A DNA stretch of 56,707 nucleotides, counting the filler, from Dugesia japonica (taxonomy: Eukaryota): assembly GCA_001938525.1 (NCBI GenBank). It is 5 parts of 5 records of this genome, joined end to end, with 100 filler letters (N's around TTAATTAATTAA, not from the genome) between each part and the next. Parts side by side here need not be neighbours in the genome. Positions count along the whole stretch, not along the records: positions 45,998 to 56,707 come from MQRL01609680.1; 4 more parts are not named here. One strand, written 5' to 3'. Numbering within the stretch: position 1 is the stretch's first letter; every line of letters starts with the position of its first letter. The position numbers and the translations under genes are program-made. The notes beneath the pieces are model-generated. The model saw nothing but the letters and a program-made list of their open reading frames with translations, did no database searches and was not told the origin of the DNA. Below are positions 1 through 56,707 of this stretch, in pieces.

Positions 1-1939
1 CAGTTTTAAAAAGGAATCTAAAAAGTGGACCAGTGAAAAGAGAGCCGGAGTGTCTAAGAAAAGCTATAAACCCCTGAAATTTAGACAATTTCACCCTTCA
101 ATTTTTGAATTATTTAACTACTGCGATAGCTCTATATTATTTTGAACATTTATAATCAAATTTTCGAATAAAATTAGAAAACCAATCGTTAAATCTCAAA
201 GGAAAAAACAATTACTTGGAATTAATCATTATTCTCAATTCCCGTTGCAGCTAAACTTAATCACGAGTAAGCATGTGTTTATTTATTAATTACTGATTTA
301 TTGATGTTGTTTATTATGATGGTTAATAAATAATATTCGATTAAGATTTTTGTTGCTAGTATTGGCAATGTTTCATTGTAACCAAACCAAATTACTTGAC
401 ACTTAATTATTTAAGTTATCTTATATTTTAATAATGATGTTTATATTATTTGGTAAATCTAATTATTTTAATAAATATTTAATTAAAATGTTGAATTATT
501 TTGAAAAAAATATTAAAGTTTTTATTTTGAAATAAAAATTTCAGAAATTATTCATAAAAAGAAATATAATCCTTATTTATAAACACGATTAAGTGGAATA
601 CATGAAACAAGACTTTGAAATTTACCATATTTACAAGCTGGAATTCCGAATTGCAGTAATTTCTGTTTTACTTTAATTCATATTAAAATATTTTAAATTA
701 ATTATTTATTTTTAATAATGATGATTAATTAAACTTAAGTTGATTTATTTATAAAATTATATATTATATTTTCTGTTAAGTACTATTTAAATGAAAAAAT
801 AATAATTCAAGTTCTGAATATTTTGAAATGGAAAAAGGATATTATTAATCAGTTTTATTAATTTTATTAATAAATTCATATTTTGTGAACCGTTTCCTCC
901 AGATATTGGAATGTGTTTACCATTTTAAAATTAATTTAAAATACTTTATTTTTAATTTATAATTAATACCGAAAAATTAGTTTTCAAGTATTTTTTTTGA
1001 ATTTAATACGAATATTTATTATTTTTTTGATTTCTGATTTAATGGGAATAATATAGTTCAAGAGGTTCAATTTGAAATTGTTTTTTAACGATAATTTTTA
1101 GCGCACACATAATACTTCTTTTATGGAATTTAGTTGTGAGTTCAAAAGAAATTTGCTTATTAAAAAAAATTCGGTTTAATTTCATCAGTTATTGCAGAAT
1201 TGGAATTAGAAAAGAGTTGTGAACTGTATGTTTAAATACTGCATAAAATATCTTTGGTATTGAGACGCAGATTCTTTACTTCCAGCTTAATTGTTATAAT
1301 TTAATTTTTTTTTGATTTTTTAATATTTTTTCTTTATTTTCAATAATTTTTATTTATATTTTTCAATTATTATTTTTTGATTTTTCAATAATTTTTGTTT
1401 ATTTTTTTGATTTTTGTTTATTTTATTTCAATAATTATTTTTTGATTTTTCAATAATTTCTCTTAATTTTCAATAATTTTTTGTTTATTTATTTTGTTAA
1501 TTTTATTCAATAATTCTGAATATTTAAACAACTACATTTTTAATAAAAAAACATTCATTTACAATAATAATAGAATATCAAAATTTAATCAATGCTAAAC
1601 TTAAAGCATTATAAAATAATCGCACCTCACAGTGACAATGAATACCCATCAGTTTGTGCAATGAGCTGGTCGACAGGAAATTATAAAGAAAATGTCAAAG
1701 CAGACGTCGGACCATGGATTAAGCAACCAGGCAAAAATTATAATAAAGAAAATGCAAACAATAAAGAAGTTATGAACAATAGATTAATCTATTGTTCATA
1801 TAGAATATCAATCAGGAGAAATCAGCAGACCAAATATAATGAGTAGAACTCTCGAAAATTTTCTTACAATCAACTTTGGCCAGAAAACATTTACTCTGTC
1901 TAACAAGATTATCAATTAATAAGTAATCAAGAATATTGT

Positions 1940-2839
1940 ACAGGTGAACCAACTGAGGTATACCAGGAAACAGTTAAATATCAAGACGATTTGTGCGCAC
2001 ACAATGTAGAAAAATTCCATAATTCACATCAGATTTTGGTTTATAACAACAATCAGCAACGACTAATAATGCAATAGGATTTTACTTTGATATAGATGTT
2101 TAGAATTGCGTGTTGCCTTATTGGAAATGAATTTTATGAAATGAGAGACGAACCAACCTCTGACGTGATACAATATATACAAGCTTTAGTACTTGAAAAA
2201 TTAAGCAGATAGTAGGCTAATTGATGAACCGGCGATGATCTCAGAATAACTAACGAGACTTTAACTTGCTAAATAATGTATTTATTTTAATTCGTAAATA
2301 ATCACATTTAGAAGAATAAATAGCGTCTAGCTAAATGAAAAAGAGCCATAATAGCAAGTCTATGATGCCCTTAGATGTCCGGAGCCGCACGCGCGCTACA
2401 ATGACAGTTCCAACGAGTATACCTTACTAGAAATAGTTAGGAAATCGTAATTATTTCACATGAACGAAGAATTCCTAGTAAGGTCAACTCATTAGGTTGC
2501 GCTGATTGCGTCCTTGCCCTTGGTACGCATTGCCAATCGCTACTATCGGCTATATACTAGTGGTACAAACTGATGTATACTAGGAGATAATAATTTATGG
2601 GTACACAATGTTGAAAAATTCGAGAATTCACATAAGATTTTAGTTTATAGCAATTAGCAACTACTATAATGAAATTGGATTTTACTTTCATAAAGATGTT
2701 TAGAGTTGAGTGTTGTTTATTGTAAATGATTTTTATGAAATTGTGACAGACGAACTAATACAATATATACAAGTTTTAGTCATTGAAAAATTCAGCATAT
2801 AGTAGGCCAATTGGTGTGCCGGTGATGATCTCAGAATAA
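1940..2839 (+). repeat. Diverged ~300-bp direct tandem duplication (~1940-2249 and ~2551-2839) flanking an 18S fragment
   Basis: Both units align from AACTGA(G/T)GTATAC(C/T)AGGA through ACACAATGT..GAAAAATTC to CCGG(C/T)GATGATCTCAGAATAA. Confidence 0.85.
2246..2548 (+). pseudogene. Degenerate 18S (SSU) rRNA 3'-region fragment with an internal deletion
   Basis: Recognisable conserved eukaryotic SSU motifs with substitutions: ATAACTAACGAGAC, GTCTATGATGCCCTTAGATGTCCGGAGCCGCACGCGCGCTACAATG, ATGAACGAAGAATTCCTAGTAAG, GCTGATTGCGTCCTTGCCCTTGGTACGCATTGCCAATCGCTACTA. Confidence 0.92.
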
Positions 2840-3022
2840 AAGTGTAGTCACAGCTTGAATGTTATTTTTTGCCTTTACTGATTATGTTATACTAATTACT
2901 AAGAAATAATAATAACAAATTAAATAAAAGAAAACAAAGTAAAATTATAAATTCATTAAAATAANNNNNNNNNNNNNNNNNNNNNNNNNNNNNNNNNNNN
3001 NNNNNNNNNNNNNNNNNNNNNN

Positions 3023-3200
3023 TTTGTCTTCAATTCTTGAAAGTCAATTCCTGACGAAGACAAAGTCGAAAATTAGAATTATTGTCAAAAACAAAAAAAA
3101 CAAATTTTGATCGAAGCTTTTATTTTAATGAATTCTGAAAAACAATCAATGGTTGCGTCCAACAATTATTCTCGCAATTGTTGTAATTGTAAAATAAAAT
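3023..3200 (+). mobile_element. Penelope-like element 3' end (pLTR) fragment
   Basis: Aligns with 51160-51320 and 51960-52118, which directly follow GIY-YIG coding sequence; contains a hammerhead core. Confidence 0.75.
3046..3080 (+). ncRNA. Minimal type I hammerhead ribozyme (Penelope-type)
   Basis: AATTC-CTGACGA-A-GAC(AAA)GTC-GAAA-AT-TA-GAATT: stem I AATTC/GAATT, core CUGANGA and GAAA, stem II GAC/GTC, short palindromic stem III, UH cleavage site. Confidence 0.8.
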
Positions 3201-4329
3201 TATAAATATAAAATTAATTAAACTCCAAAAGCTCAAATAAAGAGACATGTCATGTCGAATAAAAATGGAAACAAAATTATTAATGTAAATCGAAATGTAT
3301 ATATAAATTAATAATGCAAATAAATTATTGTAAAAATAAAAATCACATGTATAATAAAATTAACAATTTAAAATCGATTCATGATAATAAGAGTGTACTG
3401 ATAATAAGGATGAATCTAAAATGGAAGCATAGTTTGATAATAAATATAAATATAAAATTTATATAAAGTATAAACATCACAAATCATCGTAAATAATGGT
3501 TATTAAAAACATTAAAACTTCGAAAAAATAAATATTTTACAAATGAGATATATAGAGGTGGTTAACAAATTTGAGAGAAAATTGAGTTATTTAAAATTTT
3601 TAAGGGATTTAATCACAAACCCTCTGTTGATAGCGAGAATAAATAAATAAAAATATTAAAATAAAAATCAATTCTGAATTCAGTCAGATATTTAATTGCA
3701 TTTAATCGGGATTAGAGCCCAAGTGTCGTGTATACCCCGACAAAACTATTCATTGTATTTATTTTGACTTACAGCATTTATATAGAATATTCATTTAATT
3801 CAATTTAATTTCTTCATTACCATTATTGAATAGCATCGAAATCAAATAACTCATTGTATTTAACTGAAATCACTCCATTTTATGTAGTTAATTATTTGAT
3901 CAACCTTGAATTCATTAAGAGTAATCAAATAACTTTTAAATATCCGGTAATAATTGTATTCGTTTGTTATTGATTTATGAATTTTAAATTTACACTTCGC
4001 GTTGCGATAGGAAATAAGAATAAATCATCGAAGACATTCCAACATATATCTTTACATGCACGATTCTACATTTGAAAAATGAAATACTGAATTCATTCAG
4101 TGACATAAGTTACAGCACGCGTAACTTATTCATTCATCTATTGCCATCCATCAATTCATAAAGCAATTTGGGTAGTAATCTGCTTCTCGGCTCATGATCG
4201 CATTTAGCAGTGTAGTTTAAATTAGTAAATATGGAAATTCAATGTTTTTTACTTATGACTTACGATCTTATCGATTATATTGCTATAGGCACTTTGCCCA
4301 AATAAAGAACATAATTAAGATTAAAATCT

Positions 4330-4336
4330 ATTATTA

Positions 4337-4397
<61 letters not shown>

Positions 4398-4577
4398 NNN
4401 NNNNNNNNNNNNNNNNNNNNNNNNNNNNNNNNNNNNNNNNNNNNNNNNNNNNNNNNNNNNNNNNNNNNNNNNNNNNNNNNNNNNNNNNNNNNNNNNNNNN
4501 NNNNNNNNNNNNNNNNNNNNNNNNNNNNNNNNNNNNNNNNNNNNNNNNNNNNNNNNNNNNNTATTATTATTACTACT
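4330..4577. repeat. (ATT)n microsatellite spanning a gap
   Basis: Perfect TTA repeats on both sides of the N run. Confidence 0.95.
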
Positions 4578-4747
4578 AGAATTTTTATGAATTTTATTAT
4601 TGGTAAATTACACGAAGTTTATTATTACTAAATTATTATTAGTATATTTGTTATTATTGAGTAAAATTAAAATTTCGAATAAATGTTAAAATTGGAATAT
4701 TCGAAATTTGAGTTAAATTAATTTAAATTTGAAATAATTGTGTGTAT

Positions 4748-5438
4748 TGTGAACAATACCTAAAACATAAAATATGAAATAACTTGATTAGTTAATTAAA
4801 AAGTTTGGGTAGAATTTTGAAAAATGTAATATTAAAAAGAATTAGGGGTTCAACAAAAAATTCAAGACTTTAATTGGAAAATGAAAACTATAATTAAAAC
4901 AAGAAAACGTAGGAGGTCAAAATGAACACTAGATTGACGACGTAGAAAAAGATGGAAAACAGATAAATAAAAAACTTTCAAATCTGACAAAAACAGATAA
5001 AATCAAAATCCTGGCGCCAGAGCACAGCCTATATAAAGAAAGTTTTAGTAAAGTTTAAGAGAAGAAATTATTACAAGAGAAACTAGAGCTGTTAAAAGAG
5101 AAATTTTGAGAAAAGTGATAAAGAATATAAAAAGTGAACCTACAGAGTAAATGTTGGTATCAGAATAAAAGTGATAAAAGTGAACTAAATAATTTGGAGT
5201 CGAGTTAATTTCGATCCTATAGCAGATTCATAGCAGAATCCTATGAGTTGAGTTTTCACTCTTTGCGTGCAAAGGAAAAGGAGATTAATTTTAGCTAATT
5301 TGGATTGATTTATTATTGTTTGTATCTCGTGTATTTATTGAATAAATCTCAATATATTGGAACTTGGTTATTTAATCGAACATGTGATTTTGGTGTCAGA
5401 ATAATTAATTTATTATTATTTATTCTTATAAAACAACA
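4748..5438 (+). mobile_element. Dispersed LTR-like repeat (probable solo LTR)
   Basis: TG...CA ends, CTGGCGCCA motif followed by TATA-like CCTATATAAAG and AATAAA; 4850-5410 matches 33760-34435 in inverted orientation. Confidence 0.55.
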
Positions 5439-5559
5439 ATATTTTTATGGGCATGAGTTTTTATTATTAATGCATTATTAATATTAGTATGAATTTTGTT
5501 TCTACTATGACCCACTGGACCCGGAAAGAGTGGAACGCAAAAAGAAGTGTCAAATTTTT

Positions 5560-6773
5560 GCCGTTATCATCCCGAAGACAAGTGTACGAAGAAAGAAAAG
5601 GAATCAGTGAATGAGCAGAAATAAATTCATTCAAATCTCGAAGCTCAGTATACCAATCTCCCGCGATCTACTGTCTCTTTTTCAATTTGATCACTTTATC
5701 TATTCCTGTTGAACAGAAAAATACGGCGTTCATTACCCTAATATGCATCTCAGCTTTCGAAACTTATGGGATTGACTCGTTTTTAAGAATCCATACTTTT
5801 GACTCACGTAATAACAGATTCTCATAAAAATATACCCAAATCTCATCATGTGTAACCAGCCGATTAACAATATCAAATTTTGAGAGGTTCTTTTGGTACA
5901 TCTTTAGGCGGACATCCATTTGTTCAAGTGTGAGGCATGGGATACCCATTGGAAATAAAGATGTCTAGCGTCCAGATGTTTATGAAATATATTATATATT
6001 CGCTCTCCACAGATTTTCAAAATTTCCACAATTTGATTCATAGAGATCCGAGTGTCTTTCATGACCAGATTTCGTACACCAGCTACAATTTCTTCAGTTG
6101 TCAGTTATTGGAACTAACTGAATCAAGTTGGAATCAATTGGTAACGAATGAGCATATTACCGTATGTGGCTCCACTACACTATCAATTTCAGTGGACGTG
6201 TATGTCGCGAAGATATTTATCTTAAAACAGTAATCGGTTTATACGCGAATATCTCGAGAATCAAATTAAATTAAAGAGTCTTTAATGCCATTCCTGTTTT
6301 TTTTGAATATGAATAGTAAAATATATTTACTATATATTTAAAAATTACTTGTGTAATTCATTTATTTATTAGTTTAAGACTTCAATTATATATATAATTG
6401 AAGTCTTAAACTAATAAATGGATGATAATGATAAATAATGATAAGTGATTACCGATCGCGACTAAAATTTCAGCATATATAGAAAAAAATAAAGTAAGAT
6501 AGGAATGCCTCATGAAATCGTATCCTAAAATGTATCCTTCCCTGCTAAAGTGATGTTTGAAAATGTAATTTTTTCATAGTGTATGCTATTCCATTGCTGC
6601 ACGTTGTCAACAATGCCTGGAGCAGAACGGAGGCCATTTTGAGAATATGCGTTGAAAAAGCAATTAAAAAATATCCGTAGCTTGTAATCCATTTTGAAAA
6701 TAAAATAAATTTTGATAAACAACAAAGTTATTATTATTTAAAGTGTGTATACATAGTTTTGAGACACCCGGTA
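5560..6773 (-). mobile_element. Degenerate mariner-family transposon
   Basis: ORF 5764-5949 reads RLVTHDEIWVYFYE (mariner IVTGDETW motif); the minus-strand 5' end TA-CCGGGTGTCTCAAAA at ~6757-6773 resembles a mariner TIR. Confidence 0.7.
6364..6419. repeat. Perfect 56-bp palindrome
   Basis: ATTTATTAGTTTAAGACTTCAATTATAT followed immediately by its exact reverse complement. Confidence 0.9.
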
Positions 6774-7699
6774 TATATATAATATATAATTTAATAATAT
6801 TAGTGGTATTATTTTATTTTAATTAGTTTTTTTTATTATTGTCTCTATTATTTTAATTATCAAAGAAATCTTTTGAGCCCGGCAGCGTCTCCTGTCTCAA
6901 TGTTGGGACAACCGGGTTGTATGTTTTATAAATAATTTCACTTTATCAGTTTAAAAAGCAAAATTTAAAAAAAAACAATTTATTAAATATTAACAAATTA
7001 ATTTTAACTATAGATGAACTAGAAAAATAGATAAATTTACTGTTTTTTCTTTTAATTTATTATTATTTATTTATTATTTTATAATTTAATCAAATAAATT
7101 ACCAGAAATAAATTTGTCAGTAAAATAAATAAATTTATTTTTAGTATTTATCTTTTTTAAATTTTTTATTTTAAAATTATTATTTTTAGTAATTGTTTTT
7201 TAAATATTTTTTAAAATTCTATTTTTAGTATTTTTCTTAGTTTTTATTTTTTTTGCATTTAATACTTATTTTTTTGCAAAATTAATATTTATCCATTTTA
7301 ATATTCATTTTCATGTTTTATATTTAATACTATCATCATTTTTAAAAATTGTTTTGATTGCCAATACTTTACTGTACTTCGTCATAATAAAAGAATATTT
7401 CCAAAAAAAATTAATTGTTAGTATTCATTTATTTTAATAAATTTGAATCTCAATATTATTTAAATAAAACATTCATTCATATTTAGTTAATAATTATTTT
7501 GAAAATTAAATTAAAATTAAATATTAAATAAAATCAAATAAAATTAAACTAAAATAAAATATTCTTCTGTTCTAAAATTTGCCTTACATTTTAATAAAAT
7601 TTTGTAAATCAAACGAAAATCATATATTTTGACTGATAATATTTCTATATTGACCTTTGTACCCATTGCTTTAAAAATGGCACTGGAGAATAAGCACTA

Positions 7700-8154
7700 A
7701 AGAAAAATTAATTTCGCTAAAAATTCGAGAAAAGGTTGACTCCAAGTATCAAGAAATGCTCGAGAGAGCTCTGCCAAGCATTAAGAAACTTTCATCAAAC
7801 TTTATTCTTATGCAGGATGGCGCAAAAACTCATACTTCGAAGTCGACAAGAAATTGGTTAGCTTCAAATCACATAAGCTTTTCTCCGTGGCCACGAAACT
7901 CACCAGATCTGAACCCGATTAAAAATGTTTGGAGACTAATGAAGAGAGAAGTAGAACGTAAAAATCTTAAAAATATGAATGATTTGAAGAGAAATATTGA
8001 TAATGTTTGGGATGGACTCACACTGAAATATCTCGACATTATTTCAGTTAAAGCCCAGAAGAATTCAGAGTTGCATTGCTTTGAAAGGAGAAAAGACAAA
8101 ATATTCAATTTTATACTATTTATACTGTGTAACATTGTCTTTTATACTGAATAA
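7700..8154 (+). pseudogene. Tc1-like transposase C-terminal DDE fragment
   Basis: LMQDGAKTHTSKSTRNWL...WPRNSPDLNPIKNVWRLMKREV (QDNAxxH / WPxxSPDLNPIENxW motifs; catalytic E replaced by K). Confidence 0.9.
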
Positions 8155-8580
8155 AAATTTTTAATATAAAGTTCATTCTCTTGCAGTTACTTTTAATTTA
8201 AAGTGTCATTTTTTATTTATCAATGCGTATATTTGAAAGTAAATTGACATATATTTGATAATAGGCAAATGCATGATTTTGAAGTGCTCAAATATTATTT
8301 CATGACAAAATTCCAATATATTTTATGCTTAATTCTATTTTCAAGTCTAACAATGTCAAATGTCTTTTAAAATATTGTAAAAATAAAGCGAATTGTAACA
8401 AAATCTTTTTGAAAAAACAATAAATTTATTGTTTTTCCTAGAGCAAAAGGATAAGTTTAAAAAGAAATACACAAGAAGTCAAGGACGAAAATAGGTAAAG
8501 TAAAACAAAAGATGTAAGACAATGGTGAAATTCTTACCACCTTTGAAATATTGTGAAGAAAATTTTATGAATTCGGAAAA

Positions 8581-8768
8581 TGCGAAATCCAATAAAATAC
8601 TGATAAAATTTTAAAATTTGAGATATAATTTATTCAACAAAATCCAAAGATAGATTTATATAAACGCATAACAACGCGAAATCCAATAAAATACTGATAA
8701 AATTTTAAAATTTGAGATATAATTTATTCAACAAAATCCAAAGATAGATTTATATAAACGTATAACAT
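8581..8768. repeat. ~95-bp tandem duplication
   Basis: GCGAAATCCAATAAAATACTG...TATATAAACG repeated almost perfectly. Confidence 0.9.
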
Positions 8769-9242
8769 AAACATTTTCCTTCCTTATATTCGGGTTAAAT
8801 TAGATTAAATTTTAAAATAAATTAAAAATAAAAATTTTGAAAAAATTGTAAATATTTAGAATATTTAAATTATTATAAATATGGAATATAATTATATGTA
8901 TGTTAATTGTAAATAAAGGATGTTTATATGATATGCATGTGAGTATTTATTATTCAAAACAAAATAATTAAATCAATTAATTAAAATTTATATGATGGAT
9001 CGTGTGCATATGGATTAAAATATTTATTAAAATGCCAAAATATAAAATCATTATTTATAAAAATAATATATATATACAAATTAAAAAGTGATTTAAGAAA
9101 ATATAATTTTGTTGGNNNNNNNNNNNNNNNNNNNNNNNNNNNNNNNNNNNNNNNNNNNNNNNNNNNNNNNNNNNNNNNNNNNNNNNNNNNNNNNNNNNNN
9201 NNNNNNNNNNNNNNNNNNNNNNNNNNNNNNNNNNNNNNNNNN

Positions 9243-9600
9243 CACCCCTTTGGTTCGGGTTCGCCTTCCGTGACACTAGCTCGACTTACGAGACATACTT
9301 ATTATTATCTTATAAATTTCCAGTTTATGGAGCGTTTATTAATCTGGTTAATCTTAATTAATTATGATTTTAATAGTTATGAGATTAATTATCATAAAAA
9401 CCAAAGAATTTATAAGTGAAAAATATATTAGGGTTATTAAACTTCACTTATTACAAAGTAATCGTACAAATACAATAATCAATAGAACTAACATAATCCG
9501 AATCTCGATCCGGAGCAAGCATAGCACATGGACTGTCTCTTCTTCGGTAGCCATTAACGACTCTAGAGGTCCTCCATAATTTTCCATCTTCAAGTCAGAA
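9243..9600. repeat. Dispersed repeat (probably LTR-derived), with an inverted copy at ~35185-35530
   Basis: GATCCGGAGCAAGCA and AGAGGTCCTCCATAAT here correspond to TGCTTGCTCCGGATC and ATTATGGAGGACCT at ~35190-35270. Confidence 0.7.
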
Positions 9601-9775
9601 ATCGTTGCACCACGAATTTAAATAGAACAATTACAGTAATAATTGAGATTTTCTGGTTGACTTCAGTAATTTCAATTGACGAAGATTGACAATCTGGTTG
9701 ACTTCACTAATTTTTATTGACGAGGATTGATTTTTGATGAAAATTACATCGGTATTTATGTTAGATCCTAGTGGG

Positions 9776-9875
9776 NNNNNNNNNNNNNNNNNNNNNNNNN
9801 NNNNNNNNNNNNNNNNNNNTTAATTAATTAANNNNNNNNNNNNNNNNNNNNNNNNNNNNNNNNNNNNNNNNNNNN
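9776..9875. other. Artificial scaffold-joining linker
   Basis: 44 N + TTAATTAATTAA (stops in all six frames) + 44 N. Confidence 0.95.
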
Positions 9876-12800
9876 TTCAAGCGGTATATTTGCTCTAAAC
9901 AATTTAAAGCGAAATCAAATAAATTTTAATAGAAATTACGTCTGTTAATTGAGCTAACATGGTGAAATAAAAAACAAAATAGTTGCTCAGTGTGAGTTTA
10001 AAAAGTTTTGAAGCTTACTTTCTCTAATCAACGAAACTGAACGATCATATTTTGTATTATTTATATTAAGATTTCAAATTGATCTTTTTGAGTACATTAA
10101 TTTCTAAATCNCTTTTCATTTAATTTTAAAATCAATTAATAAACCTTGTAGTTCAGATTCCCCAAATTGCGAAATGTGATACTATTCTACATAATATAGA
10201 TTATTTAAAGCTAATAAAATCTATTAGGTCATGATTTAAATGTACCATCGACAGGAAGAGAACAATCCGGTGGATTTATTTTGTTAAAATAGTGAAAAAT
10301 AATTTTTAATACTATCAAAGTGCTATTACATAGTTGGAAATGATAACCGTAAATTACTGGGTATAGGCAAAAGCAAGAGCTGNCAGTTCTTTGAATAGGG
10401 AAATTGTATTAGTTGATGATAATTATGAAACGAATGTTTCGACTGATTATGTAATAACTGTAAAAAATCTAGTTGATTGCTATGATAATCAAGATGTCAA
10501 TGACGTTATCATTGAAAAATTTTGTTTTGCAACAAGACAAATTATGAAAAACAAAGATGATAATAAACGCATTTGTATTTACACCCATGAAATAAAGACA
10601 AAACGGAAGTGAATGAAACCGTAAATTTGTAATTGATGCTGATACTATATCTATTCGTTCATTAACAGTGAAACAAAGATTTCCAAAAATGCTAGAAAAA
10701 TTATTTAATTATCACAGTTGTTNNNNNNNNNNNNNNNNNNNNNNNNNNNNNNNNNNNNNNNNNNNNNNNNNNTGCTATGATAATCAAGATGTCAATGACG
10801 TTATCATTGAAAAATTTTGTTTTGCAACAAGACAAATTATGAAAAACAAAGATGATAATAAACGCATTTGTATTTACACCCATGAAATAAAGACAAAACG
10901 GAAGTGAATGAAACCGTAAATTTNNNNNNNNNNNNNNNNNNNNNNNNNNNNNNNNNNNNNNNNNNNNNNNNNNNNNNNNNNNNNNNNNNNNNNNNNNNNN
11001 NNNNNNNNNNNNTTGTTTTTAGTATTATTAATTTAATTTAAAATTAATAAGTTAATTTTAACATTGTCGGTTTTGTTATTCATTTTCAAGCTTTTCAATA
11101 AATCGTTTCTTTATTTTTAAAGTCACCTAAGTAATCAGTTCAAAGATTGCGGGTTCCAATGATATCAAATTAAGTGTTTTTATGTTATTAATTGAATAAA
11201 GTGCTGTAATATTTCACTTCTAATTATATGATTTACACATTATCTGAATTCGTTAATGGAAAATGTCTTGAATCAGACTAAGTGCCTTTGATCGCTTATA
11301 TCAGTGTTGTTTAATCTTTGTGTTGCGAAAAATAAATTTTTACATATATCGTTAAAAAATTTTTAATTGAATAATTTATAACGTTTCATCCAAATTTAAA
11401 TGAATGAGTTTATGAGCCTTCTAAGTTTGAGAGTTTGTTTGTCAAAAACTAAGCTCCAATTGAACCTTATTTGTTAGAAACACCAGACTCAGTCATTACA
11501 TTAAAGTTTTTTTATCTTAAATTTTTTAACAAATCAAAACCCATACGAAAACTCAAAAATATAAATAGTGAAAAAAATAATATCAATTCAACTAAATTTA
11601 TCGTTGCTGTAAAAGGTTGGACAATACTGGCCTATAGATAGGCCTTTATCATTATAAAAAAAATTAATCATTGAAACAAATTAATTTTTAATCGATTAAT
11701 TTGTAATTTTCGTATTTAATCAGAAAATATTTAATTGTTTAAATAATATATTTAACAAAATAACTTTTTCAATTAATTGGCTCATTTTGATATTATAATA
11801 GAATTGATTTCATTCAAAATGATCAGATATAAATATAAAGAATCAATATTGAATTTCTTATAGTTGATGTACTTATGTAGACGTGTGCTCACATTTTATT
11901 AAATCGATTCATAATTATACTGTTATAGTTAAATAAAAAATAAGTATGAAACTTCTATTAAAACTGGTTTTTAATTAGTAATTATTAATTAGGTTATTAA
12001 TTACTTATATTTAAGTATAGTTGTGAATTTTATATCAACAATAATGGATTTAATTGAATCTAGCACATGTTATATAATTTATCTAAAATATGCATAATTT
12101 AAAAATAGTTTCATAATCTTGTTTATTTTCCCAAAATACTTGAAAATTTTAAAACTTAAAAATATTTATTTTTACTAAATATAGCTATTTCTGTATATTT
12201 TTGTTTAGAAATCGAATTGTTTTGATAAGTCAAATTTGTGTAGGCTCGTTCATTACACGGATACCAATTTGTAAATATCGAATTTCAAGATAGATGTCAA
12301 AGTAGAGGATTAGTAGGAAAAATTTAACTGTTCCATTGACAGGTCAGATACAAAAAATGAAATTCTCATATTTCTTCCTTTTGTTTATGGTTTTAAAAAT
12401 TTTACAAAATAATATTAAAGTCGCCTTTTACATGAGGTCTATAGTCAATTCTAAGTTTTTCTTTATCAAAATTAGGGTTCAACTTTCATGAGGTTGACTA
12501 TTAATTGATTATATAGGACAATTTCCATTTGTTAAAAATTTGTGATTCCTGATTAATTTGTGTAATTGCTATAGCCACAAATGCTTTGGAATACATTTTG
12601 TTACTCACTTAAAACAGTTCTGAAGAAAGTTTTGTTAAAAAATATTATTAAATTTTTATTAAGTAATGATGTAATTAGTAGGAAGTTATTTTTTACATTA
12701 ATCTAAAATTTTAATTACCGGACTTACACGCATATATCGCACGCGATTCAGTTTGTTACATACTTAATCTTCATATGTGCGTTATAAACGTGAGCTCGGT

Positions 12801-13110
12801 CTACCAATTTTTTCTACCAACTTCATAATCTAATATATGTTAAAAATAAGAAGAAATAATTAATATTAAAATTCATATTAAAACTAATACATATTTGAAA
12901 ATATGACATATATTACAAGAAAGACTCAGTCAAAATGTATAAAAACTTAAATTCGAAAAAAAACGAAGTCATTAAGAATATTTATTTTTTAAAAAATAAA
13001 GTAAATCATACTGCAATTAAGATAATTTAAATATTTAAAATTGTTTCATTTAAACAATTTTAATTTCTAATAGAAAATAAATCAAAATGTCATTATGTGA
13101 CTGAAATAAT

Positions 13111-13141
<31 letters not shown>

Positions 13142-13179
13142 ATTTAGTTTTTAAGCAACAAGAAATTAATTTTCTGTCC

Positions 13180-13560
13180 GTCTTCTACTTTTCACCGGTG
13201 AATTATATCCAAGTTAGGATGCTTCATGGCTACATCATCATTATCTTCAACTGTTTGTGAGTTCCAGGAAAAGACATTGATAGCATATCCTGGATTTTGC
13301 TTCTCAAATTTTGAGATATTTACCAACTTCATAGGCATATACAACTCATCAAATATCGACTCTGACATATAATCATTATATTTTGTGACTCGATGTCGGT
13401 TTTCTCTAACTTCATCTTGCTTAATAACTGCAAGAATGCTATAAATAAAGCATAAATGATCACTATTTTATACATTAACTATTGCTTTCTTCTTTTCCAA
13501 ATTGTTAGGAGTAGGAATATGGCTACTTCAGGAAAGTCTACAAATATTACTAACTCTTGT
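13180..13560 (-). pseudogene. Polinton/Maverick protein-primed DNA polymerase B N-terminal region fragment
   Basis: Minus translation SSHIPTPNNLEKKKAIVNV*NSDHLCFIYSILAVI...LYMPMKLVNISKFEKQNPGYAINVF matches the GSSYIxLP..KKAxINxxNxDxxCF...FEKQN..INVF pattern of Polinton polymerase ORFs. Confidence 0.75.
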
Positions 13561-14545
13561 AATTTTAAAGTTTATTTCTGAATTGCGATGAGTTTTGAAT
13601 AATTTACAACATACACTGATTTCAAGGCGGAATTTTTGTTGAAATCAAAGAAAATCTGACAAGATCACCTCAATATAAATATTAAAAAATGGATTTAAGA
13701 CTATTTTTTTTTAAAACATCAGCATGTAAAAAATTGGGCGAAACGTGTTTATAAATCTTGCGTGGTATATGCGTGTACGCGTTAAACAAAAACCATTTTG
13801 AATTTTTTCATTTTTAACCATTTATAGTACAATGACTGAAATTAGTTAATATATTAACTTGTCGCTTTAAGGTCTATATTTCCAATAGCGTCCATAGAAA
13901 TGTCAACTTTAGTACTTTAATACGTTATAATAAATATAGGAAATATTCTTAGTTTTTTATATTGAATTTATTTTATGTGTGCAATAAGTATTTTAAAATT
14001 TAATAGTTGAAATTAAAATTCCAATATAATTAATTTGTCCTATAAAGAGTTAGGTATTTTATAAGAATGGACACGTTATACATGTAAGCGAGCTATAANT
14101 TTGCAAATACGGTACTTAAAATACTTCTTACGTAAAAAGCACCTCGCGATCTTAAATTTTAATGCAACATAATGATATTATGCACTAAACCAACTTTTTT
14201 GTTTATTCAAAGATTTAAACTGACTTCCACTTTTCATTCATTTCTTACAATATGGTTTTAAAATATCATTTGTTAACACGAAACAGTTTCCATAATTTAT
14301 TAATTTTATCAAGTAGTGATAAATAACTAAATGAATTGTCTATTTTTAGTCATTTGTTTATGTACATTAAGTTATTTATTCTATTGAGTTTAACTAATAT
14401 TTAACTGAATTCCAGAATTACATCTAGAGTTTTAAGGTTTTTAATTCATCTTACACTAATGAAAGCATATCTACTCTTTGGTTGTAAATATTTGTATACA
14501 GGCTTTTGTACATTGCTTTCATTAAAATGTATCTTTTATGTAAAG

Positions 14546-15187
14546 CAGTGGTTCCTAAGCTTTTTAATGCTGCGGGATACTTTAGTAATTAAGAAGTTTA
14601 GGAGGAACACTTGTTAATTAAATTATGAAAATAAACTTCTTTTATTTTAGGTAAATAAAATTACAATATTTTAAAGTATACAATATAGTATACCAGAGGT
14701 GTCAAACGCCCGGTCAGCCGCTTGTGATTTTCTGGCGGGTGAATCAATGTAAAATGTTATGTTAAGTTATAAAAATATATTAGCATTTGTTATATAATAT
14801 ATAAACAATTTGTTATCCTTGGCCCGCGAAATGTCCTTAAAATTAAAATTTGGCCCACAAATTTAAAAGGTTTGACACCTCTGTAGTATATTATGGTATG
14901 TACTTCATTAAATTAAAAGCTTCGATTAAAATGAGGTTTTTTATTAATATTTTTTATAATTTTTTTAGTTGTTAGTATTTCAAATTTTCGACTTTTGTTT
15001 TCACGATTTTTGCCAGTTTATGTCAGTTTACAATGTATGAGTAATTAAAGTATAGCTAGTGGGGACTGTATTTCAATTAGTTTTCTAATATCTGGATTAA
15101 ATAAAAATTGTCTATAATTTTCGATGAACACTTCTGAAATGCTTACGTAACACTGGTGTTCCGTGGAACATTGATTGAAAACCATTG
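14546..15187 (+). mobile_element. Non-autonomous hAT element with 8-bp TSD ATGTAAAG
   Basis: CAGTGGTT...AACCATTG termini; ATGTAAAG at 14538-14545 and 15188-15195. Confidence 0.85.
14694..14883 (+). mobile_element. hAT MITE nested in the preceding element
   Basis: Perfect TIR CAGAGGTGTCAAAC / GTTTGACACCTCTG; TSD TAGTATAC / TAGTATAT. Confidence 0.85.
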
Positions 15188-15601
15188 ATGTAAAGTACTA
15201 GGTGTAAATAATGTAATTTATATAATGTTAGTAATTATGAAATTATTTTCTACCAAAATTATTAGTAAATCAAAAGTAAAGGCTAAAGAGAACTTTTTTA
15301 AAATTGTTTTTCGGGAAATTTCAGATTTGACCAAATTTATTCTGTTTTAAATTTTTATAAGTATACAAACCCAAGAAATTTATTTAAAACACATTCAATT
15401 CGTAAATTAACGACTATGTAACATATCATATAAAGTAGATGATTTACTAATTCATGCACACTATTTAGAAATAGAGAAATTTTTTTTTCTTTTAATATTT
15501 TACGAAATTTGTTTTTATTTAATTACAGTTTCTATCATTCTTGATTATTTGACAAAAATATAAACAATCGATATTGAATTTCTTTTTGGTTGATATACTT
15601 A

Positions 15602-15755
15602 CCGTATAGCCGGCGTTTAAGTCGCTGCTTTTTTTTCTATTTAAAGATAATGCCATTGATTTTTATACGTACCGAAAAATTCAGTTTTCTATCTACTTTA
15701 TGTTTATATTTCTGCATAGTTTATGCAAGAGTGACTTATAACTAGGAAAATACGG
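15602..15755. mobile_element. Tc1/mariner(pogo)-type MITE
   Basis: TA-CCGTAT...ATACGG-TA termini with an internal TAAGTC/GACTTA inverted motif. Confidence 0.65.
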
Positions 15756-16745
15756 TAAATAGATGAGAGCTAACATTTTTTAAAATCTTTTAATGAAATT
15801 TATTTGAGCGTTTTATTTCATCAAAACAAGGTATTTAATTAAATTGTCTAATAATTTTCAGATGAATTTTATTTTTAATTCATACATAATTTTGCTATTA
15901 TATTTTGTATTAGTTTAAAGCTAGATTTAATTGTGCATTTATTAACTATTGATTCCAGATGTGTCTCCATACGATTTTTTCCTGTTCACTCGAATAAAGA
16001 TAAATAATATTATTTAATTTGTTTTATTTAGTCTCTTTACTATTGATATTCTTTCCAAAACTACATAACTCATTAAAATCTCTGTTTTGTGATTAAATCT
16101 ATTTTAAAATACAATTCCACTGGCTACAGTCGTTATAAATCAAATTTATGTATTTTTTGAATTGAAATAACTTTACAATCTATGCTTTTTATTGAAATAA
16201 AAATCAAAATCAATGATATAAAATCAATGATAATTCAGTCATAATAACTGTCATCTAGTTTGAATAATTATTTTTACTTATTAATAAACAAATTGGTAGA
16301 TATATTTTCTATTTCAATAAATTAGTGTTGTCAATGTCTTACAAACCTTATTAATTTATTGATTGATTTGATATTGTTGAATTCGATAGATGCACTGATC
16401 ATTCAATTTGACTATTAATACATATCGGCAATTGTTAATCTTTATTAATCATTATTTATTGAGCTATCAACTAAATATTGTAATATTCCTCATATTAATT
16501 TTGAAAAAAATTATAAATTATAAAATTAATTTTTCTCATTTATTTTAATTTTTTAAAAGCAATTTATTTTTTCAAAAAATATAATTATTATGGTTTTCTG
16601 TTGTTTCCTATTTGGTAATTTGTCAAGATATTGGCATGCGTTTTGCTAAAATAGTTAATTCTAACAAATTTAAGAAGCAAATGCTAAAATTCTATTTGGA
16701 ACTTCATTCTTGTTTTTTTAGACATTTTAGAAATATCCTCTAATG

Positions 16746-17005
16746 CAGAGGTTTTCAATTTTTTTAGCAGCTATTTATTTAGCACTATTTTATACTTTAA
16801 ACAAATGCGGAGCCCTACTATTAAAAATAAGTTATAAATAATAGAAACATTATTGCATACTCTTTAAAATTTATTTCTCAACTGAGAGAAATCAATGTAT
16901 AACTTAAGAAACATAAAAAGTTTAAATATTTTAAAATTTTCATGGAGCCCTTGTAACTCTTCCGAGCAGCCCTTGAGCTCCGTTGAGCACACATTGAAAC
17001 CACTG
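16746..17005. mobile_element. hAT MITE
   Basis: CAGAGGTTTTCAAT / ATTGAAACCACTG termini, internal GGAGCCC motifs, near-TSD CTCTAATG / CTCTAACA. Confidence 0.7.
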
Positions 17006-18349
17006 CTCTAACAAGTTCCCATGAAAATTTTTGATACATAAGTTTAAAATTATGCAAACAAAATTCAAAAAAAGATTTTTGGTGGAAATTGTCAAAAAAT
17101 TAAAATTTGATTCTAATAAAACTATAAATAAATCGAGATAAAATATTTTTATCAAATCCATAAAAAATTTTAATGAATTTAATATTTATAATAATAAACT
17201 GATTATTGATTTTTTTAGATAACTATTATAATCTATATTATACAATGAATTATTCTACTTCCTATATCTGATTTGACGGTATTTATAACGCTCAGTTACT
17301 ATTGATTTGATGTAAAATATAAACGGATATTCTAAAATCTAACGATTATTTTGTCGTAAATATTCGAATTTATAATTCAATTTATGAAAATGTTTTAGAA
17401 AATTTTATAATATTGTTATAATATCAATGGCAGTTGTTAGAGTTTTCTTTAACTTGAGTTGTTAACATTGATTGAATCGTCGCCATCAATCATTTACAAC
17501 AAAACAAAAACATTAGTCATTTTAAATTTCACTTTTTTCTTTTTTTAAAACGAATCTAATCAATTTTTATAATCATCTAATATTTTCTAAATCCACATTA
17601 AAAAGTAACTAACAATAAATAATAAACTAGCACCAAATTTATTCTACAAAGTATAGTTTTGATTAATTTACATGTAATCATTCTTTATTATTATTGCAAA
17701 AGATATGTGAAACAATTTCGTGATCTGAAAATAAATAACTGCTTTTTAAAATCTTTATTTAATATCCTTAAATATTTACAAATGTTGATGCTTTAATTAT
17801 AATTATTAAATATAATTATGTCGCTATAGGAATTTAACAATCATTTAAAAAAAATAATTAATCGTCGATAATTAACAGGAATTATTTTTAATCTTCTGCC
17901 ATTAATCAATATAACAAGTAAATGAATTGTTAAAAAGATTCTTCGTTAGCTACGGTCCATTAATTATGTCAAACTTTCAGTGACTCCTAATAAAATTACA
18001 TCAACAAATATTTACTTCTGCCCCGCAAATTAACAATCTTTTAACTTATTTGGTTTGATTTATTAAATATATCGTACACATTTTATCTTGGACACCATCC
18101 TCCGCATTGTCAACAATTGTCGAACTTCTTCAAAACCCCTCCTTCCAATAATTTGACATTATATATAGTGCNNNNNNNNNNNNNNNNNNNNNNNNNNNNN
18201 NNNNNNNNNNNNNNNNCATCATGTTTTAAGTACGTGTTAAGTCTGCTTCTGATTGGTTAATTAGAATAGCGAATAAGTAATCATTTATTATTCCATCATT
18301 ATCGCATTCTTTAGATTTCAGTCTCAGTTATTCTCAGTTATTGTGAACT

Positions 18350-18678
18350 TTATGACAGAACGAAGACAATTATCTGATTTTGAGAAGCATGCTATAATTC
18401 TCTTTAATAAGGAGAATGCTTCGTGAGGACTATAAAAGTGTTCAAAGGTATTGCCTAATTTGTTTGGAAACTTTACGAAACATCAATTTAGAAATCTTGT
18501 TGCACGTTTTAAGAGAGATCCATTAATAAGTACCCGCAAAAAGGAACATGACCCCGAAAACGAATTTCTGATGAGAAACGTGAAAATGTAAATGCTTTAG
18601 CTTTGTAATCCATTCGTGTAAGATATATTGATTGTTTTGGACAAATGGATGCTTGGAAGAAAGTATGGTTAACTGACG
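18350..18678 (+). pseudogene. Possible Tc1/mariner transposase N-terminal HTH relic
   Basis: Frame-broken KHQFRNLVARFKRDPLISTRKRN resembles the ..RxLVxKFxxTGSV..R.GRP region. Confidence 0.35.
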
Positions 18679-18778
18679 NNNNNNNNNNNNNNNNNNNNNN
18701 NNNNNNNNNNNNNNNNNNNNNNTTAATTAATTAANNNNNNNNNNNNNNNNNNNNNNNNNNNNNNNNNNNNNNNNNNNN
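18679..18778. other. Artificial scaffold-joining linker
   Basis: 44 N + TTAATTAATTAA + 44 N. Confidence 0.95.
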
Positions 18779-20087
18779 CAAATAGAAAAGCTTAAAGAAA
18801 TAGAGATTTGCAATCGTGATTATTAAGAGTATGAAAGCAATTTTAATAGACCAAATATTCCTGATATTTTGTCTTTAAGTGGTTTACCTCAGATTACACA
18901 TATTTTTTAAATAGGTGCAAGGCTAACACAGCTACAACTTTGAAGGATATGAGTCATTGTATAATGAGTCATGTATAATCTAGAACCATTCACGAATTCA
19001 ATGATGGAGATATCAAATAATGAAGTATTACTATATCGATATCGGTTAAAAAATAAATTAGAAGCTGGTCTACATGCGTTGATTCAAATTCAGTTTTTAG
19101 AGAGTTTGGTATTACTTAGAAAAGAAGAATGTGATAAAAAACTTGATTTTCATCTGGATTCGTTAGAAAACATAACATTTTAATGAATAATATGGTAAAG
19201 TTTTTTAATCTCAATCTTTCAATGGTAGCAAACGAAATTTACCCAGAAAATAGAAGGAAAGTATTGAAAGCAATGAACATCAATTTAAGATATGAGTCTG
19301 GAGACGATAAAAGATACAATGATGAATATTAAATTACAATCATTAGCATATGCGTTGTCAAAGCAACATCAATGTCTGATTGAAAGCAAAGTGAAAAGTA
19401 ATGGTAAAATACATATATTGAAATTTAATTATAATTTTAAATATTTAGATTTAATTTGTTATTCAAAGAACCATTAGATATCGTTGGATAAACATTTGTT
19501 ATTTATTAAATCTTGTAAATAATTTGTTGTTTNNNNNNNNNNNNNNNNNNNNNNNNNNNNNNNNNNNNNNNNNNNNNNNNNNNNGGGTTTTATCAATAAA
19601 TCATGTGATATTTGTGCACCATAAATATTAAAATACCGCAACGTAGCATATATGATAATATAATTACAAGTGTTATATTTTTGAAATTTTATTTATTTTA
19701 TTTTATGTTATTTATTTGTTTTGTTTTAATGAATCAATTAAAATAAAATACATAAATACATCAAACACTACTTGGAAACCGNNNNNNNNNNNNNNNNNNN
19801 NNNNNNNNNNNNNNNNNNNNNNNNNNNNNNNTTTCTATTACCTTGAATTTTTTGTTAAAAGTAATTGTTGAAATGTAATTTTTAGGGGTTTTATCAATAA
19901 ATCATGTGATATTTGTGCACCATAAATATTAAAATACCGCAACGTAGCATATATGATAATATAATTACAAGTGTTATATTTTTGAAATTTTATTTATTTT
20001 ATTTTATGTTATTTATTTGTTTTGTTTTAATGAATCAATTAAAATAAAATACATAAATACATCAAACACTACTTGGAAACCGTACTT

Positions 20088-20528
20088 TTGATTGCTAATA
20101 TCAATCACAAGAAGAAGGCTTCCAAAGAAATTATAAGTAAAATAAATTTCCAATTGTTAACAAAAGTGGGAGATTAATAATATTCTTTAAAACCGGAAAT
20201 TGTCGAATAATGGGGCTGAAGAAACCTATAGAAATTGATAATTTACAATATGATATTTGTAATTAATTTAGGTGTTCGAGTTAATTTATGAACATTTTCA
20301 AGATTAATCAAGTGTATGTTTGAACCAGAATTGTTTCCATCATTACGATTAACAAACTACATTCCTTTATGTGTGAATGTATTTTCAACCGGAAAAGAAG
20401 TGATACCTGAATTTAAAAATTTACATTATCATGGATATGTTGAAAACATAAATACAGATTTATATAATTTAATTGAAAAAAAAATGATTATAGGTATTAT
20501 ATTTGTTGAATCACCAATTCTTATGTAA
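20088..20528 (+). pseudogene. Divergent TBP-like gene, copy A (frameshifted, partly deleted)
   Basis: IANINH...IIFFKTGNCRIMGLKKP (repeat 1, cf. TBP LIFSSGKMVCTGAK) and MFEPELFPSLRLTNYIPLCVNVFSTGKEVI (repeat 2, cf. TBP YEPELFPGLIYRM..P..VLLIFVSGKVVL). Confidence 0.75.
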
Positions 20529-20639
20529 TTTTAAATGTCAGACAGTAGATCAATTGAATAAAAACTCCGTGATTTAATACATTTGTTCCTAAAATTGACT
20601 TAAGTTGACTATTCACTATTTAAGGAAACATATATTTTT

Positions 20640-21977
20640 ATGTGGCTTTTATATGATTTGATATGGTATTTTAAGCCATTATTAAGTTTCTATAAGGTTT
20701 TTATATATTTTTATAAGGTATTTTAATGTGTTCTATAATGTTTTATATAGTTTAATAGATATTTTTAGGATTTTTATAGTATTTTAGTATGTAGTACACA
20801 CTAGATAAATATGTTTAACTCAATGGATATAAAGTCCAATACATACATAATAAACCAATTCTCACACATAATGAGCCTATATACATATAATGATCAAAAA
20901 ACAAAGACAATGCAACAAAAAAATATAATTTAAAGAAAGACATTGCAACTTGAATGCAACTATAACAAAGAACATGAGTCGTATTGTACAAGTTAAGCAA
21001 AGAAAATACAACAAATGCAAATACGACTAAGCAAAACAAGAGTTTATATAGGTATTTAATACAATTTTGAAGAGTTAAGAGAATTGTGCATGGGTTTATA
21101 GGTTTAATGTAGNNNNNNNNNNNNNNNNNNNNNNNNTTTTATAGGATCCTATAGGTATTTGTAATATTTGCATAGGGTTTTTAATGTAACTATATGATTT
21201 ATATAGTTACTATTGGGTTTTACTTAGTAATTATATGATTTTAATAGAGTTTTATATGATTGATGGGTTTTTATTGGGTTTTTTATGGTTTAATATGGTT
21301 TTATACGGTTTTATAAAGCCATTTATATAATTAATATATTTCTCTAAAAGGTTTATATGGGTTTATAAGGTAATTATATGGGTTTATGTTATAATTATAT
21401 GGTAATTATATGGTTTTAGTAGAGTTTTATATGATTGATGGGTTTTTATAGTGTTTTTAATGGTTTAATAGGGTTTTTAATATGGTTTTATAAGGTAACT
21501 ATAGGATTTTATATGATCATATTGATCAAATGTTTTGGAATTGCATAGATGTCTATATAATGTTTCGAAAAATTGCACAGACGTCTATGTATTATTTTCA
21601 AACATTACATCGATTTCTATGTTATATTTTCGAACATAACATAGATGTTTATGTTGTAATTTTAAACATAACATAGATGTTTATGTTATTTTACAAACAT
21701 TGCATTTTCAGTAAAAGTTTTAAAGATCCCGTTTAAAACATAGGAAAAAATAANNNNNNNNNNNNNNNNNNNNNNNNNNNNNNNNNNNNNNNNNNNNNNN
21801 NNNNNNNNNNNNNNNNNNNNNNNNNNNNNNNNNNNNNNNNNNNNNNNNNNNNNNNNNNNNNNNNNNNNNNNNNNNNNTCAATAGAGTCTAATACAAAAAA
21901 AACCCTATAGAGTCCTATATACAGAAAACCATTATGGTATTATATACAGAAAATCGACGAGCCTTATCTACCTACTT
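20640..21977. mobile_element. Polinton-like right subterminal region and terminus
   Basis: Degenerate TTTTATA(G/T)GGT tandem repeats; 20965-21050 (CAAAGAACATGAGTC...) matches 49360-49445 inside the TIR-bounded element; ends in TATCTACCTACT at 21977, the same terminus as at 50586. Confidence 0.6.
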
Positions 21978-21979
21978 GA

Positions 21980-22900
21980 TAGTATGTCCTCCCACTGCTT
22001 TCGATTTAAAACACCATTTTGTACTAGAATGTTTTTTTAAGTTAATTCTGATCAACAATGGTATTTTCTCATCAATTAATAAGTAATTAAAAAGAGTTTG
22101 TAAGGTTCCAAATAACCTTACAGCATAAATGTCTAAGGACGCAATATGAACTTCTATAAGATTTAAATTGTGTGCGCAGCATGAAATAAATTTTTTTAAA
22201 TAAAATTTTCACGATTAATTATCACTTGCACGTCTTTATATTTTTCGAAATATTTCTTCCGTTATCGTAATCTTGACCATGAGTAGTTTGTAGCTTCAAT
22301 CCATTTTTAATATTTTTTTCCTTAATTCATTTGCAATCGCTTCTCTTATTTTATTTGTCATATTTATAATTTCTACAAAACGTTTTTTCCACTATATATT
22401 TTTCATTAGAATATTTAATGTCTTATAATTATGGATAATTGATCTTTATGTGATATATCTGGAGTAATGTTAATAGTTATTCTATAATATTGTTGAATTT
22501 CTTTGATTATTTTATAGAGTACTCATATACTTAATAAATTTAAAAATCCTGTTTTTATTTTGAGTTGATAAATAGGTAAAATGGTTTTTAATATGTGAAT
22601 CGAGTATATATTTTCTATCATTACTCTCATTATCTTCATGTTCAATATTAGTTACGTTTTAAATGTGTTTATTCAGTCAATTTTGTGGAGAAGCTGAATT
22701 TTGCTAACATACTTCTCTTTTTTAGCTTTTCCGTTCGATTCATAAACCAACTAGTTTTTTTCGACTTCATTAGTTAATAGTGGTTGGGTAAAACATCCAA
22801 TCTTCTTTACCCGCTACAAAAAAGGATCTGACAAAAAGGATAGCTGCGCAGAGCATGGAATGTTTGAATTATCACATTAATCATCAATAATTAAGTAAAA
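21980..22900 (-). pseudogene. hAT transposase relic (ZMYM1-like clade)
   Basis: Minus translations ITPDISHKDQLSIIIRH (DxTxDxS..EQL) and ISCCAHNLNL (CxAHxLNL). Confidence 0.75.
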
Positions 22901-24889
22901 CAATAAACTCATTAAAATGTTTTAATATTCAAATGAAGATCAATTCGTAAAACCAAAGCTTCTTTAGAGATTGTTATTTCACAATATTTAATTGTCACAA
23001 ATTTAAAGACAAATTTAATTTACGCAAACCCATAATCTTTTATATATTTATGGATACCTATCTTCACTATTACTTGAACTTTACTCAAAACAAGCCACGA
23101 TTGATTATCATCCATTATAACAAAAATTTAATGAACAGCAATGCAAAATATCTAATACATTGAAAATCAGTGTTTCCCAACCTGGGCAATCAAAAGGAAT
23201 TTATTGGCGATAAAAAGTGAATGCAGAGTTAGTGGTCAAAGGTGAGCGATGAAAGATGAGTTTTTATAACTTGTATGCTTCGTGAAAATAGGATATCTGA
23301 GCATTATTATAACATCAATGTAAGACTTCTACTTTTCTTTTTGGACAGACATTCGGTCAAAATTTGCAAACTTTTCTTTTGTTCTCAGTTACCTCACTTC
23401 ATCTTATAAGTAGTTGGATGCTGTGCTGCAACAGTGGTCGCAAAAGCACAATACCAATCTTCTATGACATTGTTACTTCATTACATCAAATACATTAACC
23501 AGTGAGTTTATCTGAAATTGATGGATATCATGAAATCTATGAACAATTTCAAATATTTACCTTCGAAAGCTAGCTTGGACTTTGCTACAGATTTGTTGCG
23601 AACACTTTGTCCATATTACAAAAGCAACGGAAGAGAAGAGTCTGAGATAGCGCTCGAGAAAACAACTTTTTTCACACTTGATGAAGAACTAAGATGTTTA
23701 CTCGAATTTAATGATATTACAGAAGTTAATGAATGAAATTTTCTCAAAGTTAATTATTTTTAAAAATCATTGGAAAGCAAAGTGGAAATCTTAATTAATA
23801 AATAAAAAATTAATAACTTTTTCTATTTTTACTACTTTTATTACACATCCTATATTTAGTAATTCAATAAAGCTCGAAAATTCAAGCTTTTAGACCCGCT
23901 ACTGGTAACATCAGGACTTACAGGGTGGACATGTTATTCATAATTTGTTAAACTTACTATTCGTCACACTATTGTACGACAAAAGTTCAAACCAAATGCA
24001 ATGAAGAAATTGGATATAAAATTGGTTTATTTTAATATTCTTGTGGTTTCGTCTCTGAAGGTTTTCTAGCATTCTAATTTCGATATTCCCATTCCTTACA
24101 ATGGAATATTTTTTCGACATTTCTAGCAATCTAATTCTGATAATTTATCATCTGATAAAATTAGATTATTTAAAGAATTAATAAATCATTTTCTTTAAAT
24201 TATTTTATTTACTCAATAAAATAATTTTTTTTTCTTGATAATTATCTAAGTTCATTATTTGATTAACTTGCTCAATAATTAAATAACTTATTTATTTAAG
24301 TGTTATTTTGAATTTTTTATGTATTTGAATTAAATAATTTATTCTATACTTAAATAAATAGTGAAGCACTGTAACAAAGACTTTTTGAAATTTAAAAAAT
24401 TGAATTTAAAACGAGTACATACATGCTATGATTACAAACTGGATATCCTTGTTTCTTCAATACTGAGTTCATTCTTTTCTTATGATTTGATCTTATATTT
24501 CGTTCTTTAACCTTTGTCCTTTTTACTTGAAAAGATCTCGACTTCTGCTTACTCTGTTTTTCATGTTAACTCACTGAATTCTTGACCTTCTGAATGAATT
24601 TGTTTAATTTCCAGTCTTTTTTGATTATACCACAATATTATGATTAGTTTAGTTAATTTATCCAAACATATCCATGTCAATAATATTTCACATACGGATT
24701 TGATGACTACAAGCTTGTTGTTTTGATTGCTTAAGCGTGTTTGTCAAACTTGGTCTATATCTAGAGCTGTTAATTTATAATTCCAATTTGAGTTTAGAGC
24801 CTTTGAAAGCATTTATCTTCTATTTCAGTAAGTGAATGCCGTTAATACTAAACATAATTAAGTATATTCAATAATTAAAACCATCAAAA

Positions 24890-25130
24890 TATAAGTAACA
24901 TAGGTAAAGAACATGATAATATGTCTATTTTATTATCTTGAATCCAATGTCTTGTGCTGCTTTATTTATGACCAGGAGCAAGGCCATGTTGAAAAATCCA
25001 CTTTGGCTTAAGGGACATTATCTAGTAACTGTAATAATCCAGAAATTAAAGTATTTTGATATTTTTCAGATGTTATTATTCTGACGATAAATAATAAAGT
25101 TCCAAGAGACATACTCCAGCACTTCTATGC
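24890..25130 (-). pseudogene. Tc1-like DDE fragment
   Basis: Frame-broken ITSEKYQNTL...IFQHGLAPGHK*SSTRHWIQDNKIDIL. Confidence 0.55.
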
Positions 25131-25370
25131 TTGAATGTTTTGTATTGTTATAATTTGATATTAAATCTTTAATTGTGCTTTAATTCCAATAATGTTTTCT
25201 TTTGTTTCTTAAACTAATTCCCCATTTTACTTTAAATGTTACAAAACATTTCCACAAATATAAATTTACTTCTATTATGATACAATGGAATATAATTATT
25301 TTTTATAAAGTATTTAAATATTCTTTGTTAAATCATCTTTATTTAGGATCTATTTTTATGGTAAGCACTT

Positions 25371-27220
25371 TATTAGTTAAATTCAAAGTCTCAAGTCTCC
25401 AAAATTTGTTTATTAATTATTACAAGTCTTTTATTAAAATGAAAAATGCTAAAGCACAATTCACAATATTTTAAAAAATAATCTGAGAAATCTTAATAAA
25501 ATATTTTTCAAAAATATTGATTTTTTAAATTCCAAAATACTTTTATTTTACCTGTATCTTTAAATATTTTTAAACCTAATTTTATAAAATAATTTTTAAA
25601 ATTTTATAATTTAACATAATATAAAATATTGACTTTAATTTTAAAATACCTTTATTTTACATATATATTTATTTATTTTTAAACCTAATTTTATAAAATT
25701 ATTTTTATAATTTTATAATTTAACACAAAATAATCCAGTATTCGTAAAAAGTCTGTTCACCCTNTATAAAAATACAACTTTTAATTGGAATGAATATTTT
25801 CAGCCACGAAATTTAATAAATAAATAAATACATGATAATCTTAATATTTAATAGGATGTCCTTTTGATTTTTTGACCAATTCTAATCTTTTTGTCATCGA
25901 GAATACAATTTTCCTGCATAGATTACGAGAAAGTTTGTACCATTCGCCTTGATCTCATTCCATAATTCTTCAGTAGAATTGTGTATCATTGGTATTACTT
26001 TCCGTTTAAGGATACCCCAGATAGTTTCTATAGGATTCAGGTCAGGAGAATTACCTGGCTAGGGTAAGACATCAATATTTTTATTTTTTAGGAAAGCCTG
26101 GGTACTTTTGGCCTTATGTGGTGAAGCCAAATCATGTTGAAAAACGAATGCTGCTATTGGAAAGACTAAGCATTTACCAACTATGTCTATATCATGAATT
26201 ATCTCTTTTGGATATTTCTCGGCATTCATATTTCCATTGATTCTTTTCAGAAGTCCAACTTCATTACTGTTGAAGCAGCTCTAGACATGTATGTATGAAC
26301 CATGTTGCATAACTGCGTGGATAAAGGTAGGATTGTAATTTTCCAATGAGGTACTTCGAATCAATAATTTACTTGATGAAGAATATGACTGAAAGATACA
26401 CTCGTCGCTGAATACAACATCTCCTTATTTATCTGCATCCCAACTACTGTAAGTCGTAGCCCAGGAAAGTCTTCTGTGACGTTGATGCAATTTCAAATAT
26501 GGCTTCTTAATTGCTGAATAACCTCGAAAACCGTACTTGTTCAGAATTTTCTGAACATTACTAACAGAAAAATTTTGGACAGCACTTGTATTATACGTAT
26601 GGGTGATATTATAAGCGATAATAATAAGCGATTGGATAATAAGCGATTGGCTTTGCAAATGCGTATTATAGCTCGTGAAGCTTGGCGTGAAACAATAATT
26701 GGTCTGCTATTTCTCATCTTATCTCGCACGGATCCCAATTTTCGATATTTCTTCCAAAGATATTGCATTCCACGTAGTCACAGTCTTCCTGTACTTTTNA
26801 CGTAATTCATGAGCTATTTCTGTCCAAGACTTTCCATTATTCCGTAGTATAACGATTACATTTCTTTGAAATTCTGGTAAATTTCTGGACATTATATTGC
26901 TCTAAAACCATGCCATTTTACATTATTTTACATATATCAATTAAAAATAAATTATAATAACTTNNATTATTTAAATAGTTTATCAATAACTAAATATTTA
27001 AACAATTAGTTTAAACTAAATCAAAATGTTTATTAAAAGTTGCATTTTTATAGGGGGTGAACAGACTTTTTATGAGTACGGTATATAGAATTTAGTCAAT
27101 TAATTTGTATTTTAAAAAACCTGTTTTATATTTTAAAAGTTTCAAAAAACCAATTTATATATTAAATATAAAATTTAAAAAATCTCAGATATTTGAAATC
27201 CATGAATCGATACTCACACA
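25371..27220. repeat. AT-rich dispersed repeat (host of the Tc1 insertion); paralogue at 38441-39150
   Basis: TATTAGTTAAATTCAAA...AAATCTCAGATATTTGAAAT(C/T)CATGAAT collinear in both copies apart from the Tc1 and a shorter indel. Confidence 0.8.
25737..27081 (-). mobile_element. Full-length but mutated Tc1 transposon (~1.35 kb)
   Basis: ~50-bp TIRs (..AAAAAGTCTGTTCACCC.TATAAAAAT.CAACTTTTAAT); KKYRKLGSVRDKMRNSRP, GFRGYSAIKKPYL, FSDE, FQHDLASPH, NSPDLNPIETIWG in broken frames. Confidence 0.92.
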
Positions 27221-27299
27221 CTTAAACTTTATACGAAAAGCATTTCATATGGAATTATGTATTCCACGCTTTTACAGCTTTACAAAAAACATATCCTAC

Positions 27300-28200
27300 A
27301 TATAATCCAATACTTAGTAATATGTTTTTTAATTCTACTTTTGACATTATATTTTGACATTATCTAGGACATGAGGTCATAATTTATTGTTCTTTCCATA
27401 TACTCTTATTTTTGGTGTTCTTTATCGAATAAGTAGTTTTCTTAACAAAGCCATCATTCAAGTATTTATATTCGATTTCACTTACTTGTACTATTTTTAC
27501 TTTTTGTACGGAAAGCTTCTTTAAAATTCGTGCACATTTACGTATTTATTTAGTTCTTTTAATATTTGCATTTGTTTTTGATTCTTTCATATTACATATA
27601 TTTTCCTTTTCAATTACTCTTCCTACTAGTATATTTTCTTTTAATGGTAGTTTTACTAATTTTCTTTGTAGTTTTCGCTTAGTGTTAGGTTTTCTTTATA
27701 AAGTTCTATGCATTATGTTTACATCTACAATATATTTGTCTTTTATATCATTAGAATTGTGTGATATATTATTTTTAAATGCTGCTAGGTCTACTCTGTA
27801 TATTGCTCCTTCTCTTGTGCTTGGATTATAATATCAAGTCTAATATCAAGTTTAGTGTTAAGTTTAATATAGTTATGTTTCAAAAGAATTTTTTTCATAG
27901 GGTCAAGATTCTAAGAAAGTTGGTTTTAATTTAGATAATAATATATCATTTCTTAGATACATGAATTGTTTTATTTTGCCTACTTTCTTTTACGGATTAA
28001 TGTTCTGCTATATATGATATAGAGCAACTCACGTGTCACAGTAATTAATTATCCCTTGGATAATGTTATTAAATATTCTTGAACTAATCTAGTATCAGAC
28101 TCCAAACAAAACAGAAGAATATGTCACTCAATATACAGAAAAGATTCAGCGACTCTTCTGCAAAGAATAAACTTAGAACATCTGATTAAAATCTGGTAGT
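27300..28200 (-). pseudogene. Possible heavily decayed non-LTR retrotransposon RT region
   Basis: Weak: ILSDIFFCFV..ILD, GIINYCD, IKQFMYL in broken frames loosely resemble LSPxLF / YADD / FKYLG. Confidence 0.3.
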
Positions 28201-28748
28201 TCCTAAAGAGTACCTTTATTGGGCTCGATTTGTTGTAGAACCCCAATACTATCTTCACCGTTGTTTTGCTAAAGAAAATTTAATGAATTTTCCTTTGTTA
28301 AATTATGTCCGATTTCATTGCATACTAAACGACTAATTTCCTGTAAAAAAAACTAATATATTTTTCTAGTGGTATTTTAACACAACTAATAAATATTTAC
28401 TAATATTTGGAAGTTCCTCGAAAGCTTTTCTGCATTTTTTAGCATAATTTTCAATAGAATAAACCACCGATTCATATATTTTAAAATCGTTTGTAGAAAG
28501 AAAATTTTTTGATGAATGTTCTTTGAACAAGGTCTTTCACATCGTCTCCAATATCGAATATTTTTTTAGTGGAAACAATTAAATTCCTTATAATGCCATA
28601 TCATGAAACTAAAAAAAATATTGAAGACATAATTAATTAATAATAAATAATCAAGCACAGTCAACAATTAAATACTTGAAAGAAGAAATGTAATTTTAAT
28701 TTAACTTAAAAAATTAATCGTTATAATTTGTATTTTGATCTTCTAGTA

Positions 28749-29243
28749 CATAGTTTCTCAACCAAAAATGCACCGTGGACCAGTAAACTGTAAAACATTT
28801 CTAACGCGGACCACTAATTGATAAACATTGCTCTATGACAGTGTTTCTTAACCAAAACGACACCACTGATCAGTAGATAGTCAAACTTTCTAACGCGGAG
28901 TATTAATGATGGTTATACCTAGTATTGTTATTCTAAATTTTAGCTAAAAATATTTTTTTTGCAAAAACTAATTTTACATGCATCACTGGATAAGGTAGGG
29001 TACCTTCTTCCCAGGCGAAGAATTTGATAATGTGAAGAAGCATCTAGCATTATAATTTACAATTTAGTAAACATTTTTTGTGTAAAAAAATTTGTATTAG
29101 CAACAGATACGGAAGGTTCTGATTGTTCAACTAGATATCTTTATTTTATTTTGTAAAAAATTATTTAATGATCCATGGACGGCTCACAAGTAATTTATTT
29201 ACGAACCTGATAAGGGCCGTGGCCCATAGGTTGGGGACCACTG
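28749..29243. mobile_element. hAT MITE with a duplicated 5' end
   Basis: CATAGTTTCTCAACC and CAGTGTTTCTTAACC left ends, GGTTGGGGACCACTG right end, TSD TTCTAGTA / TTCTAGAA. Confidence 0.7.
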
Positions 29244-31099
29244 TTCTAGAATATTTTCAAAGTGGAATATGCAAAATAATGTTTTTATTTACTTTAAATT
29301 CCAAAATTTATTTACTAACTTAAAAACCCAAAGTCAAAATAATTACACATATTAAAGTTTTATATAATTCATAACGTAAAAAATGTATTTGTTAATATCA
29401 ACGAATTTATTAATATTTTTACAAATGAGATACTATATTGATTTAAGAATAAAAATTATTTCAATGTATATTTGCATTAGAACACTAAATTTTCTCAACT
29501 TTAATATGAAGATAAGATCACATTCACTTAAGTAACTTTTATTTTATTGAACAATTTTTATTTTTTTAATAACTCCTCTTACAGTCTAGTATTTACTGTT
29601 TTTTTTATTCAAAGTACATTATACAAAAATAATCTATAGTTGAATAATCCGATCTTTATTTTCGTCAGTGTTATGTGATGTTAAGTATATAAAAGTCAGG
29701 TACCATTCAATTTTACCTAACCATAAATTTTTTTTTTGATTTTGTGGATAATTAGCATAGTTATGAATACAAAATTTTACTGTTTTAAAAGTTCAAAAAC
29801 TACCGAAATCAATTTTTCTCAATAAAATAAGACATGAAATTTAAATGTCTGTTAATAAAAAAGTACATTGGTAAATGTTGATTTAATAGTAAAAACTAGG
29901 TAAATTTTAAAACTGAAAAAACGTGGCTTATTTACACAAAATATTATGATATTCTTCATTCTATTTTGCGATGAATATTCATAGTAATTTAATTGTTCAA
30001 ATTACAAATGAGTAATTGATAAAATCAGTCATATCACCATTAGATAAAGTCAAAGGGCATTACTATATAAACATGTTTTAAAAATCAATTCTAAAGTTCA
30101 TGCCGTGTTTAAAATATCTTTCAGGGTTCTGATGTATGAGAAATATCTCAAATTTAATGTATATTGTTTTTAATTAAATATAAGGATTTTACTTTAATTA
30201 TTACTAATTAATTTCGAGTTCACTTTTAATCCTTAAACCCTGGAAAACATCTAACATAAATAATTTTAAAATAAGTTGATAAAATACGATTAATTTGATT
30301 TTGAAATTCTCTATTAAGTTATGGTTCAATAATTTTAGTTATTCATGTTTGACGAACTGAGCAGATACAAATCGAATTTTTTAGTTAAAGAAATTAATTA
30401 TTAAATTGATACTTATTCGATTTTTTGAACTTTATTAAGTCAAAATTATTTTACTGATTTCCTTGTAACTGAGTAATATGTAAAGTATAGTGTTCCTTAA
30501 GAATCATGAAATCTGAATTTGCAAGATATTATATGGAATGTAATCTTTTTTGATAAACGAATAGTCTTTTAAATTATAAAAGTTAACACTCTGTTCTAAG
30601 GATCAGACACTCTTGTTCTACCAGTGTATGTCTTTCTCATATTGCATATCATACATTTTTTTAATTGGCGTTCTACAATCCGTTCCAAAAATAACTTACA
30701 TTTGAATATTCTGTCAGTTTTGACCTCTCACGTGACATAATTCCTCGTGAATGAAATCAATAAGTTTGGGAATCGATTGCCCTACAAGTACTATTTTCTT
30801 TTTGTTATTTTCATTGATAATTAACAGTTCATCATTCATCTCAAATTTATCCATTTTTGACAAATATTTACTTTTTGTCATCATTGCACTCAGAATGATA
30901 TTTGAATTGTTTGATTTCGAATTTATATGCGTAATTAAAATATTTATAAAGTTTTTGAATTTTAAAATATTTCAAGAAAATAATTAAAATAATTATTGCG
31001 TACATTTGTTTGAATATTAAAACTATTCTAATTTAGTTTTTGAATTTATAGAAACTTTGTCTTAAATAAATATTTGATGAGGATAGCCTTTTTCTTACA

Positions 31100-33740
31100 T
31101 ATATTGCAACCACGTCAGGCTCAAACTTAGTAACAGATTTGTTACGCCCGAGACCTTTCAAGTTTGGTGACAATCTTGAAAGATTCTTGAGGGTCGTGGG
31201 TCGATTCTTCAAAGCGGCGAAAATTTAAAGATTTACAAGAGATTGCAATCGGTCAGATGATTGACCCGAATCTTGAAGGAAGATATGAAGCATCGGAGAA
31301 CAAAATAAAGGAATATGAAGCTAGGCTACGACTTCTGGTGGAAAGACCAAGAGACGTTTTTGAAGACCTAGAAGAATTCATTCGTTACAGACAAGGTGAT
31401 ACCGATAATGAGGTACTCTTCCACGATGTAGAAAAACTGGCAGAGAAATTGCTTAGCCATAATCTGTTAAAAGAGTCGGTTATATCAGCACTCCTGATAA
31501 ACGCAACTGCACAGAAGAAGGCAAAAATAGAGATTCTGATGAAAAAAGTTTCTGAACCGGATGAAATAAAAGAAATAATCAGAGACGTTTCAAGAATCGC
31601 GAAAAAGACAGAAGGAATAATCATGATACGTAGCTACAAGGAGGCAATATACACGGGACCAAAGGTATGGTACCAAGGATGCAGGCATCAACCTACAAAG
31701 GGCCAAATACAAGAAGGGAGTTCAGAACAGAGAAAGTAGAATGTTGGAACTGTTACAAATTTGGACACATAAGTCGCGAGTGCCCCGACAGAAAGACTCC
31801 TACATGCTACTCATGTGGAAATGTAGGGCATATAAGAAGACAGTGCAACAAGATAAAGTGCGGAAAATGCAACAAGAACGATCATAAAACCGAAAATTGT
31901 TTCACAAAGACGGATTACAAGAGAATGAACGAATATCCTTCAAAATATAAGAGAGATGAAGTAAATAAAGCTCCAATTTCCGGGAAGGCATGTTAACATG
32001 AATGCAGTGGAAAATGATGAAACGAGTAACAAGGAATATGAGGACGACAGATATAAAAACGCTAGATATAGTAACAACAAGTATGATGCAAACGTATATG
32101 AATAAGAGAGAAACCCAAATGGAGAGACTCCGCCAACTTCGAAAATGGTAGGATCTGTAGAACTCAAAATCTAATGGATGATCCTCAAAATATCGATAGT
32201 TATAGTAAAAGTAGTCATATCAATAATATAGAGGATGACGTCAAAGAAAGCGCTTATAATTTTTTTAAGAAAAATATATCAGTAATAAAGGGAGAAACAT
32301 CAGTGAAACCAAAAATTGCAACAGTAGAAGAATGGGGAAAGGGTGTGATTAGATATGATATAATGCAATGTATGCCAAGTATTGCTACAAAGATCAAAAA
32401 CATGAAGTTTGAATGCCTACTGGATACCGGAGCAAGAATTAATGTGATGAGTATGGTTGTGTTTAGAAATTCAAGGATATTCTGTTATTAACAACTAAGG
32501 ACAGACTATGGTGCGCAAACGACAGTTAATTAAGTACCAAAGGAAGACTTGAGGTGGAAGTGAGGATCGGCAATACGACTAGATGAATTAATTTCATAGT
32601 TATGTAAAAGGTAATCCCTAGCATAATTGGTGGCATTGAGTTGTAGACCAGTTTTGGATTAGAACCACATTGGATAGAAACAGCAGAAAAAGATAATTCA
32701 GATCGGATTTGCAATATCGAGCCGCATTTTGGAAGGATTATAATAGATGAAAAAAGATGTCAAGAAGCATTGAGTGAGAGAAATACACTGGAAAATGGGA
32801 CGATCAAGCACTTGATAAGAAAACATTCTAATATCTTTATGGCAGATAAATGGGAGATAGGATCCACAAAACTAGTGAAGCATAAAATCGTAACTAAAGG
32901 AGGACCTATAAAAGTTAAACCATGGAGAACACCTATGAACCTACAAGATAAGATAAAGAAGGGGTACGTATTCTTTTTGAAAATGGAATTATACGAAAGT
33001 GCAATTCAAAATGGAACACCCTGTTGATATGTATCTGGAAAAAAGAAAAGAAAGACATTCATCTCTGTCTCGATTTTCGACAGCTGAACACTATTACGGA
33101 AAGACAAGCATTTCCAATGCCAAATGTAGAAGAGATTCTGGATAGATTAGGTGGGTCAAAATTCTTCTGCTCATTAGATTTAAGTAATGTTTACTATCAA
33201 GTTAAGTTAGATGAGGAGTCAAAAGATAAAACAGCCTTTTCAACAAAGTCAGGTCAATACTGCTTCAATAGAATGCCATTTGGCATAGCTGCGGTGCCTG
33301 GGACATTCCAGAAACTCATGACAAAGGTTTTGGGTACAACAAAGGGAACAACGGTGTATTTAGACGATATTCTAATATATTCAGAATACTTGGAAGAGCA
33401 TTAAAAACCACTGAATGAAGTATTAAGTAAAATACATCAAGCATGACTACATCTGAGCCTGTCAAAATGTCAATTTCTAAGAAAAGAGATCAAATTTTTG
33501 GGACACATCATAATTGATAAAGGAGTTTAGGCCGATCCAGCAAAATTGGTTGCAACGCAGACATATGAAAGGCCAAAATGCGTAAAAGGATTGAGGAGTT
33601 TCTTGGGGATATGCTGATATTACAGAAGATTCATAAAGGATTGCGCAAAGAAGGCTAGGGAACTAGAAAAACTGTGTAGTGTAAATAATAAGATGTTAAT
33701 ATAGACAGAGAAAAGCGAACAATCATTCAGAGATATGAAA
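31100..33740 (+). mobile_element. Ty3/Gypsy retrotransposon relic (gag with zinc knuckles, protease, RT)
   Basis: CWNCYKFGHISREC, CYSCGNVGHIRRQC, CGKCNKNDHKTENC; LLDTGA; LCLDFRQLN, RMPFG, VYLDDILI; degenerate PBS-like TGCAACCACGTCAGG at ~31105; many stops and frameshifts. Confidence 0.95.
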
Positions 33741-33741
33741 G

Positions 33742-34435
33742 TGATTGGGTTTTTAATAGTTTGATAATTAATTTACTTTTAATCTGACTCCAAGATAGTG
33801 TTCGATAATAGATAAGACCCAACAATATATATATGTTTATTCAAATAATCACAAATCACAACACAAGTTTTTANNNNNNNNNNNNNNNNNNNNNNNNNNN
33901 NNNNNNNNNNNNNNNNNNNNNNNNNNNNNNNNNNNNNNNNNNNNNNNNNNNNNNNNNNNNNNNNNNNNNNNNNNNNNNNNNNNNNNNNNNNNNNNNNNNN
34001 NNAACAATTTCAATTTTATTGCTTTGATTTCCTTTAATTCGTTTCTTTATTTTCAAAATATCCTTTATTCTTTTTGCAGACCTTTGATTTCCTTTAATTC
34101 TTTAAATTATTTCAATAAACGCTGTCTCCTTGACTACTTTAATTTATCTTTAACTTCTCTTTTAACAATTTTTATAATTCTTTAAATTCTACTAAGTTCT
34201 CAAGTTCTTAAATTCTTAAGTTCTGATTTTTGCTTATATTTGTTTGCTTATATAGCTATATTCTGGCGCCATGATTCTGATTTCGATTCCCTTGTCAAGT
34301 TTATGACAACTTTCAATGATCTCCTTTTCACCTCTTCTGTAAAATAATTCTGATGTTTATTCCAACCTCCCACGTTTTTATCTTGTTTTAATTTCAGCTG
34401 TCACTTTCTAATTAAACTCTTGAATTTTTGTTATG
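33742..34435 (-). mobile_element. LTR-like repeat of the same family as 4748-5438, truncating the Gypsy pol
   Basis: Reverse complement matches 4850-5410. Confidence 0.6.
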
Positions 34436-35616
34436 AAGAAATGTTTGAAGACAAAAAACTGACTGAGAGAACAAAGAAATGAAAAATAGCGGAAGAAATA
34501 ATTCATTAAATAAAAGTAAGAAAGTCAAAGGAAATAATCAACTTACGGAAAATAGATTAAATGAATTAATTAGTGAAAGAAAAACAGCGAAATTAAATTA
34601 AAGTTAAATTAGGAAAACAAAGAAATGAACAGCAAATTAATATTTTGGAAGAAAATAAAATAAATAATTTATTTATTTAAATAANNNNNNNNNNNNNNNN
34701 NNNNNNNNNNNNNNNNNNNNNNNNNNNNNNNNNNTAAATTATTTTTAAAAGAAAAATAATTATTTCGTGAAAAATGGCAAAAACGACAACTTCCCATGGT
34801 GAAAAAATCAGCAAATAAGAAGATTATGCTCCAGAAAAAATCGGGGAATTCAGAAATTTTGGTTAGAAAATNNNNNNNNNNNNNNNNNNNNNNNNNNNNN
34901 NNNNNNNNNNNNNNNNNNNNNNNNNNNNNNNNNNNNNNNNNNACCAATAAAAAGAACTCACGTGACGTTCAAGCCAATGGAAACGTCAGAAAGATCGTAC
35001 GATTCCAAATAACCAACGAAAGGAATTAGGGTGTGAAGAGAAACCGGTATAAATACCGGTGTAATTTTCACAAAATATACACACTTTTTATCAAGGAAAT
35101 ACGGTAATTAAAACGAAATTAACACAAAAGATGATTATTTATGCGATTCGATTGATGATGAAACGATTTTCGACTGGATTGCCACGGCTTATCATTATGG
35201 AGGACCTATAGAGTCACTATTGGATACGAATGGGATGGATGTTTTGCTCTTGTGCTTGCTCCGGATCGGGATTCAGGACGCGTTAGTTTTGTTAATTGTT
35301 AGATTATTGTACCCCAAGTGTAATTTAAATCATATAATATATTTTTCACTTAATATATCTTTTGTTTTCCGAATTGATAAATAGCTATTAAGATTATAAT
35401 CAAATATAGAGTGACCGAAGTAAGCAATACCCCACAAAACGGAGAATTGTCAGTGGATAATTGTAAAGGCTAATTGTGATAAGTAAATTAAGCGAGTATC
35501 ATGTAAAACGAACCAAAACTAAAGGAGTGCGAGTCTGTACTGGAGTTACGAGTCAACGGCTTCATTCCGAAGATCTGGATTTTTTTGGGGACACCAGATT
35601 CAAATTCATCGCGGGG

Positions 35617-35716
35617 NNNNNNNNNNNNNNNNNNNNNNNNNNNNNNNNNNNNNNNNNNNNTTAATTAATTAANNNNNNNNNNNNNNNNNNNNNNNNNNNN
35701 NNNNNNNNNNNNNNNN
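35617..35716. other. Artificial scaffold-joining linker
   Basis: 44 N + TTAATTAATTAA + 44 N. Confidence 0.95.
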
Positions 35717-36400
35717 TTATAACTTTTTAATAAATTAAAAAATTCTTCTTCGGTTGAACCTGGTTGTAAAAATCTTTGTATATTAGAAGAGATTTTATTA
35801 ATATATTGAATACTTACTTTACTTTACCAATTTACTTTACTTTACTTTACTTTATAATTATTACAAGTATATTCTTTTATTTTTATTTTTCAAAATTCAA
35901 AAAACCAACCGATAACCTAAGTAGATATAAAATGACGGTTTCCCGAGAAGTGTTTATTTTTTATTTACAATACACTATTTTTTTCCATGACAGATCGTGA
36001 GGTAAACGAAAGTATACAACTCAGAACGTCACAAATTATTTATTTCAATGAGATTTTTCACTTCTTGGGATTTATGAAATTAAGAATTGTCTACGATAAA
36101 AACAGTCTTAATATTTATATAAATTCAGTCTTGATATTTTTTTTCGGGTATTATCAATACTTTTGTTCGGGCAGTCTTTATGTGTATGTGTGTTGCATAC
36201 GTGTTGCATGGTTGATGTAATCATGCTGTAAAAGGCAGTTGTATTGCATTCAACCAATCATATCAACTAAAACAAATAGAAATTAATAGAAACTTACAAA
36301 TATCATTACAACAAGTATAAATTAATAGAAACTTACAAATATCATTACAAGTATATAAGCAAAGATTTTCGTAACACTAAACACTTTTAAATTTATAAAA

Positions 36401-36837
36401 ATGGTAGAAAATTTACTTACTAAAGATAATGTCTCATCAATTACCGTAGAACTCGGAAAAATTACTAATTTACATCATCACAAGATGTATTTTATCATGA
36501 ATCCGATTATTTATGACTTTAAAGTAATTTTATTTATTGTTTTTATTATAAATTATTAATTTTTCAGAAACCAGCTGTGATTAAAAAATTAAAATACAGT
36601 TTGCTTCTTTCCAATATCAACACGAAGGATAAAAACATGTTAAAAGCATTATTTACCAGATTCAGGAGAGATATAGAAATAAATGATTTGATTTTCATTA
36701 ATTTTAATGAGCAGGACGAAAATAAATATGATGATAAATCTGAATGGATAATACAAGTAGAAATAAAAGGTTACAACAAGTCCATAAATGCAACTGGTGT
36801 GATATGGAAGATCAAAAAGATTCAAAATAAGATCTAA
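36401..36837 (+). CDS. Two-exon, apparently intact 130-aa hypothetical protein (exons 36401-36523, 36568-36837); possible OB-fold ssDNA-binding protein of the Polinton
   Basis: ATG at 36401; a 44-nt GTAATT...TTTTCAG phase-0 intron joins exon 1 in frame to ORF 36577-36837; C-terminus WIIQVEIKGY..ATGVIWKIKKIQ. Confidence 0.6.
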
Positions 36838-37114
36838 TAATTATATAAACTTGTTGTTTTAAATTTTTTTTATTTAATAATAATTTTTTAGTGTTATTTT
36901 ATCATGTGTTATTTATTTTTAAGTAATTTTATTTTAAACGGTAAATTTTTTTTAAAATAAATTTTTCTTTAAAGTATTTTTTTTGTATGTAAGTAATTTA
37001 GATCAAAAAAAATTAATTTTATTAATCAATTAATGGTTTTTAAGAAGAAAAAAAATACATTTTTTGTAATCAATCAACGTTTATGGTCCTAAAGAGTGCC
37101 GGCTTTTTCGTTCA

Positions 37115-37585
37115 CAATTTAAAATTTTTTCTATCACTTTTTTNCCAATCAAATTTATTAAGTCTGATGGTCTGTTATCCACATCTTCTTGAAAATTCAA
37201 AATTTAAAGTTCAAGTATTACAATTTTTCCCGTTGAGAACACATTTACACATAAAGGATCGTATTTGAAAAGACGTAATTCTGAAAATAACTCCGATTCG
37301 AACCAACAGTTGACTTTTTTTTTCAATTTATATACATTTATTGCAAATCTCATATTTATGACAACTGTTAACGATCGTAGTCATATATTTTTAATATCAT
37401 AAGGGTTAAAATCTCGTGGTTCTAAAGGTTTCTTACACCCCATAATTCGACATTTTCTTGATCTGAAGAATATAATTGTATACTTGTCACTTTTGACTTT
37501 GAATTGACATGGTTTACCTATAGGAAAGCTCATTTTTTGTTACTTCTTTTGTCAAATCACCTCTGTAATTAATATTGGTGATCAT
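37115..37585 (-). pseudogene. Divergent TBP-like gene, copy B (near full length, frameshifts and stops)
   Basis: Reconstructed MITNINYRGDLTKEVTK/MSFPIGKPCQFKVKSDKYTIIFFRSRKCRIMG/KKPLEPRDFNPYDIKNI*LRSLTVVINMRFAINVYKLKKKVNCWFESELFSELRLFKYDPLCVNVFSTGKIVIL. Confidence 0.75.
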
Positions 37586-37708
37586 AATAATAATAATTAA
37601 TAAAATGAAATGAATTTCAGTGGGTGTATTGAGGATTTTCATGATTAATTTAATTGATTCGATAAAACAAATATAAATAATGTACTTATTATGAATAAAT
37701 AAAAAGAA

Positions 37709-38311
37709 ATGGAGAAGTTACGAAGGGATGCAGTTGTAGTGGGAAAACTTGTTTGCATGTAAATTACTGAAATCGAATGTATTCAAGTCGAAATTTAATA
37801 AAATATACTGGCATAGAGGTGCGGTAGTTGATTGGACTGACTTAATTAGAATTTCGTAACATCAAAATGAAGATTATAAACAGATTCGATAAAAATTGGA
37901 GCAAAAAATTGAGGCCTGGTGATGTTTTTTGTTGTTGAGGATCTGTATCAATAGGCAGATAAAGAAAAGGATTTCAATAACTTGTTCTCAAAGATGTCAA
38001 GACATTGTAATGTTACTATGATATTCATTACTCGAAACCTATTTCATCAAGGTGGTAGTCATAGAACACGTAATCTAAACGTACAATACTTGGTTCTATT
38101 TTAAAATCCTAGAGATCAAACAGTTGCTGATTTTCTATCAAGACAGGCTTATCCAAATAATAGGCATTTTCTTATTGAATCATTTGAAGATGCAACAGAT
38201 AAACCGCATGGATATCTATTTCTTGACTTTATACAGCAATGTCCAGATGAATATACAGTGAGAACAGATATTTTAAATCCTAATGGTATAACTATTTAAA
38301 ACAAACTAGGT
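37709..38311 (+). pseudogene. Polinton packaging ATPase (A32/FtsK-like)
   Basis: Walker A GCSCSGKT (37726), Walker B VVEDL, SKMSRHCNVTMIFITRNLF, LVLF*NPRD, DATDKPHGYLFLDF..RTDI. Confidence 0.85.
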
Positions 38312-38331
38312 AATTTTATTCATGTTATAAA

Positions 38332-39255
38332 ATGGGAAGATTTAGGAAATTTATAGTTGATCAACTAGCTGATGGTGATAATAAACAGCAAAAAATGTCT
38401 GTTAGTAAAATAATGAATGTGAAAAAAATTGCATTAGAAGTATTAGTTAAATTCAAAATCTCACAAGTCTCCATAAATATTTTATTGATTATTACAAGTC
38501 TTTTGTTAAAATGAAAAATGATGAAGTCAATTCAAAATATTCAAACAAATAATGTAAGAAATTTTAATAAAATATTTTTCAAAAATATTGATTTTTTAAA
38601 TTCCAAAATACTTTTATTTGACATGTATCTTTAATTATTTTTAAACCTAATTTTATAAAATAAGTTTTATAATTTTATTATTTAACATAATATAAAATAT
38701 CGACTTTAATTTTGACAAGTATATTTAATTATTTTTAAACATAAGTTTACAAAATAGTTTTTATAATTCCATAATTTTGCATAATATAATATATAGAATT
38801 TATTCAATTAAATTGTATTTTAAAAAAACATGTTTTATATTTTAAAAGTTTCAAAAAACAAATTTTAATATTATAAAAAAATTAAATATTTTCAAAATTA
38901 CGAAAATAAACTTAGGCGTAGATCAAAAAAGTTTTAAAAAAATGTTTCTTTTAAAAATTTTTATTAAAATAACAAAACTTTTTAAAAAAACGTTTTTTAT
39001 TTTTTCCAATTTTTCGAATTTATCTTTTTCAGGAATTGTGTTATATATTAATATTAATATTAATATTTTATTAATATTATATATAATTAATATTATATAT
39101 AAAAATTTAAAAATCTCAGATATTTGAAATTCATGAATTGACCTCACAAGAAGCCACTTGTAAATAATAAGAAGCAATTAAATATGTTTAAAAACCTTTC
39201 AAAATGGAACGACAAGAAACTACGAATGAAGAAAAGAAAATGGATATCAATATAA
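38332..39255 (+). pseudogene. Small basic Polinton-associated ORF split by a ~700-bp repeat insertion (38441-39147)
   Basis: MGRFRKFIVDQL...KKIALE before the repeat; KKPLVNNKKQ...KLRMKKRKWISI* after it. Confidence 0.4.
38441..39150. repeat. AT-rich dispersed repeat; Tc1-free paralogue of 25371-27220
   Basis: Collinear alignment of both ends. Confidence 0.8.
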
Positions 39256-39291
39256 ACAATTCACTCATAGGAAAGTATTACTGAAATAAAA

Positions 39292-39585
39292 ATGAAATTA
39301 CAACGAAGTATACCGTTTTTACTGCTTTGATTAAATGTCAAAATCTTCGAGAATGAAAACTTGCAATTATTTACACCTTATGTTATAAATGATTTACTTA
39401 GGATTATCATAATTATTGTTTGTGGTAATGTAGTATTGAGTAAAGCCAAAAAGGAAGTATTGAAAAAAATTAAAAAATTATTATTAACTCTTGTAAATAA
39501 TAAAAATAGAAAAATGATGAGACGAGTAATGACTAAACAAGGTGGTGGTTTTATAGCAGCAATAGGATTACCTCATTTCAAATAA
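39292..39585 (+). pseudogene. Conserved small Polinton protein (GNVxL...KQGGGF hydrophobic tail; core/membrane-active-like), copy 1
   Basis: INDLLRIIIIIVCGNVVLSKAKKEVLKKIKKLLLTLVN...MTKQGGGFIAAIGL. Confidence 0.65.
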
Positions 39586-39646
39586 ACAATGAGCGGATTG
39601 CAAACATTACCTAATTTTGAATTGAAATTTTCATCAAATTGTTGTA

Positions 39647-40295
39647 ATGGGAGCAAAAGTGAAAACAATAGGGATAGATACAAAAAACCCAGCAGGTTTC
39701 CGAGGTGTAGAAAAGTTAATGAAAGCAGCTCAAAAGTCAAGAAGATAGACGGAAAAAATGGTTATCAGGTTAGCTGACATACAGTCTGAACAATCTGATG
39801 TTTAAAAAATTTCCAACAAGAGCATATAAAACAAATGGTATTGGCGATTTTTGGCAAATGAATTTGATGGAAATGATTCCATATTCAAAAATTAATAAAG
39901 GTTACAAATATAGTCTAACATGTATTGATGTATTCAGCAGATTTGCACGAGCAATTCCAGTTAAATCGAAATCTGCTAATGATAGGGAGCCAGAAATCAA
40001 GACAATGTTCAAAGATGGACACCCAGATAATTTACAAACGTATTTGGGTAAAGAATTTTATAATTCTAAAGTGAAACAACTTATTAATTATCTAAAAATA
40101 AACCATTATAGTATATTCTTGCAAAATAAAGCTGTAGATGTAGAGAGATTTAATCGTACATTGAAAGATCCTTTGAAAAAGTACTTTGTACATGTTGGTA
40201 ATAAAACATGGACAAATGTTTTACCAAAACTTATTAAAAATCATTCCAGTCAAAAAGGTTTATAGGGCGAAAGACCTGTTGATGTAAGTTCAAAT
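39647..40295 (+). pseudogene. Polinton retroviral-like (rve) integrase, 3' truncated
   Basis: TKNPAGFRGVEKLMK..WLS, then KKFPTR..WQMNLMEM..GYKYSLTCIDVFSRFA..LQTYLGKEF..KAVDVERFNRTLK; catalytic Asp residues mutated. Confidence 0.9.
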
Positions 40296-52118: not shown

Positions 52119-52480
52119 CATATTGGTAAACCATCACAAATTGTTTATAAATGTATGAAGTACACGGTTATTTTCTGTAAATCAGGGATTTATAGAATCA
52201 TATGATGTAAGAAATCAATAGAAATGAACCAATTACAAGATGACATTAAACATATTCCATTGCAATTGTTAGCAATTGTATTCAATTTGAAACAGTCATG
52301 TAATATGCATACATTAACAAAATAGCCAAGTATATGTATGAACCTGAATTTTTTCCAGCGTTGAGGCTTACAAAATATAAACCAGCTTGTGTTAATGTAC
52401 TTTCCAGTGGAAATTTGTAATATTTAGTTTCAAGAATTTATATTATCAAAATCAAATTTAAAGATAAATTTATAGATAAA
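52119..52480 (+). pseudogene. Divergent TBP-like gene, copy C (5' end cut by the Penelope insertion)
   Basis: HIGKPSQIVYKCMKYTVIFCKSGIYRII*CKKSI...YMYEPEFFPALRLTKYKPACVNVLSSG/FVIFSFKNL. Confidence 0.75.
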
Positions 52481-52541
52481 TTAATGATAAAATAAATTAA
52501 TGATAAATTTGTAGATAGTATGGTAGAACCCTGCACATTAA

Positions 52542-52728
52542 TACAGGGTATCCAAAAAGCTACCCATACATAGGTAAACATTTTAGAACTAATCTACAGC
52601 TTCCAGGTGCTTGAATAGGTTGGCGTTGTTATGTGGATTGGCTTCCCAGATCACCCGATCTCGGCCCATTAGATTTTTATCTTAAAAGCAATTTAAAAGT
52701 TATGCTACATCAGGAAAAGATTTAAAAC
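52542..52728 (+). mobile_element. Internally deleted Tc1/mariner fragment
   Basis: TA-CAGGGTATCC end; DWLPRSPDLGPLDFYLKSNLK (WPPRSPDLTPLDFFLWG motif). Confidence 0.7.
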
Positions 52729-53030
52729 CTAAATCCCCTCGAAAAATGAATCACTGACACCATTATAAGTATAACTACAGATGTGCTTAAACATGTTCTT
52801 CAGCAGTGGATAATGCTCATTAAGACGTGTTTCCATAAGAATTGTGGTCATGTAGAGCATGTTATATAAAATAAAGTATTCCCTTTTCCATATGTATGGA
52901 AACTTATGAGAATCCTGTATTTTTATTAATTGCTCAATTTCAATTGAACCAGTACTAGAAATTGACTTGGCTGCTATTCTACGTGAAAAGATTAACAATT
53001 CATGACAATACACTTAATCATAACAATATA
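52729..53030 (-). pseudogene. Hypothetical protein fragment converging on TBP-like copy C
   Basis: 94-aa open frame with non-repetitive composition in very AT-rich DNA; runs into the mariner fragment. Confidence 0.35.
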
Positions 53031-54115
53031 ATAAATAAACTTTTCAAGTAAATTATTTGATTTATTACAATAATTTCATTTATTTTATTTTTATACTGTC
53101 AATGCAAACCATCTGAAATGTGACCAAGCAAAAGATGTATAATAAAGAAAAGTTTTTGTTTTGAAATATATCATGTTTTTATTTTGTTTTTCAATTTTTT
53201 GAATATTGTTTTATTTTTTGTGGGTTACTATTTTATAAATTTGAATTGTTACTGTTATTGTTACCAATAGTGAAATTATAAATTTTAACAATGTAATACT
53301 GTTATATTATGTTTTTCAGTGAAATTAGTTTCTAAAATGTTTCAAAGTAAACCGAAATTTGTATTTTAAAATCTATTTAAAATTAGCAATGTACTCTAAA
53401 AATCATGAATTTAAATTAACATGAAGAAATTTGAAATTTAATTACAACTTTATTTAAAATTAACACGTGAAGGTCAAGTCTGAAAAGGAAGCATTTTTAG
53501 CTATAGGTCCTTTGAGCCATGTATAGGAAACTTTTGATGCTAAATCTAATGGCAACAAATTCAAAGCCAGACAATTAGTTTTGACTGAGAACATTTTAAA
53601 AAAATGTTCAATTGTTTCAGTGAGCTGCACAAATTTCTTGGGAACAAAGCATATTTATATAACAAACCCTATAAAAAAATATATTTAGTATTTAATTCTG
53701 AATCGAATAGTTTCAAAATTCTTTAAGATATATTGTTTTTTAATTATAATTATAACTATTATTATAAGTGTTCTAATGAGTTGCACCCTATTTAACTGTT
53801 GAAGAAGCATTTTTCATTAAAAAGTAAGATAAACTTTATAAACAGTTTTTAATTCAGACTTCAACGATACAAAATTTGAAACCATACTATAAAATTTTGC
53901 CGAAAAAAATTACAACCGAAAATTCAATCTTTCGAGCCAAAAATTTGCCAATAAAATTTGATATTGAAATAACTTTTTACTAAATCGTAATGACCAATTA
54001 AAGTGCTGCAATTTTTAAAACATCACATTTTTAAAACACTTTGTCAACAAGGGGTGGTGTTATGATCTGTTCCTATCTATTTACTACTTATTTACTAGTT
54101 TTAAAGATTTAAATC

Positions 54116-54480
54116 AGTGGCCTTCAACCTTTTTTGAGCCTAACACCCACTTTCGCTATATTTTCATTTATAAATAAGTCTATCGCCCTACTAAAACATT
54201 TACAAAACTAATTAAAATTCAAATACTTTTTACTAACCACACAGAATGCTATATAACTGATACAACAGTGCTAGAGATTGCAGAGTCAACGAGACCAGAG
54301 ACAACACGCTTGGTGTTTAGATTTTAAAGACTTAATGTCTGGTTTCAGGTGGATGAGAACNAATTTCAAATCACCTCNCTTNGAAACATCCAGATTTTTT
54401 CGTTGATTGTTGAGAAGATTAGTTACTGCAATTAGTTACTAAATACACACTCAACTTTGCTTATGCAAAATTTTAAAATG
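54116..54480 (+). mobile_element. hAT (Charlie/Buster-like) non-autonomous fragment
   Basis: CAGTGGCCTTCAACCTTTTT terminus with hAT-like subterminal sequence; no right end found. Confidence 0.45.
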
Positions 54481-56707
54481 AAATAAAATAAAACATTTCA
54501 GAAAATAATATTTCGCTAAAAATATATTAAATAAAAATATAAATAAATTACTTTAATATAATTTTACATTTCTATTTAAACATGATGTTCAATAAACCAA
54601 ATACACATAATAAACTAAATACGTTCATTNNNNNNNNNNNNNNNNNNNNNNNNNNNNNNNNNNNNNNNNNNNNNNNNNNNNNNNNNNNGCTAATAATAAT
54701 AAACTTTATCAAAGCAAATTTACCAATAAATGAAAAAATAGAACGAATATCGGTCCTCCTTAGAAATTTAAATAATGATTATTATTACGTTTATTAAAAA
54801 ACTTTAATAGGTGTTGGTTATCTGTTGTTGAATATTTGTTGTATTTGGATTTAATGATTAAAAATTTTATACAATTTGATTTACAATTATAATAGAAAAC
54901 ATTTTTAAATTTAAACATTTTNTTCGTTCTTAGTTTTATTATTTTCTCGTAAAGAATTTGTTTTTCGATATTAATCTTTCAGGCAATATACCGGTAGTAT
55001 TTTATTCCCTTTCAATTGCTAATTGTATCTATTGAAATTAGTTGAGATCAATGATAATGATAAAATTCGTATTTTCTATGTTGAACTCTTATTTTCTAAC
55101 AATATATCTGAATANNNNNNNNNNNNNNNNNNNNNNNNNNNNNNNNNNNNNNNNNNNNNNNNNNAGCAAGCAATGAACCAAGGAGCAAACAAAGAAGCAG
55201 AAGGATAATTAGACGATTAAAATATACTGAAATAGGTATATTAATTTAAACAAGAAGCAAGCCATATCAACTCTTACTCAGTATCACTCAGTCTTATTGT
55301 TTTTTATCAATAAAGATATTGAAGTGAGGTCTATGAAAACATGAAGTGAAAATATGCATTAAAACCCGATTATAAAATTTTTTAATCGTGTTATTCGTAC
55401 TCACTGTAAAATTTCTGAAAGGATAGCTGTACATATTCGTTAGAAAGAAGTTTTTCCGAGATGATATTTTAACTTTTACAGTCACTTTGAAATGTGAATC
55501 GATAGCTGTCATCTGTACACAGAACGCTGAGTGCTAAAATCAGATTTTTGAGATTTTTAGAGACAAAACATCATTTATTTTATCAAGGATTACTTCTGGC
55601 GATTTAAAGTTAAGAAATTTGGAATCAGCAAAACATTCTTTATAGAATAGACACTTTCTTAACATATTTTGAGAATAAATAAGTTTTTCCAAAAATTCTG
55701 TGCAAAATACTGGGAAAATCAAAAATGATCGCTGTAAAATTCTGAATCGATTTATCCAAAAAAATATCTATATATTGCAAAAAATGAAAAATTATTTTTT
55801 AAATTTTGAAAAAAAANNNNNNNNNNNNNNNNNNNNNNNNNNNNTTTTAAATTTTCATATTATTTAAACAACATAAACGGTTCCCCAAGATTTCACCAAA
55901 ATATTTTAAATTATCTTTTAAAAACTTGAAAATTTAAATAAATTCGACTTTTACCATGAATTTCTTGAAAATTCAACCCAAACTGACCAGACCAAGGAAA
56001 TTATCACTCAAATTCACCTAAAAATATTCCTTGTAAGTTAATAATTTACGATGTTTGTCCAGACATAGTAAATAATTAAATAAATCGCCCAGAAATTAAC
56101 CAACTTAACCATTCATGAGGAAATATTCGACCATATTATCCCAAATCTACCCAAATTAACCATTATCGAGGACAAATTCAATAGAAACGCGCAAGAATTA
56201 CCAAAATTGACAAAACCAAAGGAAACATTCAATCAATTTCGCCTAAGTCAGCCAAAAATTGAACTTATTCGTTCTCACTGTTGAAATTCCAGACAAAACC
56301 ACCTCATTCGACTTCATTGAATAAATTCCCAACCAAGAAGCTTAAAAAAATTTCCAAACAAAAAAGCCTGAAACATATTTCCTGCTTAAAAAACCTAAAA
56401 AAATTTCCCAACTAAAATTCCTATAATTTTAAAATAATTAGCCAAATCTTTTAATCTAATGACATAATTTGTGTGCAAAAAATGTTCCCAACTATCTCCC
56501 AACTCATAATTTTATTGAAATTTCTGATTATAAGTCCACAGGTCTTTCTTCATTTAATCTTTTGTGGCTTGTGTGATTATAACTATGGATTATTTTTGGT
56601 AACACATGTATCCATGTTTTATTACCAGTTTGTACAAAGTACTTTTTCAATGTATCTTTCAATAATCGATTAAATCTTTCAACATATGCTGCTTTTTATT
56701 GTAAAAA

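What the first reader, a model, noticed from the sequence alone, without database searches (positions are those of the whole stretch)
20088..21977. Second TBP-like copy on an independent scaffold, followed by Polinton subterminal repeats and a terminus
Copy A (FEPELFPSLRLTNYIPLCVNVFSTGK) lies ~1.5 kb from a TATCTACCTACT end identical to the TIR end at 50586, and 20965-21050 matches the interior of that TIR-bounded element. This scaffold is separated from copy B by an artificial linker, so it is independent evidence that the TBP-like gene and Polintons travel together.
Basis: partly seen in the sequence, partly recalled or inferred. Interest (0 to 1): 0.7.

Follow-up and report, generated by a model that had tools for sequence, protein, structure and literature searches.

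The report
Dead Polinton end with mini-TBP gene
This is the broken right-hand end of a virus-like jumping element (a Polinton) whose very abundant family carries its own shrunken TATA-binding protein, which likely lets working copies switch on their capsid and packaging genes through a promoter signal of their own.

Summary
Real, but this copy is a wreck. 20088-20528 is a pseudogene of a ~150-aa TBP-fold protein (Pfam TBP; predicted fold Z 13 against TBP) with at least 150 genomic matches. The end TATCTACCTACT lies at 21965-21976 and abuts a hAT-like repeat exactly at the hexamer TGATAG, so it is a true insertion junction. Only 12 bp of the terminal repeat survive; about 2.1 kb is missing compared with a collinear sister copy. 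The 'subterminal' repeats are an internal spacer. No left end was found. The TBP-Polinton link rests on far better evidence than this copy: 12 of 20 ATPase-selected loci carry the gene, and one metagenome contig holds it with pPolB, integrase, ATPase and capsid genes. The family keeps the TFIIB-binding glutamates, has a shortened N-lobe, and groups apart from host TBPs. TATAAAC precedes ATPase (21/32) and capsid (13/17) starts but not the TBP gene (1/42). Likely role: an element-encoded late-gene promoter factor (untested). The scan found the same idea before on other DNA (15 notes, at least 3 genomes), and Starrett 2021 labels a TBP gene in a figure legend.

The parts
18779..19381 (+). Remnant of an unknown Polinton gene ('U', ~200 aa, predicted mostly helical) that precedes the TBP-like gene in this subfamily; contig starts inside it
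   Evidence: tblastn with P0015; U then TBP on the same strand in L003, L004, L005, L049, L050, L067, L068; no Pfam family; low-confidence model
19585..20082 (.). Exact 197-bp duplication (19585-19781 = 19886-20082) around 50-N gaps; probably a scaffolding artefact
   Evidence: 100% self-match; artefact status inferred
20088..20528 (+). Mini-TBP pseudogene (copy A): start codon lost, two frameshifts, in-frame stops
   Evidence: stop-free natural relatives pass Pfam PF00352
20900..21020 (+). Short A-rich spacer motif ('X') shared with 49297-49456 and many sister copies
21137..21525 (+). T-rich degenerate repeat array of the internal spacer
   Evidence: collinear in L045, L268, L259, L261, L262, L265
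21540..21753 (+). AACATAGATG-type repeat array at the centre of the spacer, running into a 124-N gap
   Evidence: sequence
21878..21964 (+). First ~85 bp of the A-rich repeat array; cut short here, whereas sister copies continue for hundreds of bases to an acidic ORF and the terminal repeat
   Evidence: L057-L059, L045, L255, L262
21965..21976 (+). Last 12 bp of a Polinton right end (TATCTACCTACT), joined directly to the A-rich array
   Evidence: junction form unique in the genome; bridged by contigs in 3 of 4 runs
21977..21982 (+). Target-site hexamer TGATAG (one copy of the inferred 6-bp duplication)
   Evidence: empty-site copies of the flanking repeat read CGATAG at this place
21977..22500 (-). 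Flank: degraded hAT-like transposase repeat into which the element inserted
   Evidence: 37 matches; DUF4371 match below cut-off, E 0.0023
37141..37536 (-). Copy B mini-TBP pseudogene, divergent from a packaging ATPase (37752-38296), followed by a pX-like gene, integrase (39774-40262) and an end at 40604-40615; another stretch of the pack
47320..50586 (+). Non-autonomous TIR-bounded derivative with 6-bp TSD TTTATC on both sides; holds the A-rich array and acidic ORF that copy A has lost; no TBP gene
52113..52458 (+).
   Evidence: tblastn E 3e-32

Best explanation
The locus is the decayed right-hand part of a Polinton/Maverick copy inserted into a hAT-like repeat, and the family's shrunken TBP-fold protein likely acts in working copies as an element-encoded promoter factor that reads TATAAAC boxes before packaging and capsid genes and is predicted to recruit host TFIIB and RNA polymerase II. 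Shown: the gene family, its fold prediction, its place among Polinton genes, the exact junction at 21976/21977, the motif's enrichment. Inferred: a deletion with short microhomology (TAT) joined the A-rich array to the last 12 bp of the element's own end, removing ~2.1 kb; the protein is made early from its own non-TATAAAC promoter, binds the minor groove with three kept phenylalanines, uses the kept EPE loop for TFIIB, and escapes TFIIA/TAF1/Mot1/Brf-type control because the N-lobe helix region is shortened. Copy A itself cannot make the protein.
For: Fold: 4 of 4 stop-free own-genome copies pass Pfam TBP; model of P0005 pLDDT 88.8, Foldseek E 1.4e-9, Z 13.2, rmsd 2.5, 145 aligned, next unrelated fold Z 6.9. 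Linkage: 12 of 20 ATPase-selected loci with >=400 bp upstream carry a divergent mini-TBP, plus 5 of the 10 shorter ones; metagenome contig L114 holds pPolB, mini-TBP, ATPase, rve integrase and capsid-like genes. Same element: order TBP, spacer, A-rich array, acidic ORF in L045, L268, L263; L045 goes on to a right end 4.0 kb after the gene; L326 and L259 show spacer, acidic ORF, end. Junction: 11 of 14 flank-repeat loci continue upstream through the target site, 6 with exact CGATAG; contigs of 3 of 4 runs bridge it. Promoter: exact TATAAAC within 70 nt of ATPase starts 21/32 (shuffle mean 1.0, max 4), capsid 13/17 (0.3, max 2), mini-TBP 1/42 (2.0); [CT]ATAAAC before 5/5 metagenome ATPases and 0/20 mini-TBPs. 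Residues in 57 family members: F41, F100, F116 57/57; both loop glutamates 54/57; P101 54/57; N-to-C lobe linker 25 residues or fewer in 46/57 vs 34 in a canonical-type TBP. Tree: 38 mini-TBPs on one side of a branch (SH-aLRT 94), host TBP-family ORFs on the other.
Against: No binding or transcription test. No control set of Polintons lacking the gene could be obtained (searches found nothing), so the motif is not shown to depend on the protein; 8 of 20 ATPase loci lack an adjacent TBP gene and most of these still carry TATAAAC. TATAAAC is close to a normal TATA box and host TBP may read it. In L114 the motif also precedes the integrase and several unknown ORFs (9 of 16 ORFs within 100 nt), and it precedes only 1 of 3 metagenome capsid starts within 70 nt; the motif was widened to [CT]ATAAAC after seeing L113 and L114. 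Own-genome copies are related, so counts are not independent events. Only one locus (L045) shows gene-to-end on one scaffold; L259 has the gene in the opposite orientation to the spacer; left ends also occur downstream of TBP copies (5 of 91 by pattern, and L016). The 12 terminal bases are common to several families here. The tree is the quick one, without bootstrap.
Confidence: 0.6

Rival explanations
1. The 12-bp end belongs to a different, outer Polinton in which the TBP-bearing copy was nested; one deletion fused the inner copy's spacer to the outer element's last bases.
For: Nested Polinton ends are common in TBP-bearing loci, in both orientations; 12 bp cannot be assigned to a subfamily.
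Against: The end has the orientation of the family's own end in L045, L259 and L326, and matches the ends of the related elements 47320-50586 and L259 letter for letter. One element and one deletion is the simpler account.
Confidence: 0.15
2. The mini-TBP is a decoy or repressor: it occupies TATA-like DNA or soaks up TFIIB to damp host or element transcription, while host TBP reads the TATAAAC boxes.
For: Shortened N-lobe and loss of one of four intercalating phenylalanines (no aromatic there in 46/57) could mean a non-productive complex; TFIIB glutamates kept.
Against: New invariant residues on the DNA face (N114, R47, M49, S71) suggest a changed, selected specificity; one non-canonical box recurs across distant elements.
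Confidence: 0.15
3. The protein has a non-transcriptional DNA-bending role, at the termini or in the A/T-rich spacer arrays, in replication, integration or packaging.
For: Gene often sits head-to-head with the packaging ATPase and next to long A/T repeat arrays.
Against: The TFIIB-contact glutamates are kept in 54 of 57 members, which such a role would not need.
Confidence: 0.07
4. One reading: a separate short insertion with its left end between the gene and 21976.
For: A 124-N gap (21754-21877) is unread, and elements that join a TIR directly to the A-rich array exist (47320-50586).
Against: No left-end word in the visible sequence; the first bases after the gap are the very start of the array, continuing the pre-gap repeat as in L045, L057, L058, L059; the sequence after the end is hAT-like, not the rest of the spacer.
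Confidence: 0.03

Closest known systems
Polintons/Mavericks (adintoviruses, polintoviruses) of animals (PMC6431247, section 10 and passages read; PMC8502044, section 3.4, passages and supplement search)
   Same: pPolB, rve integrase, A32-like ATPase, adenain-like protease, capsid genes, TIRs ending AG..CT, 6-bp TSD. The Fig. [quoted passage not shown]
   Different: The legend does not say which element carries it (figure not held; no TBP hit in the one supplement searched), and gives no fold, family, promoter or function. TBP is not among the core genes described; two later Polinton surveys have no TBP mention in their main text (10.1101/2023.10.06.561300; 10.64898/2026.06.19.733378; term search only).
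Cellular TBP (Pfam PF00352; PDB 1ytb, 1cdw, 1ais)
   Same: Two-lobed saddle fold (Z 13), C-lobe EPELFP loop with both TFIIB-contact glutamates, three intercalating phenylalanines, the orientation proline.
   Different: ~150 aa instead of ~180; ~20% identity; N-lobe lacks the long second helix in the model and one phenylalanine; new invariant polar residues; separate branch from the host's own TBP-family ORFs.
Herpesvirus TBP mimics (KSHV ORF24, EBV BcRF1, HCMV UL87) reading TATT late promoters (PMC12529657, abstract and passages read)
   Same: Virus-encoded TBP fold, more polar DNA face, a non-canonical TATA-like box before structural genes, use of host Pol II.
   Different: ORF24 is large, lacks the TFIIB glutamates and works in a six-protein viral complex; the Polinton protein is a bare core that keeps those glutamates, and no partner gene was identified.
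TBP-like proteins of Nucleocytoviricota (PMC7221094, section 12 and passages read; BFVD matches)
   Same: Viral TBP fold with the N-lobe regulatory signature lost.
   Different: That paper reports diverged TFIIB-contact positions and viral TFIIB homologues in those viruses; here the contact residues are kept, and no TFIIB or RNA polymerase family was found among the 14 ORFs scanned (10 of them from L114).

Membership tests
Polinton/Maverick | Protein-primed DNA polymerase B | tested here: met
   At family level: L114 carries PF03175 (E 1.9e-21) with the mini-TBP. Not present in copy A, whose contig starts inside the element.
Polinton/Maverick | Retroviral-type (rve) integrase | tested here: met
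   L114 and L109; own-genome loci L188, L189, L194, L201 and others link TBP, ATPase and integrase. Not in copy A.
Polinton/Maverick | A32-like packaging ATPase | tested here: met
   Pox_A32 above cut-off for L093 and L188; 12 of 20 ATPase loci with a divergent mini-TBP.
Polinton/Maverick | Adenovirus-like cysteine protease | tested here: met
   Peptidase_C5 above cut-off in L102, a mini-TBP contig.
Polinton/Maverick | Double and single jelly-roll capsid proteins | tested here: inconclusive
   ~410-aa and ~400-aa ORFs in the capsid positions of L102, L109, L114 were named from recalled motifs and gene order; no Pfam match; not folded.
Polinton/Maverick | Terminal inverted repeats ending AG...CT | tested here: inconclusive
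   Copy A keeps 12 bp of one end only; left end not in the contig and not found. Met for the related 47320-50586 element.
Polinton/Maverick | 6-bp target-site duplication | tested here: inconclusive
   Copy A: one side only, TGATAG at the empty-site position. Met for 47320-50586 (TTTATC both sides).
TBP (PF00352) | Two-lobed saddle fold | tested here: met
   Predicted model matches TBP over 145-149 residues, Z 13.
TBP (PF00352) | Four intercalating phenylalanines | tested here: not met
   Three invariant (57/57); the N-lobe loop phenylalanine has no aromatic equivalent in 46 of 57 by sequence alignment.
TBP (PF00352) | C-lobe glutamates that contact TFIIB | tested here: met
   Both E in 54 of 57; role from PMC7221094 passages.
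TBP (PF00352) | Eukaryotic N-lobe helix 2 with basic patch (TFIIA, TAF1, Mot1, Brf) | tested here: not met
   No long helix between the lobes in the model; linker 25 or fewer residues in 46 of 57 vs 34.
TBP (PF00352) | Binds TATA DNA and starts transcription | not testable with these tools
   Needs biochemistry.

The most novel reading that the evidence does not exclude
A broad lineage of animal Polintons carries the smallest known self-standing TBP, which pairs a host-compatible TFIIB-binding lobe with a rebuilt, regulator-proof lobe that reads TATAAAC: a one-protein late-gene switch that gives these elements a true early/late viral cascade, and a natural TBP with altered promoter specificity.
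Probability: 0.4. Interest if true: 0.75.

Novelty: new variant of a known kind. Interest (0 to 1): 0.5.

Why it matters
How integrated Polintons turn on capsid genes without an RNA polymerase of their own is an open question tied to whether they are real viruses. An element-borne TBP with a matching promoter box makes this testable with one small protein and a 7-bp motif. It would also be a natural example of a TBP that keeps TFIIB contact while shedding its regulators. This particular copy adds little beyond being one more dead member with a cleanly mapped insertion junction.

Tried and rejected
Left junction: exact pattern for TGATAG plus a left end gave 0 matches; a looser flank-plus-end pattern gave no exact match, and 134 near matches against 232 for the reversed control; its best hit L219 is coding sequence, not a junction. 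The assembly has 648,594 contigs, so this shows no absence. Control set of Polintons without the gene: viral-contig scans with ATPase and capsid alignments found nothing; the narrow TBP alignment found nothing there and the wide one only 5 weak, canonical-type hits. Gene U as a TFIIB-like partner: no Pfam family, no Atlas hit, model pLDDT 50, so no fold search and no complex prediction were run. Expression: no RNA holder listed; raw RNA reads of 4 runs laid on a sister locus gave sparse reads, mostly under 90% alike, on both strands without gene-wise direction: no verdict. No displayed contig piece spans the 21754-21877 gap (one search shows only part of its pieces). AGTAGATA at 35920 is not treated as a left end (no inverted partner). 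Recent capture of host TBP was rejected by the tree (L300 gave no row). ESM Atlas gave only general TBP clusters, no host range. Literature searches for a description of a Polinton TBP or its promoter: (listings seen; only PMC8502044 and its preprint mention it); the library lacks most subscription papers and Repbase, and bioRxiv supplements are closed.

Full report
Setting. The window is a pack of five stretches. The finding lies in 18779-35616, which is the whole of contig G000:C609201, in an AT-rich genome of 854 Mb and 648,594 contigs. The contig begins inside the element, so nothing upstream can be read. An earlier AI note calls the host a planarian; I did not test this.

The gene. Against a natural intact relative the gene spans 20088-20528 in three frame segments, with a lost start codon and in-frame stops, so copy A is dead. 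It belongs to a very large family: 4,076 candidates, of which the 150 scored all matched. Four stop-free copies tested pass the Pfam TBP cut-off. Close natural relatives are 147-153 aa. A model of one (P0005; pLDDT 88.8) matches solved TBPs (Foldseek E 1.4e-9; Z 13.2, rmsd 2.5 over 145 residues, next unrelated fold 6.9). A profile search found 244 proteins at E 1e-10 or better among 50%-identity representatives, the best 150 mostly short proteins of this type. In a quick tree of 69 rows, 38 mini-TBPs lie on one side of a branch (SH-aLRT 94; core of 32 at 99) and five host TBP-family ORFs lie with canonical TBPs. The gene is therefore an old element-borne lineage, not a recent capture from this host; the careful tree did not finish.

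The end. TATCTACCTACT is at 21965-21976. What follows is a dispersed repeat (37 matches) with hAT-type transposase remnants on the minus strand (the Pfam match is below cut-off and the hAT label rests on my knowledge of DUF4371). Of 14 loci of that repeat examined, 11 run on upstream through the place where copy A switches to Polinton sequence, 6 with exact CGATAG where copy A has TGATAG; one was too short, one differed and one did not align there. So the junction is exactly 21976/21977 and TGATAG is the target site. Contigs of 3 of 4 public runs bridge it (one may be the source sample). The related element 47320-50586 shows the expected 6-bp duplication, TTTATC. The left junction was not found.

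Same element? Only 12 bp of the terminal repeat remain, fused to the start of an A-rich array. In sister copies the order is TBP gene, motif X, T-rich array, AACATAGATG array, A-rich array, acidic ORF, terminal repeat: gene to acidic ORF in L045, L268 and L263, gene to A-rich array in L262 (12 loci examined, chosen for spacer similarity), spacer to end in L326 and L259, and the whole run in L045, where the end lies 4.0 kb after the gene. From the start of the A-rich array to the end L045 has about 2.2 kb and copy A 0.1 kb, so about 2.1 kb is missing; both sides share TAT, which suggests microhomology joining (inference). The fused form occurs once in the genome. A separate short insertion is unlikely, but a fusion with an outer nested element cannot be excluded: among 91 distinct TBP copies (34 with 1.5 kb or more downstream) a pattern found right-end words in 5, two of them probably chance, and left-end words in 5; L259 has its TBP gene pointing the other way.

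Linkage to Polintons. Of 30 loci picked by the packaging ATPase alone, 20 had 400 bp or more upstream and 12 of these hold a head-to-head mini-TBP; 5 of the 10 shorter ones do too. Other copies follow gene U (as copy A) or a pX-like gene. In metagenomes the closest relatives sit among ATPase, protease and capsid-like genes, and L114 holds pPolB, mini-TBP, ATPase, rve integrase and capsid-like ORFs on one contig. This, not copy A, is the real evidence that gene and element travel together.

How it likely works. Exact TATAAAC lies 33-51 nt before 21 of 32 ATPase starts and 41-42 nt before 13 of 17 capsid starts in this genome, against shuffle means of 1.0 and 0.3, but before 1 of 42 mini-TBP starts and 0 of 5 U starts (starts with under 72 nt upstream, N runs or duplicates were dropped). 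In distant metagenome elements [CT]ATAAAC precedes 5 of 5 ATPases and 0 of 20 mini-TBPs, but only 1 of 3 capsid and 2 of 4 penton-like starts within 70 nt, and in L114 it also precedes the integrase. In 57 family members three phenylalanines are invariant, both loop glutamates are kept in 54, and the fourth phenylalanine and the long N-lobe helix are missing or shortened. PMC7221094 (passages and section 12 read) assigns those glutamates to TFIIB contact and the N-lobe basic patch to TFIIA, TAF1, Brf and Mot1. From recall, not from a call, the N-lobe grips the 3' half of the TATA box, which is where TATAAAC departs from TATAAAA. I therefore commit to an element-encoded promoter factor for packaging and capsid genes that recruits host TFIIB and Pol II (0.6). 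It works like the herpesvirus TBP mimics on TATT promoters (PMC12529657, abstract and passages) but is not one of them. Against it: no binding data, no control set of TBP-less Polintons, 8 of 20 ATPase loci lack an adjacent gene while most keep the motif, and RNA reads gave no verdict.

Novelty. Six literature searches found only the figure-legend label in PMC8502044 and its preprint (one supplement searched without a hit). This scan has noted Polinton mini-TBPs with a TATA-like box before, in 15 findings from at least 3 other genomes; those notes gave me the lead to count the motif, and one describes a variant that has lost partner surfaces, whereas the family here keeps the TFIIB glutamates. 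Verdict: a real, well-mapped dead copy of an uncharacterised variant of Polinton; the family is interesting, the locus is ordinary.

Noticed in passing
window 52113-52458: Third mini-TBP fragment, 1.5 kb from the 47320-50586 element but outside its ends.
   Followed up: partly
window 40604-41790: A Polinton right end is followed at once by the N-terminal part of a pPolB-like gene: probably one element inserted into, or abutting, another.
   Followed up: no
window 47320-47470 and 50438-50586; L010, L016, L305, L308, L309: The TIRs of this family contain tandem CCAAT-box repeats (CCAATCAGAATC), very long in some copies; possible NF-Y sites.
   Followed up: no
L061:1631, L333:368: Polinton right ends directly followed by the family's A-rich array; together with the breaks in copy A and in 47320-50586 this suggests the array is a hotspot for insertion and deletion.
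   Followed up: partly
window 18779-19381; P0014, P0015: Gene U: conserved ~200-aa protein of no known family, only 2 relatives outside this genome at near length.
   Followed up: partly
L299-L304: The host has at least six TBP-family loci, three of them divergent (37-38% to a canonical-type TBP), intron-poor.
   Followed up: partly
window 31191-33404: Decayed Ty3/gypsy gag-pol on the same contig as copy A; Tc1-like transposase remnants at 7675-8154 and 26425-26706.
   Followed up: no
L114:7145-9490; L098:1618, L104:1307; L109:1710: Accessory genes of mini-TBP Polintons in metagenomes: KilA-N, phospholipase A2-like, secreted LRR protein, RING finger.
   Followed up: no
window 10478-10923, 19585-20082, 40768-41403: Near-exact duplications flanking 50-N gaps, probably scaffolding artefacts.
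   Followed up: no

What the first reader, a model, noticed from the sequence alone, without database searches (positions are those of the whole stretch)
37115..38311. A miniature TBP-like gene sits head-to-head with the Polinton packaging ATPase: candidate Polinton lineage encoding its own basal transcription factor
Seen: a minus-strand, intronless ~150-codon frame-broken ORF (ATG at 37585) with two TBP-type repeats (TNIN...TIIFFRSRKCRIMG and FESELFSELRL..PLCVNVFSTGKIVIL). It starts only ~120 bp from the divergently oriented A32-like ATPase, in a run that continues to integrase and pPolB. The ORF track misses it. Established: core Polinton genes are pPolB, rve integrase, ATPase, protease and capsid proteins; TBP homologues are known from some large NCLDVs but, to my knowledge, are not a standard Polinton gene. 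Inference: repeat 1 is shortened (it seems to lack the C-terminal helix and the first intercalating Phe) while repeat 2 keeps both Phe positions. It could be a virus-specific promoter factor or a decoy for TFIIB/TAF partners.
Basis: partly seen in the sequence, partly recalled or inferred. Interest (0 to 1): 0.9.

Follow-up and report, generated by a model that had tools for sequence, protein, structure and literature searches.

The report
Decayed mini-TBP gene in Polinton remnant
The window holds a dead copy of a roughly 150-residue TATA-binding-protein homologue that belongs to a lineage of Polinton-like virus elements, whose intact relatives put a fixed TATA-like motif in front of about half of their genes; the copy itself no longer works, and the gene family has been noted before but never studied.

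Summary
On the minus strand at 37147-37585 lies a broken gene (1 frameshift, 2 in-frame stops). Its three reading-frame pieces match a family of ~145-175-aa proteins at 79.6, 41.2 and 11.7 bits; shuffled pieces reach 6.3 bits at most.

All 46 family members tested carry Pfam TBP. A natural member folds (pLDDT 96) into a TBP saddle (Foldseek TM 0.72 to solved TBPs). Its first repeat lacks the long C-terminal helix.

The gene's start lies 123 bp from a divergent, decayed packaging ATPase. Downstream follow a truncated rve integrase and a pPolB fragment; capsid and protease genes are missing.

In each of the six distinct metagenomic contexts seen, the intact gene lies among Polinton genes. It is therefore an element gene, not a host pseudogene.

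A new observation: in three such elements TATAAACA sits about 35 nt before the start codon in 24 of 52 upstream windows (0.5 expected). This suggests a paired factor and promoter.

Novelty is limited. IMG already names these proteins TBP, and Starrett et al. 2021 draw a TBP gene in MELD virus maps.

The host is unknown and may be an animal. I stopped fetching related DNA once that became apparent.

The parts
37147..37585 (-). Mini-TBP pseudogene (one part). It has 1 frameshift and 2 in-frame stops. A single N sits just past its 3' edge and was left as it is.
   Evidence: ORF pieces; family profile 79.6/41.2/11.7 bits; Pfam TBP 22.3 bits; tblastn 40-45% identity to intact relatives.
37586..37708 (.). 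Divergent spacer of 123 bp between the two start codons. It holds a one-mismatch variant of the TATAAACA motif at 37672-37679 (+), 37 nt before the ATPase ATG.
   Evidence: Sequence; motif scan; spacing in relatives is 32-45 nt.
37709..38299 (+). Packaging ATPase pseudogene (A32/FtsK-HerA type). It has at least 2 frameshifts and 3-4 in-frame stops.
   Evidence: Three-frame translation; 61-64% identity to ATPases of L001 and L003, which carry faint Pox_A32 hits.
39251..39258 (+). Exact TATAAACA site, 41 nt before the small gene below. The spacing is the same as in L003 (42 nt).
39292..39573 (+). Weak homologue of the ~103-aa gene that lies between ATPase and integrase in L003. It has 1 in-frame stop.
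   Evidence: tblastn, 28% identity, E 4e-4.
39732..40304 (+). rve integrase pseudogene. Only residues ~30-233 of ~350 are present, with 2 in-frame stops; the C-terminal third is missing.
   Evidence: Pfam rve 27.4 bits; 48-58% identity to integrases of L001-L003.
40768..41403 (.). Near-identical direct repeats (74 nt at 100%, 217 nt at 98%) around a run of N. This is an assembly gap and was not filled.
41164..41789 (+). Fragment of protein-primed DNA polymerase B (residues 68-283 of a 1158-aa relative). It is spread over 3 frames with 2 in-frame stops; the rest is absent.
   Evidence: tblastn, 38.5% identity, E 3e-20; relatives of the query carry PF03175.

Best explanation
The locus is the decayed remnant of a Polinton-like element. 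Its lineage carries, as one of its own genes, a miniature TATA-binding protein of ~150 residues: a full second TBP repeat preceded by a reduced first repeat. Shown: the homology, the fold of a natural relative, the linkage to Polinton genes, and the decay of this copy. Inferred for intact relatives: the protein sits on DNA like TBP and keeps the acidic stirrup motif that in cellular TBP contacts TFIIB. It would nucleate host RNA polymerase II initiation at the element's own promoters. Those promoters are marked by an extended TATA box, TATAAACA, about 35 nt before the start codon of roughly half the genes, a geometry that leaves a very short leader. The off-consensus C lies in the 3' half of the box. 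In cellular TBP that half is read by the first repeat, which is the repeat remodelled here, so the protein and the motif may be a matched pair. At this locus nothing works: every recognisable gene is broken and the capsid module is gone.
For: Family and homology: 75 representative hits, mostly 140-175 aa. More than 140 clusters all carry PF00352, and 46 of 46 members hit Pfam TBP. The profile against PDB TBPs gives E 1.7e-22. Fold: pLDDT 96.2, pTM 0.86; the top 44 PDB matches are all TBP, with TMq up to 0.72 over ~170 columns. DNA-contact signature: F101, N115 and F117 are invariant and F41 is at 98%. E97 and E99 are nearly invariant and align with the E-P-E stretch of TBP. Linkage: the neighbours are ATPase, rve integrase, pPolB and Peptidase_C5. 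The window's ATPase, integrase and pPolB fragment are 38-64% identical to theirs. Promoter: TATAAACA is in 24 of 52 upstream windows, against a mean of 0.52 (max 4) in shuffles. Its reverse complement is in 1. Of 35 sites, 33 lie within 120 nt upstream of a gene on the same strand, and 24 of 31 TATAAA sites are followed by CA. The three elements are only 45-82% identical in protein.
Against: No binding or expression data exist. TATAAACA is close enough to a canonical TATA box that host TBP might serve it alone. The motif evidence rests on three contigs, two of them from one sample. In the window itself the motif count is not above chance. Only 14 columns of the first half align to the second half by profile comparison, so the homology of repeat 1 rests mainly on the predicted fold. 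The idea that the TBP gene has a different promoter is weak: one-mismatch variants sit at the usual distance in 2 of 3 elements. The host is unknown.
Confidence: 0.6

Rival explanations
1. The mini-TBP is a decoy. It would bind host partners such as TFIIB, Brf or regulators without productive promoter binding, and so shut down or redirect host transcription.
For: The TFIIB-type acidic stirrup motif is nearly invariant. The first repeat has lost the long helix that, in cellular TBP, carries regulator contacts (the regulator role is from established knowledge).
Against: The Phe and Asn positions of the DNA-facing sheet are invariant, which a pure decoy would not need. The same elements carry a strongly conserved TATA-like motif.
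Confidence: 0.2
2. It is a DNA-bending architectural protein that uses the TBP fold for replication or packaging of the linear genome, not for transcription.
For: It lies next to the packaging ATPase here and in L001, L003 and L004-L007. The TBP fold is used outside transcription in other protein families (established knowledge).
Against: Its position relative to the ATPase varies, and in L002 it is far downstream. The stirrup motif typical of TFIIB contact is retained. The motif that could be its target sits at promoter positions, not at contig ends.
Confidence: 0.1
3. It is a processed or captured pseudogene of a host TBP or TRF that landed next to a Polinton by chance.
For: It is intronless and broken.
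Against: Its closest relatives (40-56% identity) are mini-TBPs inside Polinton-like gene sets. Cellular TBPs are only 22-25% identical in the structural alignment. No cellular TBP reached E 1e-3 in the search of 1.84 billion proteins.
Confidence: 0.03
4. It is a chance reading frame in AT-rich DNA.
For: The region is ~25% G+C and full of short ORFs.
Against: The profile scores are 79.6 and 41.2 bits against 6.3 bits at most for shuffles.
Confidence: 0.01

Closest known systems
Cellular and archaeal TATA-binding protein (core domain, Pfam PF00352)
   Same: The fold is the same two-lobed saddle. The second repeat is complete, with both Phe positions and the acidic stirrup motif.
   Different: The mini-TBP has about 150 residues against about 180. 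Its first repeat has four strands and a 4-residue helix and lacks the long C-terminal helix. Pfam recognises only the second half. Identity is only 22-25%. It is encoded by a mobile virus-like element.
TBP gene drawn in MELD virus maps by Starrett et al. 2021 (PMC8502044, Fig. 5 legend; bioRxiv 10.1101/697771, Figs 5-6 legends)
   Same: Both are mid-size linear dsDNA elements with adintovirus-like PolB and integrase, carrying TBP together with TRAF/MATH-type genes. L001 also has two MATH/TRAF genes.
   Different: The paper gives only a legend entry ('similar to TATA binding proteins'), with no architecture, family or promoter analysis. Whether it is the same family could not be checked, because the figure and supplements are not held.
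TBP-like proteins of giant viruses (Nucleocytoviricota), as returned from BFVD
   Same: These are virus-encoded TBP-fold proteins (Heterosigma akashiwo virus, Terrestrivirus, Ectocarpus virus, ChoanoV1 and others; probability 1.0).
   Different: They are 186-500+ residues long and only 9-19% identical. They act with virus-encoded RNA polymerases in cytoplasmic factories (established knowledge). No RNA polymerase gene was annotated in any of the element gene tables seen.
Animal TBP-related factor TRF2/TLF (recalled from knowledge; it did not come back as a named hit)
   Same: It is a TBP paralogue that directs a specialised promoter set.
   Different: TRF2/TLF is full length and is known for having lost the TATA-contacting Phe residues, whereas the mini-TBP keeps them. 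No sequence comparison was made.

Membership tests
TBP (PF00352) | Sequence match to the Pfam model above the gathering score | tested here: met
   All 46 natural relatives match, best E 1.2e-24. The window's longest piece alone scores 22.3 bits against a cut-off of 22.9, but 79.6 bits on the family profile.
TBP (PF00352) | Two tandem repeats forming one saddle | tested here: met
   AlphaFold2 model of P0009, pLDDT 96.2. Foldseek aligns ~170 columns to whole TBP cores, with TMq up to 0.72.
TBP (PF00352) | Each repeat has the full strand-helix-four strands-helix layout | tested here: not met
   Repeat 1 has four strands and a 4-residue helix and no C-terminal helix; repeat 2 is complete. The N-half and C-half profiles align over 14 columns only.
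TBP (PF00352) | A pair of DNA-kinking Phe residues in each repeat | tested here: inconclusive
   Repeat 2: F101 and F117 are invariant. Repeat 1: F41 is at 98%. The other position is not resolved; there is an aromatic share of 0.70 at position 21 and no conserved aromatic between positions 22 and 40.
TBP (PF00352) | Binds a TATA box and recruits TFIIB | not testable with these tools
   Only indirect evidence: the stirrup residues E97 and E99 are nearly invariant, and there is a TATA-like motif upstream of element genes.
Polinton/Maverick-type element | Protein-primed family B DNA polymerase | tested here: met
   A fragment only, at 41164-41789; relatives of the query carry PF03175.
Polinton/Maverick-type element | Retrovirus-like rve integrase | tested here: met
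   Pfam rve 27.4 bits (below the 32.6 cut-off, on a truncated ORF). It is 48-58% identical to rve integrases of L001-L003.
Polinton/Maverick-type element | A32/FtsK-HerA-type packaging ATPase | tested here: met
   61-64% identity to ATPases of L001 and L003, which carry faint Pox_A32 hits. Pfam on the window's short pieces found nothing.
Polinton/Maverick-type element | Capsid genes and adenain-like protease | tested here: not met
   tblastn with the ~410-aa protein, the protease and the other genes of L001-L003 found nothing in the piece. The module is absent or unrecognisable here.
Polinton/Maverick-type element | Terminal inverted repeats and a target-site duplication | tested here: inconclusive
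   Only short AT-rich inverted repeats were found. The element is truncated and the piece ends at 45897.

The most novel reading that the evidence does not exclude
A small nuclear dsDNA virus-like element carries a self-contained promoter system. An asymmetric mini-TBP, whose remodelled first repeat reads the off-consensus 3' half of an element-specific TATA box (TATAAACA), would let the element claim host RNA polymerase II for its own genes independently of host TBP and its regulators.
Probability: 0.3. Interest if true: 0.7.

Novelty: new variant of a known kind. Interest (0 to 1): 0.5.

Why it matters
Virus-encoded TBPs are known from giant viruses, which bring their own RNA polymerase. A TBP in a 15-20 kb Polinton-like element, in which no polymerase gene was annotated, would be a minimal way of redirecting the host's basal machinery. 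The naturally shortened, asymmetric TBP paired with a fixed eight-base promoter motif offers a simple natural case for asking how each TBP repeat reads its half of the TATA box. For genome annotation, the family is a useful extra marker of this Polinton lineage. The copy in this window is only a fossil.

Tried and rejected
- Direct searches with the window's pieces gave nothing useful. PDB sequence searches returned only chance bHLH hits at E 0.5-0.8, and PHROGs returned nothing.
- The two top-ranked long hits of the representative search, P0001 and P0016, are low-complexity artefacts.
- The 1158-aa protein of L003 had no PDB sequence match and only an Endonuclease VII hit in Pfam. Its identity as pPolB came from its relatives.
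- The RT-like snippet at 44916-45077 gave only E 0.9 to the Ty3 reverse transcriptase and no Pfam hit, so a retroelement there is not established.
- The 'cascade' idea, in which the TBP gene lacks the motif, was weakened by one-mismatch variants upstream of 2 of 3 TBP genes.
- A literature hit for the octamer in Entamoeba promoters (PMC1874630) is probably coincidence.
- The phylogeny against host TBP/TRF and dN/dS among copies were not done. No named cellular comparators or other copies from this genome were on hand.

Full report
**What is in the window**

The piece (35717-45897) is about 25% G+C and has no ORF longer than 155 codons. The longest piece scores 22.3 bits on Pfam TBP, against a cut-off of 22.9 (E 1.2e-4).

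Against a profile built from 46 natural relatives, the three pieces score 79.6, 41.2 and 11.7 bits. They cover profile positions 5-137 of 166. Two hundred shuffles of each piece reach at most 6.3 bits. Compared with intact relatives, the gene has one frameshift and two in-frame stops. By eye, the six residues that are invariant in the family are all still present in the window's frames.

**The family**

A search of 1.84 billion representative proteins with the 57-residue piece found 75 hits. Most are 140-175 aa, with the match in their C-terminal half. A profile search then found more than 140 clusters, all with a precomputed PF00352 hit. Many are named 'TATA-box binding protein' by IMG. Almost all sources are metagenomes (ENA, JGI, Logan, a soil catalogue); one sits on a 3.8-kb contig binned as Bacteroidota.

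- All 46 aligned members hit Pfam TBP, but in the member whose table was shown only the C-terminal half is matched.
- The family profile finds solved TBPs at E 1.7e-22 to 6.5e-15. Here too only its second half matches, and it aligns to both TBP repeats.
- An AlphaFold2 model of the natural member P0009 is confident (pLDDT 96.2, pTM 0.86). Repeat 1 has four strands and a 4-residue helix. Repeat 2 has the full layout ending in a 20-residue helix.
- Foldseek's top 44 PDB matches are all TBP, with TMq up to 0.72 over about 170 columns and 22-25% identity.
- Against viral models, only giant-virus TBPs match, at 9-19% identity.
- F101, N115 and F117 are invariant. F41 is at 98%, and E97 and E99 are nearly invariant.

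Whether the first Phe of repeat 1 is lost is not resolved.

**It is an element gene**

Look-ups of five family members returned six distinct contexts. In each, the gene lies among Polinton-type genes:

- a ~208-aa ATPase with faint Pox_A32 hits (one of the two contigs listed without DNA has only an unannotated 222-aa gene at that place)
- an rve integrase, sometimes with a chromodomain
- a ~405-430-aa protein
- Peptidase_C5 in L002
- pPolB (PF03175) in L004-L006

Orientation relative to the ATPase varies. The gene is upstream on the same strand in L001 and L003. It is divergent, with a Bcl-2 gene between, in L004-L007. It is far downstream in L002.

The window's other genes are relatives of those in L001-L003:

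| Window gene | Coordinates | Identity to L001-L003 |
|---|---|---|
| ATPase | 37709-38299 | 61-64% |
| Integrase | 39732-40304 | 48-58% |
| pPolB fragment | 41164-41789 | 38.5% |

The pPolB fragment matches the 1158-aa protein of L003, whose relatives carry PF03175 plus an Endonuclease VII insert.

All of them are broken:

- ATPase: at least 2 frameshifts and 3-4 stops.
- Integrase: 2 stops, and only about residues 30-233 of ~350 are present.
- pPolB: about a fifth of the protein, spread over three frames with 2 stops.

No capsid or protease gene was found, and no terminal repeats. A host-derived processed pseudogene is excluded. The closest relatives are element-borne (40-56% identity), and no cellular TBP reached significance.

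**A promoter motif in intact relatives**

In L001-L003 the octamer TATAAACA is in 24 of 52 upstream 60-nt windows. Dinucleotide-preserving shuffles give a mean of 0.52 and a maximum of 4. Its reverse complement is in one window. Of 35 sites, 33 lie within 120 nt upstream of a called gene on the same strand, mostly 32-45 nt before the start codon. Of 31 TATAAA sites in these windows, 24 are followed by CA. No further flanking position is conserved.

The three elements are only 45-82% identical in protein, so the motif is maintained rather than merely inherited. Genes with the motif include the ATPase, pPolB, the ~410-aa protein, the protease and the MATH genes. The TBP genes have no exact site, but one-mismatch variants sit at the usual distance in two of three elements.

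In the window, a one-mismatch site lies 37 nt before the ATPase ATG, and an exact site lies 41 nt before the small-gene homologue at 39292. The overall counts in the window are not above chance.

**Mechanism**

Shown: a TBP-fold protein with conserved DNA-facing Phe and Asn positions and a conserved acidic stirrup motif. It is encoded by elements whose genes carry a fixed TATA-like box at TATA-to-start geometry.

Inferred:

- The protein binds that box and recruits host TFIIB and RNA polymerase II.
- The remodelled first repeat, which in cellular TBP reads the 3' half of the box (established knowledge from TBP-DNA crystal structures), accounts for the invariant off-consensus C.
- Loss of the first-repeat helix may free it from host TBP regulators.

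Rivals are a decoy for TFIIB or other partners, and an architectural role in replication or packaging.

**Comparison and novelty**

Virus-encoded TBPs are known from giant viruses. Starrett et al. [quoted passage not shown] L001 likewise carries MATH/TRAF genes. I found no paper that analyses such a gene. The family is therefore a little-noticed variant of a known kind. The motif pairing appears to be a new observation.

The host is unknown. Several things hint at animals:

- the Bcl-2 gene in L004-L007
- the statement that adintoviruses carry Bcl2 homologues
- the named distant pPolB relatives (28-35% identity), which are all from insects, an oyster and a spider

Starrett et al. nevertheless place their TBP-bearing maps under non-animal datasets.

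Because I could not tell, I made no further look-up, pattern scan or locus fetch. I never read the DNA of L004-L007; only their gene tables were used. I used L001-L003 only for scores, counts, outer bounds and the short motif. The N runs were left as they are.

2. In my reasoning I also sketched recurrent residues of the family, and I noted where the frames change while reading the translation. Neither was carried into notes, scripts or this report.
3. The look-ups may in hindsight have fetched contigs of viruses of animals. I stopped once the hint appeared, and nothing was deleted.

Noticed in passing
L001, L002, L003 (whole loci); window 37672-37679 and 39251-39258: TATAAACA lies about 32-45 nt before the start codon of about half the genes of the TBP-bearing elements. 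It is in 24 of 52 upstream windows against 0.5 expected, and is strongly strand-specific.
   Followed up: yes
L004-L007 gene tables (9398-9775); L001 854-1858 and 5476-6447: Related elements carry a Bcl-2 family gene between the ATPase and TBP genes, and L001 carries two MATH/TRAF-type genes. These are host-interaction genes and may hint at an animal host.
   Followed up: no
window 40768-41403: Two near-identical direct repeats (74 nt at 100%, 217 nt at 98%) flank a run of N between the integrase and the pPolB fragment. This is probably an assembly-gap duplication.
   Followed up: no
window 41800-45897, minus strand: The stretch is A-rich on the minus strand and has a reverse-transcriptase-like snippet at 44916-45077. 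Support is weak (Ty3 RT E 0.9, no Pfam hit). It may be a decayed retroelement that cuts off the Polinton remnant.
   Followed up: partly
window 38617-38802: A tandem pair of 92-nt units (84% identical) lies in the 15-20% G+C spacer between the ATPase and the integrase.
   Followed up: no
L003 2839-6315 and relatives: The pPolB of this lineage carries an inserted Endonuclease VII (HNH-type) domain. Many relatives lack a Pfam pPolB hit although they are clearly homologous.
   Followed up: partly
P0196: A mini-TBP sits on a 3.8-kb contig deposited as part of a 'Bacteroidota bacterium' MAG. This is probably a binning error.
   Followed up: no
PMC1874630: Entamoeba histolytica promoters have a described motif that contains TATAAACATC. 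This is possibly coincidence, and only a faint lead to an amoebozoan host.
   Followed up: no

Follow-up and report, generated by a model that had tools for sequence, protein, structure and literature searches.

The window, that is, the whole stretch of 56,707 nucleotides of Dugesia japonica DNA that was analysed, contains three copies of a TBP-like gene (A, B and C), spread over three different contigs of the joined stretch. The features of the window discussed below are the following.

about 20088-20480, plus strand: copy A, TBP-like gene of subfamily A, on a third contig
37141-37590, minus strand: copy B, TBP-like gene, on a contig separate from those of A and C
39251-39257, plus strand: TATAAAC box ahead of the B-type core gene, at 41 nt from its start
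45998-46985, plus strand: left arm of a D-type element
47033-47319, plus strand: 5' part of the lineage D GNVxL gene, which is distinct from the core gene carried by C-type elements
47320-50586: nested non-autonomous Maverick-type element with the ends AGTAAGTAG...CTACCTACT and a TTTATC target duplication
50587-50672, plus strand: end of the core-protein-like GNVxL gene of lineage D (3' tail as far as 50611), then the 3' flank native to it
50673-50859, no strand given: (ATT)n tract, an original part of the element that bears the GNVxL gene
50860-52115, plus strand: two tandem fragments of a high-copy repeat, abutting the cut 5' end of copy C
52110-52467, plus strand: copy C, the decayed remains of a TBP-like gene from a C-type Polinton, delimited by its match to relatives
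52544-52917, no strand given: short inserted element downstream of copy C, with inverted ends and TA on either flank
52924-53177, plus strand: second remnant of a C-type element, 69-75% identical to L032, L085/L144 and L090/L148

The short element behind copy C is presumably of the Tc1/mariner type. The high-copy repeat in front of copy C (50860-52115) has no Pfam match in three frames; a short motif in it we take to be the GIY-YIG-like tail of a Penelope-type element.

Copy C is a genuine, truncated and frameshifted member of a high-copy Polinton gene. It is cut at both ends, lacking the first ~17 codons as well as the last codons, and carries one in-frame stop at 52203-52205 and two frameshifts, near 52320 and near 52413. 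It is the remnant of a C-type element of which the upstream half is lost. In C-type elements the counterpart of 52924-53177 usually lies ~1.2-1.3 kb downstream of the TBP-like gene, and the two small ORFs normally found in between are missing at copy C. The motifs named in the original prediction, GKPxQ (in B and C), IFxxxxxxRI and ExExFxxLRLxxYxPxCVNVxSxG, are present as quoted, and the strong divergence it noted at the DNA level is borne out by the measured identity of 66-72% among A, B and C.

Searching the genome with copy B, we obtained matches for all 150 candidates that were scored out of 6435 first-look candidates, and many of these relatives have open frames of about 150 codons. Three intact relatives pass the Pfam TBP profile (PF00352) with 40-49 bits and copy B itself with 28.8 bits, the cut-off being 22.9; two single-frame pieces of copy C, searched alone, gave no match to this profile. 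A profile of the family recognises the TBPs in the PDB with an E value of 3e-21. The predicted model of a natural relative (P0009, pLDDT 95) aligns 146 of 151 residues with human TBP 164-337 (Z 13.2, rmsd 2.7), and its first lobe is without the long helix. Judged by sequence, the gene family is homologous to TBP, far above chance, and its protein is predicted to have the two-lobed saddle fold with a shortened first lobe. The family is a wide one, with 37 close proteins and 57 clusters at E<1e-30. Among the more distant members, eight (P0120, P0136, P0150, P0156, P0164, P0167, P0172 and P0174) have an apparently longer first lobe, which suggests that shortening may have been stepwise.

In an unrooted, quickly computed tree, built on one half of those family proteins that are 135-230 aa long, 71 family rows lie on one side of a branch and eight cellular TBPs together with six host TBP pieces on the other (SH-aLRT 100). 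Because the family stands apart from the host pieces, it was not captured recently from this host; an origin from a host TBP paralogue was considered and, given the same separation, found no support. The host genome itself harbours at least six cellular-type TBP pieces (L188-L193), three of which are divergent and nearly intronless.

Compared with cellular TBP (PF00352; PDB 1mp9, 1cdw, 7egb) the family shares the two-lobed saddle, the EPELF loop and three of the four intercalating Phe. In contrast to cellular TBP, its proteins are only about 150 aa long with 21-26% identity, lobe 1 has largely lost its long basic helix, base-contact residues are replaced, and they form a clade separate from the host paralogues. 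In the alignment of 136 family proteins the three retained Phe are found in 130, 135 and 135 sequences, while the fourth is not kept. The two stirrup Glu of the TFIIB-contact loop occur in 123 and 134 of the 136, and three central positions of basic helix 2 of repeat 1 are gaps in 93-128 of them. The base-contact positions occupied by Val, Thr, Leu and Asn are changed, and on the DNA face the changes are near-invariant: Val to Arg in 130, Thr to Met in 134 and Leu to Asn in 135 of 136 proteins. The residue roles and the yeast numbering for the Phe, Glu and base-contact positions in this alignment are our assumption.

The TBP-like family is linked to genes for an rve integrase, an A32 ATPase, a capsid protein and pPolB, although copy C itself is without these neighbours. 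A Polinton hallmark gene is found in 23 of 51 metagenome loci, and in 15 of the 20 loci of at least 3 kb; several of these loci carry ATPase, integrase, capsid, protease-like and pPolB genes together. The capsid label is based on double jelly-roll matches in a fold search; a PDB sequence search with the capsid alignment gave no match. The genes called core, penton, pX, protease, DEDD-like and SSB-like here have no Pfam match, and these names, some of them given by position, are to be taken as our working assumption. No relatives of the TBP-like gene, the capsid or the ATPase were found in a viral contig collection. Terminal inverted repeats with a 6-bp target duplication were seen only for the nested element at 47320-50586, and the examined contigs held no whole TBP-bearing element.

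Some neighbours of the TBP-like gene deserve mention. A conserved ORF of ~115 aa, for which searches found no family and which is the one labelled SSB-like, lies beside it in 18 of 51 environmental loci and also in the own genome, and is duplicated in subfamily C (examples are L094:1788-2135, L021:1052-1318, and L032:1554-1775 and 2011-2229). Several stretches upstream of this ORF resemble a GT-AG intron. Four environmental relatives (L102, L103, L115, L130) carry host-like cargo, namely an E2 ubiquitin-conjugating enzyme, a dual-specificity phosphatase, a RING finger and an LRR protein.

Since three copies offer no internal branch, selection was tested on 89 genomic copies, using pairwise dN/dS counts and a comparison of private with shared changes. 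Copies A, B and C belong to three clades, with support of 99/97 for 25 of the 26 A rows and of 100/100 for each of B and C; the end branch of copy C is long (0.17, median 0.052). Pairwise counts among the three window copies gave dN/dS of 0.42-0.47, and within subfamilies 0.36-0.54, not 1. Between subfamilies the values drop to 0.23-0.29. For B and C the ratio is 0.23 (codon bootstrap 0.14-0.33), or 0.18 net of within-group divergence (0.10-0.29), and so not near 1, with the proviso that the B loci were selected for their protein similarity, a choice that lowers dN. The private changes of copy C are distributed over the codon positions as 107/92/102, the shared ones as 18/9/30 and thus rich in third positions (Fisher p 0.01); the same contrast is seen for copy B (p 0.0004) and copy A (p 0.035), and the private changes of each copy are evenly spread (p 0.23-0.56). 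The TBP-like gene, a Polinton gene, was therefore under long purifying selection before each of the copies decayed, as had been proposed from the pattern of conserved motifs: low dN/dS between subfamilies goes together with neutral private changes. This agrees with the purifying selection reported for Maverick core genes (PMC8097293).

A second part of the original prediction concerned the surroundings of copy C, which was thought to adjoin the GNVxL gene once the insertion at 47320-50586 and the microsatellite block had been removed. The arithmetic holds, as both then lie on the same strand about 60 bp apart. The first block is a true insertion: it has inverted ends and a 6-bp TTTATC duplication, and the empty site is found in the same orientation in 17 of 19 relatives with the GNVxL tail, the tail being inverted in the other two. 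Its end motif and 6-bp duplication were compared with those given in PMC8097293. The element, a non-autonomous Maverick-type one, thus sits within the gene of another Polinton; 31-bp tandem repeats occupy 47466-48116 inside its left end. The second block is a different matter. The (ATT)n tract follows the GNVxL tail in 15 of 17 relatives, and as it is a native part of the GNVxL-bearing element its removal is unjustified. Moreover, a 50-N assembly gap lies inside this tract (50735-50784), between the GNVxL tail and copy C.

The gene order of the relatives is also at odds with the claimed adjacency. In the 29 C-like loci the packaging ATPase is head-to-head with the TBP-like gene in 16 of the 17 that have at least 400 bp upstream, and the GNVxL gene lies beyond the ATPase on the opposite strand in eight of the 29, never on the same strand. 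The B-like loci, 30 including the window's own copy B, give the same picture, with a divergent ATPase in 20 of 23, the GNVxL gene on the opposite strand in eight of 30 and on the same strand in none. In the window, copy B is head-to-head with the packaging ATPase (about 37700-38330), followed by the core gene and then the integrase. Because B-like and C-like loci show the same synteny, B and C share one gene order, and the idea that the order around copy C differs from that of the 36-41 kb element has to be given up. What stands of it is the existence of several subfamilies, A, B and C falling into three; the difference in order belongs to other members, as in subfamily A (L160, L184) the core gene directly faces the TBP-like gene without an intervening ATPase, and further gene orders occur among environmental relatives.

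The GNVxL gene of the window has its own relatives. It is 80-89% identical to family D and 67-76% identical to the core genes of C-type elements, and in a tree it groups with 29 D rows, chosen by likeness to this very gene, in a 30-row clade (98/95), while eight core genes linked to C-type copies form a separate group (100/100). Where the native sequence is intact (four loci of lineage D) the (ATT)n tract is followed by an acidic ORF; after this ORF, the inner end of the left arm recurs as an inverted copy in 14 of 30 D-type loci. TBP-like matches were found in none of these 30 D-type loci and in none of the 29 of a first set, three contigs being common to both sets. The D copy of the window stops at the microsatellite, where the N gap and the two high-copy repeat fragments lie. 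The D arms, the (ATT)n tract, the acidic ORF and the lack of a TBP-like match indicate that lineage D is mostly a small non-autonomous derivative.

That copy C and the GNVxL gene were nevertheless neighbours in one ancestral element, its subfamily having a gene order of its own, is a reading to which we give hardly any credence. It could draw on the shared strand and short distance, on the real insertion at 47320-50586, on the variable gene order of environmental relatives and subfamily A, and on the long end branch of copy C. However, the arrangement does not occur in any of the 59 loci of the B- and C-like types, the genes belong to two distinct lineages, the native neighbours of the GNVxL gene are the (ATT)n tract and the acidic ORF, and the N gap separates the two pieces. 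On synteny, lineage and native neighbours we reject ancestral adjacency; copy C came to lie beside the GNVxL gene by an accident of nesting and deletion. For copy C and this adjacency the meaning is limited to showing how Polinton fragments pile up.

Several observations can be added on lineage D and on the debris around it. The lineage (45998-47319 and 50587-50734 in the window; also L155 and L211) is multi-copy, with long inverted arms around the core-like gene, the (ATT)n tract and the acidic ORF, and this tract is a frequent landing site of other repeats. Further Polinton debris, including subterminal-type repeats, is present at 55041-56707, among it a direct copy of the D arm at 55041-55378 and a C-type integrase piece on the minus strand at 56505-56707.

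In the environmental loci, TATAAAC is the top 7-mer of the regions that precede start codons. It is present within 80 nt of the start in 29 of 40 MCP, ATPase, core, DEDD-like and protease genes, a set that was grouped after the motif was seen (shuffled controls: mean 1.1, max 5), and in only one of 53 TBP-like and SSB-like genes. With the environmental integrase (2/6), penton (1/6) and pX (1/6) genes the total becomes 33 of 58. The mode of its position is 33-39 nt before the start. In the own genome, against a background of 3-4%, the box precedes 26 of 36 ATPase, 11 of 14 core, 16 of 26 MCP and 10 of 10 pX genes and none of 62 TBP-like genes; the exact word is absent before six integrase, four penton and five protease genes, for which start calls are uncertain. 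The rows behind all these counts are not independent, as they are related and some come from a contig already represented. The pattern of a modified TATA box before structural genes and its absence before the TBP-like gene is thus borne out.

A second Polinton clade of the same genome, with a DJR capsid, a PLA2-integrase and an A32 ATPase, has TATAAAC before only one of 85 ORFs. No TBP-family match was found in 30 short loci or in 17 longer stretches (123 kb) of this clade, which is a single lineage represented by stretches rather than whole elements; because the control is fragmentary, its lack of a TBP is not proven.

Copy C itself is a dead fragment of this gene. The intact protein, as far as its sequence and the distribution of the box allow us to say, is likely to bind TATAAAC and in this way to switch on the packaging and capsid genes. 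The TBP-like gene, having no box, would first be read by the host machinery. Its product would then bind TATAAAC through the altered DNA face, and the conserved EPELF loop would bring TFIIB and RNA polymerase II of the host to the particle genes. With the long basic helix of lobe 1 gone, the protein might escape the regulators of host TBP. The residue roles behind the EPELF-TFIIB and the basic-helix steps are presumed by us.

The same residues could also be read differently. With one of the intercalating Phe gone and several base-contact residues lost as well, DNA binding could be weak or absent, and the protein might then occupy host TFIIB/TBP partners, or AT-rich DNA non-specifically, and so damp host transcription, with TATAAAC read by host TBP or another factor. 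The TFIIB-contact loop, being among the best conserved parts, would suit such a decoy, as would the presence of several TBP paralogue pieces in the host; 1qn3 is a TBP complex with a TATA variant, and host TBP can use such variants. However, we consider a decoy unlikely, since the altered residues of the DNA face are near-invariant in 136 proteins and three Phe are kept, since the TBP-like gene itself has no box, and since the box is nearly absent from the Polinton clade in which no TBP was detected.

Less probable still is a role in replication or packaging, at element ends or AT-rich origins, with the box as an unrelated habit of the lineage. The gene does often lie beside the conserved ORF that we provisionally call SSB-like (18/51 loci) and head-to-head with the ATPase. 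KSHV ORF24, a herpesviral TBP mimic, also aids replication (PMC6541308). But several separate genes have TATAAAC on their sense strand, spaced from the start as a promoter element would be, even where this falls within upstream coding sequence, and a replication protein would need no conservation of the TFIIB loop.

A one-protein late-gene switch, working like the TBP mimics of herpesviruses, is in our opinion the best reading by analogy. The mimics of beta- and gamma-herpesviruses act late in infection at TATTWAA promoters (PMC6541308), and KSHV ORF24, EBV BcRF1 and HCMV UL87 resemble the present case in that a viral TBP-fold protein is matched by an altered TATA box ahead of structural genes, a pairing that for the Polintons is proposed here. 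In contrast to these large multidomain proteins, which bind Pol II in a six-protein complex (PMC6541308), the Polinton family consists of a lone TBP core in single-domain frames of about 150 aa and uses another box, and its fold match to BcRF1 is weak (E 0.013). The family would work like the herpesviral mimics but is not one of them. Giant-virus TBP-like proteins (BFVD matches, e.g. Heterosigma akashiwo virus 01) also have the viral TBP fold, but are 16-18% identical at best to the family. Giant viruses with TBP-like proteins encode their own RNA polymerase, a gene of which none was seen in the TBP-bearing Polinton elements.

The elements otherwise agree with known Polintons, Mavericks and adintoviruses in pPolB, rve integrase, A32-type ATPase and double jelly-roll capsid, in the 6-bp target duplication and in purifying selection on the genes of active lineages (PMC8502044; bioRxiv 697771; PMC8097293). 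A TBP label in Polinton-like elements appears in the legend of Fig. 5 of Starrett et al. (PMC8502044; bioRxiv 697771). It concerns elements from non-animal data sets and comes without analysis in section 3.4 or the accessible text (PMC8502044), and the label does not establish kinship with the present family. Neither TBP nor TATA occurs in the available parts of PMC8097293. Apart from this figure label, the literature searched, mostly at the level of titles and listings, contains no Polinton TBP-promoter pair and no TATAAAC promoter.

When capsid genes are switched on in Polintons, which are without an RNA polymerase, is a question that bears on whether these elements are real viruses, and a matched pair of factor and box brings it within reach of tests on a single small protein and a motif of seven bases. 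We incline, by a narrow balance, to the wider proposal suggested by these sequences: a widespread clade of animal-infecting Polintons would make its early-to-late switch through a single TBP of 150 residues, whose altered specificity would let it read TATAAAC and pass promoters on to host TFIIB and Pol II; this would be the smallest viral late-transcription system known. If true, it would provide a natural TBP with a changed sequence preference.

The TBP-like genes have upstream words of their own. In L092-L142, ATCATAATT is enriched just before their start (15/38) and TTGTTTTA further upstream (13/38), and CCAAT-like words are found upstream of some of them.
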